64,000 bases of DNA, taken from the NCBI GenBank assembly GCA_036703275.1, contig DATNPK010000082.1, positions 86,130 to 150,129 on the forward strand, read 5' to 3'. This document shows positions 1 to 64,000 of this stretch, piece after piece. Position numbers and translations under genes: made by a program. Numbering within the stretch: position 1 is the first letter of the stretch; the number at the start of each line of letters is the position of its first letter. The notes under the pieces are model-generated. The model worked only from the letters and a program-made list of their open reading frames with translations. It had not been told where the DNA came from and did not search any database. The stretch is from Coleofasciculaceae cyanobacterium (GTDB lineage Bacteria; Cyanobacteriota; Cyanobacteriia; Cyanobacteriales; Xenococcaceae).

Positions 1-202
1 ATTTGCTATTTTATTAGCAACATTAGCGCACCATCTTTTTTTTGCAGAAATTTTTTGGAGTATTAGATCAATTACAAACTTTAATTCAGCTTAAATACGA
101 TAATACGATTAAAAATAATCAGTTTGGTATTTATTCTAAATGACCGAGAATATCGATCTTAGTAACACCAAGACAGCCCATAGTTCAATGTAGCGCTAGC
201 AA

Positions 203-931
203 TTAGTAAGCTCCATTGTTGCGTGGAAAAAGCATTACACCAATTGTTTTGTAAACAATCCATAAATCTAGTACCCAATTGTGACTGGTAGCATAGTAAA
301 CATCGATTTGTACTCTTTTAGGGTAAGGAATATCGTTTCTACCCGAAACCTGCCATAATCCAGTAATTCCTGGTTTAATTTTGAGCACGGTATTGATTTT
401 GCGACCATATTTTGGTAATTCTTCAGGTACGAGAGGTCTTGGTCCAACTACACTCATTTCTCCTTTCAATACATTCCAAAATTGGGGAAACTCATCGAGG
501 CTGGTTAAACGTAGAAATCGACCAATTTTGGTAATTCTAGGATCTTGCTTCAATTTAAAACTATCCTGAAACTCTTGACGCATTTGGTCTGAGTCTTGCA
601 CGATCGCTTTGAGAACATCATCTGCATTATCGACCATCGTTCTAAATTTTATGCAGTTAAAAGGACGATGATCCTTGCCAATTCTTTGTTGAACATAAAA
701 AATTGGCCCTTGAGAATTAAAGGCAACCAAGATCATTAAAATCAAATATACGGGAGAAAATACAGTCAGAACAAATAAAGCAAAAACTATATCAAATGTA
801 CGTTTAACAAAATTTCCGTTCAAAATATAAAAGGATAATTTCAACCGATTAGGATTGAATATAGATCGAAAACTTTTTCTAACTAATCCCTGTACAACTT
901 TGACGGAAATAAGCTGGCTATTAGCAGTCAT
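203..931 (-). CDS. bacterial sugar transferase (polyprenyl-phosphate hexose-1-phosphate transferase, WbaP/EpsL-like)
   Basis: 242-aa ORF. It has an N-terminal TM helix (FDIVFALFVLTVFSPVYLILMILVAF) followed by the conserved sugar-transferase core (KFRTM, SVVGPRPLVPEE, KPGITGLWQVSGRN). Confidence 0.8.
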   Translation of the reverse strand: MTANSQLISVKVVQGLVRKSFRSIFNPNRLKLSFYILNGNFVKRTFDIVFALFVLTVFSPVYLILMILVAFNSQGPIFYVQQRIGKDHRPFNCIKFRTMVDNADDVLKAIVQDSDQMRQEFQDSFKLKQDPRITKIGRFLRLTSLDEFPQFWNVLKGEMSVVGPRPLVPEELPKYGRKINTVLKIKPGITGLWQVSGRNDIPYPKRVQIDVYYATSHNWVLDLWIVYKTIGVMLFPRNNGAY

Positions 932-1030
932 CTTACTCCTTCACACATCACACCACACTGTTCAATCATAAATCTATAAAGCTCTGATCGATTGATAATT
1001 TTCGCCTCAGGGATAAATATAGACTCTTAA

Positions 1031-2167
1031 TTATTGTTTCCATTTTTGGTAACAATCCTCAACATATTTTAAATATGATTGCTTGAAAATGGTCGGACTA
1101 AATTTATTAGCTTGTAAACGACAATTTTCTGGATCGATTTTAAATTGAAATTGTTCAAAATTTTCCACCGCTTTAATTAAAGCTTCTGGTTGCTGAACAT
1201 CAAAAAACAAACCCGTACCGTCTTTGGGACATTGACGAATATCTTTGACTGTTTCTAAAGCACCTCCCTTGCCATAGGCGATTACTGGTGTACCACAGGC
1301 TTGGGCTTCGACCAAGGCAATACCGAAGTCTTCACAAGCTGCGTATACAAAGGCTTTCGCTTTGGTTATGTATTGTTTAACTATATGATGCGGTTGCCAA
1401 CCTAAAACCTGAACATGAGGCTCTGCTAGCTGACGTATTTCTTTTAATTGTGAGCCTGCTCCAATAATTACCAAAGGTTTTTTTAGTTGATTAAATGCTT
1501 TAACAATTAAGCATATTTGTTTATAACTTACTAATCGAGAAATTGTCAGATAGAAATCTTCTTTCTCGGGCTGAAAATCAAATTGTTTGAGATCGACTGG
1601 AGGATAGATTACTTTGGCTGGGCGACGATAGCAACGCCAAATACGCTTGGCTGTATGTTGGGAATTAGCAATAAAATAGTCAACTCGGTTAGCCGAAATA
1701 ACGTCCCATTGCCGCAGACGATGCAGGATATATCGGGCAATAATTCCCTGAATTCCTCTGCCTTGGCGATCGCTTTTTAAATAATCAAAGGTCAAATCCC
1801 AAGCATACCGCATTGGAGTATGACAATAACAAATATGTAGTTGATGAGGATTGGTTAAAACTCCTTTGGCTACGGCATGAGAGGAAGACAAAATTATATC
1901 GTAATGATTAAGATCTAATTGTTCGATCGCCAGAGGCAAAAAAGGCAAATATTTTTGTACGCCATTACGAGCTAGGGGAAACTTTTGGAGAAACGTGGTT
2001 TTGATCTTCCTTTGATAAAGATAGCTTTCGGGGTTGACCGATTCAAAATCGATCAAGGCGTAGAGATCGACATCAATATGTTGCAAGATCTCTTTAACCA
2101 CTAATTCTGAACCCCCTGTCGCTTTAGGAGTTAACCATTCATGCACGAAAGCATATTTTAAATCCAC
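1031..2167 (-). CDS. glycosyltransferase, GT-B fold (family 4-like)
   Basis: 378-aa ORF. Its C-terminal part carries the GT1/GT4-type E-x7-E region (EDFGIALVEAQACGTPVIAYGKGGALE). It lies next to other envelope glycan genes. Confidence 0.8.
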   Translation of the reverse strand: MDLKYAFVHEWLTPKATGGSELVVKEILQHIDVDLYALIDFESVNPESYLYQRKIKTTFLQKFPLARNGVQKYLPFLPLAIEQLDLNHYDIILSSSHAVAKGVLTNPHQLHICYCHTPMRYAWDLTFDYLKSDRQGRGIQGIIARYILHRLRQWDVISANRVDYFIANSQHTAKRIWRCYRRPAKVIYPPVDLKQFDFQPEKEDFYLTISRLVSYKQICLIVKAFNQLKKPLVIIGAGSQLKEIRQLAEPHVQVLGWQPHHIVKQYITKAKAFVYAACEDFGIALVEAQACGTPVIAYGKGGALETVKDIRQCPKDGTGLFFDVQQPEALIKAVENFEQFQFKIDPENCRLQANKFSPTIFKQSYLKYVEDCYQKWKQ

Positions 2168-2284
2168 AGCTACCTAATAGATTTGTCGTGATTTCAAATA
2201 ATGACCATATTACACACTAAATGGCATTATTTACGGAATTACCTCGTTGGCGTAAAAAAGACTATATTAATCGTTGGTCACTGG

Positions 2285-3901
2285 CTAGTTTGGCAAAGCG
2301 GTATCGGCTTGCGTAATTAGCTGCCACGCTAGATTAGCTAAATTATTGCCTACCTTTTGATGAGGTTTGAGATTAAGTCTGTCAATAGCAGCGTCATCGA
2401 CTAAAAGATAAATAGCTTCATCTTGTTGCCAATATTGTTTGAGCTGTTCATCTGGGACAGGAATCACAACGCGATCGCTATAAAATTCTAAGGAAGGACG
2501 CAAATTATGATAAGCGGTATAAATATTTTGTTGAGGCGGAGTATACTGCTTGAGCATCTGAGCCAGGGGTTTAACTGGAAAAGCTTCATTTAACTCCCAT
2601 AGCCAGTGATTAGAGTTGAATAACAATAGTAAAGCCAGATAAAAGCCAGTAATAATTACCGAAATAAAATGGCGATCGCCTAACCACACCATTGCCGATG
2701 CTAAAGTAAAACAAACTGTCACCACAATTAAAATTAAACTTAAATCGGTTTCTGGTGCTGTATTTACCCAGCCATAGTAAGCACTTCCTATCCCGCAAGC
2801 GATCGCCACTAGGCTTAAAGACACTTTTTGGAAGTAGTCAGCCTGGTTTTTTGACCAAGCCTTGCTCAAGCTAGCCCCAATCAGCAAAGATAACCCAGGA
2901 TAGATAGGAATCACGTACCAGGGCAATTTAGTTGCCATTAGAGAAATAGCCAGGAGATAGATACTTGTCCAAACTAAGGTTAACTTGCCCCAACTAACGT
3001 AACGATTTTGCCATGCTAATTTAAACCCATAAGGCAGAAATATGAGCCAAGGAAGGCTATATTTAGCAATTTCCATTAAATAATACCAAGGTGGGCTAGA
3101 AACGTTACTTACAGGCTCCCAGATGCGATTGAATGTCTGTGTACCTAAGCTAGTCCCTAAAAATTCTGCACCGTATTGTAAATACTGTAGCCCATACCAG
3201 GCGAGCGCTGGAATGACCCCGAAAATAAAACCACTCCAGAGATATAAGCTTTGTAATAACTTGGGGCTATCCCAAGCAACAAAAATGAGGCTAATCGCCC
3301 CTAGCAACACTCCCATCATGATGCCCTTGGTCAAACACACCAAACCAATAGCCAAGCCAGCTCCTAGCAGCCAGGGTCGATGTTTACGTCCTCGCAATAG
3401 ACACCACACCGCTAAACAAAACCAACAGGCGATCGCGCCATCGAGCATCGCTATGCGACTATGACGAGCTACTGGTAACAAAGTCAAATAAACTAAAGCC
3501 GAAAAAACGGCGGTTGAGCAAGAGGGGAAAATTTCTCTACCAATGAGATATAGCAAGGGAACAGCCAAAGCTGACAAGGTAGCGGGAACTACTCGCGTAC
3601 TCCACTCACTGATTCCAAACAGCCGATAAGCAAGAGCGATTAGCCAGTGAATTAGTGGCGGCTTATTCCAATAAGGATCGCCAAAGTTAATTGTGGGATA
3701 TAGCCAAGTATGACTACCAGGTGAACCACGCCAAATATTACGCGCCACTCCCGCCACAATACCTTCATCCCAGTCTCTAAGGGGCAGATTTGCGATACCA
3801 GAGGTATAAAGAACCACCGCAGCAACCAACAAGCCAAAAACAAATAGGCGCTCGCTATTTAATAGCTTGCTAATGTCTCCCCATCTCCCCATCAGTTCCA
3901 A
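2285..3901 (-). CDS. ArnT/PMT-like (GT39-type) membrane glycosyltransferase
   Basis: 538-aa ORF with more than 10 predicted TM helices. The N-terminal loop motif (RDWDEGIVAGVARNI ... NKPPLIHWLIA) is typical of dolichyl/undecaprenyl-phosphate-sugar dependent transferases. Confidence 0.7.
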   Translation of the reverse strand: MELMGRWGDISKLLNSERLFVFGLLVAAVVLYTSGIANLPLRDWDEGIVAGVARNIWRGSPGSHTWLYPTINFGDPYWNKPPLIHWLIALAYRLFGISEWSTRVVPATLSALAVPLLYLIGREIFPSCSTAVFSALVYLTLLPVARHSRIAMLDGAIACWFCLAVWCLLRGRKHRPWLLGAGLAIGLVCLTKGIMMGVLLGAISLIFVAWDSPKLLQSLYLWSGFIFGVIPALAWYGLQYLQYGAEFLGTSLGTQTFNRIWEPVSNVSSPPWYYLMEIAKYSLPWLIFLPYGFKLAWQNRYVSWGKLTLVWTSIYLLAISLMATKLPWYVIPIYPGLSLLIGASLSKAWSKNQADYFQKVSLSLVAIACGIGSAYYGWVNTAPETDLSLILIVVTVCFTLASAMVWLGDRHFISVIITGFYLALLLLFNSNHWLWELNEAFPVKPLAQMLKQYTPPQQNIYTAYHNLRPSLEFYSDRVVIPVPDEQLKQYWQQDEAIYLLVDDAAIDRLNLKPHQKVGNNLANLAWQLITQADTALPN

Positions 3902-3932
3902 CCGATAATTTTAGTGTTTACTAGTTTATTTA

Positions 3933-4310
3933 TTATTCAGGGTAGCCACTCACTGCATCAGAATAATCACTACCCGCGTCTTGATCGTTATCTCTTTTTG
4001 AACCTAATAGTTCCAGGCGATCGACTTTGATTGTAGGACGAGAACGCTGTCCTCCAGTGTTTCTATCTGTCCAAGTTTCAATTTTTAATGAGCCTTGAAT
4101 ACCAATTAATTTACCTTTTTGGACGTAATTCCCCGCTACTTCGGCAGTTTTACCCCACATTTCTAAATTAAACCAGTCTGGCTGATCGCTATTACGGCTG
4201 CGACGATTTACCGCTAAAGGCAATTTACACAAAACTGAACCAGAGTCAAAGTATTTTACTTCTGGGGCAGCACCAGCACGACCGACTAAATTGACAACAT
4301 TAAGAGTCAT
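3933..4310 (-). CDS. ssb: single-stranded DNA-binding protein
   Basis: 125-aa ORF with an OB-fold SSB pattern (NVVNLVGRAGAAPEVKYF ... WFNLEMWGKTAEVAGNYVQKGKLIGIQGSLKIETW) and an acidic C-terminal tail. Confidence 0.85.
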   Translation of the reverse strand: MTLNVVNLVGRAGAAPEVKYFDSGSVLCKLPLAVNRRSRNSDQPDWFNLEMWGKTAEVAGNYVQKGKLIGIQGSLKIETWTDRNTGGQRSRPTIKVDRLELLGSKRDNDQDAGSDYSDAVSGYPE

Positions 4311-4536
4311 GAGCTTATATTTATAGTACTAAGGAACTAGATAACAATTTTTTAGTCTAGCAAATTATAACCAAACGATATCTAAACTAAATGAAGTCAT
4401 TAGATCTAGGCTTCCGATTACTTAGCCAGCAGACCAGGTTTTTGAAATAAAGAGCTGATTTTCAACCTATGCAGTTAGGCAAATACCAATAAAATTATTG
4501 TGGGATTTTTTTCTTAAGTTACGAGATCGAAGGGTA

Positions 4537-4683
4537 ATGAAGCTGTTTCATGTCAGCGAGGAAGAGAATATAATAGAGTTCGTTCCCAGATATTCGGCTC
4601 ATACTGAAAAACCTGTAATTTGGGCGATCGCCGAATCCAAATTAGCTTATTACCTATTTCCCAGAGATTGTCCGCGAGGATGA
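4537..4683 (+). pseudogene. truncated N-terminal remnant of a conserved hypothetical protein (possibly DUF6886-like)
   Basis: From ATG 4537 the ORF reads MKLFHVSEEENIIEFVPR...LFPRDCPRG. This resembles only the first third of a family of about 170 aa, from memory. The ORF stops 54 nt before the convergent proS stop. Confidence 0.25.
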
Positions 4684-4737
4684 AAAATGCCCAACCTCGA
4701 CCAAAATCAATATTGTGACGATTCGCCCCTACCTTAA

Positions 4738-6540
4738 CTATATATTTTCCTCAATCCATTGTTTCACGGTTGCCACAACTTCTCCCATTGGTAGATCTTG
4801 AGATTCTTTAGTAGCTCGTTTGACCACTTCCACTTTTCCTTCAGCCAGCGATCGCCCCGTAACCACGCGATAGGGTATGCCAACTAGTTCGCTATCTTTA
4901 AATTTGACTCCTGCTCTTTCTTTACGATCATCAAGCAAGACTTCTACTCCAGCCTGTTTAAATTCTTCGTAGAGTTTTTCCCCCGCCGCCATTTTTTCGG
5001 TATCAGAGATATTCGGAACAATTACTACTACATGATAGGGCGCGATCGCCACAGGCCAAATAATACCATTTTTATCATGGGATTGTTCTACTGCTGCCTG
5101 AGCTAACCGTGAGACACCGATACCATAGCAACCCATCAATAAAGGTTCGGTTTTACCCTGTTCGTTAGTAAAGTTTGCCCCCATCGCCTCAGAGTATTTT
5201 GTCCCTAATTGGAAGATATGCCCTGCTTCAATACCCCGCGCACTCACTAAAATTTGACTAGGATCGTGAATAGCGCGATCGCCAGCTTTAGCTTCTTGGA
5301 TATCTACCTTAAGTTCAGGTAGAGTGAAGTTATCACCCCAGTTTGCCCCGACAACATGATAGCCGACTTCATTTGCCCCAGTCACAAAGTTTTTGAGATC
5401 GACAACGGTTTGATCGATTAAACGCAGGAATCTGTTGGCGACGTTTTTTGAGACGTTGATATAGTTATTATTTAGATCGGGTGCAATATAGCCCAGGGGT
5501 AAAGATTTAGCGGCCCATTTCTGCTGCGCGCTGGCATCAGGTACAGTTAAAGAGATAATTGTTTTGGCTTTATACTGAGGTGCAAGTTTAGTAAGTTCGT
5601 TAGTCAGCTTAACTTCATTAATATCGCGATCGCCACGAATATTAATCAAAACTAAAACAATCATCCCGTTATCGTAAACGACTTCGTATAGAACATTTTT
5701 GACAATTATCGTCGGGGAACAGTTGAGTGTTTCGGCTAAAAGAGCGATAGTTTGTGTATTGGGGGTAGCTAACTTTTCATAGCTGCGAAAAGGCGATTTC
5801 TCCACATCTGGAGGCAAAGATACTGCTTTTTCGGTGTTGGCTGCATACTTACCATCTTCGGTATAAAGAATCTCATCTTCTCCAGCTTCTGCGAGGATCA
5901 TAAATTCCTGAGACCCAGAACCACCGATTGCGCCAGAATCCGCATCCACAGGGCGAAATTCTAGACCGCAGCGAGTCATAATATTACGATAAGCCCGATC
6001 CATCGCTTGATAAGTCTGTTTTAAACTTGCTTCATCAACATGAAAAGAATAAGCATCCTTCATAATAAATTCTCTACCCCGCATCAAACCAAAACGAGGG
6101 CGGATCTCATCACGGAACTTGGTTTGAATCTGATATAAATTTAAAGGTAGCTGACGATAAGAACGAATTGTTTCACGGGCAATGGTAGTAATTACCTCTT
6201 CATGAGTTGGTCCTAAACCTAATTCTCTGTCTGCGCGATCGCTTAAAGAAAACATAATTCCCTCTGCTTTGGTATAGGTATCCCAACGCCCTGATTCTTG
6301 CCATAATTGCGCAGGCTGCAATTGAGGTAACAAACACTCCTGCGCCCCTGTTGCATCCATCTCTTCCCGCACAATCTGAGAAACCTTTTGCAATACTCGC
6401 CACATCAAAGGCATATAAGCATAGATACCGCTACCAATACGACGTATATAGCCTGCGCGGAGTAATAACTGATGGCTTGGTATTTCTGCCTCGGCTGGTG
6501 TTTCTCGCAGTGTCACAAACAACATCTCGTTTAGTCGCAT
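4738..6540 (-). CDS. proS: proline--tRNA ligase (bacterial type with editing insertion)
   Basis: 600-aa ORF with the canonical ProRS N-terminus ([25 protein letters not shown]), class II motifs ([27 protein letters not shown]) and a C-terminal anticodon-binding domain. Confidence 0.95.
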
Positions 6541-6702
6541 GGTTAATTCCTTCGGTAAGCTTGCAGACTTCTTATTTTATCAGTCATCAGAATAGCTAAA
6601 CGATATTATTGAATTAATAACTCAACCAGCAAACAGCGTTCATTGCCGAAGAATATCTTTATGTACTCCGAGTACATTTGGCGTACATAAGAACTGAAAG
6701 TA

Positions 6703-6787
6703 CGGAGAGGGTGGGATTCGAACCCACGTTTCCTTTCGGAAAACTCGATTTCAAGTCGAGCGCGTTCGACCACTCTGCCACCTCTCC
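6703..6787 (-). tRNA. tRNA-Ser (anticodon UGA)
   Basis: The reverse complement folds by hand into a cloverleaf. Acceptor is GGAGAGG/CCTCTCC. The anticodon arm is CTCGA-CTTGAAA-TCGAG. There is a long variable arm (TTTCC-GAAA-GGAAA). The T arm is GTGGG-TTCGAAT-CCCAC. Confidence 0.9.
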
Positions 6788-7154
6788 TAGAATGGCTTAC
6801 CTATAATAACAGAGAATGTGGGTGACTCGTTGAGTCTAAATGTACTATTTTGTTTAAGGAAGACTAAATGTTAGATAACAACAAGTCATTAGAACTTACC
6901 AATTTTCAGACTCGAAGCCAAAATTGATCGCAACCATATTATTCCTCGCCAAGTGTAGTGAACTTAAGGTGAGTTAGTTCAAAGCAAATTTAACAAGTCT
7001 GAATAAATTTGTGCAGAGCTTAACATAGATGTCACAAATAACTGACAATTTTAACTATTAACTAAAAAGGGTCTAGCACTGCTAGACGCTTGGAAAAAGC
7101 AAATTTAAACTACAGTCTTGTAATAATTTTTAGTTGTTTGAAACAAATTGTTGA

Positions 7155-7313
7155 TTAGAGATGCAAATATTTAGCTTCTGCTTCTAGCTGTTTAACTAAC
7201 TTATTGTTTCCATTAGCTCTGGCAGCTTCTAGGCGAACGTTCAAACTTCTTCGCATACTTTCGCGGTGGCTGAGATGAGCATTTTTCAGGACTTCTTGAC
7301 GTCGATTGTTCAT
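7155..7313 (-). CDS. small 52-aa protein, PirA-like (PII-interacting regulator of arginine synthesis) candidate
   Basis: This ORF falls below the 60-aa cut-off of the supplied track. It reads MNNRRQEVLKNAHLSHRESMRRSLNVRLEAARANGNNKLVKQLEAEAKYLHL. Its size, basic N-terminus and xQLEAEA.YL C-terminus match my recollection of cyanobacterial PirA-type proteins. Confidence 0.4.
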   Translation of the reverse strand: MNNRRQEVLKNAHLSHRESMRRSLNVRLEAARANGNNKLVKQLEAEAKYLHL

Positions 7314-7472
7314 GGTGGACTTTTTATTTTATAAAATAGGCTATATGGGTTGAATATATAAGCTAGCATTTTCACTCTAAGAAGAACTACTTATCTTTCA
7401 AAACTTAATAAAATTAATCTATTTTGTAGTTAATCATCTTTAATTTGCTTTTGTGACAGACAGCTTTCCCGA

Positions 7473-8330
7473 TTATCTAATGGTTTCTGCTTTCCCCAAC
7501 GGAGAAAAGCGGATTTCAATTCTTCTACGGTTAGCATCAGGATTGCGACTGGATGTGGCAAATTCTCCAGACGGAAGCTGTAGCTGTGCAGCGGAATAGG
7601 GACGGAATTGTACACCTTCTAGTCGACCTGTTTGCTGTTGCACTGTCTGTAATTCCTTGACCACCTCCAGCGCACGCATCAATCCCAAGTCAGCATTTGA
7701 ACCAGCCTTAAGGTTGTCTACAGGCTGCTTTCCCTGCGCCACTTCTTCTAGCTGCTGGTCTAAATTTCCGTTACCAAAGTTTATCTGACCATCAGTATGT
7801 CCAATAATTTCAACTACATACAGGTTGCGCTGTTGACTAACACGTTCGATGCGATCTACCAAATCCATCGTAATGTAACTTTTCAGCTCTGTTGGTAGAT
7901 TTGCGCTACCAGAATCGAACTGATATCCACCTGAATCTTGAATTACTACTACAGGAGGTGCAGATTTTAAGCGTTTTATTTCTGACTGGAGAATGTTTAT
8001 ACGACCACGACTTTGTTCGTTGCTACTAAGCAATAGTCTTTCTAAATCTGAAGAAGTTTTTTTTAGTTGGCGTACATTAGAAGTACTCTCTCCTAACTCA
8101 TTTTCTAAGGTAGCTATTTCTCGTTGCAATAAACGCACCTGTCTTGAGGTATCGCTCAAGTTTTGCTCGGTTTCCTCAGCAGCATATTTGAGAAATAGTG
8201 ATTTAAATAAAGCTAATAAAAGAAACAAGCTGATAATCATAAAAGCATTAGCCATCAAGTCGGTAAAAGACGGCCAGACATTTAAGCTTTCTGTAGCTTC
8301 ATAACTGCGTAACTTGCGTTTTTTTGTCAT
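7473..8330 (-). CDS. MotB/OmpA-like protein (TM plug helix with conserved Asp, coiled coil, OmpA-type peptidoglycan-binding domain)
   Basis: 285-aa ORF. It has an N-terminal MotB-like segment WPSFTDLMANAFMIISLFLLL. Heptad-rich residues 60-120 follow. The C-terminal OmpA-like region reads VVEIIGHTDGQ ... NADLGLMRALEV ... NRRRIEIRF. Confidence 0.7.
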   Translation of the reverse strand: MTKKRKLRSYEATESLNVWPSFTDLMANAFMIISLFLLLALFKSLFLKYAAEETEQNLSDTSRQVRLLQREIATLENELGESTSNVRQLKKTSSDLERLLLSSNEQSRGRINILQSEIKRLKSAPPVVVIQDSGGYQFDSGSANLPTELKSYITMDLVDRIERVSQQRNLYVVEIIGHTDGQINFGNGNLDQQLEEVAQGKQPVDNLKAGSNADLGLMRALEVVKELQTVQQQTGRLEGVQFRPYSAAQLQLPSGEFATSSRNPDANRRRIEIRFSPLGKAETIR

Positions 8331-8360
8331 GTCAATTAACGATTTTCAAGATGATTAATT

Positions 8361-9461
8361 TTAGGCTTTGGGGATTTGATTGACTAGTTTTGATAACTCT
8401 TGCTGAATTTCTTTCAATCCCGATCGCTCGATGAGATTTTTCTCTTGATTGAGATTGACTAAGCTAGTATATTGCTGGTTAATATTATTTACTTTTTGAT
8501 TTAATTCGAGGAATTTTCTCGTAAGTTTTTGCATGGAGTCTAAATTGTGTTCAAAAGACTGAGTAGACTTTTGTAAAACTAGAGAAGATTGAGAAAATTG
8601 ATTTTGTGCGATCGCTAAATCATTGGTTGCAGAGGTTAGCTTTTCGGGAAAACGACTATTATCTAAAACGTGAGCAGCCTGTTCAAAAGTTTCGGCACTA
8701 TTTTGGATTCTCACAAAAGCTTTGGTCATAGATGCTTCAATGGTGTTGCCCAATTTATGTACCATGCTATCAAAGTCGCAACCAAACTGTCTAATAGCTT
8801 CTTCTAAGGAACTAATCGGCTGTATTTTGGGTAAATAAATGTTGTCGATATAGTCTTCAATAGAGCTAAGTAAACTTGCTTTAACTATATTAGTATTCCA
8901 CAACATATTTAAGACTGTTAGTAAAGAACTACAGGCGATCGCAATTAAGCTAGTTGTAAAAGCAACACCCATTCCTTGTAATGGACGGTTCAATTCTTCA
9001 ACCAAGTTTCTAACATCATTAATGTCAATTTGGGTAATTGTTTGACTTAAACTTGCTAGATTAAAAGTAATACCTAAAAATGTTCCCAATAAACCAAAAG
9101 AAAGCAGTAAATTAGGTAAAATGCGGCAGAGATGATCGATAAAATCGCATCCTAAGCCAAGTCCTAAGAAATAGAACTTTTCCTGGTTATACACTCCCTC
9201 AATTACTGAAGTAGTATTGAGTTGATCCCGATTTAGATTGCGATCGACAAACCTTTGTTCTAGTTTGGCGATCATTCTTGGCGTAGATTCTAGCATGACT
9301 CCGCTCAATAATCTTCTCGTTTTTTCGGTCAAATATTTTAAATGTCGATATAAACAATAACGTAATAAGATAGCGAAGATTGTCGGCAAAATTACCAGAA
9401 GAATTGCTAAAGCGACCAAATAGCCAGGAATTAAGCTAAAAATACTCAGTATTTGTTGCAT
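8361..9461 (-). CDS. MotA/TolQ/ExbB-like proton-channel protein with long C-terminal coiled-coil tail
   Basis: 366-aa ORF. Its TM helices carry the MotA_ExbB-type core (LLLSFGLLGTFLGITFNL ... GMGVAFTTSLIAIACSSLLTV). About 170 Q/N/L-rich, predicted helical residues follow. Its stop is 30 nt upstream of the MotB-like gene. Confidence 0.65.
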   Translation of the reverse strand: MQQILSIFSLIPGYLVALAILLVILPTIFAILLRYCLYRHLKYLTEKTRRLLSGVMLESTPRMIAKLEQRFVDRNLNRDQLNTTSVIEGVYNQEKFYFLGLGLGCDFIDHLCRILPNLLLSFGLLGTFLGITFNLASLSQTITQIDINDVRNLVEELNRPLQGMGVAFTTSLIAIACSSLLTVLNMLWNTNIVKASLLSSIEDYIDNIYLPKIQPISSLEEAIRQFGCDFDSMVHKLGNTIEASMTKAFVRIQNSAETFEQAAHVLDNSRFPEKLTSATNDLAIAQNQFSQSSLVLQKSTQSFEHNLDSMQKLTRKFLELNQKVNNINQQYTSLVNLNQEKNLIERSGLKEIQQELSKLVNQIPKA

Positions 9462-9604
9462 AGTTTTAAACAGTGTTGGGTTGCCTATAATATTAAAGCC
9501 AGGATGGCTAAGTTTTTGAGAGGCTTCGATTCTGACATTAATCGGCTCAAATTAGGTAATATAGCAAGCGAACTATAGTTTAGGACATCGTACAACGCGC
9601 TCTT

Positions 9605-9680
9605 CTCAATGGGGGAAACCCCTGCAATATGCCCTAAAGGACTAGCTTCGCGTCACACTAGCTTCGCGTCGTCCTTTAGG
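9605..9680. repeat. GC-rich palindromic dispersed repeat (family copy 1)
   Basis: It contains GGGGAAACCCC. It also contains CCTAAAGGAC-TAGCTTCGCGTC-acac-TAGCTTCGCGTC-GTCCTTTAGG. The modules GCTTCGCGTC and CCTAAAGGAC recur at 27031-27125 and 41583-41662. Confidence 0.6.
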
Positions 9681-9802
9681 ACGGACTGTCTCACTTTTAG
9701 CTTTGCAGATTAAATTGGTGTGTTCTACTCAACCCAAAAGCGCAGTAAGTTATGAGCAATTAGCTGCTTGTCTAATTATGTTTATGTAGCTTTTTGAACA
9801 GT

Positions 9803-11164
9803 TTAAACTAATGATTTTGATGGTTCGGATTGTTCGATCGATTCAGTTTCTGGATCTAAAGCGTCAATTATGCCTAATATTTCTCTTTCAAAGCTAACCT
9901 GCGCCCGATTAGTTTTAGCCCCAAAATAAAAGTTATTATTCTGTTCCAATGCCCAAATTTGAGAATGAGAAAAGTAACTCATCACTACTCCCAGCATTAG
10001 CAGTGCAAACCCTGTATAGACAATAGGTACACCAGGATCGGCTTTAATCTGTAGACCAGTGCTGCCAATAATATCGATTAGCTTAATTTTAATTCCGTCA
10101 ATATCTACACTTTGACCAATACGGATCGCGCTGGTTAATTCTCCCTGTTGGTTATAAATTAAGGCTGTTCCCTGTAAGTCCTTAATTAACATCGAAACAC
10201 CAGAACTCATATCAGGTTTGGTAGGAATCCAAGTTCCCCAGATGTTTCCTGCACCAAGAGTATCTAACTTAGCTACTGGTAGCTGAAAAATAGGACTATT
10301 GTTCAACTGAACTCTAGCAGCAGCAATACTCCAGTTAGTCTGATACAAGGTAACGCCATCGTAACGCAAGGGCTTATTGACATGGATAGTTGACCGCTTT
10401 AATTCCTTACCGCGATCGCTTATTACGGAAAGATCGGAATAAAACTGATCGATATCTCCGTTATCGGTATAGTCAATCCAGAAGCGATTAACCTTAACTG
10501 ACCAGTTATCAGGAATCTGAGAAGCCGAAAAAGGGCCTGATTCAATAATATTCTGAATTTTAAAAGTGTCCCCGCTGGCGATCATTTCCTGGGCAAAAAA
10601 GCCAGTAAAGATGCCCCACATTCCCCCTGCTAAGACCATTAGCATCCCAATATGTACGACAATCGGTCCAATCCGCCCAATAAGACCTTTGCGGGCATAT
10701 AGAGTATTGTCCTGTTGCCAAATTTGATAGTTTTGCTTATTTAATAAAGGAATCAAAGATTTAATTGAACCCTGTTCTAATTTGGCACTGAGAGCTAATT
10801 TCTCAAACTGCTGCGGTTTTTGATAGTATTTCCATTTACGGGCAGCTTTAAGGGCAGGCAACTGGCGGGTAAAGGTACAGGCCGTCAAGCTAGCACCAAA
10901 TAGAATTAGTAACGAAAGATACCACCAGGTACTATATACATGGTTTAGACCCCAGACTAAAATCACTTTCCAAGTCAAAAAACCATATAAAGCAGGAGAT
11001 TCAGGGTAGTTTTCTTGGTAGAAAGAGAGGGTTTCAGCTTGCTCAATTACTGTACCTGCAATACTAACTACAGCGATCGCCAATAGCAAAATAATAGCTA
11101 ATTTTAAGTTAGCGATAATGCCGAGAAAACGACGGAAGATTGAATTTGGTTTTAAGAGATTCAT
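9803..11164 (-). CDS. ccsB: cytochrome c biogenesis protein CcsB (Ccs1/ResB family, system II)
   Basis: 453-aa ORF. The N-terminal ResB-like region ([32 protein letters not shown]) is followed by a large soluble domain and a C-terminal TM helix. It is adjacent to ccdA, as is typical. Confidence 0.9.
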
Positions 11165-11204
11165 TATGTATGATGTTGGGAGTTGGTAATAGCAATGAGT
11201 GTCT

Positions 11205-11945
11205 TTAGAATCTAATTACAGGCAACCGAGACAACAGGGAAAAGATGCCAAAGCCGAGTAACAAAGCCCCACTGACAGGATTGATCCAGCTAGACCAACG
11301 GCGTAATTCTAAGATTTTTTTGATTGAAGCGGTAAATGTTCCTGCGATAACCAAGGGGGTAACGTAACCGATCGCATAAGCAATTAATAAACCGCCACCT
11401 AAAACTAAATCCTGAGTGGTAGCTACCCAAGTTAGCAGAGTTGCCAGTACAGGAGTACTGCAAGGAGAAGCAATTAAGCCAAAAGTCAGACCGAGTAAAT
11501 AAGAACGCAATCCACGGGGTAAATCTTCAGCAATCCAGTCTGTTGCGCCCAAAGAAGGAAAACGTAACGGGAGAATTTCTAATAAATTTAATCCCATCGC
11601 GATCGCCACTAGACTGACAACGATTGGCAAACCGACACCTATTTGTCCGTATACTTTACCAATCGTCGTGGCAACAATACCCAAAATAGCTAAGGTAGTC
11701 GCTAAGCCCAAGGCAAACCAGCTAGACTGGGCTGCTGCCTGTAATCTGCCCTCAGACTCATAACCTCCGATGTACCCTACGGTAATCGGCAGCATCGACA
11801 GCATACAGGGAGTCAAGCTAGTAACCAGCCCTGCCAAAAATATCACGCCAATACTGATCGCGCTGAGATGAGTTAATTGAGAAGAGACTAGGCGATCGGC
11901 AAATCGCTCTAATAAATATATCTGTGTTTGTAAAAATTCCAGCAT
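11205..11945 (-). CDS. ccdA: cytochrome c-type biogenesis thiol-disulfide transporter CcdA (DsbD-like)
   Basis: The ORF has six TM helices and the two conserved Cys motifs ([13 protein letters not shown] and [14 protein letters not shown]). I prefer the ATG at 11945 (MLEFLQ...) over the upstream TTG at 11990. Confidence 0.85.
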
Positions 11946-12089
11946 TAAAAAATTAATCGATTTAGGCCTACCCCTCTTGAATTCTATCAAAATACCTAAA
12001 TTCTATAGATCTCAAAGCTGAAAAGACACTAAATATTAGCGGACGTGCTATCAAAGTTAAAGAACTAGCACAAAGAATCACAAGCCAAT

Positions 12090-13181
12090 ATGTTCAATAA
12101 AAATACAATTTTCTTAGTTTTATTACTGTTTATTCCCGTTTCCATTGCGGCACACTTTTTAGAATGGGGGGAGACTACCGTATTTATTACCGCAGCTTTG
12201 GGAATTATCCCGCTAGCTGGCTATATGGGTACAGCTACCGAAGAAATCGCCGTAGTAACAGGCCCCAATATCGGCGGTTTGCTCAACGCTACCTTTGGTA
12301 ATGCTACTGAATTAATCTTAGCTTTTATCGCCCTCAAAGCTGGCTTAGTTGGCGTGGTTAAAGCTACCATCACAGGTTCGATTATCAGTAACCTGCTGTT
12401 GGTCATGGGATTTTCCATGTTGCTGGGAGGATTACGCTTTAAGGAACAGAAATTTCAGTCCACCGTAGCCCGTCTCAATGCTTCTTCAATGAACCTGGCG
12501 GTAATTGCCTTACTTTTACCTACAGCAGTACAGTACACATCCGCAGGTATCGAAGAACAAACGCTGCAAAACTTATCCGTAGCCGTAGCAGGAATTTTAA
12601 TTTTAGTTTATCTTTTAACGTTACTGTTCTCGATGAAGACTCATGCCTATCTTTGTGATGTGGGCGATGTCGTTTTAGATGAGGGTGGAGAAGGTGAACC
12701 CAAAGTTAATTTGCCCTTTTGGATATCTATTTTGTTGCTAGTCACCCTAGCAGTAGCAGTAGAATCAGAACTACTCGTAGATTCTTTGGAAGCAGCCACG
12801 AGTAACTTGGGTTTAAGTGCCTTGTTTACTGGAGTAATATTACTACCAATTATTGGTAATGCAGCAGAACACGCCACGGCGGTATCTGTAGCGATGAAAG
12901 ACAAGATGGATCTTTCCGTATCCGTGGCGGTAGGCTCAAGTATGCAGATTGCTTTATTTGTTGCCCCAGTACTAGTAATTGCTGGATGGATTATGGGTCA
13001 GCCGATGGATCTCAACTTTAATCCTTTTGAACTAGTGGCAGTAAGCGTAGCGGTGCTAATTGCGAATTCGATTAGTTCTGACGGAGAGTCTAACTGGTTG
13101 GAGGGAAGTTTATTGCTAGCGACTTATGCTGTAGTAGCGCTGGCTTTCTTTTTCCATCCAGTTGTTGAAGGAATGATTTAG
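12090..13181 (+). CDS. Ca2+/H+ antiporter (CAX family)
   Basis: 363-aa polytopic ORF with the duplicated alpha-repeat signatures GNATELILAFIAL and GNAAEHATAVSVAM, separated by an acidic loop (DVGDVVLDEGGEGE). Confidence 0.9.
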   Translation: MFNKNTIFLVLLLFIPVSIAAHFLEWGETTVFITAALGIIPLAGYMGTATEEIAVVTGPNIGGLLNATFGNATELILAFIALKAGLVGVVKATITGSIISNLLLVMGFSMLLGGLRFKEQKFQSTVARLNASSMNLAVIALLLPTAVQYTSAGIEEQTLQNLSVAVAGILILVYLLTLLFSMKTHAYLCDVGDVVLDEGGEGEPKVNLPFWISILLLVTLAVAVESELLVDSLEAATSNLGLSALFTGVILLPIIGNAAEHATAVSVAMKDKMDLSVSVAVGSSMQIALFVAPVLVIAGWIMGQPMDLNFNPFELVAVSVAVLIANSISSDGESNWLEGSLLLATYAVVALAFFFHPVVEGMI

Positions 13182-13384
13182 CTGATTTACAGATATATAT
13201 ATTTGTTAATCTATTTGTCTTTTATGGGGATAGAGTCGTAATTCTTATCCCCATTCTCTTTATCTAATGGTTGATTAAAAAATACTAGACACTAAAAGTT
13301 GTGTCGTAGCAATCGAAGCAGGAGAAATTGAAGAACACGATCTTATAGATGTGGTCGCGTCTTCAGATATAAAATCCGAAGCTT

Positions 13385-13651
13385 GTGACGACCGTGCGTA
13401 AGCTTGCTTGGGATAAAAATGGTTGGTCAGACTATTTGTACTGGCAGCAGCAAGAGAAGAAAACTCTCAAAAGAATCAATCGACTGGTACAGGATACTTT
13501 AGTTTCTCCATTTGACGGGATAGGTAAACCAGAACCTTTGAAAGAGAACTCATCGGGTTATTGGTCGAGAAGAATTGATGAAACCAATCGACTTGTTTAT
13601 CAGGTGAGTGATAAGTACATAACAGTTATTTCATGTCGCTATCATTATTAA
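13385..13651 (+). CDS. yoeB: Txe/YoeB family type II toxin (no intact YefM partner upstream)
   Basis: The sequence KLAWDKNGWSDYLYWQQQEKKTLKRINRLVQDT...GIGKPEPLKENSSGYWSRRIDETNRLVYQV...ISCRYHY is a near-canonical YoeB. The real start is probably the GTG at 13385 or 13394. Confidence 0.85.
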   Translation: MTTVRKLAWDKNGWSDYLYWQQQEKKTLKRINRLVQDTLVSPFDGIGKPEPLKENSSGYWSRRIDETNRLVYQVSDKYITVISCRYHY

Positions 13652-13652
13652 A

Positions 13653-13937
13653 TTGGTAAATCGATACAGCCAGAAAATTCGTCAATCGCTACAAAAAATA
13701 GATCGACTGTGGACGAAAAATAGTGGTAGACGGTTTGGTTTTACTCCTCACAAAAAAGCTTATTTAGCAACAGAAAATAACTTTAATGATTATGTTGAAT
13801 CTACTTACGAAGCATTTGGCGATCGCCTTAGTTGGAGAATTTTTGGTTCTTGGAAAAGATATCAAGATTTTAATTTTCAAAAGATTGACACAGCGATGAC
13901 TCCACAACCAAGAAAAACTAGAATTAGCCCTGGCTGA
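13653..13937 (+). CDS. hypothetical protein
   Basis: 94-aa ORF with a TTG start directly after the yoeB stop. I recognise no motif in it. Confidence 0.3.
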   Translation: MVNRYSQKIRQSLQKIDRLWTKNSGRRFGFTPHKKAYLATENNFNDYVESTYEAFGDRLSWRIFGSWKRYQDFNFQKIDTAMTPQPRKTRISPG

Positions 13938-14128
13938 CTACAATACGCGCGATCGCATTCAATCCTAATAATGCTCAAGCTTATGGTAATTTAGGCTTGG
14001 TTTATATGAAAATGGACAACACAGAAGCAGCAAAAACTAACTTACACAAAGCCCAAGAATTATTTATTGCTCAGGGTAATACTGCTGGTGCAGAACAAGT
14101 AGCTAATATTTTGCAGCAATTACCTTAA
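13928..14128 (+). pseudogene. C-terminal fragment of a TPR-repeat protein
   Basis: The open frame has no start codon. It reads ...AIAFNPNNAQAYGNLGLVYMKMDNTEAAKTNLHKAQELFIAQGNTAGAEQVANILQQLP*, which is a typical TPR motif plus tail. Confidence 0.45.
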
Positions 14129-14246
14129 TAGGAAACAAGTCGAAAGTACCACAAGGGTATAACATCAAAAGTCACATTGTCCTGCGGGAACAGGAAAAGT
14201 TTTCCTAGATTGGGCATTGCCCACCTCACCAATTATTTATATGTGT

Positions 14247-14516
14247 CTATTCTTCTACTGATACAGGCTGGAAATCAATCGTTAGACCTACTGCCTGTAA
14301 TATCGAGGTTAATGTATCTAATGTTGGATTTCCATCTCCCCTTAGAATTCGATAAAGGTGCTGTCTTAATATCTTAGATTTATTGGCAATCACTTGAGTC
14401 TAATCTTTGGCTTCCACTACATTTTTTAACGCCAATAAAAATGCTTCTGTATTTCCATCTGATAATGTTTCATCCAAAGCAGCTTTTACAGCAGTTTTCA
14501 AATGAATAGACCACAT
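14247..14516 (-). pseudogene. HigA-family addiction-module antidote protein with in-frame TAG
   Basis: The 90-codon frame reads MWSIHLKTAVKAALDETLSDGNTEAFLLALKNVVEAKD*TQVIANKSKILRQHLYRILRGDGNPTLDTLTSILQAVGL.... The stop is at codon 39 (14400-14402). No partner toxin lies upstream. Confidence 0.55.
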
Positions 14517-14643
14517 TGATTTGTTTAAGTAATAAGTAATAAGGCAAGAAACTCATTACTCATTACTTATTAATTCAGCCCAGCATTTTAGCCTAGATGT
14601 GCTACTACCAAGTCTCTTCTTACTTTTGAGAATATGAATTGAA

Positions 14644-14668
14644 AAAGGTGGGCAATTAGCCCACCTTT
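14644..14668 (-). terminator. rho-independent terminator downstream of the clpC-like gene
   Basis: A perfect 10-bp stem (AAAGGTGGGC / GCCCACCTTT) with a 5-nt loop. On the minus strand it is followed by TTTTT. It lies 35 nt past the stop at 14703. Confidence 0.6.
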
Positions 14669-14702
14669 ATGATTAATCTATTTGTCTGATATTTCAATCA
14701 AA

Positions 14703-17069
14703 TTAACGAGTTGTTTCTACCAAAACGTGTTCTTTGACTGGAGTAACAGTAGTCTTACCAGCTTCGTCAATATCAACTAGGGCATTATCGCCGTCATTAA
14801 CGTGACCAGAAAGAATTGCTTCAGCTAGGCTGTCTTCCAGTAGTCGCATAATCGCACGACGCAGAGGTCTTGCACCATAGCTAGGATCGAAACCTTCTTC
14901 AATTACCTTGTCTTCAAAGGCACTGGTAACCCCAAGAGTAATCTCACGCTGTTCTTCTAGTCTGGCAGATATCTCTTCGAGCAAAATACCAGCAATTTGT
15001 CTAACTTCGGGTTTGGTTAGCTGACGGAAGACAATAATTTCATCAAGACGGTTGATAAACTCAGGACGGAAATAGTTTTTCAATTCTTGATTGACAAGAT
15101 CTTTGATGCGGTTGTATTGCGCATCGTCTTTATCGCCAGAGAAGTCAAAACCTAAGCCACTACCACCTTTTTCAATCACTTTAGACCCAATATTAGAGGT
15201 CATAATAATGAGGGTGTTTTTAAAGCTAACTGTGCGTCCTTGAGCATCGGTAAGACGACCATCATCAAGCATCTGCAACATCAAGTTAAAGACATCGGGA
15301 TGAGCTTTTTCGATCTCATCGAACAACACGATGGTGTAGGGCTGACGACGTACAGCTTCGGTTAGCTGTCCACCTTCGTCATAACCAACAAACCCTGGAG
15401 GAGAACCAATAAGCTTAGATACAGTATGGGATTCCATGTACTCTGACATATCTATGCGAATAATCGCATCTTGTGAGCCAAACATCTGAATCGCTAATGC
15501 TTTGGCAAGTTCTGTTTTACCTACTCCAGTAGGACCAGAAAAGAACAAACTAGCGATGGGTCGATCGCGATCGCCTAATCCAGAACGAGAACGGCGTAGG
15601 GCGCGAGAAACGGCTCTAACAGCTTCATCTTGACCAATAACGCGCTCATGAAGATTATCTTCAAGATACATCAATGTTTCTGATTCGGTTTCCGTCATTT
15701 TGGTAACGGGTACTCCAGTCCAAGCAGCGACAATACGCGCGATCGCTTCTTCATCTACTACAGGAGTCAAGGCTTCGGGATTAATGGTAGGCACATCTAC
15801 CTGATTTTGTGACTTACCCTGCTGTAGACAGTGGTTGAGATGAGTGCGTGAACCAGCTTCATCGATCAAGTCAATTGCCTTATCGGGTAAAAAACGGTCT
15901 GTAATATATCTTTCGGAGAAAATTACCGCAGTTTTAATCGCTTCGTCACTATATTTAACTTTGTGGAAATCTTCGTAAGTTTTACGTAATCCCTGAAGAA
16001 TTTCAATTGCATCTTCAATCGAAGGTTCACCCACCATTACTTTTTGGAAACGGCGTTCTAGTGCTGCATCCCGTTCGATATGCTGGCGATACTCATCTAG
16101 AGTGGTGCTACCAAGACATTGAATTTCGCCTCTGCCTAAAGCAGGCTTGAGCATATTAGCAGCATCCATCGCGCCACCCATTGCACCTGCGCCAACGATG
16201 GTATGAATCTCGTCAATCACCAGGATAATATTACCCGCAGCGCGAACTTCTTCGACAATAGACTTGAGCCGTTCTTCAAACTCGCCTCTAAACTTAGTTC
16301 CTGCAAGCAGCGAACCCATGTCCAGGCTAATTACTTCTTTATCAGCCAAGAGAGAAGAGACATCACCCTCAACAATACGTTGAGCTAATCCTTCGGCGAT
16401 CGCGGTTTTACCAACTCCAGGCTCACCTACTAAGATTGGGTTATTTTTGGTGCGTCTACCTAGGATCTGGACTGCTCTTTCAATTTCTGGATATCTACCT
16501 ACTACCGGGTCTAGTTTGCCTTGTCTAGCTAAGTCAGTTAGATTAATACTAAATTCTTTAAGCTTAGTTGTCTTTTCTCTACCGCCACCAAAACCGAAAG
16601 GATTATCTTTACTAGCAGTAGCAGCAACTACCTCGGCTTCGCCTAATTTTTTGATTAGATCGGTTCGCAGCTGTCTTAGGTTAACATTCTGTTTAGTTAA
16701 TAATTTTACTGCCATATTGTCTGTCTGCTTGATGATCGCCAACAGAATATGTTCAGGACTAATAAAATTACTTTTCAACTGACGCGCTTCATTAAAAGCC
16801 TGTTCTAGGATTCTTTTAGCTTTGGGTGTGAAAGGAATATTAGCAGGGATAAACCCAGAACCTTTACCTACAACCTCAATTGCTAAATTTCTGGTATTAT
16901 CGAGGTCGATACCCAAGTTGGCTAATAATTCTGCTGCTGTAGATGTTCCCTCTCCAATCACTCCCAATAAAATGTGTTCCGTACCCACAAGATTATGCCC
17001 TGTGTTTCTGGCTTCTTCTTGAGCGAGAACAACGTTTTTTATGGCTTTTTCATTGAAGTATTCAAACAT
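14703..17069 (-). CDS. Clp/Hsp100 class I AAA+ chaperone, divergent ClpC paralogue
   Basis: 788-aa ORF. It has a duplicated Clp_N domain ([20 protein letters not shown]...). It has two AAA+ modules ([19 protein letters not shown]; [23 protein letters not shown]). It also has a ClpP-loop-like LGF tripeptide. The linker between the modules is very short. Confidence 0.85.
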
Positions 17070-17222
17070 AGTTTAGAAAACTCCTCTTTTTTTCTTTATT
17101 AATATTTCTTTATCTTCTGTCTTCAATTTATCGCTTTTAGTTGCCAAGCTGTAGTCGTAAAAGCCGTAATCTTTGCTAAATTTTGGTCAAATCGGTAATA
17201 TCTATAGTTTGAGCTACATCTT

Positions 17223-17825
17223 ATGATTGACGAAGGCTACATTAAATATCAATGTAATTGGAATCGAGCTTCAGCGATCGCTGAGGCGGAAATTGTTGAA
17301 TTAAATCAATGGCGAACTAAGCTATATCAATTGGGTTTAATCGGTCAATACGACAATGGAATTGGCTTTGGTAATCTCAGTGTTCGTCTTGCCAATACTT
17401 CAGAATTCATCATATCAGGAACACAAACAGGGGGAATTGCCAACTTAACGGCGCAGCACTATACAAAAGTTACTGATTATAACTGGCAAGAAAACTACGT
17501 CACCTGCCAAGGGTTAATCAAAGCTTCTTCAGAAACATTGACCCATGCTGCTATTTATGTCGCCGAACCTGAAGTAAATGCGGTAGTCCATGTTCATCAT
17601 CAAAAAATGTGGCGTAGACTGTTAAATCGCTTTCCTACCACTAATCCTGTTTGCGCTTACGGTACACCACAAATGGCACAAGAAATTATTCGATTGTGTC
17701 AACAACCAGCAACTCAACGACAAAAAATTATGGTCATGAGTGGACACGAAGAAGGTATTTTAAGCTTTGGCAAAAATTTAACTGAAGCTAGCGAAATCTT
17801 ACTCGCTCACTTCTTAGCTATTTGA
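17223..17825 (+). CDS. class II aldolase/adducin family protein
   Basis: 200-aa ORF with the family pattern (GFGNLSVR ... ISGTQTG ... THAAIY ... VVHVHH). Confidence 0.7.
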   Translation: MIDEGYIKYQCNWNRASAIAEAEIVELNQWRTKLYQLGLIGQYDNGIGFGNLSVRLANTSEFIISGTQTGGIANLTAQHYTKVTDYNWQENYVTCQGLIKASSETLTHAAIYVAEPEVNAVVHVHHQKMWRRLLNRFPTTNPVCAYGTPQMAQEIIRLCQQPATQRQKIMVMSGHEEGILSFGKNLTEASEILLAHFLAI

Positions 17826-17925
17826 TTTTTCACGTTTCATGTATTTAATGATTGTTTTGAGCATTGTCGGTATTGATTGACTAATCCTGGCATATGGATA
17901 AAATAAGCAAAGCCCAAAACATATT

Positions 17926-18600
17926 ATGGAAGATGACAAATTGATCGCTCGACCTCGACTTTATCAAAAAAAGAATCGTTCCATCATGCTACCTGTGTTG
18001 GCAGCGATCGCTCTGCTACTTAGCATTATGTTTAGTTCCCCTGTTACAGCTAAACTGTTTGATGGTCCTGTAGATCGACTTCCTTTGGAACAGAGGGTTT
18101 CCCTGAAAAAAGGAGAATTAGTTTTTTTGGGCAAAGCTGGCGACTATACCTCTCGTTTGCTGATTAAAACTTCGATGGACAATGTATGGCAGGTTTTGAC
18201 CGACTATGAAAATTTTGCTAAATTTATGCCTGGAGTTGTTAGCAGTGAGCTGATTGAAACTAATGGCGATCGCAAAGTATTTGAACAAATTAACAAAATC
18301 AAAACTCTAGTTTTCAGTATTGAGTCGAGAGTGAAGGTTGCCACCATCGAATCTTATCCCGAACAGATTGCCTTTGAAGCAGTGGACGGCGATTTAAAAG
18401 CCATGAATGGAAAATGGATGTTAGAACCTGTATCACCATATCCTAGTGCGCCTTTCGACCAAGTTTTAATTACCCATCAAGTAATGGTCGAACCTGGTAA
18501 AACTCCTAGCGACGGCATTTTTTTTAGTATCTATGAAGATCGTTTACAAGAAACTTTAAAGGCAATTAAGCAGGAGGTTGAGAAACGAGCCAAGCAATAA
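17926..18600 (+). CDS. SRPBCC (cyclase/dehydrase, START-like) family protein with N-terminal TM/signal anchor
   Basis: 224-aa ORF. A hydrophobic segment MLPVLAAIALLLSIMFSSPV is followed by a polyketide_cyc2-like pattern (VWQVLTDYENFAKFMPGVVSSELIE...). Confidence 0.65.
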   Translation: MEDDKLIARPRLYQKKNRSIMLPVLAAIALLLSIMFSSPVTAKLFDGPVDRLPLEQRVSLKKGELVFLGKAGDYTSRLLIKTSMDNVWQVLTDYENFAKFMPGVVSSELIETNGDRKVFEQINKIKTLVFSIESRVKVATIESYPEQIAFEAVDGDLKAMNGKWMLEPVSPYPSAPFDQVLITHQVMVEPGKTPSDGIFFSIYEDRLQETLKAIKQEVEKRAKQ

Positions 18601-18611
18601 ACCGAGCGAAG

Positions 18612-19418
18612 CTATTTTTGTTTATTGGTTAGCGTTAGTTGTCTTTTGGCTTCGTATAGTAACAAAGCGGTGGCAACACCAACGTTTAAAGACTCTACTT
18701 CATTTGCTAGAGGAATTGTTGCCTGCTGATCTGCCAGATCGATCAACTCTTGAGATAATCCTGCTCCCTCATTACCGAATAAAATCAAGCTAGGGCGGGT
18801 AAAATCTATTTCCCAGTAAGTTTTGTTGGCTTTGGAGGTAGTAGCAATAATCTGTACTCCCTGCTGCTGATGTTGTCGAGCTAGTTCAGGTAAATTTTGG
18901 CACTCAGCAACAGGCACTCGAAACCATTGTCCCGCACTTGAGCGAAGCACCTTTGGGCTATAAATATCGATGCTATCGGCACTGAGCCAAAGACCGTCAA
19001 CCTCGGTTGCTGCTGCACTACGTAGGATTGTGCCTAAATTTCCAGGATCTTGCAGCCTTTCTAAGGCAATTCCCAGGCGGTTGAGAACGATCGCTGGTTT
19101 TGTCTTGGCACGAGTCGCGATCGCGACTACTCCATCTGGATTAACTGTAGTCGCGATCGCATTTAATACATCCGAACTTACAGGTTGAGTGGTAAAGTTT
19201 TTTTCAGCAATTATTCGGTACAGTGACTGATGATTTTGTTGCCATCGCTCTGTGTAAAAAACCGTATCTAATTTATAGTCCGCTTGACAAGCTGTTGCGA
19301 TCAAATTAGTTCCTTCGATTAACAACAGGTTTTGCTGAAGTCTTTCCTTGGCGCGGTGAAGCTTACGAACCTGTTTAATTAAAGGATTTTGGATACTAGT
19401 TAAAATTATATCTTTCAC
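18612..19418 (-). CDS. TrmH/SpoU family RNA 2'-O-methyltransferase
   Basis: 268-aa ORF with the SpoU motifs (LERLQDPGNLGTILRSAAA; LILFGNEGAGLS; IPLANEVESLNVGVA). Confidence 0.85.
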   Translation of the reverse strand: MKDIILTSIQNPLIKQVRKLHRAKERLQQNLLLIEGTNLIATACQADYKLDTVFYTERWQQNHQSLYRIIAEKNFTTQPVSSDVLNAIATTVNPDGVVAIATRAKTKPAIVLNRLGIALERLQDPGNLGTILRSAAATEVDGLWLSADSIDIYSPKVLRSSAGQWFRVPVAECQNLPELARQHQQQGVQIIATTSKANKTYWEIDFTRPSLILFGNEGAGLSQELIDLADQQATIPLANEVESLNVGVATALLLYEAKRQLTLTNKQK

Positions 19419-19470
19419 TTAGCTGTTGACGAATAGCATTGTTCAAAGTAATACTTTGATTGCCTGATAG

Positions 19471-19555
19471 TGCGGAACTCGGGACTTGAACCCGAATGTT
19501 TTAAGCAAACACTAGAATCTGAATCTAGCGCGTCTACCAATTCCGCCAGTTCCGC
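19471..19555 (-). tRNA. tRNA-Leu (anticodon CAG)
   Basis: The reverse complement is GCGGAACTGGCGGAATTGGTAGACGCGCTAGATTCAGATTCTAGTGTTTGCTTAAAACATTCGGGTTCAAGTCCCGAGTTCCGCA. Acceptor is GCGGAAC/GTTCCGC. The anticodon arm is CTAGA-TTCAGAT-TCTAG. It has a long variable arm and the T arm TCGGG/CCCGA. Confidence 0.9.
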
Positions 19556-19731
19556 AAAAAACCTGAATACACCAAAACTTATTATGATTGACTTTTATGT
19601 TTAATGTCAAACCCCAAAAAAATCTAAAATTGAATTTTTTTTACCCAGACTGTTCAATTAAATTTTTGAAGTCTATCTTTGTACTACGCAAACGCTGAAA
19701 TTAATATATTTATTATCAAGAGGATAAAGCC

Positions 19732-21090
19732 ATTAACTCTATCTTTAACCCAATCAAAACTCAAGCTACTCTCGAAGACTCTCAAGCCGTATTAGAAATT
19801 TGGGGACGCACTTCTCTCAAAGGAAATGTCAAGATTAGTGGAGCAAAAAATTCTGCCCTAGTACTCATGGCTGGGTCAATACTCTGTCCTGGCAACTGTA
19901 CTTTACGCAACGTGCCTGACTTAGTAGACATCAAGCGTATGGGTCAAATTCTCCAAACTTTGGGTGTTAAGCTTCAACGAGAGGGCGATGTTATAGAAAT
20001 TGATGCTACTAATATTAATCCCAAAGAAGCTCCTTATGACGTAGTATCTCAATTAAGAGCTAGCTTCTTTGTCATTGGACCACTTTTAACCAGATTAGGG
20101 ACAGCTCGTGTTCCCCTGCCTGGAGGGTGTGCCATTGGCGCAAGACCAGTCGATCTTCACGTTCGGGGATTGCAGGCAATGGGGGCTAATGTTTCGATCG
20201 AAGACGGTATAGTTCATGCGAATTTGGTAGGTAGCAGACAGCGTTTACAAGGAGCTAATATCTATTTAGACTATCCTAGCGTTGGCGCAACAGAAACTAT
20301 TCTGATGGCAGCTACTCTGGCAAAAGGTGAAACCAAGATTGAAAATGCAGCTCAAGAACCAGAAATAGTCGATTTAGCTAACTTTTGTCGCCAAATGGGA
20401 GCAGAAATTAGCGGAGCAGGAACAAACACGATCAAAATTCAAGGGGTCAGCAAACTAAGTTCTATAGACTATAACGTTATTCCCGATCGCATTGAAGCAG
20501 GAACGTTTCTAGTCGCAGGAGCAATTACTCAATCCGAAATTACTTTGAGTTGCGTTATTCCCGAACATCTAGCTCCCGTAATTGCCAAGCTAAATGATAT
20601 TGGCTGTCAGGTAGTAGCAGAGGAGGAAGAAGGTACAGTTTTTGGTGGCAATATCAAGTCAAAGCGTCTGCGAATTATTCCAGGGGAACTACAGGGGACT
20701 GATATTGAAACTCTTCCCTATCCTGGCTTTCCTACAGATATGCAGGCTCAGTTTACCGCCCTGTTGAGCATCAGCCAAGGTAACAGCGTAATTAGTGAAA
20801 CCGTATTTGAAAACCGTCTGCGTCATGTAGCTGAACTACAGCGTATGGGAACTAATATCCGCGTTAAAGGTCATCATGCGATCGTTCAAGGTGTCTCCTC
20901 TATCTCTGGCGCGCCAGTCATGGCAACAGATTTAAGAGCCTCTGCTGCTTTAGTATTGGCTGGTTTGGCTGCCGAAGGCAAAACTACCGTCCACGGCTTA
21001 CATCATTTAGATCGGGGTTATGAAGACTTGGAAAACAAGTTTCGTGCTTTAGGTGCAAGATTAGAGCGTATTCTTCCTGAAAGTACCTAG
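19732..21090 (+). CDS. murA: UDP-N-acetylglucosamine 1-carboxyvinyltransferase (start codon non-canonical, see findings)
   Basis: The track ORF starts at Met 19867. The same frame upstream encodes the essential N-terminal MurA motif ([26 protein letters not shown]). That frame is open back to the TAA at 19702. ATT 19732 lies 7 nt after AAGAGGA. The rest is canonical MurA ([25 protein letters not shown]). Confidence 0.85.
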
Positions 21091-22191
21091 AAAAAGCCTC
21101 TGGAATAGTAATTAGTAATCAAGACGATCGCACTTATAGATTTTGGCGTTGCTTATTTGGCGGATAATTGCTCATGGGGTTTCTCTCAAGGGCAATTGTC
21201 GCGCGATCGCACTTGCTGTTTCAGAACGTAACCAAGAACAAAGATAACTTAGGTTTTAGAGATTGCCTAATATATTCTCGAATCTCTAAATCTTTTGCTG
21301 CGCATAGGTTTCAAGATTAAGCTATACATTTTGCTCAAAAAGATGCATAAATCAAGAATTGCGATCGTATACGAAATATAGTTACTCCAATCAATCAATT
21401 CAGGTTGAATGGCGCTAGAGGTTAGAGAGGGAGGATTTAACTATGAGCAGTATCTATAAGAGAAATAATTGTATCGAGGAAAACATCGGCTTTTTCATTT
21501 CGTCACGTCAAGGAAAAATAAGATTAGCAGAACCAAAAAGATCTTGAAGGAAAAAAATTATGATCGTACTTCCATCTTGGTTATCTGTTAAAATCACTTA
21601 AATAAGGCACTTAATTACATTCTCAAACTTATTAGAAGCAATTGAGAAATTCACGAATAATTAATTCTTCCTTGATTAGTTAAAAATGCTGTTTTACGGA
21701 GAACTGGGCGAGCTTATAACTAATAGTTTCGTAACTGGTGATACAAGCCACTCAGTAGGATTAGTAGCGTATTTCATACATAGCTGGGTAATTAGTTGCA
21801 GTCAACCAAAGTAACAAAAAAAATATTTTTCAGTGAATTTTGATACAAAAAATTTAGGTTGTCTCCGATTAATGCTATAAAAATGGCATAGTTTCCTTCC
21901 CTAATGTTAAGCAGTTTGCAAAAATTCTCTTTGTAAACTAATCGCTCAAATTTTAGTCAATTTTTTGCTTATATTAAAGATAATATTAATACAAATAAAC
22001 TATGTTTGTCTTCACACAAATCTCACAGTTCAATTATATTTTAAACTAAAAGCTTTAATAAAATTGCACGGATATGTAGTTTAAATTACCTTTAAAAGCT
22101 ATGTAACTTGTTGTATAACACACAAAATCAAACAAATGTTTAGTTTATTAGGGTTATGCAAAAAGTAAAATATAATGTTAAGTTATAGAGA

Positions 22192-22244
22192 GCAAAATAG
22201 TTAAGTTAAAAAATATTACCTATTTTACAACTTAACTATTTTGC
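22192..22244. promoter_or_regulatory. perfect 16-bp inverted repeat in the AT-rich region upstream of the HlyD pseudogene
   Basis: GCAAAATAGTTAAGTT (22192-22207) and AACTTAACTATTTTGC (22229-22244) are separated by 21 nt. The function is unknown. Confidence 0.3.
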
Positions 22245-22452
22245 ATAAAACTATCTTATAGAGTAATAATTGAAAAATAAAAATAACTATCAACCAAAAA
22301 ATTTGCTTTTTAATTATTTTTTCCAAAAACTGCTTAAATAAACCGCTTAAATAAAAAACATTTTATTTGTGTTTTCCTGGTAACATAGGCTTTTTAAGAT
22401 AAAAGAAGGGTTTTATTGTTTAAATACCAAAATACTTATCGGCTTTAAAGTT

Positions 22453-23742
22453 ATGAAAATACTGCCAAAGGTAGCTAATTTTAAACGGCATTTACCTAGT
22501 CAATATAAGAAGAAAAGCTCTTTAAATTCAGTACCAGATTCAGATTCAAAACAATTAATCGCCAGGTTAGATTCAGAGCAACAGACTAGAGACGTTGAGC
22601 GGCTCAAAAATCTCATTTCCTCTTATAAGCTAGAGCTAAATCAAAAACGCAATTTGTTAGAAAAAGTTGAAATAGAGACCACAACTCATCAACTAATTGC
22701 CCAAGCTGAAGTACAAGGTCAAAAATCAGCCATAGCTTCAGCGATCGCCGAAACCAAAGTGGCCAGCGAATTATTAGCTCAACGAAAGTCTGAATTAACC
22801 GCTTATTCAACCAGACAAAAGCGCGTCCAAAATCTATCGGCATTAGAGCAAGAAAAACTCGACCAAATCACCTCAGAACTAAAAGAGCATCAACAGCGGC
22901 TGGAGAGACTCAAACCTCTGGCAAAAGCAGGGGCAATATCCCAAGAAGCTATCTTTCAGGCTCAACAGGCTCAACGACAGAGTCAACAACAACTAACTGA
23001 CAACAAACTGCAAGGAATTAGTAATATCAGCGAACAGATATTTCAATCCAAACAAGCTCTACGGGAGATGGAAGCAAGTATTACTCAAAGTCAAGGAGAC
23101 TTGGTTTCAGGGCAAAAAGAAGTTGAGCGACTTCAGGCAGAATTGACGCATAAAAAAGCGGAGAGACAGAGAATTGAGCTTGAGTCGCAACAGAAAGCAG
23201 AGCAGCTAAAGCTGGAAATCAATCAAACTGAAAGCAAAATAGCCGAAACCAAAAATCAGCTAGCAACTGCCCAGAGCCTGCTGGAAAAAAGATCTTTAAG
23301 ATCTCCCGTGCCTGAGACTGTTTTATCTTTCAACGTGATCAATACGGGTAAAGTGGTTCAGTCAGGAGAAACTGTTGCCGAAATCGCGCCTCAAAGCTCT
23401 CCGTTAGTGCTTTCGGCTGTCTTGCCCGATCGCGAAGCTAGCTTTGTTGAAAAAGGTATGCCAGCACAGGTCAAGTTTGATGCCTACTCATATCAACATT
23501 ATGGGGTAATTCCTGGCAAAGTAATTTCTGTCTCGGCAGATACGACAACCGATGAAAAATTGGGTGCAGTATACCGATTAAAAATAGAACTCAAACGCAA
23601 CTATGTTACTAACGATATCAAGAAAATTTTGTTCAAACCAGGTTAAACAGCTACTGCTGATATTGTGATTCGGCAACAGCGAATCATTGATGTTTTGCTC
23701 GATCCGATCGAGAAACTCAAACAGGACGGCATCGATTTATAA
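22453..23742 (+). pseudogene. HlyD-family membrane-fusion protein, lacking the N-terminal TM anchor and with an in-frame TAA
   Basis: It has a long coiled-coil and a barrel-sandwich region. The frame reads ...ILFKPG*TATADIVIRQQRIIDVLLDPIEKLKQDGIDL*. The TAA at 23644-23646 interrupts the conserved C-terminal HlyD tail. No hydrophobic N-terminal helix is present. Confidence 0.7.
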
Positions 23743-23773
23743 AACCCAGATTGATTTATTCGAGAGAAAAATT

Positions 23774-24181
23774 ATGTATCGCAATTTTAATTCTGCTAAT
23801 TCCCAGCTCGACAAGGTAATGAGCGACGATCAGTTCAACCAAATAGTTGAAGCAATTATATCGGGAAAATATTCTTGGGCGTGTCTTTTGATTCTGCGCT
23901 TTTCAGGATACAACCCGTTGCACTATATTCCTTATCGAACCTACAACCGACTGATGAAACTTAATCGAGAGTCAGAGCCTCAGTTAGTGAGGGATAATAC
24001 TGTAGCTCATCGCAGCCAGTCTCAATCGCCTCAAACGTCTCAGAAATCTGCGACCAAGCTCCGAGATCTATGTTGTTTGGAAGAAATCGATCGCCAGTCT
24101 CAGAAGGTAAAAGGTGGAGAAAGAGTATTCTCACTCTACGCAATACCCAATTTGATTTGGCAGAAATTTAGCAATAACTAA
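23774..24181 (+). CDS. HetP-family protein
   Basis: From ATG 23774 the ORF reads MYRNFNSANSQLDKVMSDDQFNQIVEAIISGKYSWACLLILRFSGYNPLHYIPYRTYNRLMKLN. This matches the conserved HetP N-terminal domain (KYSWAC..LRF.GYNP.HYIPYRTYNRL) as I recall it. Confidence 0.7.
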   Translation: MYRNFNSANSQLDKVMSDDQFNQIVEAIISGKYSWACLLILRFSGYNPLHYIPYRTYNRLMKLNRESEPQLVRDNTVAHRSQSQSPQTSQKSATKLRDLCCLEEIDRQSQKVKGGERVFSLYAIPNLIWQKFSNN

Positions 24182-24385
24182 ATAAAAGATCGGGCTTTAG
24201 TGATTTGAGCTATGACTTTTCTTAGCTCTTAGCTTTTTTAATTCAACATCGACTATTGCTTTGTTGCCTCTGAAAAAGTTTAAACAGAAACAGAGAATTA
24301 CCTTTACTCAGACTTTTGAGCTAGAGGTTCAACAACTAACTTTTGCTGGTTTTTTACGGAGTAAGAGCAAGTGGATATTACAGCA

Positions 24386-26327
24386 ATGAAATCGCCGTCT
24401 TCTGAGGATAGTTCAGATCGGCTGACAGTCTTATCGTGGCTGTTAAAGCAGGGTCAATTTGACTCAGGCAAAGCAGAGTTGATTAAACATTTGAGTCAAC
24501 AATTTGAAATAATTTAGTTTCAATTGGGCGATAACTTGATGGTTCAGTCAGGTTCCTCGACTCATTCCCACAAACCGAAACCAGACTCTGGCTATTTCTG
24601 GCTAATTTGTGAAGGGCGATCGCGATTGTTGAGCTTTGATGTCGATAAACAAAGAGAAGTTTCCACTAATCTAATGGCAGAAGGGGCTATCTTCGGCGGA
24701 GAATCTATCTGGTGCCAAATTTTCCTTCCTTACAGGGTAGTAGCTGCTAGTAAAGTTAAAGCTGCGAGAATTTTTTTGGCAAAACTGTCTCCTTATTTTG
24801 CAAAACTGCCCGAGCTTGACCGAAAATGGCAGTATATGGCTCAGCAGCAGCAAAAATTAATCTTTTTAAAAACTCTAACGCAACTACGCTCTTTATCTAG
24901 CCATCGAATTAAAAAATTGCTGCCTCACCTAGTAGCAACCAAGATTAATGCTGGAGAATATTTGAAATCAAAAGGGCAGACTGCTCGTTTCTGGTTACGG
25001 CATGGTCAAATTAAAGACCGAACTATCAAAATAGGAGATTCTTGGGGATATTTAGAGTCGACTAATCATAATTGGATAGCTCAAAGCGATCTGTTGGTCT
25101 ATCAATTGCCTCAAAAAAATTGGCAAATTTTCTCAGAACTTGCTCCTGAGCTAGTTACTGCTTGGTCAAAAAACCCTGATGCTCAATTCAGCCAAACACC
25201 ATTAGCCAAAATTAAAAATTCTAATAGTGTCAGCGCTCTAGTGAATCTCAAAACTCCGAGCTTAAGTATTACCCATGTAGCTAGTCCCTCACCAGACCAT
25301 TCTTCACAGCCTCAAGCCATAGATGATGAGGTTCAAGAAGTCGATTATCCTAGACCGATTAAGCGTCGTGGTCGATGGAAAACCTATCCTTTTATTGAAC
25401 AGCAAAGTTCCTCTGACTGTGGTGCAGCCTGCATAGCGATGATTAGCCGATACTGGGGCAAGCGTTTGAGCATCAACTTCTTGCGGGAGATAATCGGCAT
25501 TGGGCGTTCTGGAGCATCCCTGAAAAGTTTAGCTAAAGCAGCAGAAAGCATAGGTTATCAGGCTCGACCTGTAAGAGCCAGTCTGAGTCGTATTGCCGAG
25601 CAAAAACAGCCTTGGATTGCCCATTGGCAAGGGGATCATTATGTAGTTGTTTACCGCGTAAAAGACAATAAAATTTTGGTTGCTGATCCAGGGAAAAGCA
25701 AGTTTCAACTTTCTAGCTCAGAGTTTACTTCTATTAGTCAAGCTAATTCAAGGTTTGTATCATCCTCTTAGTGGTCAAGTTGCGATCGATGGACATAATC
25801 TAAAGCACGTTTCCCTGAAATCTTTGCGATCGCAAATGGGAGTTGTACCACAAGACTGCTTTCTATTTTCGGGAACTATCCTGGAAAATATTACGCTTTA
25901 TTGAGCTGAATTTACCTTAGAACAGGCTATTGCTAGCGCTAAGTTAGCAGAGGCTCATGCCTTTATTCAGGCTCTACCTTTAGGATATAACACCAAGGTT
26001 GGCGAACGGGGTGATAGTCTTTCTGGTGGACAGCGACAGCGCATTGCAATCGCTCGTGCCTTTTTAGGCGATCCGCCTATTTTGATTTTAGATGAAGCAA
26101 CTAGTTCGCTAGATACAGAGTCGGAACGGCGTTTCCAGGAAAATCTTACTCGTCTTTCTCGACAGCGTACTACCTTGATTATTGCCCATCGTCTTTCGAC
26201 GGTGCGTAACGCCGACTGTATTGTAGTGTTAGATAAAGGTTTGATAGTCGAGCAAGGAACTCACGCAGAATTAATCGCCCAACAGGGACTCTACTATCAA
26301 TTAGCCAAACAGCAGTTGAGTCTCTAA
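24386..26327 (+). pseudogene. HetC-like cNMP-binding / C39 peptidase / ABC exporter, heavily degraded
   Basis: The ATG at 24386 is followed by an in-frame TAG at 24515-24517. Next come cNMP-binding-like regions and a C39 domain (QQSSSDCGAACIAMISRYWG ... IAHWQGDHYVVVY). Near 25737 the frame jumps straight into the post-Walker-A part of the NBD (LVKLIQGLYHPLSGQVAIDG), so the whole TM domain is deleted. An in-frame TGA lies at 25902-25904. The NBD tail then follows ([26 protein letters not shown]). Confidence 0.8.
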
Positions 26328-26359
26328 CAAGATATCCATTGATTCTAATTATATTTTAA

Positions 26360-26683
26360 TTATGATGAGGAGCGATCGCGATCGCTATGTATCATGTAGT
26401 TCAATTCACTATCTAGCCACTGTTTGAAAATGCGATCGATAATCTCTTGACGTATTTTGGCAGTTAGTTGAGCGGGAATATACTCCTCAATCTTAAATAA
26501 ATGATACCCCACCTCTGTCTTAATTGGTCTAATGATTTCGCCGATGGCAACTGGAGTTTTAAATATAGCAGCAGCTATGTCTGGGGGATAATCCCAGCGA
26601 TGTACTTTTCCTTCATAGCCACAAACATATCGACTGCCGATTCTGGCTTCTACTCCTAACTGTTCTAATTGTTGGCGACGCAA
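26360..26683 (-). pseudogene. PpiC/parvulin-type peptidyl-prolyl isomerase, C-terminal fragment
   Basis: Only about 105 codons remain. They carry the end of a rotamase domain (PIKTEVGYHLFKIEEY) and no credible N-terminus. SurA-like PPIases accompany such exporter clusters, from memory. Confidence 0.5.
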
Positions 26684-26791
26684 GCGTAGTTTTCTTTATG
26701 ATAAAAACAGGGTAGTTAGACAAGAAACTACTTGAATCGAAAATTTGAGTTTGATATTTCCAACCTAATTATTTTTAAGCAAAACTGAACC

Positions 26792-26992
26792 ATGACTAAA
26801 TATAGAGTTTATCAGCAAAGAATTGTCTCACCCGATGGCAGAGCTGTTGCAGAAGCAACCAGCACCGTTATAACTTCTGGCGACAATCAAACTAAGGTCG
26901 AGCAGAGTGTTTCGGTAAACGTGACTCAAAACGGCAGTTTTAGTAGTAACTCTAGTAGCTCAACTTCAAGTTCTCATACTCGTGCTAACTAG
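26792..26992 (+). CDS. small hypothetical protein with Ser-rich tail
   Basis: 66-aa ORF: MTKYRVYQQRIVSPDGRAVAEATSTVITSGDNQTKVEQSVSVNVTQNGSFSSNSSSSTSSSHTRAN. I recognise no family, so coding status is uncertain. Confidence 0.25.
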   Translation: MTKYRVYQQRIVSPDGRAVAEATSTVITSGDNQTKVEQSVSVNVTQNGSFSSNSSSSTSSSHTRAN

Positions 26993-27030
26993 CAGAAAAT
27001 AATTAGCTGAATATCTCTAAATGTTTTTGA

Positions 27031-27125
27031 GAAGGGCGCGTCGCCTGAGTGTGAGGGACGCGAAGGAAACCTATGCTGTCAAAGTGTCGTTCGCGAAGCG
27101 TCTCCGTAGGAGATACCCGAAGGGC
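27031..27125. repeat. GC-rich dispersed repeat (family copy 2)
   Basis: It contains GACGCGAAGG and CGCGAAGCGTCTCC modules related to copies at 9605 and 41583. It is bracketed by a 7-nt direct repeat GAAGGGC (27031-27037 and 27119-27125). Confidence 0.5.
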
Positions 27126-27147
27126 TATTAGCTATTAGCTATTAGCT
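27124..27147. repeat. heptanucleotide tandem repeat (GCTATTA x3.4), STRR-like
   Basis: The sequence is GCTATTAGCTATTAGCTATTAGCT. The reverse-complement heptamer array is at 47087-47111. Confidence 0.6.
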
Positions 27148-27192
27148 TAAAACCCGATTTAGTACCTTAACTTGTTATCAATGCTTAATTGC

Positions 27193-28717
27193 CTAAGCAA
27201 AGTCACTAAAACTATAGATGCGATCGCTATTGCCAAAATAGAATGCTTCGACGTTTTCAACTATCAACATCGAATCCCCATCTTTAATGGTGAGAGTCTG
27301 GTTAGCAGATGAGCCGAGGGTAATTTGGTAGTCGTTTATATTACCCCATAGCTTGAGAACATCATAATCTTTACCGCCATTAATCGAAACTGTTGCTTCA
27401 AAACCGCCGATCTCAAAGGTATCATTACCGCGATCGCCGAAAATAGCAGCATTTTTAATCAAGCCTGACTGATCTTCTTGAAAATAAACTTCTTGAGTGG
27501 ATCGATTAAAATCGACTATCGCTGCTTGGAAATAGTCATCACCTTGACCTAATTCAATTTGACTGTCTTCAACGCCAATATTGCTACCATAGCCAATGAC
27601 TCGATCATTACCCTTTCCTGTCTCGATGTTACCGCCTTTAATGCCGATTGCGCCCTAGCCAATAACTTGATCGTCTCCCTGGGATGTTTTAATTACTCCC
27701 GAATTATCAATGCCGATGGCGATCACTGTTGAGGTATCGGCTATCGAATTAGTATCGGTTTGAGCATCTGAATTATCGGCAATACCAACTGCATCGGCTT
27801 TAGCATCTGCTGTAGCAGCTACATTATTAACTGCGATCCCGATAATAATGTCATTACCTCTGCCAGTAGCGATCGCGCCTGTATTAACAATTGCCACAGT
27901 ATAACTTTCTGTAATAGCCAAGGATTCGGCTTTAGCTGTTGCTATAGCTATATCGTTAGCAATAGATTCTGCTTCAGCGATCGCCTGAGAATTACTGGAA
28001 CTTCTAGTATTAGCTAACCCAAAAATTATATCGTCGCCTTGTCCTGTAAAAATTTCACCAGAGTTAAAAATTCCGAATGTACTTGTTTTACTATTAGCTA
28101 TAGTTGCGGATGTACTTCTAGAAATAGCTGTCTCAATTTGATTGACAACTTCAGAATCACACTCTGTAGATAAAGCGGCAATATTGCTAGCAAAGGCAGT
28201 AGCTTCAGCCTGACTATCTGCCGAGGTACTAGCTAGACCTATGATCGTATCATTACCATTACCAGTAGCGATCGCACCTAAATTATCAATTCCAATAGCC
28301 AGTGCATCGGCTATAGCAATAGACTCACTATTGACAATGGCAGAAGAGTTATTACCCAAAATTACCGCGATTTTAGAGGTAGCCAGAGACTCACTGAAAT
28401 GCTGAGGCATTAGCTACACCGATCAGGCTGTCATTGTCTCTACCAGTGCTAATTTTATTTATATTTTCTAAACCGATAGCTACAGCATTAGTTTGGCTGT
28501 TGGCAGCAGCAGAAAATATACTTTCAGAAACATATTTAGCTTGAGATTGTACCTCAGAATTATCGACTATGTTTTCAGGATAAAATAAGTCGTTTTTGCT
28601 ACATTTCCAGCTAGGTCTTTCAATCCCAATAACCTAGGATAAAGAAATTAATATACCATCAATAGCTACCCGATTTACTAGTGATATATTTGGAAAAATG
28701 TTATTTATTTTACTCAC
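27193..28717 (-). pseudogene. repeat-rich RTX-like secreted protein (GxGNDxIxG repeats), disrupted
   Basis: The frame from GTG 28717 has an in-frame TAG at 28634-28636. It has a frameshift near 28390-28410. It has a second in-frame TAG at 27655-27657. The motifs TGNGNDTIIG, TGQGDDIIFG, TGRGNDIIIG, TSQGDDQVIG, TGKGNDRVIG and GDRGNDTFEIGG recur every 40-50 residues. Confidence 0.6.
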
Positions 28718-29400
28718 AATAACTTTCTACATATTTAATCATTTTGCTCAATTAATTATGCAGGCTATTAGAGGTTTTATTTATCAAGATCTGATGAGTA
28801 ATTAGCTAGATAAATAAACAATACGTTAAGTTTTCATGTCCTTTTAATCAAGCAAATAATATTTTTTGATTAAAAACAACCAATTACTAAAATGCTGTGT
28901 TGACAATACCGTTTATTTAGAATTTAGAAAATGTGCTTTGGATGATCCTGTAATCGGGTCACTTAGGAATGTTAAATATTGCCCTCAGTACAATTGTCAA
29001 TTATGCGATCGCTGGCTACATTACAACTTTTTATTGAAAGCAGTCTCGCCATAGTCTCAATTAGGTTTCTGCTTTAAATTTAAAAGTTGGCTGGCTAATG
29101 ATAGTGATGAGAATGAAACTATGCCTGATGAGCTAAGAGATTGCCAGCCAATTAATTTTTGATTGGCACTTTCAATTAAACTAGCAATAATATTTAGCTG
29201 CTTTTTTTTGCCAGTATTTTTAGCTTTTTGTTTCACTACCCTGCGATCTCTTCTTTTTACAAGACTACAAAATATGCCATTAAAAAACTGACTCAAATGT
29301 AAGAAGAAATTACCACCTACATTTTTTAAAGTGGTCGTCAAGTATGTTCCTGATGATAGAAACTAGAGGCGGTATCTGCCCATCGCTTAAACGCTTTACT

Positions 29401-29471
29401 AATAAGGAATTGTCGTTCCAGAGATTAACTCTAGCAAAAAAGGCGAAAAGTATCTGAGAAAGAGGCGATGC
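29401..29471. repeat. 71-bp near-duplicate of the 3' coding end of the FAD monooxygenase gene
   Basis: 29401-29471 and 29642-29712 are near-identical, with a handful of mismatches over 71 nt. The copy encodes HRLFLRYFSPFLLELISGTTIPY* versus HRLFPKYFSPSLLELISGTTIPYST in the intact gene. Confidence 0.6.
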
Positions 29472-29558
29472 GGCTCTACTGCGAATGTTATGTAAGCAAA
29501 CCCACTATCGTATTTGCTGCACGGGAAGGGAGGTTATCGGTGGTCTAACTCAAGTTAG

Positions 29559-30887
29559 TTACTTAAAAGCTCTCTCTAAGAACTTTCGGTTAGCTTTTTT
29601 TACTCTTGAAATCCATCGCCGATGAGTAGACAAAATTGTTGAATAAGGAATTGTCGTTCCAGAGATTAACTCTAGCAAGGAAGGCGAAAAGTATTTGGGA
29701 AAGAGTCGATGCAATATTTGCGCTAACTGCTGCCTGATAATAAACTCGATTATCAGTTTTTTGTTAAATGACGGGAAAACATTGTCGCTTAGTTCTACTA
29801 CAGCATGAGCATCGGACTTTCGCCGCTCAGTAAATTTTGCGCTCGCCATAGCTAGATTATCTGAATATTCATTCAATAGTTCATCAACGATCGCGGCATC
29901 TTCCATAGCTGAATTACAACCCTGTCCAAGAGATGGAGACATCGCATGAGCAGCATCTCCAATGAGTAAAACGCTGTCCTCGTAATGATAGTGACTACAA
30001 ATAATGGTTAAAATACTGGAGACTGGTCGATTCAGAAACTCAATTGCTTCTGATTCCGATATAATTTGACCGATTTCTGGAAAATGTTGCCGAAAGAATT
30101 GTAAAACTTCTGCTGCCGTGGCAAGGGTAACTACAGAATTGCGATCGCGAGGAAAGGTAATTACACCGCTCATCGAGCCATCTAACTGATGCACCATCAA
30201 TACACCAGTACCGTTTTCTAACCTCCAAGCGTGAACATAGCCTGATTTCAATTCATCTGTAGCAGTTTTTGTGGAAGTTTCCACGGAATTAGGCAAGAAA
30301 ATGGATTTGTAGTCAGTGGGAATGTATTTTTGCTCCAACTCAAATAATTCTGTCGAAAGAAATTTTTCTCTAACTATTGATTTCGCTCCATCTGCGCCGA
30401 TTAATAAGTCATAATTAATCGTGATTTCTGCTGTCTGATTCTTTTGAAAGGTTGCTGTTTTGCTGGCAAAATCGAGCTTAGTACATTGATGGTTAAAATA
30501 GAGATTGAGACGACTTTGATCGTAGGTTTTAGTTGACTTTTGTAATAAAGCGATCGTTAATTGAGTGCGGTCAAGAATAAAAATGGGATTTCGCCTGGGA
30601 GTAAATCTTGTCTTACCATTAGTTTGATGAAAAACTGAACCAGTGCTTTCGACGCTCATTCCTGTGACTATTTCTACCAAACCTTCAATGTTACTCAAAG
30701 CATTGATTCCTCTTGGATTTAGCGAGATCAAAAAGGTTCTTGAGCTTGAAAAGACAATGGTTTGGGGGTCGCTACGACGTTCGTAAATATCGACTTTATA
30801 GCGATCGCCACGACGTAATAAATAGTGTGCTAAAAGTACTCCACTGGGCCCTGCACCGATAATTGCGACTGTCTCAACCATAATCAA
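29559..30887 (-). CDS. FAD-dependent aromatic-ring monooxygenase (kynurenine 3-monooxygenase/UbiH-like)
   Basis: 442-aa ORF. It has the dinucleotide fold IIGAGPSGVLLAHYLLRRG. It has the motifs GADGAKSIVR and LIGDAAHAMSPSLGQGCNSAMEDA. Its start lies 23 nt after the HlyD stop. Confidence 0.85.
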   Translation of the reverse strand: MIMVETVAIIGAGPSGVLLAHYLLRRGDRYKVDIYERRSDPQTIVFSSSRTFLISLNPRGINALSNIEGLVEIVTGMSVESTGSVFHQTNGKTRFTPRRNPIFILDRTQLTIALLQKSTKTYDQSRLNLYFNHQCTKLDFASKTATFQKNQTAEITINYDLLIGADGAKSIVREKFLSTELFELEQKYIPTDYKSIFLPNSVETSTKTATDELKSGYVHAWRLENGTGVLMVHQLDGSMSGVITFPRDRNSVVTLATAAEVLQFFRQHFPEIGQIISESEAIEFLNRPVSSILTIICSHYHYEDSVLLIGDAAHAMSPSLGQGCNSAMEDAAIVDELLNEYSDNLAMASAKFTERRKSDAHAVVELSDNVFPSFNKKLIIEFIIRQQLAQILHRLFPKYFSPSLLELISGTTIPYSTILSTHRRWISRVKKANRKFLERAFK

Positions 30888-30910
30888 TTTCCATCTGAAA
30901 AATAGTTTAA

Positions 30911-32293
30911 TTACAAGTTGGTGGTGAGTCTGGCTTTTCTAAGCAAAAATTTCATTACCGTTTCTTCTTTAGTAATAATGTCGGTTTGCCCTTCCATACC
31001 CAATTGAATGGCACACTGGTTATTTTCCTTGCCTACAGAACTATTATTTGGCTCAATTGCCACTTCATAAAAAGCTGCACCCGTTTGTTGACTAGGAGCA
31101 TTAGCGGTAGAGGATGTATTAGTATTATCTCGTTGAGGAAAAGCTGCATCGGGAGCAATAGCTGTAAGTGTTCCTTTAAGAGTGCCGTAATCGGAATAAG
31201 GACAAGCAGATACACGCATTTGAGCTACTTGACCTTTTTTAAGTTTACCTATTTCTTTAGCAGGAACTGAAGCTTTGATGGTTAGCTTAGTATCACCAGG
31301 AGCAATTTGAGCGATTTCTTCGCCAGGGCGTACAGTTTGACCAGGATTGCGGAGATTGAGCTTAGAGATAATGCCGTCTGTGGTTGCAGTGATTATAGTT
31401 TGCTGAAGATCGGTATTTACTTGCTGTAGTTCGCGGGCATCTTTGTCTAATTGCTGGTTAATTTCAATTTGTTGTTGAATCAAAGCTTCTTTTTCTTTAT
31501 TTAAAGTAGCAAGACTAGCTTTACCTGTAGCTTCAGCTTCGGTAATTCGAGACGTGGCGATCGCAATTTCCGCATTACTGGGATTTAAAGCAGTTTGTGC
31601 GCCTGCTAATTTAGCTTTGGCTGCTGCGGTTGCCTCCTGTTGCTGCTGTAAGGCTAATTGTACTTCCTCCAATTGATCGCGTGAAATTGCCCCTTCTTTG
31701 GCTGCACTGCGATAACGATTCAGTTTGGTTTGCGCTGCATTTAAAGCCGCTTTGGTTGCTTTTAAGTTTGATTCGGTTTCTTGAACTCCTGCTTTGGTAG
31801 TAATTTGTTTATCTCGATATTCCCGTTCGATGCGATGAAGTTCTGCGATCGCACTAGCGACATTTCCATCAATACGGTCAGTTTCGGCGCTTATTTGACT
31901 ATTAAGAGCATTAATTTGCGCATTAATTTGCACAAGCTGTAATTGTGACTGTTGAACTGTGTTTTGTAATTGACTTTTTTGGGTTTGCAAACGAGAGTCA
32001 CCGATCGTGGCCATGACATCTCCTTGTTTAACAACCTGATTGCTTTTAACGGCAATACTCATTACTCGTCCTTCTGTAGCAGCCTGAACTAGGCGTAATT
32101 CACCTTCAGGACGAATCAGGGCTTGTACTTTGACAGTTTCTTTATATTTAGTCACTGAAGCAATAGGAATCGCCAAGGCAACTACGGCAACGATAAACAG
32201 TCCGCCAAACATAGTCCAACGACTAATCGGGGGCAGAAATTCGTCTTCTTGAACTGTGGGGAGGAATTTGGGATTGGAGTTGTTAGTAAGCAT
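30911..32293 (-). CDS. HlyD-family secretion adaptor (membrane fusion protein)
   Basis: 460-aa ORF. It has an N-terminal TM helix (WTMFGGLFIVAVVALAIPIASV), a long Q/A-rich coiled coil, lipoyl/barrel-sandwich segments and a conserved tail (TDIITKEETVMKFLLRK). Confidence 0.85.
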   Translation of the reverse strand: MLTNNSNPKFLPTVQEDEFLPPISRWTMFGGLFIVAVVALAIPIASVTKYKETVKVQALIRPEGELRLVQAATEGRVMSIAVKSNQVVKQGDVMATIGDSRLQTQKSQLQNTVQQSQLQLVQINAQINALNSQISAETDRIDGNVASAIAELHRIEREYRDKQITTKAGVQETESNLKATKAALNAAQTKLNRYRSAAKEGAISRDQLEEVQLALQQQQEATAAAKAKLAGAQTALNPSNAEIAIATSRITEAEATGKASLATLNKEKEALIQQQIEINQQLDKDARELQQVNTDLQQTIITATTDGIISKLNLRNPGQTVRPGEEIAQIAPGDTKLTIKASVPAKEIGKLKKGQVAQMRVSACPYSDYGTLKGTLTAIAPDAAFPQRDNTNTSSTANAPSQQTGAAFYEVAIEPNNSSVGKENNQCAIQLGMEGQTDIITKEETVMKFLLRKARLTTNL

Positions 32294-32305
32294 GGCATAA
32301 ACAAA

Positions 32306-32367
32306 TAGGTAATGGGTAATAGGTAATAGAGAACAAATTATCTGTGTTTATCTGTGTTCATCTGTGG
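32306..32367. repeat. two short tandem arrays in the exporter-HlyD intergenic spacer
   Basis: (A/G)GGTAAT x3 lies at 32306-32326. A 10-mer (TATCTGTGTT, TATCTGTGTT, CATCTGTGGA) lies at 32338-32367. Confidence 0.6.
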
Positions 32368-32415
32368 ATAATTCTTTAAAATAATCAATTGCTCTCAAAA
32401 TGTGGCTGTAGCAAT

Positions 32416-34626
32416 TTAGCGGTGAGAGAGAGAATGTCCGTTAAGTTCGAATAATGGTCTTTTAGTAGGGATAAAATCATCGAGAAAATCTAAATGATCT
32501 CCAGCAATAGAGCGCAATTGCTCGGGAGTACCCTGAACTTTTAATTGTCCTTTTTCTAGCATCACAACCCAATCGGCACGGACAATTACTCTGGGACGAT
32601 GACTAATTAAAATAGTGGTTTTGCCCCGTCGATGAGCAAATAATTGTTCTAAAACTCTGGCTTCACTGACTGGATCTAATGCGCCAGTAGATTCATCTAA
32701 AATTAAGACTGGGGGATCGGTGACTATCGCTCTGGCGATCGCTAATCGTTGTTTTTGACCACCAGAAAGGTTTGCCCCAAATTCTCCTAATACGGTTTGA
32801 TATTTATCGGGTAGTTCGCTAATAAATTCATCAGCACCAGCGATTTGGCAGGCTTTAACAATTTGCTCGAAGGTGAGATCGGGATAACTGAAGCGAAAGT
32901 TATCAATAATTGAACGACTCCAAAAGTGGGCTTCTTGGGGTAAAAGTACTACCTGTTGGCGCAAACATTCTATAGAAAGATCTTGTTGATTATAAATTCC
33001 GTAGCGAACATTGCCAGATTGTACTGAATATAAACCAGCAATTAGTTTAGCGAGGGTACTTTTACCGCAACCAGATTGACCAATTAAAGCAACTACTTTA
33101 CCGTTAGGAATAGTTAAGGAAAAGTCCTGTAGTAAATCAACTCTTCCCGCATGATGAAAGTTTAAATTATTACAAATAATATCGGTATCGCCTGGAAGTT
33201 CTGCCCAAGGTTTTTTAAAGTCATTTTCATCTTCGGGAGTGGCTTCAATTACTTCTGTTAAACGTTGAATGACTACTTGTGCCGTAATAAATTCATCTGC
33301 TAGTCCAATGGCACTACCTAAAAAGCCGAGAAAATTACCGCTCATGCCGTTATATGCCAGTAATTGACCGATACTGAGATCGCCCTGAATTACCAGATAG
33401 CTGCCCAACCACAATAAACCGACGGAAGTGAAGCTAGACAAAACGCTGGTAATACTACCGCTGTAAAGACTCAGTTTCATCGTATTCCAGCCGAGATTAG
33501 CCAAGCGCCCATAATTACCTTGATATTCTTGCCAAGCTTGGGGTGTAGCCTGAGTGGTTTTGAGTACCTGTACTCCGCGAAACGTTTCGACCAGAAAGCC
33601 TTGATTTTCTGTACCCAAAATGATTTGATTGCGAGTTTTTTGCCGTAGGGCAGGTAGAAAAACTAAGTTGACCAGAGTAACAATAATAAAAGCAACAATC
33701 GAAGCGACGCTGAGTTGCCAACTGTAAAATAGCATTGCTGCCAAGGAAACCACGGCAATAAAAAATTGACTGGGCAAACCAAGCACAATTTGAGATACCA
33801 AACGATTAATCGCACCGACATCCGCAATGCGACTAACTACTTCTCCGCTGCGTCTGCCTTCAAAATAAGAAAGGGGTAAATGTAATAATTTGCGTCCGTA
33901 TTCTAAAATTAGTCCCAACTGCAACTTTTGCCCAAAATGACCAATTAGGTGAGACTGAATTAGCCCAACCACAGTTCTAAACACGTTCATCACGATAACT
34001 GCGATCGCAACTGTAGCCAATAATTGAGTATCTCCTCTGACTAAAACATCATCTGTCAGTAATTGCATCATGATCGGCGAAGCTAGAGACAGCAAACCTA
34101 CCGCAAAATTAATCGCGATCGCCTGGGCTAAAATCCAACGATAGGGTAATACTCTTTTGAGATAGCGTCCAAAGCCTCCTAAACTTCCCTTTTGGTCTTC
34201 TTCTTGTTCGTAAAAGCGACTGTCATCGGGAGTAAGTAACAACATTACTCCATTGCCCCACCCAACGGTTAACTCACGACGAGTCAGATAGCGAATACCA
34301 ACGCCAGGGTCAGCAACAATGTACTTTTTGCCTTTTTTACCGTATAAAACCACCCAATGGTAGCCTTTCCAGTGAATAATAGCTGGTAAAGGAATTTCAG
34401 ATATGCGATCGATAATCTCTGTAGTTGCTTTAACTTGACGCACATTAAAGCCGAAAGCCTCTGCACCTCGGTTCAAACCTAACAAGGTAGTGCCTCTAGC
34501 ACCCGTACCTACAGCTTCTCTGACTCGACTAATCGCAAAGGTGCGTCCGTAATGTTTGGCAACGGTAGCAACGCAAGCAGCCCCGCAGTCTTCTTCGCTG
34601 TGTTGCAATACGATTGGGTGTTTCAT
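32416..34626 (-). CDS. peptidase-containing ABC transporter (C39 cysteine peptidase + 6-TM + NBD)
   Basis: 736-aa ORF. The C39 domain has the catalytic Cys (QHSEEDCGAACVATVAKHYG) and His (IIHWKGYHWVVLYG). It has a TM domain, Walker A GQSGCGKST, signature LSGGQKQRLAIARA and Walker B ILDEST. Confidence 0.9.
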   Translation of the reverse strand: MKHPIVLQHSEEDCGAACVATVAKHYGRTFAISRVREAVGTGARGTTLLGLNRGAEAFGFNVRQVKATTEIIDRISEIPLPAIIHWKGYHWVVLYGKKGKKYIVADPGVGIRYLTRRELTVGWGNGVMLLLTPDDSRFYEQEEDQKGSLGGFGRYLKRVLPYRWILAQAIAINFAVGLLSLASPIMMQLLTDDVLVRGDTQLLATVAIAVIVMNVFRTVVGLIQSHLIGHFGQKLQLGLILEYGRKLLHLPLSYFEGRRSGEVVSRIADVGAINRLVSQIVLGLPSQFFIAVVSLAAMLFYSWQLSVASIVAFIIVTLVNLVFLPALRQKTRNQIILGTENQGFLVETFRGVQVLKTTQATPQAWQEYQGNYGRLANLGWNTMKLSLYSGSITSVLSSFTSVGLLWLGSYLVIQGDLSIGQLLAYNGMSGNFLGFLGSAIGLADEFITAQVVIQRLTEVIEATPEDENDFKKPWAELPGDTDIICNNLNFHHAGRVDLLQDFSLTIPNGKVVALIGQSGCGKSTLAKLIAGLYSVQSGNVRYGIYNQQDLSIECLRQQVVLLPQEAHFWSRSIIDNFRFSYPDLTFEQIVKACQIAGADEFISELPDKYQTVLGEFGANLSGGQKQRLAIARAIVTDPPVLILDESTGALDPVSEARVLEQLFAHRRGKTTILISHRPRVIVRADWVVMLEKGQLKVQGTPEQLRSIAGDHLDFLDDFIPTKRPLFELNGHSLSHR

Positions 34627-34751
34627 GTTTTTGCAGTAAGTAATTTAAGATCTGGTTTTTTGAACTATCTGTATAGTAGAAATCAAATCCCTAAAAAACG
34701 TCTGAAAAACGTCTCGAACTGCACCTAGACTTAATGGATAAATTCCTGCTG

Positions 34752-34793
34752 ACTTTAGTAGATGAACTAAGTTAATTTCTCTATGACTAAAGT
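34752..34793. promoter_or_regulatory. inverted repeat ACTTTAGT-N26-ACTAAAGT upstream of the exporter operon (candidate operator)
   Basis: ACTTTAGT is at 34752-34759 and ACTAAAGT at 34786-34793, 126-167 nt upstream of the exporter start. The same pair recurs at 36804-36844 and 38213-38252. Confidence 0.45.
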
Positions 34794-34873
34794 TAGAATT
34801 GAAAAAACCAAGGTGCGTCAATCTTCAATAACACACCCAATGCTATTTCCTTAAGTTCAGTCAAATAAACATT

Positions 34874-35059
34874 TTAATCTAGGATTTCTGCAAAATAATT
34901 TGCTTTGACATATGCAGAACCTTCAGTAAAGCCTCGACGATAATAAAGCAAAGCAGTAAACAGTAAATGTTTGATTGGGTCGAGATTTTTATGTATAGCG
35001 TTTTGCCATCCTAAACTGTAAAGCTCATAGCTCAAATAGCCAACGCGCTCAATCTGCAT
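34874..35059 (-). CDS. hypothetical small protein
   Basis: 61-aa ORF between the precursor stub and the exporter. I recognise no motif, so coding status is uncertain. Confidence 0.2.
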   Translation of the reverse strand: MQIERVGYLSYELYSLGWQNAIHKNLDPIKHLLFTALLYYRRGFTEGSAYVKANYFAEILD

Positions 35060-35188
35060 TCTATACCTCCATTTTTTCTTAAATGATCTTGAGTATTAAA
35101 TTGATTTATTAGGTTACGAGCGATCGCATTTAATAACGCGCGATCGCGCTTACTTCTACGCTTGTTTTGTTGAACTATGTTATGGATT

Positions 35189-35251
35189 TTAAAGAGGAAA
35201 TTTCCATTCCAAATTATAGAGAGAATTGGACTGATTGTTGATCTTAGTCAT
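35189..35251 (-). pseudogene. truncated stub of a GG-leader precursor gene
   Basis: It reads MTKINNQSNSLYNLEWKFPL*. The DNA closely matches the 5' end of the 37637-37990 gene through ...CAGTCCAATTCTCTCTATAA and then diverges. It keeps the family-specific upstream region. Confidence 0.55.
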
Positions 35252-35470
35252 TGTTTTTATCCTAATAATTTGGGTTTACTTTAGTTATCTACCAGGCAAG
35301 AGTTGATAAAACAATTAGTAGTTAGTTAATTAACTTTTGCTTTGGTTTTTAACTATCTTGATCATAAAAAATAGAACTACTAAAAACATCTGAAATAAGT
35401 CCCTAACCTTAATCAACTAAATATATATACGGCTATAGCACTTTAGTTATAGTTAAATCGCCACCAGATT
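35252..35470 (-). repeat. conserved precursor 5' region, copy A
   Basis: It shares blocks with 36617-36860 and 37991-38260. The shared blocks are AGTTATCTACCAnGCAA, AACTTTTGCTTTGGTTTTTAACTA (35332-35355), AACATCTGAAA, ATCAACTAAAT and ACTTTAGT. Confidence 0.6.
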
Positions 35471-35487
35471 AGCTGCAAACCATCCAC

Positions 35488-35515
35488 AAAAAAAAGACTC
35501 TTTGAGAGAAGAGCC
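35488..35515 (-). terminator. rho-independent terminator after the DUF3455-like gene
   Basis: The minus-strand RNA is GGCUCUU-CUCUCA-AAGAGUC followed by U8. It lies about 80 nt past the stop at 35597. Confidence 0.55.
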
Positions 35516-35596
35516 TTGCTGAAATATTCTAGTCACAGAATTAGAGTGTGGTTGCGGAATAAGTTGGCAAAATTCAGTGTATTAAATCTAATAATT

Positions 35597-36148
35597 TCAT
35601 TGAGTAGTGGGACGGTAGAAGTAATAATCGGCGGTGTAAGGCACGGCAATTTCCGTATTTTGACGATCGCGATCGCAACTTTCTTTAGGCATTACACCAC
35701 CAGTTGTATGCAAACGCTGAATCCATTTTACGCTTGCCAATCTGCCATTACCTTGAGCAGATTCTATTTGCAGCAAAAACCAAGGAATTGAGTCATTTGA
35801 GACAATCTCCTCAGCTTTTATACCTGCGGTGATTTTACTACCATCGTTTGCTTCCCAGGTTGGGCCAGCGTAATGCGTTCCCAAAACTTCGCCCTGAGAA
35901 TTAAATAGCTTGGCATCAGGAGCTTTTAAAGTCCACTCAAACTGCGATCCTGGGTTTGTATCCTGATTGCAAGTATAAATTTGCGCTCCTTGAGCCTCAG
36001 CTTTAAGTATGAGTTGTTGCCCAGTTGGCACTTGCAAATTTTTGGTTACTTGAGGATTGTCGTTAAGGTTACCACGAGCGACACTGCATAGCCCTAGGCT
36101 AATTACAGAGGCAATGACGCTAATATTTATCCATGAAAATTTCTGCAT
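35597..36148 (-). CDS. secreted DUF3455-like protein
   Basis: 183-aa ORF. It has a signal peptide (MQKFSWINISVIASVISLGLCSVARG). Its pattern, QIYTC ... W.L.AP.A.LF ... G.HYAGPTWEANDGS ... IPWFLL ... VKWIQRLHTTGG..P ... VPYTADYYFY, matches my recollection of DUF3455. Confidence 0.6.
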   Translation of the reverse strand: MQKFSWINISVIASVISLGLCSVARGNLNDNPQVTKNLQVPTGQQLILKAEAQGAQIYTCNQDTNPGSQFEWTLKAPDAKLFNSQGEVLGTHYAGPTWEANDGSKITAGIKAEEIVSNDSIPWFLLQIESAQGNGRLASVKWIQRLHTTGGVMPKESCDRDRQNTEIAVPYTADYYFYRPTTQ

Positions 36149-36262
36149 AAAAATTCTTGTGTTAATTGTTATTAAACAGTTCTGGGGAAAGATTTCGTAT
36201 GGGCGATCGCAGTTATTAGAGTTATTGCTAAAGTTTTAAGCTGATCTTTTTACAACTTTGGA

Positions 36263-36616
36263 CTATGGCAGGGCTTTAAAAGAGGATATTTCCTTGCCAA
36301 AATCACCAGTATTAACAGTTGTACCTGGCCCTACGTCAATGTATTTGCCCCCAAAATTTATATCCTCATAGAATCTCCATGTTTTATCATTAAAAATAGC
36401 AATAGATCCAGTAGCATCATTAAAACCAAATTCCCTTAAATCTTCTATTTTTTTATTACTGGCAAATCAAAATCCTTGTTTGTTTGATTCGGAGTATAAA
36501 GTCACATCTGTAACTGTTACTGCTCCACCAGAAATAGCAGCAGCAGATTCAGGAGAAATATCTTAAACACATTCAACGTTATGGAAATATTTTGATTGAT
36601 TATTGTTTTTAGACAT
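36263..36616 (-). pseudogene. GG-leader beta/gamma-crystallin-like precursor with two in-frame stops
   Basis: The 118-codon frame reads MSKNNNQSKYFHNVECV*DISPESAAAISGGAVTVTDVTLYSESNKQGF*FASNKKIEDLREFGFNDATGSIAIFNDKTWRFYEDINFGGKYIDVGPGTTVNTGDFGKEISSFKALP*. The stops are TAA at 36563-36565 and TGA at 36467-36469. Confidence 0.7.
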
Positions 36617-36860
36617 AAGTTTTTTCCTAATGATTTCAGTTGATTTTCTTGGTTTACCAAATAAAAGTCTTTGAAATAATTAGTAGTTAGGTAATCAACT
36701 TTTACTTTGGTCTTTAGCCATGTTTATATTAAAATTTTGAGTCAAATAAAGCATCTAACAAAGGTCTTTAATCTCTATCAACTAAATGAATATACGCTCT
36801 AATACTTTAGTTGTTTAGCCAAGTAGATTTTCTATCACTAAAGTCATAGTCATAATATGA
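36617..36860 (-). repeat. conserved precursor 5' region, copy B
   Basis: It contains AACTTTTACTTTGGTCTTTAGCCA (36697-36720), ATCAACTAAATGAATATAC and the ACTTTAGT/ACTAAAGT pair. Confidence 0.55.
36804..36844. promoter_or_regulatory. inverted repeat ACTTTAGT-N25-ACTAAAGT (candidate operator)
   Basis: ACTTTAGT is at 36804-36811 and ACTAAAGT at 36837-36844. The right half-site context TTCTAT(C/G)ACTAAAGT is shared with the 34752-34793 copy. Confidence 0.4.
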
Positions 36861-36876
36861 AATTAACAGTAATAAG

Positions 36877-36905
36877 AAAAAAAAGACCCTTAAACGAAAG
36901 AGTCT
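36877..36905 (-). terminator. rho-independent terminator after the second precursor gene
   Basis: The minus-strand RNA is AGACUCUU-UCGUUU-AAGGGUCU (8-bp stem with one G-U) followed by U8. It lies about 83 nt past the stop at 36988. Confidence 0.55.
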
Positions 36906-36987
36906 TGCTTGAATATTGTGTTGTGTAGATAAAATTATGGATGGCGCGATCGTCATCGGTATTTATTAAGGTTGTATGGTTTCCATA

Positions 36988-37422
36988 TCATAGACGGATC
37001 AACTTAACGGAAGTAATCCTATCATCATTAGCCCCAAGATTATAACTTCCTGGTGCTAAAAAACCTGTATCACCACCTCCGTCATCAGTAAAGAACTGCC
37101 ATGTGCCCCTGTTAACTATGATTGATGAGACGGTATCGTTAAAAGTAGTTTCCCCACCATCAGGAAGCACACCAATGTTAACAAACTCTCCAGCAGCCCC
37201 GTTAGCTGTTAGCACGTCACCTGATAGACCCAATGCCTGTCCTTGCCCGTTAGGGTCTTTGTGGAAAACTATATCTGCACCTATAGCACTGGAATCAAAA
37301 GTTGGCCCTGCAGCACCAATTGAAACTGCACCACCAGAATAAGAAGCAGCAGTTTCAGAGGAAATATCTTGAACAAATTCGATGTTATGGAGGGAATTGG
37401 ATTGAGTGTTAATTTTAGACAT
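36988..37422 (-). CDS. GG-leader precursor 2: 31-aa double-glycine leader + 113-aa Gly/Asp-rich beta/gamma-crystallin-like core
   Basis: The leader is MSKINTQSNSLHNIEFVQDISSETAASYSGG followed by AVSIG.... The core carries Greek-key-like signatures (FNDTVSSIIV; GTWQFFTDDGGGDTGFLAPGSYNL...DRITSVKLI). Confidence 0.7.
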   Translation of the reverse strand: MSKINTQSNSLHNIEFVQDISSETAASYSGGAVSIGAAGPTFDSSAIGADIVFHKDPNGQGQALGLSGDVLTANGAAGEFVNIGVLPDGGETTFNDTVSSIIVNRGTWQFFTDDGGGDTGFLAPGSYNLGANDDRITSVKLIRL

Positions 37423-37636
37423 TCTTTTTCTCCTAAGTGTTTGAGTTGATTTGAGTTATCTACTGAGCAATAGTTATTGAGATAATTAGTAATCAGCTCA
37501 AGACTATTTGCTCTAAACAATACAGAACAGTTAAATATGTAGAAGCGTATTCTATACGTCCTAATAAAATTGAGTGGTTTCACATGAGGTGCGATCGCTT
37601 TCGGAGATGGTGTAGCAAATCGCGTTATTTTTTAGA

Positions 37637-37990
37637 CTAATCTATAGCCTGGAAAGAAGAGATTGATAATCCAAACTCGCCAACATCCATAGCCGTATTT
37701 GGTCCTACATCTATATAATTTCCCTGAAAATTGGCATCTTCGTAGAATCTCCAAGTCTTACCATTATTAATCGAAACAAATTGAGTAGCGTCGTCAAAAC
37801 CATATTCGCTTAAATCTTCTATTGCTTTATTGCTATTAAAGCTAAATCCTTGATTGCATGGTTCAGAAGTTAAACTCACATCTGTAACTGTAACTGCACC
37901 ACCAGAATAAGAAGCAGCAGTTTCAGAGGAAATATCTCGAACAAATTCGATGTTATAGAGAGAATTGGACTGATTGTTAATCTTAGACAT
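37637..37990 (-). CDS. GG-leader precursor 1: 31-aa double-glycine leader + 86-aa single beta/gamma-crystallin-like domain
   Basis: The leader is MSKINNQSNSLYNIEFVRDISSETAASYSGG followed by AVTVTD.... The core contains KTWRFYEDANFQGNYIDVGPNTAMDVGEFGLSISSFQAI. This fits the (Y/F/W)xxxx(Y/F)xG ... S Greek-key signature. Confidence 0.75.
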   Translation of the reverse strand: MSKINNQSNSLYNIEFVRDISSETAASYSGGAVTVTDVSLTSEPCNQGFSFNSNKAIEDLSEYGFDDATQFVSINNGKTWRFYEDANFQGNYIDVGPNTAMDVGEFGLSISSFQAID

Positions 37991-38260
37991 TATTTTTCTC
38001 CTAAGTGTTTGAGTTGATTTGAGTTATCTACCAAGCAATAATTATTGAGATAATTGGTAATTAGTCAATGAACTTTTGCTTTGGTTTTTAACTATTTTTA
38101 TTTTATGAATTAGAGCAAAACAAAACATCTGAAAAAAGTCTTGTGATAAACATCAGCTAAAGAAATAGATTGATTTTGACGTTTGTCCAGGTATTCGGTA
38201 AAACTTTCTCAAACTTTAGTCTTGGTTAGCAATTATTTCTTCGCACTAAAGTGATAATTT
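37991..38260 (-). repeat. conserved precursor 5' region, copy D (shared divergent promoter region with the kinase gene)
   Basis: It contains GAGTTATCTACCAAGCAA, AACTTTTGCTTTGGTTTTTAACTA (38071-38094), AACATCTGAAAAAAGTC and the ACTTTAGT/ACTAAAGT pair. Confidence 0.6.
38213..38252. promoter_or_regulatory. inverted repeat ACTTTAGT-N24-ACTAAAGT between precursor 1 and the histidine kinase (candidate operator)
   Basis: ACTTTAGT is at 38213-38220 and ACTAAAGT at 38245-38252. It lies 51-90 nt upstream of the kinase start and about 225 nt upstream of precursor 1. Confidence 0.45.
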
Positions 38261-38302
38261 TTTATGACCTTATGAGTATTTAGGGTTTAATAAAGGAACA
38301 AA

Positions 38303-39529
38303 TTGTTGTCTCCAGCTAAAGTTATGAACTCTTGGTGGAAAATTCAACCCAATCCTTTTCGCTTTTTATTGCTCGCCGAATGGATAATGCTAGGCAGTTG
38401 CGGTTCTCTAGCTATCATCGAAGCTTTTCAAGACCAAACTATACCGGTTGAACATATTTTAATTCTAGTTTTGCTCGGTTCTATGGGTTTAGCTTTGCCT
38501 AATGGTTCTCTTGCTTTTCGGGTGATTTATACGACTATCGAAATCGGCTTAATTGCCATTGGTACATCATTAGGCTATCTCCATATCTTGCCTACTTTAT
38601 ATTTAATTGTTGTTATCCGTAGTTGTTTTTTGTTTGAATCTGTTGGTCGTTGGGTAGTTGCTGGTTTAGTCTTGATCCTTTTTTTGCTTGATGAGCTACG
38701 TTATGCCCAGCGAGCTTTACCAGAATTGCCTGAAGAACAGTTTGAATTTATGATGCATTTGATGGCACAGACTTTGGTTTTTGGTTTAGGAATCTTTTTT
38801 GTCTTGCAGCTGGTCAATAAATTACTAGTTGAACGTCAAATAAAGCAACAACTTGCTGTAGCCCACCAACAATTACAGGACTATTCCCAACAAATTGAAG
38901 ATCTTGCTGCCGTACAAGAACGCAATCGCATCGCTCGCGATATTCATGACTCCCTGGGACACGCCTTGACATCCCTTAATATTCAACTGCAAACAGCGGT
39001 TAAACTCTGGCAAAAAAATCCTGCTCAAGCCCATCCTTTTCTGGCACAAGCTCAAAAATTAGGAGCGATCGCTATGAAAGAAGTACGTCAATCAGTTGGC
39101 ACATTGCGAGCAGATCAGGCAGATGAACAGCCTTTAAAATCAAAAATTTGGGCTTTAATCGACAATCTTCGTTCTGGTACTGGTCTAACTATTCGTAGCA
39201 AAATTGCTCATTGTCCTCAACTATCACCCCAAATAGAAAATACTATTTATCGTATTGTCCAGGAAGCTTTGACGAATATAGCTAAGTATGCACAAGCTAC
39301 AGAAGTAGAAATTAAGCTTAAGGTAATTGAAACAAAAGTATATCTAAGTGTTCAAGATAACGGTAAAGGATTTGAATTAAATCAAAACAAGACTGGATAT
39401 GGACTACAGGGTATGCAAGAAAGAATTAATGCTGTTGAAGGTTGCTTGCAAATTCAAACTTCGCCAGGGGCTGGCTGTCGAATTTTAGTAGAAATTCCTT
39501 TATCGAGAGTTATTACCTTGTCGCCTTAA
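38303..39529 (+). CDS. membrane sensor histidine kinase (HisKA_3/NarL-type) with about six TM helices
   Basis: 408-aa ORF. About 175 hydrophobic N-terminal residues show no obvious extracytoplasmic domain. It has an H-box ERNRIARDIHDSLGHALTSLNIQLQ and HATPase_c boxes (QEALTNIAKYA; DNGKGF; GYGLQGMQER). Confidence 0.85.
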   Translation: MLSPAKVMNSWWKIQPNPFRFLLLAEWIMLGSCGSLAIIEAFQDQTIPVEHILILVLLGSMGLALPNGSLAFRVIYTTIEIGLIAIGTSLGYLHILPTLYLIVVIRSCFLFESVGRWVVAGLVLILFLLDELRYAQRALPELPEEQFEFMMHLMAQTLVFGLGIFFVLQLVNKLLVERQIKQQLAVAHQQLQDYSQQIEDLAAVQERNRIARDIHDSLGHALTSLNIQLQTAVKLWQKNPAQAHPFLAQAQKLGAIAMKEVRQSVGTLRADQADEQPLKSKIWALIDNLRSGTGLTIRSKIAHCPQLSPQIENTIYRIVQEALTNIAKYAQATEVEIKLKVIETKVYLSVQDNGKGFELNQNKTGYGLQGMQERINAVEGCLQIQTSPGAGCRILVEIPLSRVITLSP

Positions 39530-39655
39530 GCTAATTTAAATTCAACTTACTTGCTAAACAAAGCGATCGCCTTTTTTGCCTTTTTTTATTTGTCCCAAAT
39601 AGCTAATTAACCTATTATGTAAGTAAGAAGAATTACCCAGATGTAGTAAAAATAG

Positions 39656-40303
39656 ATGATTCGCCTTTTGCTAGTAGACGATCAAAGTCTTGTTTGTCAG
39701 GGATTAGCTGCAATGTTATCACTGGAAGAAGATTTAGAGATTCTTGGTACGGCTAATAACGGTCAAGCAGCTATTGATTTGGTGGCTAAGAAACAGCCAG
39801 ATGTGGTTTTAATGGATGTGCGAATGCCGGTGATGGATGGCAGAGAAGCCACGAGAATTATTGTTCAACAATTTCCCCAAGTCAACGTAATAGTTTTGAG
39901 TACTTTTGATGACGATGAATATATTGCTGATGCTATCAAAGCGGGAGCAAAAGGTTATTTACTCAAAGATATGCCCTGCGAAGAACTAGCCCAGGCAATT
40001 CGACTTGTTCATAGTGGCTACACTCAATTAGGTCCTGGATTGATGGAAAAATTGCTTCAAGGAGTCTCCCAACCTAATGCTGAGCAATCCAAGTCCCTGG
40101 CAGCAGAATTAAGTCAATTGACTAAAAGAGAACAAGAAGTGTTGTCCTTAATAGGTAAAGGTCATACCAATCGTGAAATTGGTCAAAAACTTTACGTTAC
40201 AGAAGGAACTGTTAAAACCCACGTTACTCACATTCTCAACCGTCTTAATCTAAGAAACCGATCGCAGATCGCCATTTATGCCAATTCTCTGGGGCGTTGC
40301 TGA
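39656..40303 (+). CDS. response regulator, REC + LuxR/NarL-type HTH
   Basis: 215-aa ORF. It reads MIRLLLVDDQ ... DVVLMDVRMPVMDG ... LLKD, then LTKREQEVLSLIGKGHTNREIGQKLYVTEGTVKTHVTHIL. Confidence 0.9.
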   Translation: MIRLLLVDDQSLVCQGLAAMLSLEEDLEILGTANNGQAAIDLVAKKQPDVVLMDVRMPVMDGREATRIIVQQFPQVNVIVLSTFDDDEYIADAIKAGAKGYLLKDMPCEELAQAIRLVHSGYTQLGPGLMEKLLQGVSQPNAEQSKSLAAELSQLTKREQEVLSLIGKGHTNREIGQKLYVTEGTVKTHVTHILNRLNLRNRSQIAIYANSLGRC

Positions 40304-40373
40304 ACAAATTCAGGAAAACCCGCGTCTAAAAAACTCGATCTAGATCGCGATCGAGACTTTAACTTTGGTAGTA

Positions 40374-40686
40374 TTATTGTGATATTACGGCAGCTAATTC
40401 TTGACGGCTGACACCAGTAATAAATAAAGCGCGAATGGTTAGCTCTAAAGATACTGATGGATCGTTCTTTTCGATTTTGGCTACTCGCGATTGAGAAGAG
40501 TCCATTAATTCTGCCAAAGTAGCCTGAGATAGCTTTTGATCTTTCCGTTTTTGTTTCAAAAACAGAGCTAGTTTAACTTTTAATTCTACAAGCTCGGATT
40601 CGGCAGGAGTTAAATCAAGAAAATCACTAGCATCCTCGACAGCCCAACCAGCAGCCTCTAATTCTCTGACGTTTTTCTGAATCCAT
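40374..40686 (-). pseudogene. HigA-like XRE-family antitoxin, frameshifted near the 5' end
   Basis: ATG 40686 gives MDSEKRQRI..., which then runs out of frame. A second frame encodes LEAAGWAVEDASDFLDLTPAESELVELKVKLALFLKQKRKDQKLSQATLAELMDSSQSRVAKIEKNDPSVSLELTIRAL. The total length of 313 nt is not a multiple of 3. Confidence 0.5.
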
Positions 40687-40703
40687 AACTTTTTTCTCTT
40701 AGA

Positions 40704-40892
40704 TTAAATCTCGTCATATCGCTTCAGTCTTTTCTAACATTGCTTAATAACCGAGTGTGGGGTTTTGTTGGTTTTTTTGGCAAACACATCCACAATCACG
40801 ATGGCATCAGAATCTATACGATAGATAATTCGCCAAGTTTTATCTTCATCATTGATTCGTAACTTATGACACCTCGCTCCAATAGTAGGCAT
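40704..40892 (-). pseudogene. HigB/Gp49-like toxin remnant with in-frame TAG
   Basis: It reads MPTIGARCHKLRINDEDKTWRIIYRIDSDAIVIVDVFAKKTNKTPHSVIKQC*KRLKRYDEI*. It appears N-terminally truncated relative to the family and is interrupted at codon 53. Confidence 0.5.
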
Positions 40893-40988
40893 TGGGCGCA
40901 ATTAGGGTAAAGATAGGGATTGGTCAAGTTGTAGCAGTCGCAGAAAATGTAATTCCTTTTCCCGTTCGTTCTTTTGTTGACCCAGATC

Positions 40989-41243
40989 ATGAGTGAGGAA
41001 TTGAGTTTTAAGAATGCTATCGAAGCAAAACGCGCGATCGCTATTAAACGAGTACTAGCCCGTCAGCTGGCGGAGGAGATGAAACGACAAAACCTGACTA
41101 AAACAGAGATGGCGAAGCAGATGCAGACCTCCAGGGCGCAATTAGATAGACTACTCGATCCAGAAAAGACAGGAGTGAGCATTGAAACTATCACCAGAGC
41201 AGCTTCGGTAGTGGGTCGTCAACTGCGAATCGAATTAGTGTAA
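40989..41243 (+). CDS. XRE-family helix-turn-helix protein (antitoxin-like)
   Basis: It reads MSEELSFKNAIEAKRAIAIKRVLARQLAEEMKRQNLTKTEMAKQMQTSRAQLDRLLDPEKTGVSIETITRAASVVGRQLRIELV. No intact toxin gene is adjacent. Confidence 0.55.
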   Translation: MSEELSFKNAIEAKRAIAIKRVLARQLAEEMKRQNLTKTEMAKQMQTSRAQLDRLLDPEKTGVSIETITRAASVVGRQLRIELV

Positions 41244-41343
41244 GCTAATTTGGATTTCTCTAATTAATACATCAAAACGTCCAATTTTGATGCACACTTT
41301 TAAATACGTCCGTATTAATGACTAGTCAGAACAAAGTTACTAA

Positions 41344-41751
41344 TGCCAATTGCGATTAGGCGGAGCCAATCGCCTGATGCTTTCATTAATATATGGCTGT
41401 GGGTTGAGAGTTAGTGAGGCGATCGGTTTAACTTAGGATGATTTCAAAAAACACGGTGACGGAGGTAAAGCGACGGTGTTTGGTAAGGGAAGTAAAACTA
41501 GGATTGTTTTGATACCAAATAAGTTATGGCAACAGGTAAAAGAGTTTGAGAAGCGCGAGGAAGCGTTGCCCGTGCATGATTTGCGACGCGAAGCGAGTCC
41601 TTTAGGGCGAAGCTTATCCTAAAGGACTCGCTTCGCGTCGCGGGGGTTCGCCCCGTTGAGCTTACCGAGTAAGAAATACCATCGAGTTAATCAGTACGTC
41701 TTTATTAGTCGCAATCATAATCAGATGGATGTAGTGTCATCGGATGATTAA
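41344..41751 (+). pseudogene. tyrosine recombinase fragment, nonsense codon plus repeat insertion
   Basis: It reads ...ANRLMLSLIYGCGLRVSEAIGLT*DDFKKHGDGGKATVFGKGSKTRIVLIP..., where TAG sits where Trp is expected. The palindromic repeat at 41583-41662 interrupts the frame. The frame resumes with ...YVFISRNHNQ. No start codon or catalytic C-terminus is present. Confidence 0.55.
41583..41662. repeat. GC-rich palindromic dispersed repeat (family copy 3)
   Basis: It has perfect 24-nt arms, GCGACGCGAAGCGAGTCCTTTAGG (41583-41606) and CCTAAAGGACTCGCTTCGCGTCGC (41618-41641), around an 11-nt loop. GGGGGTTCGCCCCGTTGAG follows. This parallels the reverse complement of copy 1. Confidence 0.7.
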
Positions 41752-41877
41752 ACGAGCCTGTATCTTCACGTTTTCAGGAAAATCTACCGTCAGTTCACCA
41801 TTCAAGTAAATCTCAGCCCCAGGATAAGCTTGGTGTAGTTCCTCTAGTTTGGCGATCGCTTTAGCGACGGACATTTT

Positions 41878-42434
41878 GTAGAAGTAGGAGCAGCAAGAAT
41901 TCCTGGCGATCACAATCTGACTCTTGCCTATGTTGGATACTTTGGCTTACCTCTTAAACCCTTGTATCCCAAAGAAGGACTTTATATGATAGTAGAAGAT
42001 GGTCAACGCCTCTAGTTTCCGCGGACGAGCTAGCCAGAGCAGTACCAGCAGCGCAGATATTGGAATAGAAAAAGATTAACCAAGGTTCAGATCGTTTACC
42101 CTTAGCTTTTGCCGATATTTTAGCTGAAAAAATTCCTCTTGGCGATCGCGTTACTGACATCGAACAGACATCTCAAGGAGTTCGAGTATTGTCTCAATCT
42201 GGACGAGAAGATTGGGGTGATTGCGTACTCTGCACCGTACCTTTGCCAGTCTTGGAGCGCATTATTTTCAATCCTCTATCCGCTTCCAAACAAACTGCTC
42301 TTGATGAAGGTTACAACTATCGTCCCGCTACCAGAATGTTTGTAGAATTTCCCGAACGTTTCTGGTCGAAAGAAAATTTGAATGGTTGGGGAATTTTTCG
42401 CGATCGCTGTGAAGAACTTTGGCAACCAACGTGA
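41878..42434 (+). pseudogene. flavin-containing amine oxidase fragments (multiple frameshifts/stops)
   Basis: The pieces are VEVGAARIPGDHNLTLAYVGYFGLPLKP... and ...FAEKIPLGDRVTDIEQTSQGVRVLSQSGREDWGDCVLCTVPLPVLERIIFNPLSASKQTALDEGYNYRPATRMFVEFPERFWSKENLNGWG. They lie in different frames. Confidence 0.5.
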
Positions 42435-42867
42435 AATCGCCCTGGTAAAACATCCAATAACCAGTCTCGAATTGTAAAAGCCTCATCTAAAGAACTGGTG
42501 GGCAAATCTACAATGAGATTTCGGCATGTTTTATAATCTTTTTGATAAGTACTGGGACTGACTTGAGGCTTTTTATACCGTTGAAGATATTTTTTCTTTT
42601 TCTGAAGCGGATTTATATTTTTCTAGGGTCGTGTCAAATTATTTCCTGGAAAATATTTTGTTCGATCTCTGCTGCCTTCAGCTCGGCAAATTTGCGATTG
42701 TTCGGAGTATCAGATAACCTTAAAGAAAAATAACGACGCTTACCAGCAAATTGGAAGCGCAACTGCAATCGATTGTTAGAATTAATTATTACTACAGAAC
42801 CCTTCGATGTTTTTCTAGGAGTTTTAGATTGCATAACAATTAGCTTGAATAGTACTTTTGTATTCAA
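42435..42867 (-). pseudogene. phage-type integrase, N-terminal remnant only (Arm DNA-binding/DUF3596-like), frameshifted
   Basis: It reads KGSVVIINSNNRLQLRFQFAGKRRYFSLRLSDTPNNRKFAELKAAEIEQNIFQEII*. Next come FDTTLEKYK.. and KYLQRYKKPQVSPSTYQKDYKTCRNLIVDLPTSSLDEAFTIRDWLLDVLPG in two other frames. The catalytic domain is absent, and the remnant abuts the amine-oxidase remnant. Confidence 0.6.
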
Positions 42868-43029
42868 ATTTTAACTGGTGTAAACGAATTTTACCAGTAA
42901 TTTTTACACCAATTATTTACCAAAACTTGCCTAAAAATGCCCAATATAAAATTACATTGCGGAATATTCTGCAATGTAAATAGGCTCTCAATCCCCTGAT
43001 ATAGAATGAACCTACTGCTATTTCTAAAG

Positions 43030-43071
43030 TGTCAGAGGGGAGACTTGAACTCCCGACCCTCGGCTTATGAG
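43030..43071 (-). mobile_element. 42-nt 3' fragment of a tRNA-Met/Ile2 (CAU) gene; probable att-site remnant
   Basis: The reverse complement is CTCATAA-GCCGA-GGGTC-GGGAG-TTCAAGT-CTCCC-CTCTGAC-A. That is anticodon loop, 3' anticodon stem, variable loop, full T arm, 3' acceptor strand and discriminator. The 5' half (GTCAGAG..., TCGGC) is missing. Confidence 0.6.
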
Positions 43072-43230
43072 TCCTAGTACAAATCCTTTCATAGCAATTA
43101 TTACACGATTTTTGAATTGTAATTACACCCAATTTACACCCAAATAAAAAAAGCTAGTTTTATCCTTTACAAAGATTGTTAACAGCAAATGGGCATTCTA
43201 GAAACAAGTTCTTTTTAACAGACTTGCTAT

Positions 43231-46200
43231 ATGCTGCCTTCAATTTTTGAAACCTGTATTCCTAGAGAAGAAATACTAGCAGGAGAACTTTCTGTCGATC
43301 TGTTCGCTGCCAAACTACGATCTGTAGTAGAAGGAAAAGCCCCTCAGATATATCAGAATAGTGAAAGTTTCTTTGCCAATACCTTTGCTACAGATGGGAT
43401 TAAAACCCTTATAAGTGAAGTATTTAGCAGGTTAACAGGCAAGTCATCAGGTTCACCTGTGATCAGGCTAGAAACTAGTTTTGGTGGTGGTAAAACCCAT
43501 GATGAGATAGCTTTATGGCATATCTGTAAAGAAGGGAACAGAATTCAAGGTTTAGAAAGATTTGTTGAACCGAATTTAATTCCCGATCGCACTGTACAAG
43601 TTGCCGCAGTTGATGGTAGAGATTTAGACCCCGAAAATGGTATTCATCATCCTAACGGCATCATCACTACGACTCTTTGGGGAGAAATTGCTTATCAAGT
43701 TGGTGGAGTAGAAGGGTATCGATTATTACAGGGAAGCGATCGCTCTGGTATCAGTCCTGGTACGGATGTTTTAGAAAGATTATTAAATGGTGAACCGACG
43801 GTAATTATCTTAGATGAGATTGCCCGTTATTTACGTGCAGCGAAGGCAAAACAGATTGGCAGAAGCGATCTTGCGGAACAGGTTGTAGCATTTCTATTTT
43901 CCTTGATGGATTTAGCAGGAGCTTGTAATAACTTAGTTTTTGTCTATTCCTTGGCTTCAGCTTCCGATACCTTTGCAGACGAGACAATGGAGTTGCAAGA
44001 GTTGATTCGTGCTTCTGCCAGACAGGAAAGAGTATTGAGTCCTTCTACTGATGTTGAGGTCTACAATATTGTCAAACAAAGGTTGTTTAAGAGTGTAGAT
44101 AGTCAGGCTGCATCACAAGCTGCATCTGAATATTTGAGTGTTTATCGTAGTACTCGCGTTAATCTTCCCGATGGTTGCAAAGACGCTAGTTACTCTCAAG
44201 CGATCGCTCAAAGCTATCCGTTTCATCCTGAATTATTTAATCTTTTAACTAAAAAAATTGCTTCCATACCAGAGTTTCAGAGAACTAGGGGGGCATTACG
44301 GTTATTAGCCCAAGTCGTCCAGCATCTTTGGCAAAATCAAATAGAAGATACGCCAATTATTCATCCCCACCATATTCCTGTGGGCAAAGAAAAGCAAATT
44401 ACCGACGATTTAACTTCTCGTTTACAACGCTCATTAATGCGATCGCCGATTGGGGCTGATATATATAATCCTAGTGGGAAACAGGCTTATGCTCAAATCC
44501 ATGACCGTCAATGGCAAGACGCAGGTAAGCCACCGTTTTCTAGTTGGGTGGCACGGACAATATTTTTAAATTCCTTGACTCAAGGTACTTCATCAGGGAT
44601 TCGTCGTACAGAGTTGAACTTATCTCTTTTAACCCCTGGATTAGAAGCAAGTTTCATCGACCAAGCACTAGATAAATTAGCTCAAGTAGCTTGGTATTTA
44701 GATAATGACCCGATTACAACTCTTGCTAGGTTTAAAGAAGAGCCTTCAATCAACAAAATTGTTACCGAAGAAAAAGAACAGGTAGGACGTACTGAAGCGA
44801 AGGATTACTTAAGAAGTCGTCGTGATAGTATTTTTGCCAAGAAAATTTTTACTCCCGTATTTGCTCCTGAAAGTCCTGGAGATGTAGATGATATTCCCGA
44901 TGAGATTGCTTTGTGTTTAATTGACTTTAATGAGGCAACGGTTAAATCGTCTACCGATAGTCCCCCAGATTTAGTGCAGCAGATTTTTGATAATACGGGC
45001 GAATCAGGAAAGTTTCGGGTGTTTCGCAATCGTCTCTTGTTTTTGGTCGCTAATCATCAAGAACTTGATAAAGCCATCGATAATGCTAGAGAATATCAAG
45101 CAATCCGAAATATCTTGGGGAGTCAGACCAGATTAGAAGATTTATCAGAAACTCAGCAGAAACAGCTTAGGGAAAGAGAAGGCGCAAAAGACTTAGAGGT
45201 AAGAATTTCTCTCACAAATGCCTATCGTCATCTATTTTATCCAGCCAAAGATGATGTCAAGGCTCCCAATGGTTTGATGCACTATACTTTACCTCCTCAA
45301 GACTCCAGCACCGTTAAAGGTAAAAATAATCAGCAGGATGTCATCCTTAAGGCGCTTAAGGACTGCGAAAAAATTAGAGCGGAAGATAAAGCAAGTCAAC
45401 CATTTGCACCAGCTTATATTTTGCAAAAGGTATGGTCAAAGGGATTGGATCATTGGTCAACTAAAGCTTTAAGAGATGCGTTTGCCAAGGATTTAAGTCT
45501 CAATATTTTACTCCCAGGGGAATTAACCACTCTACGGGAAACTATTCGCAATGGCTTACAAGATGGTCAGTGGGATCTAAAAATTGGAGACAAAGTTTAT
45601 ATCAAAACTGATGGCACATTAACGTTTCCTGACACCATTGAATTTAGCGATCGCTTTATCTTATATCGTCGGGGAATTCTGCAACCACCTGAACCGAGAG
45701 TTATTGAATTAAATGCTCAGGTGATGTCTAATTCAGAGACAGAAAAACCTGTTAGGATTCGCTGGAAAGCTAAGGGAGCATTAAAGATTAGTCTCCATCA
45801 GGATGGTACTTTAATAACCCAACGGGGCTTACAAGCTGCCGAACCTGCGTCGGCAGACAGCCCCTCAGAATTTCGTCCTTCTGATGAATATGAAACCAAG
45901 ATTAGGGCAAACACTATTTTTCGCCTAGTTGCTGACTACGGAAACGGAGAAACCGCAGAGCAAGAAACTAAGGCTATTGTTGCCCAATCTGGCAGGGTTA
46001 AAGCTACTGGAGGAAATTATGATCCTGGCAATGACCATGAAATCACTGGCAGCATCTTTGAACATCGATCGCCCCTGATCGAATTAGATGGCACTGTTAA
46101 TAAAGTTTTCAATGATTTAGCCGATCTGATAGGCGATCGCAAAATCAAAGAGATCAAATCTCTGGAAATCTCAGTAGACCAAGTGATTGACTATCGTAAG

Positions 46201-46512
46201 CTAGGAACGACGATTCCTTTATTGAGTCGTTTTCCCGTAACTATCGAACAAACCTCGATGCTGCAAACAGTTGACGATCAGTTTGTGAAATTGGAATATC
46301 AGGGACAAGTAAAAGGATTTCAAAGCTTCTTTGGCACAATTAATGGATTACTCAACAATCCAGCAACTCAAGCCAATGTAAACCTCAAATTAATTATCGA
46401 TTTTGGCGATCAACCTATTGCCTCAGAGGGTTCAGAACTCAATACTATCCAGCAAGCTCTTAATCGGAATCCTGTAGAGAGAATCAGTTTTAGTGCGGAG
46501 GTTAAATACTAA
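43231..46512 (+). CDS. DUF499-type P-loop ATPase (defence-island associated)
   Basis: 1093-aa ORF. The N-terminus reads IFETCIPREEILAGELSVDLFAAKLRSVVEGKAPQIYQNSESFFANTFATDGIKTLISEVFSRLTG...LETSFGGGKTH and ILDEIARYL. This matches the DUF499 pattern as I recall it. Confidence 0.75.
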   Translation: MLPSIFETCIPREEILAGELSVDLFAAKLRSVVEGKAPQIYQNSESFFANTFATDGIKTLISEVFSRLTGKSSGSPVIRLETSFGGGKTHDEIALWHICKEGNRIQGLERFVEPNLIPDRTVQVAAVDGRDLDPENGIHHPNGIITTTLWGEIAYQVGGVEGYRLLQGSDRSGISPGTDVLERLLNGEPTVIILDEIARYLRAAKAKQIGRSDLAEQVVAFLFSLMDLAGACNNLVFVYSLASASDTFADETMELQELIRASARQERVLSPSTDVEVYNIVKQRLFKSVDSQAASQAASEYLSVYRSTRVNLPDGCKDASYSQAIAQSYPFHPELFNLLTKKIASIPEFQRTRGALRLLAQVVQHLWQNQIEDTPIIHPHHIPVGKEKQITDDLTSRLQRSLMRSPIGADIYNPSGKQAYAQIHDRQWQDAGKPPFSSWVARTIFLNSLTQGTSSGIRRTELNLSLLTPGLEASFIDQALDKLAQVAWYLDNDPITTLARFKEEPSINKIVTEEKEQVGRTEAKDYLRSRRDSIFAKKIFTPVFAPESPGDVDDIPDEIALCLIDFNEATVKSSTDSPPDLVQQIFDNTGESGKFRVFRNRLLFLVANHQELDKAIDNAREYQAIRNILGSQTRLEDLSETQQKQLREREGAKDLEVRISLTNAYRHLFYPAKDDVKAPNGLMHYTLPPQDSSTVKGKNNQQDVILKALKDCEKIRAEDKASQPFAPAYILQKVWSKGLDHWSTKALRDAFAKDLSLNILLPGELTTLRETIRNGLQDGQWDLKIGDKVYIKTDGTLTFPDTIEFSDRFILYRRGILQPPEPRVIELNAQVMSNSETEKPVRIRWKAKGALKISLHQDGTLITQRGLQAAEPASADSPSEFRPSDEYETKIRANTIFRLVADYGNGETAEQETKAIVAQSGRVKATGGNYDPGNDHEITGSIFEHRSPLIELDGTVNKVFNDLADLIGDRKIKEIKSLEISVDQVIDYRKLGTTIPLLSRFPVTIEQTSMLQTVDDQFVKLEYQGQVKGFQSFFGTINGLLNNPATQANVNLKLIIDFGDQPIASEGSELNTIQQALNRNPVERISFSAEVKY

Positions 46513-46940
46513 TGCAAGAATTTCAATTACGAGTAATTCCTACCGAAAACAATAATTTTGCCTTGGAACTATACCAATGTGCTTATAAGAAAGCAGGAGA
46601 GAAAAAGCGTCCTGCTGCGAAAAAAATTGGCTGCCTTAAAGGTGATACTTTAAATCTGGTTAAACAAAGTATTTATCAGGTACTGAAAACTAATAATTAC
46701 GACCCCCAAACCCTCTCTTCAAAACGTCAAAGTTGCTATACTTTATCGGAAGAATCGGGAGTACAAACAGCAATTATGTTTCAAGTTTTGCAACCCCTGT
46801 CTCAACCAGAGAAAATTAACAAGATTGCAACAGGAATTTCAGCTATGAGTAATGAGGAAGCTCATTATTGGTTTGCCATGATTGCTAATGGAAGGCGAAA
46901 AAATGCCTTAAAAGCTTTAAGGGTTTTATTTGAAGACTAG
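46512..46940 (+). CDS. small partner protein of the DUF499 ATPase (DUF3780-like by position)
   Basis: 142-aa ORF whose ATG overlaps the DUF499 stop (TAATG), which suggests translational coupling. The family assignment rests on gene order only. Confidence 0.45.
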   Translation: MQEFQLRVIPTENNNFALELYQCAYKKAGEKKRPAAKKIGCLKGDTLNLVKQSIYQVLKTNNYDPQTLSSKRQSCYTLSEESGVQTAIMFQVLQPLSQPEKINKIATGISAMSNEEAHYWFAMIANGRRKNALKALRVLFED

Positions 46941-47086
46941 TCGCTGCGCTTCAATTCAAAGTTCAAAATGTAGAATTCAAAATTAATTTCCTTTCTTACT
47001 TTATTCTGAAATTGGGAAATTAAAATTGGCGTTGGTGAATCCAGGTATGATTTTTGAGATTTGAAAGTCTTAATTGAATTTAAAAA

Positions 47087-47111
47087 GCTAATAGCTAATA
47101 GCTAACAGCTA
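47087..47111. repeat. heptanucleotide tandem repeat (GCTAATA/GCTAACA), reverse complement of the 27124 array
   Basis: The sequence is GCTAATAGCTAATAGCTAACAGCTA. It sits at the junction between the DUF3780-like gene and the inserted TA block. Confidence 0.55.
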
Positions 47112-47155
47112 CGAACCGAAACATTTTGTACGTCATACGTTAAATCACCAACGCC

Positions 47156-47623
47156 TTAAAATTCAATCTCTTGCCACTCTTTTGCTTCAGCAAAGCGACT
47201 TAGATGTTTTACGTTGGTAGTAGCAATAACTATATATCTACCTGGATATTCTTGCTCTAGCAGCTTGTACTGGGCGCAGATGATTATGTCAGCATCAAGG
47301 CTTTTGTTATCTGCGGTGGGTACTCCTTGTATACGGGCTTCTGCCCAAAGGCTAGCAGCTTCGTTTAAAACTGTGTTGCTAACAGGTAGAAAATCGATAA
47401 ATTCAGCTAATTTGTTGAGATTATTTATTCCTTCTGAAGACAAACCTCTCATGGAATTCAGAATTAGCGATCGCCTTACTTCGTAATCACAGATCTGACT
47501 GCTGACAATATATACTCCTTTGGCTAACAGGGCATATAATCTTTCTCTTGCTGCTGCTACTTCAGGTGAAGAATTCGGATTACAAAGTTTTCCAAGTACT
47601 CCAGAATCAATTAGGACAATCAT
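47156..47623 (-). CDS. PIN-domain nuclease (VapC-like toxin)
   Basis: 155-aa ORF. It reads MIVLIDSGVLGKL... with acidic PIN residues (D6, E48, D110/D112, ATTN). It lies directly downstream of a small partner ORF. Confidence 0.7.
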   Translation of the reverse strand: MIVLIDSGVLGKLCNPNSSPEVAAARERLYALLAKGVYIVSSQICDYEVRRSLILNSMRGLSSEGINNLNKLAEFIDFLPVSNTVLNEAASLWAEARIQGVPTADNKSLDADIIICAQYKLLEQEYPGRYIVIATTNVKHLSRFAEAKEWQEIEF

Positions 47624-48001
47624 TTAGTGTTCGTATAGTTTTTGTCCAACTGGTCTTTCTGAATCGATTGTCTTCTTAAATTCTTCAAAAGCAGCTTCTT
47701 TTTCTGAGGATGCGGGTTCTTGTTTTTTGCTATCGATCCACTCTCTCAGTTTTTTCAGCTTAGGTTGGTTTTTGCGTAATTGTTCTTCTCTATCCCACGT
47801 ACCATTAGCCTTGTGCTTCGACTTCACCTTGAGATGTTCCTTAACTGATGTTGCTTCTTGGGAATCTAAAACGATCGCTTTTTCACAACCTTCTAAAATT
47901 AAATGATATTTTTCGTTTGCTGCCTTCTCATCGGGAACTAAAGCAACAAAGCGATTTAGATCGATAATTTTTCCACTTGGTAATTCTATCGTTGTGGTCA
48001 T
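47624..48001 (-). CDS. putative antitoxin of the PIN toxin
   Basis: 125 aa from ATG 48001 (MTTTIELPSGKIIDLNRF...). Its stop abuts the PIN start. The C-terminus is Lys/Glu-rich. I recognise no family. Confidence 0.4.
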   Translation of the reverse strand: MTTTIELPSGKIIDLNRFVALVPDEKAANEKYHLILEGCEKAIVLDSQEATSVKEHLKVKSKHKANGTWDREEQLRKNQPKLKKLREWIDSKKQEPASSEKEAAFEEFKKTIDSERPVGQKLYEH

Positions 48002-48056
48002 ATTGGTCAACTCCTTTACTGATAAGTATTCAAAGTTAATAAATGCCGATCGCAAT

Positions 48057-48386
48057 TTAAATTGCTCTTTGAATCTTGGCTAAAGATTGAGGTGTAATTG
48101 CTCCATAAGGACCTCGCTCTAAATAAAGCTTGCGAACCGCAGATATATTGTCGCATAAAGCCAAAGAAGCCGATTCTAGCCCTCCTTCTCCTGCGGTCAT
48201 TAAGATTCTCGTTGGTGTCTCGCCACTGGTTAAATCACTGGTAAAAGGCACGATTAAGACATTTTCTCTAAATTCATTTCTGACATTCATTGAAATAACA
48301 ACAGCAGGGCGTTTTTTTGTGTCACCTAAAGTTTTCAAAGCCTTGATGAGATACACTTCACCCTGACGGGGATAGGAAGTTGCCAC
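48057..48386 (-). CDS. PemK/MazF family toxin
   Basis: 109-aa ORF reading RQGEVYLIKALKTLGDTKKRPAVVISMNVRNEFRENVLIVPFTSDL. This is the typical MazF SH3-like barrel pattern. Confidence 0.8.
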   Translation of the reverse strand: MATSYPRQGEVYLIKALKTLGDTKKRPAVVISMNVRNEFRENVLIVPFTSDLTSGETPTRILMTAGEGGLESASLALCDNISAVRKLYLERGPYGAITPQSLAKIQRAI

Positions 48387-48389
48387 GCT

Positions 48390-48644
48390 TTACAATCCTT
48401 CCTCTTCCAGAATCTCTTCCATTTGTGCTTGGGAAAATTGCGCCCAGTTTTTTTCAAATTCAATATCAGCCTGAGAACGATTTTGATAGAAGTTTCTTAG
48501 TTGTTCTTCTATTTGTTGTTTGCGCCACAGCCTTAGACCTTCTTCTACCGCAGCCGAACGATTTTTAGTCATGCGATCGACTTCTTCGAGTAGCTGCGAA
48601 TCTACAGTGATGGAAATTCGTTGTTTCTGGGAACTATTAGACAT
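48390..48644 (-). CDS. ribbon-helix-helix (CopG/MazE-like) antitoxin
   Basis: 84 aa from ATG 48644: MSNSSQKQRISITVDSQLLEEVDRMTKNRSAAVEEGLRLWRKQQ.... It lies 3 nt upstream of the MazF gene. The longer track ORF (to 48755) would overlap the methyltransferase 5' end. Confidence 0.6.
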   Translation of the reverse strand: MSNSSQKQRISITVDSQLLEEVDRMTKNRSAAVEEGLRLWRKQQIEEQLRNFYQNRSQADIEFEKNWAQFSQAQMEEILEEEGL

Positions 48645-48849
48645 AGGAGCTTGTGTAGTTTCTACATAAATAATAATACTTTTTATATTACTCATGACTA
48701 AAACCCAACGTCCCCAGGTTTTTATCGAAAAAATCATGCCTGTAAAGCTTCTCAATCAACAGGTATATTACGAACACGGGGGAAATCCTTTTAAGTGGTT
48801 ACATCGTTAATATTCTCGCAAGCCTTTATCTTTTTCTCGCGCTTCGGTT

Positions 48850-51528
48850 TTGGCTTCTCTTTTACCAGCCGATATTTCGATGGAAGAGTTTGAATATTTG
48901 TTGGGTTTACATCCAGAAAAAGACGGAATTTTGATCGACAAAAAAGAGCCAATTAAGCTTTATAAAACTCCTCCAAGCAGTAAAGTTATTAATAAATTAG
49001 AAGAGTATTGTGAGAAGGTTTGGGGTAAAAGAAAGCCTGTAGTTTTAGATGCCTTTGCAGGTGGCGGAAGTATCCCTTTTGAAGCTGCTAGATATGGTTT
49101 AAATGTGCTGGCTTCAGACTTAAACCCTGTGGCTGTGGTGACGATGAAGGCTGCAATGGAATATCCTCTCAAGTTTGGGGCGGATTTACAGCAGGATATT
49201 GATAAATGGGTGAAGTTTGTTGGGGATGAGGCAGAGAAAAGATTAGCCGAGTTTTTTCCTTCACAACCAGTAGGGGCGATTCGTGAATCGTCCGTACAGA
49301 ATTATCTTTGGGCGCATACGGTTGTTTGTCCTCATTGTGAGTCAGTTGTGCCTCTAAGTCCTAATTGGTGGTTAAGTAAAACTAGCAACTATGCAGGGAA
49401 AGGACAAGAAAGAAAAGTTACGAGTGATTGGTATGCTGTAAAACCGATTCCTAATCCTAAAGAAAAGCGAGTTGATTTTGAATTGGTTAGAGGAAGCAAG
49501 GGTAAAAATACAACAATTGAAACTGATGAAGGTGAATACGATCCTGATACCACCACAACTATCAGTAGAGGTGTTGGTAAATGTCCGAATTGTACCAGCG
49601 TAATTGAAGACGATGTAATTAAATCACAGGCAAAATCATCTGGTTTGGGTCATCAGTTATATGCAGTTGCCTATAAGGAAGGAAAAGGCGGTTTACAGTT
49701 TAGAATTCCTACGGATTTAGATTTAGATGGTGTTGCTAAAGCTGAAGCATATATCAAAGAAAAATTAGAATCTTTTGAAATTAGTAATATTGTTCCTGAT
49801 GTAGAAATATACTCAGGTGCAAAGACAGATGAATTAATTAGATATGGGATTGATAGATGGGATAAATTATTTAACCCGCGTCAGCTTTTGACTCTTGTTA
49901 CCTATGTAGAAATCATTAACGAGGCAAAATCCAAGCTACAGATAGAATACGAACCAGAAAAGGTAGAAGCGATCGCAACTTATTTAGCTTTGGTTTTAGA
50001 CAGGTGTGTTGATTATAACTCACGTCTCTCAGGATGGAATGCTGGTAGATCGGGAGGAGATAGAGCTTCTAAACTACACTCGCTAAATTTAAACTGGAGT
50101 TATCCAGAGTATAGCGGAGCAAAAATTATATGGCTATTTTGCGCTGAATCTATTTCTGAAAAATATAAAGGGCTTTGCTTATATGTAAGCAAAACATCTC
50201 AATTAACAACTATCCCAGGATTAGAAAGAAGTACAAAGAAAGAAGAAAATAAACTTCATACTTCAAACCTCATACTTCAAACTTCTTCCGCCGACAGCCT
50301 CTATCACATCCTTGATCGCTCTGTAGACGCAATTGTCACCGATCCTCCGTACTACTCCACCATTCAATACGCCGAACTTTCCGACTTCTTCTATGTCTGG
50401 CAAAAACGCACGTTAGGGGATATCTTCCCCGATTTATTTTGGTCGGAACTTACCGACAAAGATCGCCAAGCAGTCGCCAATCCTTCCCGCTTCCGCAACA
50501 TGGGTGCATCCCCAGAAGAACTAGCCAAACAAGACTACGAAGCAAAAATGGCACTCGTCTTTAGTGAATATTATCGTGTCTTACGAGACGACGGCGTAAT
50601 GACAGTGCAGTTTAACCATAAAGAATCTGGTGCGTGGGATGTACTGGCAAAATCCCTAATTGATGCTGGCTTTGAGATTACTGCATCTTGGTCGGTTAGT
50701 ACCGAAAACCCCCAGAATCTTCACCAAGCTAAGAAAAACTCTGTTTCTAGTACCGTGCTGTTAGTCTGTCGCAAACGCGATCCTGATGCCGAACAAGCCT
50801 GGTGGGATGACTTGCGCCCCGAAGTTACCAACTTAGTCGAACAACGTGCCCCCGAATTTGAAGAGAATGAGATTACAGGTATCGACTTGTACCTGAGTGC
50901 TTTTGGTTCAGCCCTGAATGTCTTCTCTCGTTCCTATCCCATCCTAGACAGTAGCGGGGAATCAGTACGCCCCGAAGTTGCTTTCGCCGAAGCCAGAAAA
51001 GCCATAGCTAACTATCGTTTCCGCAAGCTGGTACAAACCGACACCGCAGGTTTCGATCCTCTCACTCAATGGTATCTCCTCGCTTGGGATGCCTTCAAAG
51101 CCCGTGAATTCCCCTTCGATGAAGCCAGACAGTTAGCCTTAGCCGTTGGTGGTTTCGACGTGAACGATTTAGCTAAAGTCTATAAGCTGCTTGCTTCTAA
51201 AAGTGGTAGCTGTACCATTCTCACTCCCAAACAAAGACATAAAAAACGCGCTTTTTCTGCCAATGCCGATAACTTTTCCAATCTGTATTTAGTCGATGCC
51301 CTTCATGCCATTATCGCCATTTACCAAGAAGAACAAAACCCCCAACTAGTTAGAAACTTTATGCAAAAAACGGGGTTAAATAACAACGATATGTTGATGA
51401 AAACCTTGGAAATTGCTTTTAAAGTAATGCCCACTAAAACCGAAGAACACAAAACCCTAACTTCACTGTGGCTGTCAATGGATGAGATAAAAGCCAAGGT
51501 TGTGATGGAACAGAAGAAACTATTTTAG
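48850..51528 (+). CDS. DUF1156-type Zn-ribbon DNA methyltransferase (amino-MTase, DPPY), N-terminal signature cut off by a nonsense codon
   Basis: The ORF carries motif I VLDAFAGGGSIPFEA. It carries Cys pairs CPHCES ... CPNCTS. It carries motif IV IVTDPPYYSTIQY. The same frame is open from ATG 48694 and encodes the DUF1156 N-terminus (...GGNPFKWLHR*YSRKPLSFSRASVLASLLPAD), with a TAA at 48808-48810. Confidence 0.8.
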   Translation: MASLLPADISMEEFEYLLGLHPEKDGILIDKKEPIKLYKTPPSSKVINKLEEYCEKVWGKRKPVVLDAFAGGGSIPFEAARYGLNVLASDLNPVAVVTMKAAMEYPLKFGADLQQDIDKWVKFVGDEAEKRLAEFFPSQPVGAIRESSVQNYLWAHTVVCPHCESVVPLSPNWWLSKTSNYAGKGQERKVTSDWYAVKPIPNPKEKRVDFELVRGSKGKNTTIETDEGEYDPDTTTTISRGVGKCPNCTSVIEDDVIKSQAKSSGLGHQLYAVAYKEGKGGLQFRIPTDLDLDGVAKAEAYIKEKLESFEISNIVPDVEIYSGAKTDELIRYGIDRWDKLFNPRQLLTLVTYVEIINEAKSKLQIEYEPEKVEAIATYLALVLDRCVDYNSRLSGWNAGRSGGDRASKLHSLNLNWSYPEYSGAKIIWLFCAESISEKYKGLCLYVSKTSQLTTIPGLERSTKKEENKLHTSNLILQTSSADSLYHILDRSVDAIVTDPPYYSTIQYAELSDFFYVWQKRTLGDIFPDLFWSELTDKDRQAVANPSRFRNMGASPEELAKQDYEAKMALVFSEYYRVLRDDGVMTVQFNHKESGAWDVLAKSLIDAGFEITASWSVSTENPQNLHQAKKNSVSSTVLLVCRKRDPDAEQAWWDDLRPEVTNLVEQRAPEFEENEITGIDLYLSAFGSALNVFSRSYPILDSSGESVRPEVAFAEARKAIANYRFRKLVQTDTAGFDPLTQWYLLAWDAFKAREFPFDEARQLALAVGGFDVNDLAKVYKLLASKSGSCTILTPKQRHKKRAFSANADNFSNLYLVDALHAIIAIYQEEQNPQLVRNFMQKTGLNNNDMLMKTLEIAFKVMPTKTEEHKTLTSLWLSMDEIKAKVVMEQKKLF

Positions 51529-51553
51529 TTTTTTAAAAACATTAAAAATAGCC

Positions 51554-52048
51554 ATGTCTACAAAATCAAAATTCGTAGCCAATTATAACGTTTATCTCGA
51601 TCTAGAAGAAGATAATGTTCTTATCTGCGATCGCTATAGAAAACATAATCTTGTACTTGGCAAGCCTACAGAAAAAGGTATTAAAAGAAATAGAGATGTA
51701 ACAGAGGAACAATCTAGAGCCATTAGTCTATGCTATTCGATAGCAGAACGACATTTTAGTAGCATCGATTGCCATAGTATAGATCGAACTACAGCGAAGC
51801 TAACCAAAGATGAATTATGGCTCGAACTCAACAATAGGGAAGTTAGACTGTATCCTTTGATAGGCGATAAATATCTAACTATTGGTTGGGTTTCAGAAAA
51901 TGGTATTGCCAACAATCACAGAACCAATGACGAACTTTATAGGCATGATACTCTTGTTTTCTGTGATAAGTATCTAAAAATTGCAGAACGTTATTTCTGT
52001 CCTCAAGTAAAAAAGTGGCAAAAACTTCAAAGAGATAGGCAAAATTAA
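51554..52048 (+). CDS. hypothetical protein
   Basis: 164-aa ORF 25 nt downstream of the methyltransferase. I recognise no motif. Confidence 0.4.
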   Translation: MSTKSKFVANYNVYLDLEEDNVLICDRYRKHNLVLGKPTEKGIKRNRDVTEEQSRAISLCYSIAERHFSSIDCHSIDRTTAKLTKDELWLELNNREVRLYPLIGDKYLTIGWVSENGIANNHRTNDELYRHDTLVFCDKYLKIAERYFCPQVKKWQKLQRDRQN

Positions 52049-52303
52049 ATTAAATTAAATTTAATTTCAAGAGCTATTGGCAGTAGTGAACAAGTAATAA
52101 TACCCAAAACTTTGTTGATGAAAAAAGGGGGAGAAACAACAGAAATTTATATGGATGACGAACTTGTTTAAAATACTGTTTTTTTGCAGTGATTGTCGAT
52201 CTCATTTGCGATCGCAATACAGAAAGTCTATTCAGATAAGTACGTGTTGCGTTTATTTCACATAGAATATAGACTAAGAGAACAAGTTATAGATTCGAGT
52301 GTC

Positions 52304-52777
52304 ATGGCAATGCTAGACAGACAAAGGAAAATACCTATCCCAACTGAAGCAGATATCGAACTATCCGCACAAAGCAGCCGTGTCTTAGCCTCTCTGACTA
52401 ATTCCCATAGCCACACTCAAAAAATCACAGTAGAATCAGAAAGCGGAAAAGAAGAATCGTTAATGATTCCTTCCGTAGCTTATGAGCTTTTAATTGATAT
52501 TCTGTCACAACTGTCTCAGGGGAATGCGGTTACTCTCGTTCCAGTTAAAGCTGAATTAAGTACTCAGCAAGCAGCAAACTTATTGAATGTTTCTCGTCCA
52601 TATTTAATCAAACTGCTTGAATCGGAAGAAATACCCTATTTTAAAGTAGGCAAGCACAGACGAATTCTTGCCAAAGATGTGTATAAATATAAAGCTGAAA
52701 TTGATGCGAAGCGGAGTCAGTCACTAGATGAACTTACTGCTTTAACAGAGGAATTGGATCTATACGAAGACAATTAA
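52304..52777 (+). CDS. excisionase-family (MerR-like HTH_17) DNA-binding protein, antitoxin of the downstream PIN protein
   Basis: From ATG 52304 it reads ...LSTQQAANLLNVSRPYLIKLLESEEIPYFKVGKHRRILAKDVYKYK. Its stop is 3 nt before the PIN gene. Confidence 0.65.
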   Translation: MAMLDRQRKIPIPTEADIELSAQSSRVLASLTNSHSHTQKITVESESGKEESLMIPSVAYELLIDILSQLSQGNAVTLVPVKAELSTQQAANLLNVSRPYLIKLLESEEIPYFKVGKHRRILAKDVYKYKAEIDAKRSQSLDELTALTEELDLYEDN

Positions 52778-52780
52778 ATA

Positions 52781-53344
52781 ATGATTCCCAATTTCACAGT
52801 AGTCTACGATGCCTGTGTTTTATACCCGAACACGCTCAGAGATTTATTAATGGAACTGGCTACAAAAGATCTCTACCGAGCAAAATGGACAGATGAAATT
52901 CATGATGAGTGGATTAGAAATCTCAAACAAAATAAACCAGACTTACCCACAGAAAAGATTTATCGGGTAAGAGATTTGATGAACGCAAACGTTTGTGATT
53001 GTCTCGTTACTGATTATCAATGGTTAATTGAAAAACTAAACTTGCCAGATCCTAATGACCGTCATGTTCTCGCAGCAACTATTCAAGCCAAGGCTGAAGT
53101 AATAGTTACCAGTAACCTAAAAGACTTTCCCCAGTCAGAATTAGACAAATACAATATCGAAGCGCAGCACCAAGATACTTTCATTACTAATCTTATCGAC
53201 CTTCATCCCCTACAGGTTTTTGATGCAGTACAAAAGTGTCATCAGAGACGTAAAAAACCACCTTGTACCTTTGAAGAATATTTGATGAGGCTGCAAAAAC
53301 AAGAGCTTCCTAACACCGTATCTATGATTAAAAATATGCTTTAA
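52781..53344 (+). CDS. PIN-domain protein (toxin)
   Basis: 187-aa ORF reading VVYDACVLYPNTLRDLLMELA ... DPNDRHVLAATIQAKAEVIVTSNLKDFP. This pattern is typical of PIN partners of excisionase-HTH antitoxins. Confidence 0.7.
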   Translation: MIPNFTVVYDACVLYPNTLRDLLMELATKDLYRAKWTDEIHDEWIRNLKQNKPDLPTEKIYRVRDLMNANVCDCLVTDYQWLIEKLNLPDPNDRHVLAATIQAKAEVIVTSNLKDFPQSELDKYNIEAQHQDTFITNLIDLHPLQVFDAVQKCHQRRKKPPCTFEEYLMRLQKQELPNTVSMIKNML

Positions 53345-53371
53345 AAGCTTTTACAAATTCTCTTATGTTAA

Positions 53372-53659
53372 TTAATCAAAAAATCGATCTGCTTTTTGCC
53401 AATGCTCTTGTGTGATATAAACACCAATAGTAGCTAATGTTCCACCAATGACAGCAGCATCATCAGTGAAACCTAAACCCGTAATTATATCGGGTATAGC
53501 ATCAGCAGGACTTAAAAAATAGCCTAAAGCAGCTAAAATTGTTCCCTTTACATGAATTGGCGTATTGGAATCCATAGCACAAAAATACATTGCTACTGCA
53601 TCTCTGACAAATGGAACATACCCAACAAAACGTTTAATTTGGCTGAGAAAATTTTGCAT
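53372..53659 (-). CDS. DUF1232 (YkvA-like) small membrane protein
   Basis: 95-aa ORF with the characteristic ADAIPDIITGLGFTDDAAVI motif between two hydrophobic segments. Confidence 0.65.
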   Translation of the reverse strand: MQNFLSQIKRFVGYVPFVRDAVAMYFCAMDSNTPIHVKGTILAALGYFLSPADAIPDIITGLGFTDDAAVIGGTLATIGVYITQEHWQKADRFFD

Positions 53660-53830
53660 AACTAACTTGATAAATATAAAAACAAATAAAATACATCATA
53701 TTACAAAAGACTCAAATATGAATATATTTCCTTAAAATTATATTGACACAGCTATAGGTAGATCGAAATCACAGCCTAAAGTATAAACAAAGCCTTGAAT
53801 TGAGAAATAGCTCTCAATCATTCTCAATTC

Positions 53831-56800
53831 ATGCAGTTACAAGATCGCTCTTGGCGCATTAGCTACTCCAGCAACGAAAATAATCCCATCGCCGATTTTT
53901 ACATTCCTGCCTTAGAATGCGCGGTGCAATACGATCGCAAGTCAGGATTCTTTGGTAGTGCCATCCTGAGTCAAGTAGCTAGGGGAATTGGGGCTATGCT
54001 GCACAATCAGGGCAAGATGCGCTTGATTATGGGCTGCCAGTTTAGTCCCCAGGATATAGCAGCGATAGAAAAGGGTTATGAATTGAGAGAGGCTTTAGCT
54101 TTTCGTCTAGAAGCTGACTTGCAAGCACCAGAAAACTTTGTTCAATTAAAACACTTCGAGATTCTTAGCTGGTTGATTGCCAATGAATATTTAGATATTA
54201 AAATTGCCGTACCTACCAAGGATAAAGGTATTCCGATTGAAAGCGATCGCTTGCTCGATCCACAGCACATATTTCACGAAAAGGTAGGAATTTTTACCGA
54301 TAGTAAGGGCGATCGCCTTGCTTTTAGTGGCTCAAACAATGAATCTTTGGGCGGATGGGAGAAAAATGTAGAATCCTTTCATGTTTATTGCGATTGGGAA
54401 GGCGATCGCGATTTAGAGAGGGTTAACGAAGAAGCTTATAGGTTTGAACAGCTTTGGAACGATCTATCTCCCAATGTTAAAATTTTCGATCTGCCAGAAG
54501 CAGTAAAGCGGAAACTCTTAAAGTATACTCCTGACAGTAAGCCAAGTTGGAAAAAAGAATCAGAACTAAAAGAAGAACAATACAGTCGTTCGGAAGTTTT
54601 AATTGAGAAGGAGGAAGACAAAAGCTTAGAGTTACCAAAATCTCAGTCTAAGCTTCCCGATCCTTGGGAAATTGAAAAAGAGAAGCAAGCTTTTGGGCAA
54701 TTATTAAATATTCATCAGCATCCAGGTTGCTTAGATTTTTGCCTAAAATCGATTCCCATTCAACCTTGGGCGCATCAGTTAAAAATCTTACGTCGAGTTG
54801 CCGATAAATTTCCTTGTAGCTTTCTCATTGCCGATGAAGTCGGTTTGGGTAAAACCATTGAAACTGGGCTAATTCTGCGCTATTTAATAGTCAGTAAAAA
54901 GGTAAAAAGAGTTTTAATTCTTGCCCCTGCTAGCGTTCAACCCCAATGGCAAGAAGAATTGAGAGAAAAGTTTAATCTCCATTTTTGGAGTTACAGTCAA
55001 GGTAAATTTAAAGACTGCTATGGAACAACTACCACGCCAGCTTTAAATCCCTGGAACACTCAAGATTTAGTTTTAGCCTCATCCCATTTAGTCCGACGCA
55101 CTGAAAGGATAGAAGAACTATTAGCAGCCGAACCTTGGGATTTAGTTATTCTCGATGAGGCACACCACGCCCGTCGTAAAAGCCCCCAACAGCGTAAAGA
55201 TACCCCAAATCGCTTGCTTCAATTGATGCAGCAGTTGCGAAACAAAACCGAGTCTCTAATTCTCCTGTCTGCTACTCCAATGCAAATCGATCCCATAGAA
55301 GTATTCGATCTACTGGATATTTTGGGATTAGAAGGTCATTGGAGTTATGGCGAAAATTTCTGCAATTACTTTGCTTCGCTTTCAGATCGACCAGATAGCC
55401 ACACTTTAGACTTCTGGCAAACCATGTCTGTTGATTATTTTTGTCGCGGTGGTAGTGAATGCGATCGCTTGGAAGAACATTTAACAAATGGCGATCGCTT
55501 GCTGGCTTATAAACTGCGAGATACCTGGAAAGATGGCAAAAGTATTGTCAATCCTAAGAAATTAGCCAAAGATACTCCTTTTCTAAATGCTTCCCGCCAT
55601 TATCTAACCGTTAATACCCCTCTCAAAGATTTGATGTTCCGCCATACCCGCGATACTTTGAGGCAATATTACCAACTAGGTATTTTAGACCGAGATATTC
55701 CCCGAAGGTTAGTCAGCGATAATGCGATCGCTCTCGAACCAAACCGAGAAGTACCTTTATACCAAGCTGTTAGCGATTATGTACGTCACTTTTATAAATT
55801 GGCACAAAAAGAAAACCGTAAAGCCCTGGGCTTTTTAATGACTTTATATCGCAAACGTCTTACAAGTTCCTTTTACGCCATCCGCGAATCTCTCCAGAGA
55901 CGCTTAGAAGGCATTAACAATATTTCCCAAGACGATCTTAGCGACTTGGATGATGCCGACGATGCAGTCATTACAGGACTAGAAGCCTATTTAGAAGAAC
56001 CAGTAGACCCCAAAGAAATTGAATATCTCGAAGACTTACTACGGCAGTTTGAGAATACAGGAGAAGATAGCAAGCTATCCCATTTCCTAACTATTTTGCG
56101 TCGAGAACTGAGTCAAAGAGAAAGCGCGATCGTGTTTACTCAATATACTGACACGATGGATTATTTAAGAGAGAACTTACAGCAGCTATATGGTTCTCAA
56201 GTAGCTTGCTATTCAGGAAGAGGAGGCGAGTTGTATCGAGCAGGAGAATGGCAAACAGTACCCAAAGAACAAATCAAAAAACAGTTTCGCGAAGGTACAA
56301 TCAAACTGCTACTCTGTACCGAATCTGCCAGCGAGGGCTTAAACCTTCAAACCTGTGGGGTACTAGTTAACTACGATCTACCTTGGAATCCTATGAGAGT
56401 AGAACAGCGTATCGGTAGAATCGATCGCATCGGTCAAGTTTATCCCACAGTTCATATCCATAACTTCTATTACGACGGTACGGTAGAAGCAAAAGTATAT
56501 CGAAGATTGCGCGATCGCATTGATGCTTTTCAAACTGTAGTGGGCAATTTACAGCCGATTTTAGCTCAAGTTCCCACTTTTATCGAACAAGCCGTTATGA
56601 GTGCCGATCCTGAAGAAGAAGGAGTATTACTAGCAGAATTCGAGCAGGTGTTGGACACTCCACCCTTACGCCCTGGCTTAGAGGAAATGAGCGCAATGGA
56701 TGTCCAAGCTGACTTAAAAGAAATTCGTAAACCACTTGTTTCTAGTCCTGTTACTCCAGAACAAATAGAAGCACTCTTTACTAACTGCCGAATGTTAATA

Positions 56801-57022
56801 GCTGAAAATATCTTTTTTGAATCAAAGGGCAATCGCGTCTGGGAAATGACTTACAAAAACAAAGTCTATTCTGTAACTTTTTATCCTGAAGTTTTTGATG
56901 AAAACCCTTCTTTGCGATTGATGACTTTTGGCGATTATTTATTTCAAAAGATATTAGAAGTAATAATTTCTGAACGCGATCGATTATATTGCATTCATCA
57001 GCAAAATACCCACACACCCTAA
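53831..57022 (+). CDS. PLD-family (HKD) nuclease domain fused to an SNF2-family helicase
   Basis: 1063-aa ORF. The N-terminal HKD motif is HEKVGIFTDSKGDRLAFSGSNNES. The helicase motifs are LIADEVGLGKTIE (I), ILDEAHHARR (II), LSATPMQ (III), and the C-terminal LNLQTCGVLVNYDLPWNPMRVEQRIGRIDRIGQ. Confidence 0.85.
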   Translation: MQLQDRSWRISYSSNENNPIADFYIPALECAVQYDRKSGFFGSAILSQVARGIGAMLHNQGKMRLIMGCQFSPQDIAAIEKGYELREALAFRLEADLQAPENFVQLKHFEILSWLIANEYLDIKIAVPTKDKGIPIESDRLLDPQHIFHEKVGIFTDSKGDRLAFSGSNNESLGGWEKNVESFHVYCDWEGDRDLERVNEEAYRFEQLWNDLSPNVKIFDLPEAVKRKLLKYTPDSKPSWKKESELKEEQYSRSEVLIEKEEDKSLELPKSQSKLPDPWEIEKEKQAFGQLLNIHQHPGCLDFCLKSIPIQPWAHQLKILRRVADKFPCSFLIADEVGLGKTIETGLILRYLIVSKKVKRVLILAPASVQPQWQEELREKFNLHFWSYSQGKFKDCYGTTTTPALNPWNTQDLVLASSHLVRRTERIEELLAAEPWDLVILDEAHHARRKSPQQRKDTPNRLLQLMQQLRNKTESLILLSATPMQIDPIEVFDLLDILGLEGHWSYGENFCNYFASLSDRPDSHTLDFWQTMSVDYFCRGGSECDRLEEHLTNGDRLLAYKLRDTWKDGKSIVNPKKLAKDTPFLNASRHYLTVNTPLKDLMFRHTRDTLRQYYQLGILDRDIPRRLVSDNAIALEPNREVPLYQAVSDYVRHFYKLAQKENRKALGFLMTLYRKRLTSSFYAIRESLQRRLEGINNISQDDLSDLDDADDAVITGLEAYLEEPVDPKEIEYLEDLLRQFENTGEDSKLSHFLTILRRELSQRESAIVFTQYTDTMDYLRENLQQLYGSQVACYSGRGGELYRAGEWQTVPKEQIKKQFREGTIKLLLCTESASEGLNLQTCGVLVNYDLPWNPMRVEQRIGRIDRIGQVYPTVHIHNFYYDGTVEAKVYRRLRDRIDAFQTVVGNLQPILAQVPTFIEQAVMSADPEEEGVLLAEFEQVLDTPPLRPGLEEMSAMDVQADLKEIRKPLVSSPVTPEQIEALFTNCRMLIAENIFFESKGNRVWEMTYKNKVYSVTFYPEVFDENPSLRLMTFGDYLFQKILEVIISERDRLYCIHQQNTHTP

Positions 57023-57568
57023 AAGTGTAAAGATAGGAACGATCCAAGCAATTATTACCGTTTGACGGACATATTTTGTTGTTGTTTCAGTTTGTACCAC
57101 TAGCTGTTGCTGCTTCTTGAGTAAAACCGAAACTGAGTTAACTAAGCCTGTTGAGATCGTCTGAAGATTCCGCTCCCGCGTTGCCAATTCTTCGATTGCT
57201 CGAAGCAGTTTGGTATCTAATTGCTGCTGATTCTGCTCGATATTTTGTAGCTGCCCATTTAGCTGCTCACTAATCCAGTTAGAGATATCGGCTATCTGAG
57301 TTGTATAAGCCTCAGCCGACTCTTCAAGCTCTTGTTTTGCCCTAACTATCTTCTCCCCAGAAGCTCCTAATACTTCAACAGCAGCTATGTTCTGTGCCAC
57401 ACAAAAATAAAAATCGAACAACTCATTGTTGAGAAAGTACTGATTATCATTCAGCCATCGATATACTCGCTGTATAATTTCTGGCTTCTCTTTACCTAGT
57501 CTTTGCTCAATAAATTCTTGTAGCTCTTGCTGCTGTTGAGGTAAAGTTGGCTTCTTTAAATAAGTCAC
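56984..57568 (-). CDS. hypothetical coiled-coil protein with C-terminal TM helix
   Basis: 194-aa ORF that is Q/E/L-rich. Its C-terminal hydrophobic segment is IIAWIVPIFTLLGCVGILL. Its last 39 nt overlap the convergent helicase 3' end. Confidence 0.4.
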   Translation of the reverse strand: MTYLKKPTLPQQQQELQEFIEQRLGKEKPEIIQRVYRWLNDNQYFLNNELFDFYFCVAQNIAAVEVLGASGEKIVRAKQELEESAEAYTTQIADISNWISEQLNGQLQNIEQNQQQLDTKLLRAIEELATRERNLQTISTGLVNSVSVLLKKQQQLVVQTETTTKYVRQTVIIAWIVPIFTLLGCVGILLMNAI

Positions 57569-58326
57569 GCTTTTAACCTCAAGCTTTCAACCTTAAAACC
57601 AGCATCATCTAGCACAGCATATACTCGTCTCATATATCCCCGTAATCCTGCTAACTGAGCCGTACTAAACTCCGAATGTCTTCTGGCTTCGGTAAAACTT
57701 AGAGCATTTTTATATACTGTAGTCGCTGTATCGAACCTCAACTTCGGTAAGTCAATTACCTTCAACTCATATTTCGCAATTAACTCGGTCGTAATAAATT
57801 GGTCAAAGCTATCCCAGTCCTCACATCTGCCCAAGTTTCTAACTAATATATGAGTCGCATTATCTTTAACAAACTCTAGCGTCCTCAAAAAACCCTCATA
57901 GCATTCAACTGAGTCATCCAGCACGTACCAATTCTGAATCTCCACCCCTAGATCTTTTGAAGCCTCTAAAATATCGCTAGCTGTCAACCAGTGATTAAAC
58001 GCTTCTTCTACATTCCCTGGCAGATCCACTAACACCAATTTCTCTAAAGCCAAATCTAAAATCTTATCTGGTATCTTTAGATTGCGATCTAACTCACTAA
58101 ATCTAGTCGGCAAAGCAAACTCAGGATAAGCTTTCAAAAAACTCTCTTGTCTATCCGCATCCACCGCATAAAAATCTAGCTCCGATTCTAGACAGTAAGC
58201 AGCCTTTAATTTAGATAGCAGTGTCTTCCCCACACCACCTTTCTTACAGTTAGATATTTGAATACCTGGACGAGTTGGAATTATTGTCGATGTCGATTCC
58301 GTCTTGTCTATTTTGACTTTGACCAT
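57565..58326 (-). CDS. ParA/MinD-like P-loop ATPase (TraL-like position)
   Basis: 253-aa ORF with the deviant Walker A ISNCKKGGVGKTLLS and the Walker B-like LVLVDLPG. It is the middle gene of a three-gene unit divergent from the relaxase. Confidence 0.65.
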   Translation of the reverse strand: MVKVKIDKTESTSTIIPTRPGIQISNCKKGGVGKTLLSKLKAAYCLESELDFYAVDADRQESFLKAYPEFALPTRFSELDRNLKIPDKILDLALEKLVLVDLPGNVEEAFNHWLTASDILEASKDLGVEIQNWYVLDDSVECYEGFLRTLEFVKDNATHILVRNLGRCEDWDSFDQFITTELIAKYELKVIDLPKLRFDTATTVYKNALSFTEARRHSEFSTAQLAGLRGYMRRVYAVLDDAGFKVESLRLKA

Positions 58327-58332
58327 GATGAT

Positions 58333-58722
58333 TTATTTACTCGCAAATAACTTATCTACTGCCGACTGCTTCCTATCTGGTTGATTGGTCTGACTATTTA
58401 CTTCTGTTTCGATTTGTTCAGGCTCTTTGGTCGGCAAGATCGAACTAACGGTATTAGTTTCTTCCTTTGCCTCTTCATTCAAAGAACGACGATATTCAGT
58501 GTGATATTGCTTTAACGTAGCAGCACTAATCTTGACACCACTTTCTGTTATCGATTCAGCCAAGTCATCATATTCACATCCTCTAGCTAAAGCTGCCTCA
58601 ATTCTCAGATGTAACTTAGCCACTAGCGTTCTCAAATACCCTGGTTTTGATGCCTTGTCTTTTGTCTTATCAATCTTCTTGGCAATCGCTTTCTCTATTG
58701 GACTTAGTTCCGACTGATTCAT
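58333..58722 (-). CDS. hypothetical small basic protein (possible relaxosome accessory protein)
   Basis: 129-aa ORF that is the first gene divergent from the relaxase promoter/oriT region. I recognise no motif. Confidence 0.35.
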   Translation of the reverse strand: MNQSELSPIEKAIAKKIDKTKDKASKPGYLRTLVAKLHLRIEAALARGCEYDDLAESITESGVKISAATLKQYHTEYRRSLNEEAKEETNTVSSILPTKEPEQIETEVNSQTNQPDRKQSAVDKLFASK

Positions 58723-59043
58723 TTTCTTTTTTTTGTTTCACTTATTTGATTATTGTGCCAAATATTCGGTAAATAAAACAATTTATTTAACAAAAAAAAT
58801 CACTTTCAGTGAGATAAGTTATGTTTAACAAGGCTAGTTATATACTGGTTTAAATTCCACACCTGATGCACCCTTGGTGAGAATAAAATAAATTATTGAG
58901 GTTTTATAAATAAATATAGATTAGGTATTTTTGGCTATTTTTAAACATCAATAATAAGAAATATAAATTGTTTTTTAAGCAGTAGTTTTAAATAATTAAA
59001 AATGTCACCATCAAAAAAGATTAAACAAGCAAAATAATTAAAG
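58723..59043. promoter_or_regulatory. AT-rich divergent intergenic region, candidate oriT/promoters
   Basis: This 321-nt gap lies between divergent accessory genes and the MobF relaxase. It contains short inverted repeats such as TAAATAAA-acaa-TTTATTTA near 58771-58790. I cannot identify a nic site by eye. Confidence 0.3.
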
Positions 59044-61953
59044 ATGGTTTGCTCAATTGGTAGACTTTACGCCAAAGTAAATGACTATGCGACTGACAAT
59101 TACTACACTCAAAACCAAGGATTAGATAATAGTCAGTGGTATGGGCAAGGTGCAGAAATACTCGGTCTTAATGGTCAAGTTTCAACGGAAGAATATAACA
59201 ATGCCTATCAAGGACTAGACAATCGAGGAAATCCTTTACGTCAAAGGCAATCAGGCAAAAAATATAATCCAGGCAGAGATATTACGTTATCTGCTCCCAA
59301 ATCAGTGACGCTACTAGGTCTAGTAAAAGAAGATAAGGAAGTAATCGCAGCTCACAAAGAAGCAGTAAAAACCACTCTTACTTATATAGAGAGAAACTGT
59401 ATCTTTACTAGAACGGGTAAAGGAGGAGTAAATCACCTCCAGACAGACAATGCTTTATTCGCTATCTTTCAACATGACGATAATCGCAACCTAGATCCCC
59501 AACTCCATAGCCACTGTGTAATTTTTAATCAGACACAAGCAGCAGATGGCAAATGGCGTTCTATGGACAACCGCGAGCTATACCAGCAGAAGATGACTAT
59601 TGGTATGGTCTACCATCACGAGCTTGGTAGAAGAATTCAAACCCTCGGATATGAACTCGACTGGAACCGCGATGGTACTTTTGATGTTCGAGGTTATAGT
59701 CAATCTCAGTTAAAAGAATTTAGCACTCGTAAACAGGAGATAGAAAAAGCTGTAGGAGTTGAAGCTAGTGCAGCAACCAAAGCAAGAGCCTGCACTACAA
59801 CACGTAAAAGCAAAGTACATCAGGCGGAGTCAGAAAGAAGAGAGCTTAAACAAATATGGCAGCAAAGAGCCAAGCAGTTAGATATTCGACATCCTCAAGT
59901 CAATGATCGACATCAGCAGGTTACTAATTTAAAAGATAAAAGTAAATTAGTAATTGAAGCTACAGAGATAGTTAGCGAACGCCAGGTCGCTTTTCCCAGG
60001 CATATTCTTCTTAAAGAATCTCTGCGACAATCTCAAGGTGAGTATTGTATTGAAGATTTAGAAAGAGAGATTAATCAAAGTAGTAGTTTAATTAAAACTC
60101 AAGATGGCAGATTAACGACCGAAGCAGCAATAGATAGAGAAAAACAGATTCTTTATCTGGCTAGAAACAGCAAAGAAAAATATAGTCCCCTAGCAGATAT
60201 AGAGACTGCTAAACATCAAGCTCAAAAACTAGGACTAAATAAAGCTCAGGCGATTGCTCTGAAGAATTTTGTAAATAGTCGGGATGGTGTAATACTTTGC
60301 CAAGGTGATGCAGGAGTAGGCAAAACTTACACCGTAAAAGCTCTAAAAGAAACTATTGACCGAGATATTTCAATGCGGGGTTTAGCTCCCAGTGCCTCTG
60401 CTGCGGGAGAACTAAGCAAAGGTGCGGATATCAATTGTCAAACCTTAGATGCTTATCTCAAGATTTCGATAAAGTCACTGCCCAAGAACGAACTAATTGT
60501 GGTGGATGAAGCGGGGATGATTAGCAGTACTCAAATGAAAAACCTGCTAGAAAGAGGTGAACAAACAAACTCCCGCATACTCCTAATTGGTGATACAAAA
60601 CAGCTAGCTGCGGTACAGGCTGGTTCACCTCTTAAACTGCTTCAAGAAAAAGCCAAATTACCGACCATCAGAATCGATAAAAATGTCAGACAACAGAATG
60701 TACAGCTAAAAGAAGTAGTCGATCTATTATCCGCAGGAGAGATAAAGCAGGGATATCAAAAGCTCAACGAACAAAACAGCGTTAAGCAGATACCGATTGA
60801 TAGTTTGAGATTGAAGGCTGTGGTCAATGACTACCTAACAAGAGATGTAAAGACTCAATCTCAAACCTTGATTTTAGCGGGGACAAACAAAGAAAAAGAA
60901 GTCATCACTAAGCAGGTACGGCAAGGCTTAATCGAGCAGGATAAATTAAGTCGGCACTCTCAACAAATTCATATACTCACGCCCAAGGATTTAGATAAAT
61001 TCACCCTAATTCAAGCCAACGGTTATGAGATAGGAGACGTAGTTAAGTTCAGCCATACCAGTGCCAGATTTAGTAAAGATCTCTACTACCGAGTTGATGC
61101 CGTAGACAGTCAAACCAAAACTCTGATTCTCAGAGATAGCCTAGGCAACAAACAAGATTTAGAACTGAATACTTATAAAGACCGTGCCGTATTTCAATCT
61201 GAGACTCGCGAGCTTCGTTGTGGAGAACAAATGAAGTTTACCCGCAACCACTATCAGAATCAACAGAAGCAGATTAATGGGCAACAGTTCACTGTGTTGG
61301 GCTTTAACGCTAATGGACAAATAGAAATAAAGACTAAAGGCAAAACTCAGACAGTTAATCCCGATGCTCTCTTATATTCCGACTATCGCTACGTCGATAC
61401 AGTCCACAGTAGCCAGGGTAAGACAGCTAACTACTGCATCTATGCTGTGGGTTCTGGTAAGTCTCTCATGCTAGGCAGAGAAAGTTTCTACGTCGCAGCA
61501 TCTAGAGCCAAACATGAATTTAAAGTATATACCGCTAGTACAAAAGCTTTAGGACTATCAATCGAAAAATCTAGAGGGCAGGAGAATGCTCTCAATCTAA
61601 TTATGAAACAAAAACTCGACAGCCAATTATCGACTCCATCTAGAGAACAAGAGTTCAAATTACTTGTTTCGGCTAAGTATCTAGTTGAAAGCCAAGGAAT
61701 ACTAGACCCTAATAATTCTCACAGTAAGAGTTATAAGTCAGCAGATGGAACAGAAATTAAACGAGATAAGGATTCTCTGACTGTTACCCATCAAGATAAA
61801 GAACTCGTTTTTAATCGAGATAACTCTACGGTCAGAAATACTTTTACTGTCAACGAAATAGACCGCCAAATTCAATCCAGAAATCTGGAGATGCAGCAGC
61901 ACCTCAATCAAAATCGTACTCAAACTCAATCATTAACAATCGGTAGATCATGA
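59044..61953 (+). CDS. MobF-family conjugative relaxase (TrwC/TraI-like) with C-terminal RecD-like helicase
   Basis: 969-aa ORF. The N-terminal relaxase domain has the Tyr cluster (DYATDNYYTQ) and the 3-His motif (FQHDDNRNLDPQLHSHCVIFN). The helicase has Walker A GDAGVGKTY and VVDEAGM, and a C-terminal DTVHSSQGKT. Confidence 0.9.
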   Translation: MVCSIGRLYAKVNDYATDNYYTQNQGLDNSQWYGQGAEILGLNGQVSTEEYNNAYQGLDNRGNPLRQRQSGKKYNPGRDITLSAPKSVTLLGLVKEDKEVIAAHKEAVKTTLTYIERNCIFTRTGKGGVNHLQTDNALFAIFQHDDNRNLDPQLHSHCVIFNQTQAADGKWRSMDNRELYQQKMTIGMVYHHELGRRIQTLGYELDWNRDGTFDVRGYSQSQLKEFSTRKQEIEKAVGVEASAATKARACTTTRKSKVHQAESERRELKQIWQQRAKQLDIRHPQVNDRHQQVTNLKDKSKLVIEATEIVSERQVAFPRHILLKESLRQSQGEYCIEDLEREINQSSSLIKTQDGRLTTEAAIDREKQILYLARNSKEKYSPLADIETAKHQAQKLGLNKAQAIALKNFVNSRDGVILCQGDAGVGKTYTVKALKETIDRDISMRGLAPSASAAGELSKGADINCQTLDAYLKISIKSLPKNELIVVDEAGMISSTQMKNLLERGEQTNSRILLIGDTKQLAAVQAGSPLKLLQEKAKLPTIRIDKNVRQQNVQLKEVVDLLSAGEIKQGYQKLNEQNSVKQIPIDSLRLKAVVNDYLTRDVKTQSQTLILAGTNKEKEVITKQVRQGLIEQDKLSRHSQQIHILTPKDLDKFTLIQANGYEIGDVVKFSHTSARFSKDLYYRVDAVDSQTKTLILRDSLGNKQDLELNTYKDRAVFQSETRELRCGEQMKFTRNHYQNQQKQINGQQFTVLGFNANGQIEIKTKGKTQTVNPDALLYSDYRYVDTVHSSQGKTANYCIYAVGSGKSLMLGRESFYVAASRAKHEFKVYTASTKALGLSIEKSRGQENALNLIMKQKLDSQLSTPSREQEFKLLVSAKYLVESQGILDPNNSHSKSYKSADGTEIKRDKDSLTVTHQDKELVFNRDNSTVRNTFTVNEIDRQIQSRNLEMQQHLNQNRTQTQSLTIGRS

Positions 61954-63551
61954 AAGCCAAAAATAACGATAATTCTTCTTTGATAGCAACATTCATGATG
62001 CTTGCCATACTCTTATTAGTTTTGTGGGGAGTGAAAAATACAGAGGTTGCTTTGTTTCTGATTGAGCATCCAGTTGTAATTTTGCCCTATGTGTTTGAAA
62101 AACTAGTAGATAAGTTTGGCTATTTTAAATTAATCTTTATTGGGTTTATCATCGCTTTTATCCTAATATTTCTGCTAGTCAAACCTGATGATAAGCTTAT
62201 CAAGCACAATCGAAATGTGATTCGGGGATCGAAAGTACTACCTTTTCGCCAACTTAAAAGCATACTAAAAAAACTACCAAGACTTAAGAAACAGCCTCAA
62301 TTAAAAATTGCAGGTATGCCCATTCCTGCCAAGCTAGAAAATCGTGGCTTCTTTATGTTTGGTTCTCCTGGGACTGGTAAAACTCAGGCTATCAGCCAGA
62401 TGACGGATATCATCAGCAAAAGAACAGATTTCCGCGCTATTGTCTTCGATCGCAATGGGGAGATGTTAGAGAAATTCTACAATCCTAGAAGAGATTTTAT
62501 TTTCAATCCCTTTGATGCTCGTTCTGTCCACTGGAGTCATGTTCATGAGGCAGCTAGATCTGAAACTATGGCAGCAGCGTTGATTCCACAAGAGTCCGCC
62601 AAAGAGCCTTTTTTCTCTAATGCAGGTAGAGCGGTAATGGCAGAGTTGTTTCGCCAGACTAAAAGCAACGCCGAACTATGGGAGTTATTAAAAAGCGATA
62701 CCAAAACTTTAAGCTCATTTATCTCAGGAACTTTAGCTGCTAGATATTTAGACGAAGAAAGAGCAGCAACTTCGGTGCTGTCTACTGCTTCTAACTACTG
62801 TCAGTTTTACGATTGTTTAACTCAGCCTCAAAATAAAGCTAAAGCCCTTAGTTTTTATGAATGGGGTAGGAGTGATAGTTCTAGTTGGATCTTCGTTACC
62901 TTAAGAGAAGATGAGTCTGAATTGCTTAGACCACTCCATAGCTTGATTTTTGAGTTGATGCTCAAAGGTCTACTATCCAATGAACACCGAACTATGAAAA
63001 CGGCAATTGTTATCGATGAACTGGGTGCATTGAATCAGTTGCCCAGTCTCCATCGTTTACTGAGTGAAAGCCGTAAATTTTTAGGTTGTCCTATTTTGGG
63101 TACTCAGACCGAGGCTCAGATAATCGATAAATACGGGCAGCAACAGACACGAACTATTTTACAGGGAACTAAAACCAAGCTTATTTTGGGCTGTGCTGAC
63201 CCTCAAACAGCAGAAACAATGGCAAAGGTTATTGGCAGACAGGAGTATTGTTACACAGCCGAAAATCAGAGTCGTTCGCGCCATACTGGTAAAAGTGGCA
63301 GTGGTAGAACTGATAGTTTCAATGAGCAGCTACGGGAAGGTTATGCCGTGATGCCCGATCAATTAGCTAACTTACCAGATCTTCGAGGCTATCTGAAAAT
63401 CGCTGAGTATTGCGCTCCGATTAAGTTGAAGCCAAAAAAGTTCAGCGTTCGTGCTAAGAAATTTGTTCCACTAGTAGATTCAGCTATAAATTATGGTGAG
63501 CAAACGATTGAAGAGCAATGGTCTGATTCGGAGGATGATTTAGACGAGTAG
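61950..63551 (+). CDS. type IV secretion coupling protein (TraD/TrwB/VirD4-like)
   Basis: 533-aa ORF. It has two N-terminal TM helices, Walker A FGSPGTGKT and Walker B VIDELG. It has an acidic C-terminal tail (SDSEDDLDE). Its start overlaps the relaxase stop (ATGA). Confidence 0.85.
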   Translation: MKAKNNDNSSLIATFMMLAILLLVLWGVKNTEVALFLIEHPVVILPYVFEKLVDKFGYFKLIFIGFIIAFILIFLLVKPDDKLIKHNRNVIRGSKVLPFRQLKSILKKLPRLKKQPQLKIAGMPIPAKLENRGFFMFGSPGTGKTQAISQMTDIISKRTDFRAIVFDRNGEMLEKFYNPRRDFIFNPFDARSVHWSHVHEAARSETMAAALIPQESAKEPFFSNAGRAVMAELFRQTKSNAELWELLKSDTKTLSSFISGTLAARYLDEERAATSVLSTASNYCQFYDCLTQPQNKAKALSFYEWGRSDSSSWIFVTLREDESELLRPLHSLIFELMLKGLLSNEHRTMKTAIVIDELGALNQLPSLHRLLSESRKFLGCPILGTQTEAQIIDKYGQQQTRTILQGTKTKLILGCADPQTAETMAKVIGRQEYCYTAENQSRSRHTGKSGSGRTDSFNEQLREGYAVMPDQLANLPDLRGYLKIAEYCAPIKLKPKKFSVRAKKFVPLVDSAINYGEQTIEEQWSDSEDDLDE

Positions 63552-64000
63552 ATAGCTGCCAGTCGTCGGGCTGCAATGGCTCACTAATGTGGTATTCAAG
63601 ATATCTAATACCTTGTCGCATGCCCGATTCGCTTCACCGACTGACTTAAATAATGAAATAGAACAAGAGAGTAGTGTAAACAGAAAATTACTAGAATTGT
63701 GTTTTAAAGGAAAGTTCAAGTCTTTAATTAGTTTTATTTTCCGCATAAGTTACGGTTAAGGTTCCCCAATTATTAAGATTAAGCAATCGAATAAAATTAT
63801 TTAGCATAGGTTAGTTATATTTAAGAATTCCAGATAATAAGCATCTAAAACTTGAAGAGCTAGCAGGGGTTGTAGACAAGCTAAAACAGAATTTTAAAAA
63901 TTATTAAGGAAAAGTATTTGTCTACATGATCAGATTTAGCAAAATCTTTTGAAGATTTGCAAGTTGCTCGTTGCTTAAAGAAGATCTAACTATCTCTAAC

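Follow-up and report, generated by a model that had tools for sequence, protein, structure and literature searches.

A probable co-regulated type I secretion locus for leader-tagged beta/gamma-crystallin-fold proteins in a cyanobacterium

We describe a cyanobacterial gene cluster that probably secretes small proteins of the beta/gamma-crystallin fold, each made with a leader, through a co-regulated type I system. Its export machinery is of a known kind, and its cargo family is uncharacterised. The novelty lies in the fold of the cargo, which in one of the two intact cargo proteins (P2) includes canonical Ca2+ motifs, together with a common regulatory module; the layout is already known from the cyanobacterial "group III" double-glycine clusters, and the cargo size also has precedents. 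Domains, catalytic residues, synteny and the common promoter module are established from the sequence itself. All open reading frames (ORFs) that a first-pass annotation had assigned to the locus are present in the window (the whole 64,000 nt stretch of DNA analysed) at the same coordinates and on the same strands (Table 1). Its overall interpretation stands for the leader, the cores, the exporter and the synteny of cargo, exporter and HlyD genes, but not for membership of the monooxygenase or for the protease inhibitor idea (below).

Table 1. Features of the secretion locus, with positions in the window
Feature	Position	Strand	Description
FAD monooxygenase	29559-30887	-	Pfam FAD_binding_3; kynurenine-monooxygenase/VioC-like
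HlyD-type periplasmic adaptor	30911-32293	-	Pfam HlyD_3; NCBIfam type_I_hlyD 1.6e-49
Peptidase-containing ABC transporter (PCAT)	32416-34626	-	Pfam Peptidase_C39, ABC_membrane, ABC_tran; 736 aa, short type
Module, exporter operon	34627-34765	-	Palindrome-like box 34730-34758, then GACGTTTTTCAGACGTTTT, TACTAT, AGATAGTTCAAAAAACCA
Intrinsic-terminator-like site after ORF61	34811-34838	-	Separates ORF61 from exporter
ORF61	34874-35059	-	61 aa, conserved, soluble; upstream neighbour of exporter
Leader stub	35189-35251	-	21 codons; reads MTKINNQSNSLYNLEWKFPL, then stop
Module and conserved leader region, stub/ORF61	35252-35452	-	Exact box 35417-35446
Intrinsic-terminator-like site after DUF3455 gene	35494-35517	-	
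DUF3455 protein	35597-36148	-	Pfam DUF3455 1e-28; N-terminal hydrophobic (Sec-type) signal
P1-like cargo pseudogene	36263-36616	-	One frame, 117 codons, two in-frame stops
Module, pseudogene/DUF3455 gene	36617-36816	-	Exact box 36782-36810
Intrinsic-terminator-like hairpin and T-run after P2	36883-36906	-	
Cargo gene P2	36988-37422	-	144 aa; same leader as P1 and 113-residue core; Crystall-type profile match
Cargo gene P1	37637-37990	-	117 aa; leader and single beta/gamma-crystallin domain; Pfam Crystall
Module, P1/P2	37991-38196	-	Degenerate box ~38157-38185
Sensor kinase	38303-39529	+	Pfam HisKA_3, HATPase_c
NarL/LuxR-type response regulator	39656-40303	+	REC, GerE; Pfam, NCBIfam

Results

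The cargo proteins are leader-tagged crystallin domains

P1 and P2 begin with the same 31-residue leader, which ends in Gly-Gly. In agreement with the double-glycine leader that had been proposed, E23, G30 and G31 are invariant in 44/44 homologues and conservation extends to the hydrophobic positions -4, -12 and -15; AlphaFold models the leader as disordered. With I(-12), E(-9) and A(-7) it deviates from the consensus of Gram-positive leaders, L(-12)xxxE(-8)L(-7)xxxxGG.

The P1 core (86 residues, 9.4 kDa, pI 4.05) scores 28.3 bits against Pfam Crystall, above the gathering cut-off of 25, and its profile matches M-crystallin in the PDB at 4e-12; the AlphaFold core has a pLDDT of 80-90, and Foldseek matches the model to Ciona crystallin 2bv2 with a TM of 0.86. 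The P2 core (113 residues, 11.4 kDa, pI 4.07), whose beta/gamma-crystallin domain contains an inserted loop, scores 23.6 bits, slightly under the same cut-off, and the P2-type sequence profile matches Ciona beta/gamma-crystallin with an E value of 1.7e-11 and the whole domain covered. Because of these Pfam and profile matches to solved crystallins and the AlphaFold model, we take P1 and P2 to be genuine beta/gamma-crystallin domains, as first suggested. They have the double Greek-key and the Y/FxxxxY/FxG and N/D-N/D-x-x-S/T-S motifs in common with M-crystallin, Ciona crystallin, Protein S and vibrillin. P2 contains two canonical Ca2+ motifs as defined in PMC3551895, FNDTVSS and NDDRITS, which are invariant across the P2 type. 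Those of P1 are degenerate, and the P1 type differs in this loss from the Ca2+-binding microbial crystallins. In the literature searched, no microbial single-domain beta/gamma-crystallin is reported to carry a double-glycine leader or to have a C39 exporter of its own.

The crystallin fold is also that of SMPI and the MEROPS I36 protease inhibitors, and the first-pass annotation had proposed a comparison of the cores with I36-type models. P2 does have a weak Pfam Inhibitor_I36 match (E 0.069), but its 13.5 bits fall short of the cut-off of 21.1, P1 has no match, and both sequence and structure are matched best by Ca2+-binding crystallins, not SMPI, so that an inhibitor of this kind is very improbable. 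The novelty of the cargo size had also been overstated: CtA has 66 residues (PMC6959990) and MAM 113 (PMC12184118), EbfG1-4 are a further precedent (PMC4997328), and a 2011 catalogue of double-glycine precursors in cyanobacteria already covered lengths of 28-164 aa (PMC3140520).

Other genes of the cargo region

The window copy of the locus is partly decayed, with one pseudogene and one stub, and translation bears out both. Codons 18 and 50 of the pseudogene are in-frame stops, and its promoter probably still drives the downstream DUF3455 gene; no terminator-like site was found between the two. The DUF3455 protein has one hydrophobic segment (residues 6-24) and homologues at the equivalent position in related loci L021 (64% identity) and L015 (34%). 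An intact counterpart of the stub is present in a Pleurocapsa MAG (L002, 2668-2922), where 84 aa comprise the same leader and an unrelated, hydrophobic 53-residue core that is not a crystallin. By blastn against L002, ~155 nt are absent from the window and the flanks are conserved; on this alignment the stub is what a deletion has left of the non-crystallin cargo gene still whole in L002.

ORF61 has six homologue clusters (63-92% identity) and sits just ahead of the exporter in four genomes (the window, L002, L021 and L030). It has no match in Pfam or NCBIfam and no membrane segment by hydropathy, and it is probably helical according to a low-confidence AlphaFold model. The ORF61 and DUF3455 genes are both recurrent in the closest relatives.

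Could this be an antagonism locus, in which the crystallin-fold cores would be bacteriocin-like toxins, ORF61 an immunity factor and cargo turnover an arms race? Crystallin-fold toxins are known, namely the yeast killer toxin WmKT and Streptomyces SKLP. The layout equals that of cyanobacterial "bacteriocin" clusters (PMC3140520), and the cargo set varies between genomes that are ~95% identical in the exporter, but selection on P1 is purifying, not diversifying (dN/dS versus orthologues is 0.15-0.18, and 0.12-0.14 for the core). The decayed cargo genes of the window and the position of the L002 hydrophobic, peptide-like cargo just upstream of an ORF61 homologue would also fit; ORF61, however, lacks a membrane segment and goes with the exporter, not with particular types of cargo, and the cargo genes of L003-L008, which are distant from any exporter, have no adjacent candidate immunity gene. 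The cores, moreover, are acidic Ca2+-motif domains, whereas class II peptides are cationic or hydrophobic. We consider antagonism unlikely.

The exporter, its HlyD adaptor and the adjacent monooxygenase

The C39-ABC exporter and HlyD were correctly recognised in the first reading. The exporter aligns over its full length with PCAT1 (4RY2) at 3e-105, and its predicted catalytic set is complete and aligned (Gln8, Cys14, His90 and Asp106). The adaptor has one N-terminal transmembrane segment (residues 29-47). A scan of ORFs in the window revealed no outer-membrane factor. A second exporter cluster, decayed and absent from the first-pass annotation, lies at 22453-26683 of the window.

Related loci were sampled as 79 metagenomic exporter loci, 51 of them with 2.5 kb or more of DNA upstream and 34 with at least 1.5 kb beyond HlyD. 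HlyD follows the transporter in 47/79, and ORFs with a crystallin core lie on the same strand as the exporter in 14 of the 51. Cargo, exporter and HlyD are found together in L001, L002 and L021. The expected synteny extends to these three components but not to the monooxygenase, and to the kinase/regulator pair only in the closest clade.

The gap between HlyD and the FAD monooxygenase is 23 nt, as had been noted, if a TTG start is used, but 29 nt with the ATG start of the NCBI record. No terminator-like site was found in this gap, and in the window the monooxygenase and the exporter probably share a transcript; the HlyD and monooxygenase genes also adjoin in the near-identical relatives L015-L017, and only there. 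These features would suit an enzyme that hydroxylates the cargo before export to give +16 Da products. The gene is missing, however, from L001, L002, L021 and 79/79 metagenomic exporter loci, only 34 of which have enough downstream DNA (at least 1.5 kb) to reveal one. The family it belongs to counts more than 800 homologues at E < 1e-20 (Nostocales, Coleofasciculus and others), those in Coleofasciculus and Nodularia have unrelated gene contexts, and the searches made did not find the leader-crystallin family in taxa that bear them. The closest models are small-molecule aromatic hydroxylases; the best NCBIfam match is VioC-like (2e-55), far under the model's own cut-off. Given its absence from related loci and the wide spread of its family across unrelated gene contexts, the monooxygenase is a local neighbour specific to its lineage and outside the conserved system, not the component that had been proposed, and we give cargo hydroxylation hardly any chance of being correct.

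Promoter modules and the kinase/regulator pair

A ~130-nt promoter module with the palindrome CTAAAGT-N15/16-ATTTAG lies upstream of the cargo genes and of the exporter operon, and recurs in other genomes at a fixed 185-196 nt from start codons (at least five genomes). The exporter module aligns with the cargo-gene modules, and its sequence recurs ahead of the exporter gene of L002. The P1/P2 module lies in the 312 nt between the divergent P1 and kinase genes; the strand of the kinase gene showed no box. Three intrinsic-terminator-like sites split the cargo region into units. The repeated module, these sites and ORF61 were absent from the first-pass annotation.

Hydropathy supports the proposed kinase with about six membrane helices and no periplasmic domain: ~six hydrophobic segments lie in residues 21-176, with short loops and no sizeable external loop. 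Its true start is likely Met8 at 38324. A kinase orthologue (62% identical) adjoins the exporter in L002, linked regulator orthologues are present in L002 (72%) and L030 (64%), and the pair is exporter-linked only in the closest clade (the window, L002, L015, L021 and L030). The regulator is a candidate binder of the palindromic box.

In class II bacteriocin three-component systems and in Bacillus ComQXPA, a membrane-embedded kinase and a regulator adjoin leader-peptide genes and an exporter, and ComX is exported by a different route. The likeness to class II bacteriocin/pheromone loci seen in the first reading holds as an analogy but not at the family level, since those systems have an HPK10/LytTR pair and the pair here is HisKA_3 and NarL/LuxR; no small inducer peptide has been identified here. 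Autoinduction, in which the kinase would sense an exported product (a crystallin core or the lost short hydrophobic cargo) and activate all modules, is weakened by the mismatch with the class II type, although a HisKA_3/NarL-type pheromone pair is known in Bacillus ComP/ComA. A kinase made of membrane helices without an external domain suits sensing at or in the membrane, but its membrane part is not more variable than the remainder (window versus L002). The pair adjoins the exporter in the five loci above and is missing at most related exporter loci; cargo genes and exporter have one promoter module in common, but the kinase-gene strand has no detected box. The short-cargo candidate, finally, is deleted in the window and the remainder of the locus is intact. 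We regard autoinduction as quite unlikely.

Discussion

For a co-regulated secretion locus we infer the following course of leader cleavage, export, Ca2+ binding and regulator binding. P1 and P2 would be synthesised with the disordered leader, which the C39 domain of the transporter would recognise and cleave after Gly31, freeing the acidic 86- and 113-residue cores, both starting AV. Transporter, HlyD and a TolC-type channel encoded elsewhere would move the cores outside the cell. There the P2-type core, with both canonical sites, probably folds or is stabilised upon binding extracellular Ca2+; the P1-type core has lost these sites. Cargo genes, DUF3455 gene, ORF61 and exporter operon all lie downstream of the same palindromic-box module, with the adjacent membrane kinase and NarL-type regulator as its likely controllers. 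The monooxygenase may ride on the exporter transcript with no functional part in the system.

The group III clusters (Wang et al. 2011, PMC3140520) likewise combine HlyD and a C39 ABC transporter of the short type with several precursors of the double-glycine kind (a mean of 3.9 per cluster, 29-129 aa), and rearrangements, truncations and frameshifts are common there and here. The survey assigned their cores no fold and found very little conservation among the core sequences, in contrast to the defined beta/gamma-crystallin family and common promoter module here. A two-component system and a monooxygenase, which both adjoin the exporter locus here, go unmentioned in that survey. PCAT1-CtA of Clostridium thermocellum (PMC6959990), for which a leader-only recognition model likewise applies, has a Gram-positive host and no HlyD/TolC, unlike the present locus with its HlyD, and its leader consensus L(-12)/E(-8)/L(-7) differs from I(-12)/E(-9)/A(-7). 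Faecalibacterium MAM (12.1 kDa) is a folded cargo with a double-glycine leader, for which an adjacent C39 transporter is the proposed exporter and cell-surface assembly the proposed fate, on largely in silico evidence with proteomic support (PMC12184118); its fold and phylum are unrelated to those of the cargo here.

A cyanobacterial precedent for double-glycine cargo secretion through a C39 transporter is EbfG1-4/PteB of Synechococcus elongatus PCC 7942, where tandem small double-glycine proteins are secreted in a manner that needs the catalytic Cys of PteB and have a non-antibiotic role in the biofilm matrix (PMC4997328). EbfG regulation is by way of a secreted inhibitor, whereas here a kinase/regulator pair is adjacent. 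By analogy, the secreted crystallin domains most likely have an extracellular structural or Ca2+-dependent role, at the cell surface or in the matrix, rather than an antibiotic one.

Gene content of the locus

The proteins of the window are identical, residue for residue, to NCBI HEY9769943 to HEY9769951 from a metagenome-assembled genome. The left part of the window is ordinary chromosomal DNA that encodes prolyl-tRNA synthetase, ResB, a ClpC-like protein and EPSP synthase. All of the open reading frames (ORFs) listed by the first-pass annotation are present with correct coordinates, and Pfam upholds its domain assignments as follows: C39, ABC_membrane and ABC_tran in the exporter, HlyD, FAD_binding_3 in the monooxygenase, DUF3455, HisKA_3 and HATPase_c in the kinase, and REC and GerE in the regulator. 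What it observed stands, and its interpretation was right in part; membership of the monooxygenase in the system and regulation of the class II bacteriocin type did not hold (below). As an export system the locus is of a known kind; its cargo family is uncharacterised, and its genes have a clear common promoter module.

Two leader-tagged cargo genes, P1 and P2, are intact. The pseudogene keeps a single frame over 117 codons with two stop substitutions in its translation, and the stub is translated as MTKINNQSNSLYNLEWKFPL followed by a stop codon. Among the small proteins, P1 and the DUF3455 protein match no NCBIfam family, and P2 gives a chance-level match only.

Coordinates of features in the window and in related genomes or metagenomic loci (L numbers)
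Feature	Sequence	Coordinates	Strand
Decayed second double-glycine export cluster	window	22453-26683
HlyD-like ORF of decayed cluster	window	22453-23646
cNMP-binding + C39 ORF of decayed cluster, no membrane domain	window	stops at 25771
ABC ATPase fragments of decayed cluster	window	25680-25904, 26082-26327
Rotamase/SurA fragment of decayed cluster	window	26360-26683	-
GxGNDxIxG-like repeat ORFs	window	27193-27462, 27655-28410	-
FAD monooxygenase	window	29559-30887	-
HlyD	window	30911-32293	-
C39 ABC exporter	window	32416-34626	-
ORF61 (61 aa)	window	34874-35059	-
Stub (21 codons)	window	35189-35251	-
DUF3455 gene	window	35597-36148	-
Pseudogene (P1-like)	window	36263-36616	-
P2	window	36988-37422	-
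P1	window	37637-37990	-
Leader-coding part of P1	window	37898-37990	-
Kinase	window	38303-39529	+
Regulator	window	39656-40303	+
Toxin-antitoxin-like fragments	window	40374-41243
Apparent defence or mobile island	window	43231-57022, 59044-61953
Receiver-HlyD fusion	L001	6028-8310
GDSL lipase	L001	10498-11583
Kinase remnant and P1-like fragment	L015	1353-2134
Further double-glycine cargo	L043	8688-9035
Further double-glycine cargo	L057	9460-9804
Further double-glycine cargo	L036	3078-3464
Further double-glycine cargo	L051	9100-9486
Further double-glycine cargo	L026	9425-9841
Further double-glycine cargo	L055	9462-9863
Further double-glycine cargo	L063	9213-9605

Cargo proteins have beta/gamma-crystallin cores

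P1 scores 28.3 bits against Pfam Crystall (cut-off 25), and P2 alone scores 23.6 bits, under that cut-off. A profile built from 44 family members matches the solved archaeal M-crystallin over the whole domain at 4e-12, and one from 16 P2-type sequences matches the Ciona crystallin at 1.7e-11. In the AlphaFold model of P1 the core (the cargo after leader removal) has pLDDT values of 80-90 and leader residues 1-33 are disordered; Foldseek aligned this model with the Ciona crystallin (2bv2, TM 0.86) and M-crystallin (3hz2, TM 0.82), and the modelled core has the double Greek-key fold. The proposal that the cores are beta/gamma-crystallin domains is borne out by these matches and by the structure prediction for P1, with its confident core and disordered leader. 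Protease inhibitors of the MEROPS I36/SMPI type, a second family named for checking, were rejected by Pfam, where P2 reaches 13.5 bits against an Inhibitor_I36 cut-off of 21.1 and P1 has no match.

Canonical Ca2+ binding in this fold is marked by two N/D-N/D-x-x-S/T-S motifs (PMC3551895). P2 carries both, FNDTVSS and NDDRITS, in columns that are invariant or nearly so in its type, and P2-type proteins retain FNDxxSS and N/D-D-x-I-T/S-S; the P1 counterparts, FDDATQF and EFGLSISS, do not fit the motif. Judged from sequence, P1-type proteins have lost the canonical motifs and the P2 type keeps putative sites. The cores are predicted to be acidic (pI about 4.05), with masses of 9.4 kDa (P1) and 11.4 kDa (P2). 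The P1 core has a dN/dS of 0.12-0.14, indicating purifying selection. Between orthologues the leader-coding part of P1 has a lower dS (0.16-0.58) than the core (0.33-1.04), which suggests gene conversion between paralogues or nucleotide-level constraint reaching out from the promoter region.

Microbial beta/gamma-crystallins are widespread (3504 matches among 1.84 billion representative proteins at E up to 0.001), and for most of them, to our knowledge, no function is known. Clustering at 90% identity divides the small precursor family into 43 clusters; among the 1.84 billion proteins, about a dozen of the best 150 representatives also cover the leader.

Leader and exporter

All 44 sequences share Gly30, Gly31 and Glu23 in the leader, which is hydrophobic at positions -4, -12 and -15. 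In the window, leader position -12 is I, -9 is E, -7 is A and -4 is Y, and the leader departs from the Gram-positive consensus L(-12)xxxE(-8)L(-7)xxxxG(-2)G(-1) (PMC6959990). The canonical form does occur within this transporter clade, on other crystallin cargos (for example ...LFTELTLEEGAVIEGG), and some crystallin-core ORFs at metagenomic exporter loci have a more canonical leader, ...LFTELTxEExAxIEGG. As expected of double-glycine precursors, the cargos share a leader ending in GG and their genes adjoin a C39 transporter gene. In the Pleurocapsa metagenome-assembled genome L002 the same leader is borne by an unrelated, hydrophobic, non-crystallin core of 53 residues, so its behaviour fits that of an export tag. 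The window stub is a remnant of this L002 gene from which ~155 nt between conserved flanks have been deleted.

The exporter begins with a Pfam Peptidase_C39 domain (1.9e-34), followed by ABC_membrane (8.6e-37) and ABC_tran (2.9e-31), and its residues 2-711 align with the Clostridium thermocellum transporter PCAT1 (4RY2) in a full-length match at 3e-105. Its Gln8, Cys14, His90 and Asp106 align with PCAT1 Gln15, Cys21, His99 and Asp115, and the peptidase domain is therefore of the active rather than the degenerate type. These domains and catalytic residues are those of a peptidase-containing ABC transporter of the bacteriocin type, predicted to cleave and export its substrates; with the HlyD gene after it, the first-pass reading of a C39-peptidase exporter with an HlyD adaptor is confirmed. 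No outer-membrane factor was found among the window ORFs scanned.

In the window, L002, L021 and L030 the exporter gene is closely preceded by ORF61, which has six homologue clusters. ORF61 has no membrane segment and no Pfam or NCBIfam family, and its AlphaFold model is helical with a mean pLDDT of 65, too weak for a fold search. The DUF3455 gene recurs within the cargo region in L021 and in the sister genome L015.

The window also contains the decayed remains of another double-glycine export cluster, of the "group I" type; the matching place in L015 is occupied by genes for an intact long-type transporter (1044 aa) and a rotamase. Two nearby ORFs are rich in GxGNDxIxG-like repeats (TGNGNDTIIG, TGQGDDIIFG) that recall the Ca2+-binding RTX-type repeats found in substrates of classical type I secretion; they have no Pfam match (27655-28410 at E<=0.001, 27193-27462 at E<=0.05). 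The regulator gene is directly followed by toxin-antitoxin-like fragments (HTH_3, Gp49/ParE-like and HTH_37 ORFs), and beyond them is an apparent defence or mobile island with DUF499 (1093 aa) and DUF7680, a DNA methylase (892 aa), an SNF2-type helicase (1063 aa) and then a TrwC relaxase/helicase.

Conservation of the gene set

Cargo, exporter and HlyD genes occur together in L001, L002 and L021. A metagenome scan with the transporter gave 79 loci of 62-94% identity, and crystallin-core ORFs lie on the same strand at 14 of the 51 that have at least 2.5 kb of upstream DNA; a genome scan with a 12-sequence alignment gave 6 loci. Of the gene set expected to stay syntenic, this trio does so, the kinase and regulator accompany it in a few genomes only, and the monooxygenase drops out. 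The cargo set varies even between genomes ~95% identical in the exporter region, and cargo genes lie away from any exporter in L003-L008.

Other loci of the transporter clade encode leader-tagged proteins of 85-115 residues from different unannotated families, so the clade exports small proteins generally. At least two further such double-glycine families adjoin it, one with cores that begin YEVFEVKNKTGYN... after the ...GG and another with cores like AFVLIEKIQAIKANADL... in that position; the representatives scanned (L043, L026, L055 and L031) have no Pfam match. In the 6.1-Mb genome L001 a 760-aa fusion of a receiver domain and an HlyD-like adaptor precedes three crystallin cargo genes, and a GDSL lipase gene lies between these and the transporter gene. 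In L015 the kinase gene is reduced to its C-terminal half and abuts a fragment of a P1-like gene, and two ORFs stand in place of one for both the transporter and the monooxygenase, through either real decay or assembly frameshifts.

The monooxygenase had been taken as part of the exporter system and as possibly modifying the cargo; a tailoring enzyme of a modified-peptide (RiPP-like) cluster would be expected to accompany precursors and exporter from genome to genome. The 23-nt gap after HlyD and the lack of a terminator-like site there mean that it may be co-transcribed with the exporter, but synteny and distribution rule it out as a component: it follows HlyD only in the near-identical relatives L015-L017, is absent from L001, L002 and L021, and was found at none of the 79 metagenomic loci (34 have at least 1.5 kb past HlyD). 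The family spans Nostocales, Coleofasciculus and others, with more than 800 homologues, and in Coleofasciculus and Nodularia it stands in unrelated contexts. Nothing supports a role for the monooxygenase in the system and it should leave the model; a distance of only 23 nt from an operon does not by itself make the next gene downstream part of its system.

Promoter module and regulation

A palindrome, CTAAAGT-N15/16-ATTTAG, lies ~190 nt upstream of each leader gene and is followed by GACnTnTTTCAGAyGTTTT, a TAnnAT hexamer and then AGATAGTTAAAAACCA. This module keeps a distance of 185-196 nt from the start codon in at least five genomes and across three cargo types, and it recurs, with a shorter untranslated leader, ahead of the exporter gene in the window and L002. 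The window has four modules, before P1 (where the box is degenerate), the pseudogene, the stub and the exporter gene; in the whole 64 kb the promoter core is found only inside this locus. Transcription is predicted to start near AGATAGTT in all four. Downstream of P2, the DUF3455 gene and ORF61 there are terminator-like hairpins, and the transcription units are probably P1-P2, pseudogene-DUF3455, stub-ORF61 and exporter-HlyD-monooxygenase. A structured RNA in the conserved 5' region was considered and rejected, since Rfam gave nothing relevant in 28500-41500 (E up to 1) and RNAalifold on 12 upstream regions gave -2.3 kcal/mol with no compensatory pairs; the region is therefore read as promoter plus untranslated leader.

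The kinase has about six hydrophobic segments within residues 21-176 joined by short loops, in agreement with the earlier description of about six transmembrane helices and no obvious periplasmic domain. There is no sign of a hypervariable sensor, as its membrane part is as conserved relative to L002 (56-68% identical) as the rest (54-82%). Class II bacteriocin three-component systems, to which the locus had been likened, use an HPK10-type kinase, a LytTR-type regulator and a small inducer peptide, whereas here the kinase is HisKA_3, the regulator is REC plus GerE and no inducer peptide was identified; that mode of regulation is set aside. Linkage of the kinase and regulator genes to the exporter is confined to the window, L002, L015, L021 and L030, and these are roughly the genomes that have the box. 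The adjacent NarL-type regulator is the obvious candidate to bind it.

Relation to known systems and possible role

The layout equals that of group III cyanobacterial double-glycine clusters (PMC3140520), with a short-type C39 transporter, HlyD and precursors, and with no second ABC transporter, LanM or SurA. Wang et al. (2011) catalogued cyanobacterial double-glycine precursors of 28-164 aa and found truncations to be frequent (PMC3140520). Protein-sized cargos are already known in CtA (the cargo of PCAT1), MAM and EbfG1-4/PteB; we found no paper that links a crystallin-fold cargo to a C39 exporter.

For the secreted domains an extracellular structural or Ca2+-dependent role is favoured over antagonism because selection is purifying, paired immunity genes are lacking, the cores are acidic Ca2+-motif domains, and EbfG, MAM and Protein S offer analogies. 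A more speculative proposal, which we think rather unlikely as a whole, is that double-glycine-leader beta/gamma-crystallins are a distinct class of type I secretion cargo that folds outside the cell on Ca2+, as RTX proteins do. The cores would be export-competent in the low-Ca2+ cytosol and would fold and assemble outside, forming in pleurocapsalean cyanobacteria a surface or matrix layer that depends on Ca2+, and the dedicated intramembrane-sensing kinase would switch the whole regulon through the palindromic box.

The findings connect a subset of microbial crystallins with an export route of their own and with a regulon that can be recognised. Cyanobacterial C39 ABC exporters of this clade appear, from the genes beside them, to carry ~10 kDa proteins of several unrelated families, beyond short peptides, and the exporter, regulator and box offer a genetic handle on what a secreted crystallin domain does.

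What the first reader, a model, noticed from the sequence alone, without database searches (positions are those of the whole stretch)
36988..37990. Near-identical 31-aa leaders ending in Gly-Gly fused to completely different cores
The two intact leaders are MSKINNQSNSLYNIEFVRDISSETAASYSGG and MSKINTQSNSLHNIEFVQDISSETAASYSGG, 28 of 31 identical. The pseudogene keeps ...DISPESAAAISGG. Counting back from the GG, hydrophobic or small residues fall at -4 (Y), -7 (A), -12 (I) and -15 (V), with Glu at -9. That is the spacing expected for double-glycine leaders recognised by C39 peptidase domains. After GG-AV the cores diverge in sequence and length (86 vs 113 aa). Both keep Greek-key signatures (KTWRFYEDANFQGNY...ISSFQAI; GTWQFFTDDGGGDTGF...ITSVKLI). 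A conserved leader with diversified cargo, plus decayed extra copies, suggests a cargo family under diversifying turnover. That is typical of antagonism or signalling factors.
Basis: seen in the sequence. Interest (0 to 1): 0.7.

Follow-up and report, generated by a model that had tools for sequence, protein, structure and literature searches.

The report
Gly-Gly-leader crystallin cargo for peptidase exporter
A cyanobacterium carries tandem genes for small crystallin-fold proteins that all start with the same 31-residue Gly-Gly leader, just upstream of the peptidase-containing ABC exporter that most likely cuts off the leader and secretes them; this is an undescribed cargo family within a well-known export system.

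Summary
Two intact minus-strand genes (37637..37990, 117 aa; 36988..37422, 144 aa) share a 31-aa leader ending in Gly-Gly, 28/31 identical. Two decayed copies lie nearby.

The cores are not "completely different". They are unalignable as DNA and 28% identical as protein, but both are single beta-gamma-crystallin domains.

A C39-peptidase ABC exporter (PCAT) with intact Gln/Cys/His/Asp lies 2.4 kb downstream on the same strand, followed by a membrane-fusion protein. A histidine kinase and response regulator lie upstream. An orthologous PCAT follows the cargo genes in all 10 loci with enough flank.

The leader defines about 80 protein clusters (Pleurocapsales, Nostocales). GG, Ala-7, Glu-9, Asp-13 and Val-15 are nearly invariant. 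About two thirds of cargos are crystallin-type; a few are unrelated.

One homologue carries a Sec signal instead of the leader and has no PCAT nearby. Its homology begins exactly at the residue after GG.

The 144-aa type shows core dN/dS of 0.5-1.2, against 0.05-0.3 for its leader. The 117-aa type is under purifying selection.

Verdict: a real, undescribed member of the double-glycine/PCAT export kind. Cleavage and extracellular role are untested.

The parts
37637..37990 (-). Intact cargo gene 'A117' (117 aa): 31-aa GG leader plus an 86-aa single beta-gamma-crystallin domain. The mature protein would be about 9.4 kDa, pI 4.05, with degenerate Ca motifs.
   Evidence: ORF. Pfam Crystall 28.3 bits (cut-off 25). 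AF2 core pLDDT 80-90 and residues 1-33 below 50. Foldseek top hit 2bv2, TM 0.85. Mass and pI.
37898..37990 (-). Leader of A117: MSKINNQSNSLYNIEFVRDISSETAASYSGG. Predicted cleavage is after Gly31.
36988..37422 (-). Intact cargo gene 'B144' (144 aa): 31-aa GG leader plus a 113-aa beta-gamma-crystallin domain with an N-terminal extension and two canonical N/D-N/D-x-x-S/T-S motifs (FNDTVSS, NDDRITS). It is 100% identical to a protein of a Coleofasciculaceae MAG.
37330..37422 (-). Leader of B144: MSKINTQSNSLHNIEFVQDISSETAASYSGG.
37295..37512 (-). Homogenised tract of B144 (5' UTR plus leader), 85% identical to 37863..38080 of A117. Codons 19-33 are identical, including at synonymous sites. Homology stops abruptly after GG-AV.
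   Evidence: the repeat finder family D1..
36263..36616 (-). Pseudogene 'psi3': a paralogue of the 117-aa type (64% aa identity) in one frame, with in-frame stops at codon 18 (TAA) and codon 50 (TGA).
35181..35251 (-). Remnant 'rem4': the first 15-16 leader codons joined, out of frame, to the last ~11 codons of a crystallin core (internal deletion).
36617..36812 (-). Conserved ~200-nt upstream module of psi3, including the inverted repeat AACTAAA-N19-TTTAGTT at 36780..36812.
35252..35448 (-). Conserved upstream module of rem4, including the inverted repeat AACTAAA-N20-TTTAGTT at 35415..35448.
37991..38170 (-). Upstream module of A117. The inverted repeat is degenerate here. A TTGACT-16-AATAAT promoter-like site lies at 38068..38041.
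36883..36906 (-). Terminator-like hairpin after B144. There is none between A117 and B144, so the two may be co-transcribed. A similar hairpin lies at 35494..35517, after the DUF3455 gene.
   Evidence: the repeat finder family D4.
35597..36148 (-). DUF3455 protein (183 aa) with a Sec-type signal, not a GG leader. It is the second gene of the psi3 unit. Its membership of the system is uncertain, and it is not found in the other loci.
34874..35059 (-). Conserved 61-aa protein of unknown function. It has no TM segment and no Pfam match. It is embedded in cargo arrays in four loci.
32416..34626 (-). PCAT (736 aa): C39 peptidase domain (Gln8, Cys14, His90, Asp106), ABC transmembrane domain and ATPase. 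This is the predicted leader peptidase and exporter.
   Evidence: Pfam. PCAT1 (4ry2) E 3e-105 with aligned catalytic motifs. Residue positions. Orthologues 75-93% identical in other loci.
30911..32293 (-). HlyD-family membrane-fusion protein (460 aa), the periplasmic adaptor of the exporter.
38303..39529 (+). HisKA_3 histidine kinase (408 aa), divergent from A117. It has about 5-6 hydrophobic segments in residues 21-176 and no large external domain.
   Evidence: Conserved next to the cargo arrays in L002, L004, L008 and L014.
39656..40303 (+). NarL/LuxR-type response regulator (215 aa).

Best explanation
This is a type-I-like secretion locus built around a peptidase-containing ABC transporter (PCAT). 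The tandem genes encode precursors made of two parts. The first is a family-specific 31-residue double-glycine leader, consensus MSKINNQSNSLYxIEFVQDISxETAAxYSGG. The second is a small single beta-gamma-crystallin domain.

Proposed mechanism (inferred, not shown):
- The unstructured leader docks in the cytoplasmic C39 domain of the PCAT encoded at 32416..34626.
- It is cut after Gly31.
- The 113-aa protein has two canonical calcium-binding motifs and probably binds Ca2+ outside the cell.

The promoter, 5' UTR and leader behave as a cassette. The cassette is duplicated, locally homogenised by recombination between paralogues, and found on different cargos. Arrays gain copies and lose them, leaving a pseudogene and a remnant.

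The neighbouring HisKA_3 kinase and NarL-type regulator plausibly control the array through a conserved inverted repeat about 165-197 nt upstream of cargo start codons (inferred).

The extracellular role is not established. My best guess, at about 40%, is interaction or antagonism factors (bacteriocin-like, inhibitor-like or anti-grazer). This rests on the fast-evolving 144-aa subfamily and on bacteriocin-like peptides that share the leader. A calcium-binding surface or matrix role is nearly as likely. The confidence given (0.78) is for the export-and-cleavage mechanism, not for the extracellular role.
For: Shown by tools:
- Leader and cores are as described.
- Both cores are beta-gamma-crystallin domains: Pfam, AF2, Foldseek 2bv2/1hdf/1nps/3hz2, and a PDB profile hit at E 2.4e-12.
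- The leader is the only low-confidence (pLDDT<50) segment, and confidence rises at or within two residues after GG: residues 1-33 for A117, 1-30 for B144.
- The PCAT has aligned Gln/Cys/His/Asp and is closest to PCAT1. An HlyD-family protein lies next to it.
- An orthologous PCAT lies directly downstream of leader-bearing genes in 10/10 distinct loci with enough flank, with a recognisable MFP gene in 9 of them (L016 has too little flank). These are the window, L001, L002, L004, L009, L010, L012, L013, L015 and L016.
- GG is invariant in 45/45 homologues.
- A leader-only profile finds 80 clusters, almost all matching at residues 1-31.
- In the leader logo, GG is about 100%, Ala-7 98%, Glu-9 96%, Val-15 94%, Asp-13 93% and Ile/Leu-12 96%.
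- Leader identity is about 67% regardless of core identity.
- 51 of 79 representatives match Pfam Crystall.
- The same leader occurs on unrelated cores, for example P0048 next to a crystallin copy in L002.
- P0141 has a Sec signal instead of the leader and no PCAT within 6 kb. It is 71% identical to the GG-leader protein P0139, which has a PCAT next door. Their homology starts at AFA|V in P0141 and GG|L in P0139.
- dN/dS: leaders of the 144-aa type 0.05-0.3, and 144-aa-type cores 0.5-1.24.
- Homogenised tract: the leader plus AV is 93/99 nt identical with codons 19-33 identical, while the cores are at the random level.
- The inverted repeat occurs twice in the window against 0.03 expected, and at the same distance from cargo genes in L002, L005, L006 and L011.
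Against: - No experimental evidence for cleavage or secretion exists, here or in the searchable literature.
- The leader departs from the textbook motif. It has Ala rather than Leu at -7 and Glu at -9 rather than -8. It matches no curated leader model in Pfam or NCBIfam.
- No outer-membrane factor was identified next to the locus; the rest of the window was not searched.
- For the antagonism guess: the window's cargos are acidic (pI about 4), unlike classic cationic bacteriocins. No membrane immunity protein is evident. The 117-aa type evolves under purifying selection, dN/dS 0.1-0.3. Identical tandem duplicates in L001 and L004 fit a dosage need as well as they fit an arms race.
- The dN/dS values rest on 5-8 short sequences with the NG86 method and are noisy.
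- The two intact genes have the degenerate version of the upstream inverted repeat. The perfect copies precede the two decayed genes.
Confidence: 0.78

Rival explanations
1. The export route is the same, but the mature crystallin domains are structural. They would be calcium-binding components of the sheath, cell surface or biofilm matrix, comparable to Myxococcus Protein S, Synechococcus EbfG proteins or Faecalibacterium MAM. They would not be antagonistic factors.
For: - B144-type cores keep two canonical Ca2+-binding motifs, with FND invariant and SS in at least 90% of sequences.
- The window's cargos are strongly acidic, net charge -8 and -10.
- The 117-aa type is under purifying selection, dN/dS 0.1-0.3.
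- Identical tandem duplicates in L001 and L004 suggest a dosage need.
- There are precedents for GG-leader proteins with structural roles: EbfG/PteB (PMC4997328) and MAM (PMC12184118).
- No membrane immunity gene is seen.
Against: - B144-type cores have dN/dS of 0.5-1.24.
- Cargo charge across the family is bimodal, with about 30% of cores basic at pI 9-12. This is odd for a single structural role.
- Short hydrophobic or cationic peptides share the leader (P0048, P0095).
- Pseudogenes and remnants indicate that individual copies are dispensable.
Confidence: 0.3
2. The cargos, or one of them, are secreted signals sensed by the adjacent HisKA_3 kinase and NarL-type regulator. This would be a quorum-sensing-like three-component circuit of the kind found in class II bacteriocin and competence loci.
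For: - The kinase and regulator lie next to the array in the window, L002, L004, L008 and L014.
- The kinase has multiple membrane segments and no large external domain. By my own knowledge this resembles peptide-sensing kinases such as ComP.
- A conserved inverted repeat upstream of cargo genes could be the regulator's operator.
Against: - The Nostocales loci have the same PCAT, membrane-fusion protein and cargo but no kinase or regulator within 10 kb.
- The cargos are 9-11 kDa folded domains, not short peptides.
- No small GG-peptide gene is found in the window.
- Many paralogous 'signals' per locus is not parsimonious.
Confidence: 0.1
3. The shared N-terminus is not a cleaved export signal. 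It is just the residue of recent duplication or gene conversion, or an uncleaved functional N-terminal arm, and the crystallins are cytoplasmic.
For: In the window, the leader and 5' UTR of the two intact genes are nearly identical at synonymous sites too, which indicates recent recombination. No experiment shows cleavage.
Against: - The leader is conserved across orders (Pleurocapsales to Nostocales) under purifying selection, dN/dS 0.05-0.3, while cores diverge.
- GG is invariant.
- PCAT linkage holds in 10/10 loci.
- A Sec signal replaces the leader precisely at the GG boundary in a homologue.
- The leader is predicted disordered.
Confidence: 0.05
4. The genes are RiPP precursors of the NHLP or Nif11 style. 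The leader would recruit modifying enzymes before export.
For: A conserved leader with variable cores and a PCAT is the architecture of prochlorosin-type systems (Wang et al. 2011, PMC3140520). An FAD-dependent monooxygenase gene lies directly after the membrane-fusion protein gene at 29559..30887.
Against: - No NHLP or Nif11 leader model matches.
- The cores are confidently folded 86-113-aa crystallin domains, not Cys/Ser/Thr-rich peptides.
- The monooxygenase is absent from all the other loci.
- No lanthionine synthetase, cyclodehydratase or radical-SAM enzyme was noted in the gene tables seen for the related loci.
Confidence: 0.02

Closest known systems
Double-glycine leader peptides processed by PCATs: ComC/ComA, CtA/PCAT1 (PDB 4ry2), colicin V CvaC/CvaB-CvaA-TolC
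   Same: - The N-terminal leader ends in GG, with hydrophobic or small residues at -4, -7, -12 and -15.
- The exporter has a catalytically intact C39 domain, and PCAT1 is the best PDB match (E 3e-105).
- An HlyD-type adaptor is present, as in Gram-negative systems.
- The cargo genes lie immediately upstream of the transporter.
   Different: - The leader is longer (31 aa), with Ala at -7 and Glu at -9, and matches no curated leader model.
- The cargo is a folded, acidic beta-sandwich domain of 9-11 kDa, not a short cationic peptide.
- No membrane immunity gene is evident.
EbfG1-4 / PteB of Synechococcus elongatus PCC 7942 (Parnasa et al. 2016, PMC4997328)
   Same: A cyanobacterial system with several small paralogous GG-motif proteins exported by a C39-peptidase transporter. 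Their role there is in the biofilm matrix, not as antibiotics.
   Different: The sequences were not compared here. That paper does not mention crystallin. The leader family here is distinct and is found in Pleurocapsales and Nostocales.
MAM / PCAT of Faecalibacterium duncaniae (PMC12184118)
   Same: A precursor of about 135 aa has a GG leader predicted to be cut by an adjacent PCAT. The mature cargo is about 113 aa, and the leader has low pLDDT in AlphaFold.
   Different: MAM is helical and forms a surface lattice in a Gram-positive-type envelope. The cargo here is a beta-gamma-crystallin, and the exporter includes a membrane-fusion protein.
Microbial single-domain beta-gamma-crystallins: Ciona crystallin 2bv2, M-crystallin 3hz2, Protein S 1nps, spherulin 3a 1hdf, clostrillin 3i9h
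   Same: The double Greek-key fold matches, with TM up to 0.85. The B144 type keeps both N/D-N/D-x-x-S/T-S calcium-binding motifs.
   Different: As far as I know, those proteins use Sec signals, are domains of larger proteins, or are intracellular. None is described with a double-glycine leader. The A117 type has lost the canonical Ca motifs.
NHLP / Nif11 leader families and prochlorosins (Haft 2010; Wang et al. 2011, PMC3140520)
   Same: One conserved leader is fused to many divergent cores, with multiple precursor genes per locus and PCAT export in cyanobacteria.
   Different: There is no homology to those leaders and no conserved modifying enzyme. The cores are folded domains rather than modified peptides.
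SMPI (Pfam Inhibitor_I36) and killer-toxin-like crystallin-fold proteins (own knowledge for the toxins)
   Same: These are small secreted single crystallin-fold proteins with inhibitory or antagonistic activity. 32 of 79 leader-bearing representatives also match Inhibitor_I36, best E 3.9e-10.
   Different: The window's two proteins match I36 only weakly, E 0.069 and 0.9. No activity is known.

Membership tests
PCAT substrates with a double-glycine leader | N-terminal leader ending in Gly-Gly (or GA/GS), without a Sec-type hydrophobic core | tested here: met
   SYSGG lies at residues 27-31 in both genes. GG is invariant in 45/45 homologues and about 100% of 112 unique leaders. The leader is polar and acidic, median pI 4.3.
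PCAT substrates with a double-glycine leader | Conserved hydrophobic or small residues at -4, -7, -12 and -15 (amphipathic recognition helix) | tested here: met
   -4 is Y/I/V/C, -7 is Ala 98%, -12 is I/L 96%, -15 is Val 94%, and further I-18 and L-21 are each 87%. Two deviations: Ala, not Leu, at -7, and the acidic residue is at -9, not -8.
PCAT substrates with a double-glycine leader | Cognate ABC transporter with a catalytically competent C39 domain encoded nearby | tested here: met
   32416..34626(-): Peptidase_C39 at 118.8 bits, ABC_membrane and ABC_tran. Gln8/Cys14/His90/Asp106 align with PCAT1. The arrangement is conserved in 10/10 loci.
PCAT substrates with a double-glycine leader | Leader removed at GG during export | not testable with these tools
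   Indirect evidence only. The disorder/fold boundary lies at or within two residues after GG. A Sec-signal homologue begins its homology at the post-GG residue.
Beta-gamma-crystallin superfamily | Sequence match to PF00030 or to solved crystallins | tested here: met
   A117 scores 28.3 bits, above the cut-off of 25. B144 scores 23.6 bits, just below it. The B144 family profile hits 2bv2 at E 2.4e-12.
Beta-gamma-crystallin superfamily | Double Greek-key beta-sandwich fold | tested here: met
   AF2 cores have pLDDT of about 80-90. Foldseek top hits are all crystallins, with target-normalised TM of 0.85 for A117 and 0.73 for B144.
Beta-gamma-crystallin superfamily | Calcium-binding motif N/D-N/D-x-x-S/T-S in each Greek key (microbial Ca-binding subclass) | tested here: inconclusive
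   B144 has 2 of 2 motifs (FNDTVSS, NDDRITS). A117 has 0 of 2. Across crystallin-like cargos, 49 have two motifs, 9 have one and 41 have none. Binding itself was not tested.
Class II (unmodified) bacteriocins | Small, usually cationic membrane-active peptide with an adjacent membrane immunity gene | tested here: not met
   The mature proteins are 9.4 and 11.4 kDa with pI about 4.05. The neighbouring small ORFs (61 and 58 aa) have no TM segment and no family match.
NHLP / Nif11 RiPP precursors | Leader homologous to nitrile hydratase alpha or Nif11, plus associated modifying enzymes | tested here: not met
   No NCBIfam or Pfam leader hit at E<=1. The only nearby enzyme, an FAD monooxygenase, is not conserved in other loci.
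Three-component pheromone circuits (GG-peptide + kinase + regulator) | Dedicated small GG-leader pheromone gene with an adjacent kinase and regulator | tested here: inconclusive
   The kinase and regulator are adjacent in 5 Pleurocapsales-type loci but absent from the Nostocales loci. No short GG-peptide gene is found in the window.

The most novel reading that the evidence does not exclude
Beta-gamma-crystallin domains are a dedicated, modular cargo class of a cyanobacterial PCAT clade. The promoter, UTR and leader cassette would let cargo modules be swapped, as in polymorphic toxin systems. The calcium-binding crystallin fold would stay unfolded in the low-calcium cytoplasm and fold only outside the cell, acting as an RTX-like calcium ratchet for export. 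The fast-evolving 144-aa subfamily would act as a new kind of proteinaceous antagonist or inhibitor against competitors or grazers.
Probability: 0.2. Interest if true: 0.7.

Novelty: new member of a known kind. Interest (0 to 1): 0.45.

Why it matters
PCAT exporters are mostly studied with short bacteriocins and pheromones, and the substrates of most cyanobacterial PCATs, HetC among them, are unknown. Here a PCAT clade has an obvious, abundant and conserved substrate family made of folded calcium-binding-type domains.

This offers three things:
- A tractable model for how PCAT systems that include a membrane-fusion protein handle 9-11 kDa proteins. Pleurocapsa sp. PCC 7319 is a cultured strain carrying about six MSKINNQ-leader cargo genes (plus two with a second GG leader) in one locus.
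- A defined 31-residue leader that could serve as a secretion tag in cyanobacteria.
- A first export route and genomic context for bacterial beta-gamma-crystallins, whose functions are largely unknown.

The annotation gain is immediate. These genes are currently labelled 'hypothetical' or 'beta/gamma crystallin-related' with no hint of secretion.

Tried and rejected
The exhaustive profile search replaced it.
- The search for related loci with the full alignment failed because no stretch was conserved enough. The leader alignment worked but used a single pattern, so only 11 genome loci came back. Taxonomic breadth is therefore a lower bound.
- No NCBIfam model matches the leader, either cargo, the 61-aa ORF or the DUF3455 protein.
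- Rfam found nothing in 34500..38400 at E<=1.
- RNAalifold predicted 0 base pairs across 16 copies of the conserved 5' module. The module is therefore not a structured RNA. A riboswitch or leader-RNA idea is rejected.
- The sigma-70 promoter scan is not above chance, 11 found against 14 expected. The TSS is left open.
- The FAD monooxygenase downstream of the membrane-fusion protein gene was considered as a modifying enzyme. It is absent from all other loci and was rejected.
- Literature searches found nothing relevant. They combined double-glycine, PCAT, C39, crystallin and cyanobacteria, and also used literal leader strings. The supplements of Wang et al. 2011 hold no matching sequence as text.
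- Within-genome concerted evolution of leaders was considered as a general rule. It holds for A117/B144 in the window. By eye, it does not hold in L005 or L006, where co-resident leaders differ more. It is reported only as a local event.
Full report
**1. The observation**

The minus strand carries two intact ORFs, 37637..37990 (117 aa, 'A117') and 36988..37422 (144 aa, 'B144'). Their first 31 residues differ only at N6T, Y12H and R18Q.

Both leaders end in SYSGG and are followed by AV. After that the sequences diverge.
- Core DNA identity is 45.7%, indistinguishable from shuffled DNA at 45.6 +/- 1.3%.
- Core protein identity is 28%, against 20 +/- 6% for a shuffled core.

A third copy at 36263..36616 reads in a single frame but has stops at codons 18 (TAA) and 50 (TGA). 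A fourth copy at 35181..35251 keeps only the first ~16 leader codons joined out of frame to the last ~11 core codons.

A leader HMM run over every stop-to-stop segment of at least 25 aa finds no further copy in the 64-kb window.

The window is cyanobacterial. The HIP1 octamer GCGATCGC occurs 72 times against 0.44 expected. B144 is 100% identical to a protein of a Coleofasciculaceae MAG.

**2. What the cores are**

A117 passes Pfam's Crystall threshold (28.3 against 25 bits). B144 falls just short at 23.6 bits. A profile of 32 B144 relatives hits the Ciona beta-gamma-crystallin at E 2.4e-12, along with dozens of lens and microbial crystallins.

AlphaFold2 models give confident cores (pLDDT about 80-90). 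Residues 1-33 of A117 and 1-30 of B144 score below 50.

Foldseek returns only crystallin folds at the top. These include 2bv2, spherulin 3a, the Protein S N-domain and archaeal M-crystallin, with target-normalised TM of 0.85 for A117 and 0.73 for B144.

So the cores are very divergent paralogues of one fold, not unrelated proteins.
- B144 keeps both canonical calcium-binding motifs (FNDTVSS and NDDRITS). These are nearly invariant in its family.
- A117 has lost them.
- Both mature proteins would be acidic: 9.4 kDa and 11.4 kDa, pI about 4.05.

**3. Context**

On the same strand, 2.4 kb downstream of B144, lies a 736-aa protein with Peptidase_C39, ABC_membrane and ABC_tran domains. Its best solved relative is PCAT1 (4ry2, E 3e-105). 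The Gln, Cys, His and Asp motifs align, at Q8, C14, H90 and D106.

An HlyD-family membrane-fusion protein follows at 30911..32293.

Divergently upstream of A117 are a HisKA_3 kinase and a NarL/LuxR-type regulator. The kinase has about 5-6 membrane segments and no large external domain.

Terminator-like hairpins follow B144, the DUF3455 gene and the 61-aa ORF, but none lies between A117 and B144. The array therefore reads as three repeat units: [A117+B144], [pseudogene+DUF3455] and [remnant+61-aa ORF].

**4. Relatives**

A117 has 43 homologues and B144 has 34. They are mostly from Pleurocapsa and Waterburya MAGs, and include Pleurocapsa sp. PCC 7319. Where named, they are called 'beta/gamma crystallin-related'. 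GG is invariant in all 45 aligned sequences.

A 31-column leader profile was searched against 1.84 billion representative proteins. It finds 80 clusters at E<=1e-3, nearly all matching at residues 1-31, with lengths of 34-152 aa.

Of 79 representatives, 51 match Pfam Crystall and 32 match the related Inhibitor_I36.

A few carry unrelated cores.
- P0048 is an 84-aa protein with a hydrophobic core. It sits next to a crystallin copy in a Pleurocapsa contig.
- P0095 is short and cationic.

In 112 unique leaders the most conserved positions are G-1/G-2 (about 100%), A-7 (98%), E-9 (96%), V-15 (94%), D-13 (93%) and I/L-12 (96%). I-18 and L-21 are each 87%, and +1 is usually Ala. This is a 3-4-residue hydrophobic periodicity, consistent with an amphipathic recognition helix. 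The selection of sequences was partly pattern-based, so the percentages are somewhat circular.

Leader identity averages 67% whether the cores are under 30% or over 60% identical.

**5. Synteny**

An orthologous PCAT, 75-93% identical, lies directly downstream of the leader-bearing genes in every locus with enough flank, and a membrane-fusion protein gene is recognisable in all of them except L016, whose flank is too short to tell. These loci are:
- the window;
- a 6.09-Mb genome (L001, three cargo genes);
- Pleurocapsa (L002);
- PCC 7319 (L004), which has about six cargo genes with this leader, two with a second GG leader, and a remnant;
- four Nostoc loci, one Scytonematopsis locus and a metagenome contig.

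The five loci without a PCAT all end at a contig edge within 2.7 kb.

The kinase and regulator accompany the Pleurocapsales-type loci but not the Nostocales ones.

**6. A natural leader swap**

P0141 has the same core family as P0139, 71% identical over 103 residues. It begins with a classical Sec signal, MYMNNFRRFIVLMGLALTLLVGSFTAPAFA. It lies among integrase genes with no PCAT within 6 kb. P0139 has the GG leader and a PCAT immediately downstream.

The homologous region starts at V31 in P0141, right after AFA. In P0139 it starts at L32, right after GG.

This is the strongest in-silico evidence on two points:
- the leader is an export signal;
- the mature protein begins after Gly31.

**7. Evolutionary dynamics**

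Between A117 and B144, a tract from about -95 to +99 is 85% identical (repeat finder D1). Codons 19-33 and the 40-odd bases before the ATG are identical, including synonymous sites. Similarity then drops to random. This is the signature of recent recombination or gene conversion with a breakpoint at the leader/core junction.

A ~200-nt upstream module precedes most cargo genes in Pleurocapsales-type loci, including the non-crystallin one. It shows no conserved RNA structure and no Rfam hit.

The module contains the inverted repeat AACTAAA-N19/20-TTTAGTT. In the window this occurs twice, against 0.03 expected. It lies 164-197 nt upstream of leader start codons, both here and in L002, L005, L006 and L011. 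It is a candidate operator.

Oddly, the perfect copies precede the two decayed genes, and the copy before A117 is degenerate.

Pairwise NG86 estimates give the following dN/dS values:

| Region | dN/dS |
|---|---|
| A117-type cores | 0.1-0.3 |
| B144-type cores | 0.5-1.24 |
| B144-type leaders | 0.05-0.3 |

The samples are small and the values noisy. The contrast between subfamilies is nonetheless clear.

**8. Interpretation**

These are double-glycine precursors for the adjacent PCAT and membrane-fusion protein system. The leader acts as a portable module that is conserved, duplicated and locally homogenised.

The functional half is open.

For antagonism or inhibition:
- relaxed or diversifying evolution in the B144 type;
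- turnover of copies;
- bacteriocin-like peptides on the same leader;
- I36-like members.

For a structural, calcium-binding role:
- acidity and the Ca motifs;
- purifying selection on the A117 type;
- identical duplicates that suggest dosage;
- no membrane immunity gene;
- precedents such as EbfG (PMC4997328) and MAM (PMC12184118).

Signalling through the neighbouring two-component system is possible, but that system is not conserved in Nostocales.

**9. Novelty**

The kind of system is textbook: a GG leader with a PCAT. Cyanobacterial GG precursors up to about 150 aa were catalogued in 2011 (PMC3140520). Bacterial beta-gamma-crystallins are also well known.

I found no paper or curated model linking the two, or describing this leader.

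I therefore rate it a new member of a known kind. It is of moderate interest, chiefly as a ready-made model for PCAT export of folded-domain cargo and as a first export context for bacterial crystallins.

Noticed in passing
window 22453..26327 (+): A second PCAT-type locus that appears decayed. It has an HlyD-family gene (22453..23646) and a 415-aa ORF with a cNMP-binding-like N-terminus plus a C39 domain (24524..25771, HetC-like 'long' type). After these come only fragments of the ABC ATPase (25680..25904, 26082..26327). The transmembrane domain is missing.
   Followed up: partly
window 27193..28600 (-): A frameshifted or interrupted gene for a repeat protein with recurring G-x-G-N/D-D-x-I-I-G motifs (ORFs 27655..28410 and 27193..27462, plus an upstream frame). 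It has no Pfam match. It may be a decayed secreted repeat protein associated with the neighbouring transporter remnants.
   Followed up: partly
window 35415..35448 and 36780..36812; L002 1733-1765; L005 9804-9837 and 11987-12019; L006 9061-9093, 9806-9839 and 11389-11422; L011 8834-8867 and 9804-9836: A perfect inverted repeat, AACTAAA-N19/20-TTTAGTT, lies at a fixed distance of about 164-197 nt upstream of cargo start codons. It occurs twice in the window against 0.03 expected. In the window the perfect copies precede the two decayed genes, and the copy before the intact A117 is degenerate. It is a candidate operator for the adjacent NarL-type regulator.
   Followed up: partly
window 34874..35059 (-); L002 3016..3186; L005 10562..10720; L006 11024..11206: A conserved 61-aa protein of unknown function sits inside the cargo arrays. 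It forms six clusters, all 61 aa long and 63-92% identical. It has no TM segment and no family match. It could be an accessory, chaperone or immunity-like factor.
   Followed up: partly
L003 5170..5571 (P0141) compared with L016 2265..2669 (P0139): The same crystallin core family is found once with a Sec signal peptide, next to three phage-integrase-family genes and with no PCAT. It is found once with the GG leader and a PCAT downstream. This is a natural swap of export signal at the exact cleavage boundary.
   Followed up: yes
L004 10840..11229 and 12343..12738 (Pleurocapsa sp. PCC 7319): Two genes in the same array carry a different, more canonical GG leader (MTKQNQALFTKLTPEQAAVIEGG). Their cores are Asp-rich and non-crystallin, 129 and 131 aa. 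In the Nostoc loci, crystallin cores also occur behind two further GG-leader variants (MSNINNHGVDMNN...IQGG and ...KNCFEAISxIKELNDEDAAxCSGG). One PCAT clade therefore seems to serve several leader types.
   Followed up: no
window 29559..30887 (-): An FAD-dependent monooxygenase gene (FAD_binding_3) starts 24 nt after the membrane-fusion protein gene on the same strand. It is absent from all related loci, so it is probably not part of the system.
   Followed up: yes
window 34645..34821 (-): A 58-aa ORF directly upstream of the PCAT start is 93% conserved in L002 and partly conserved (72% over 29 aa) in PCC 7319. It is unclear whether this is a gene or a conserved 5' untranslated region of the PCAT.
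   Followed up: no
whole window: The HIP1 palindrome GCGATCGC occurs 72 times against 0.44 expected, a hallmark of cyanobacterial genomes. G+C content is 39.4%.
   Followed up: yes
window 43231..46512 (+): A large (1093 aa) DUF499-domain protein lies just beyond the two-component genes. It was not examined further.
   Followed up: no
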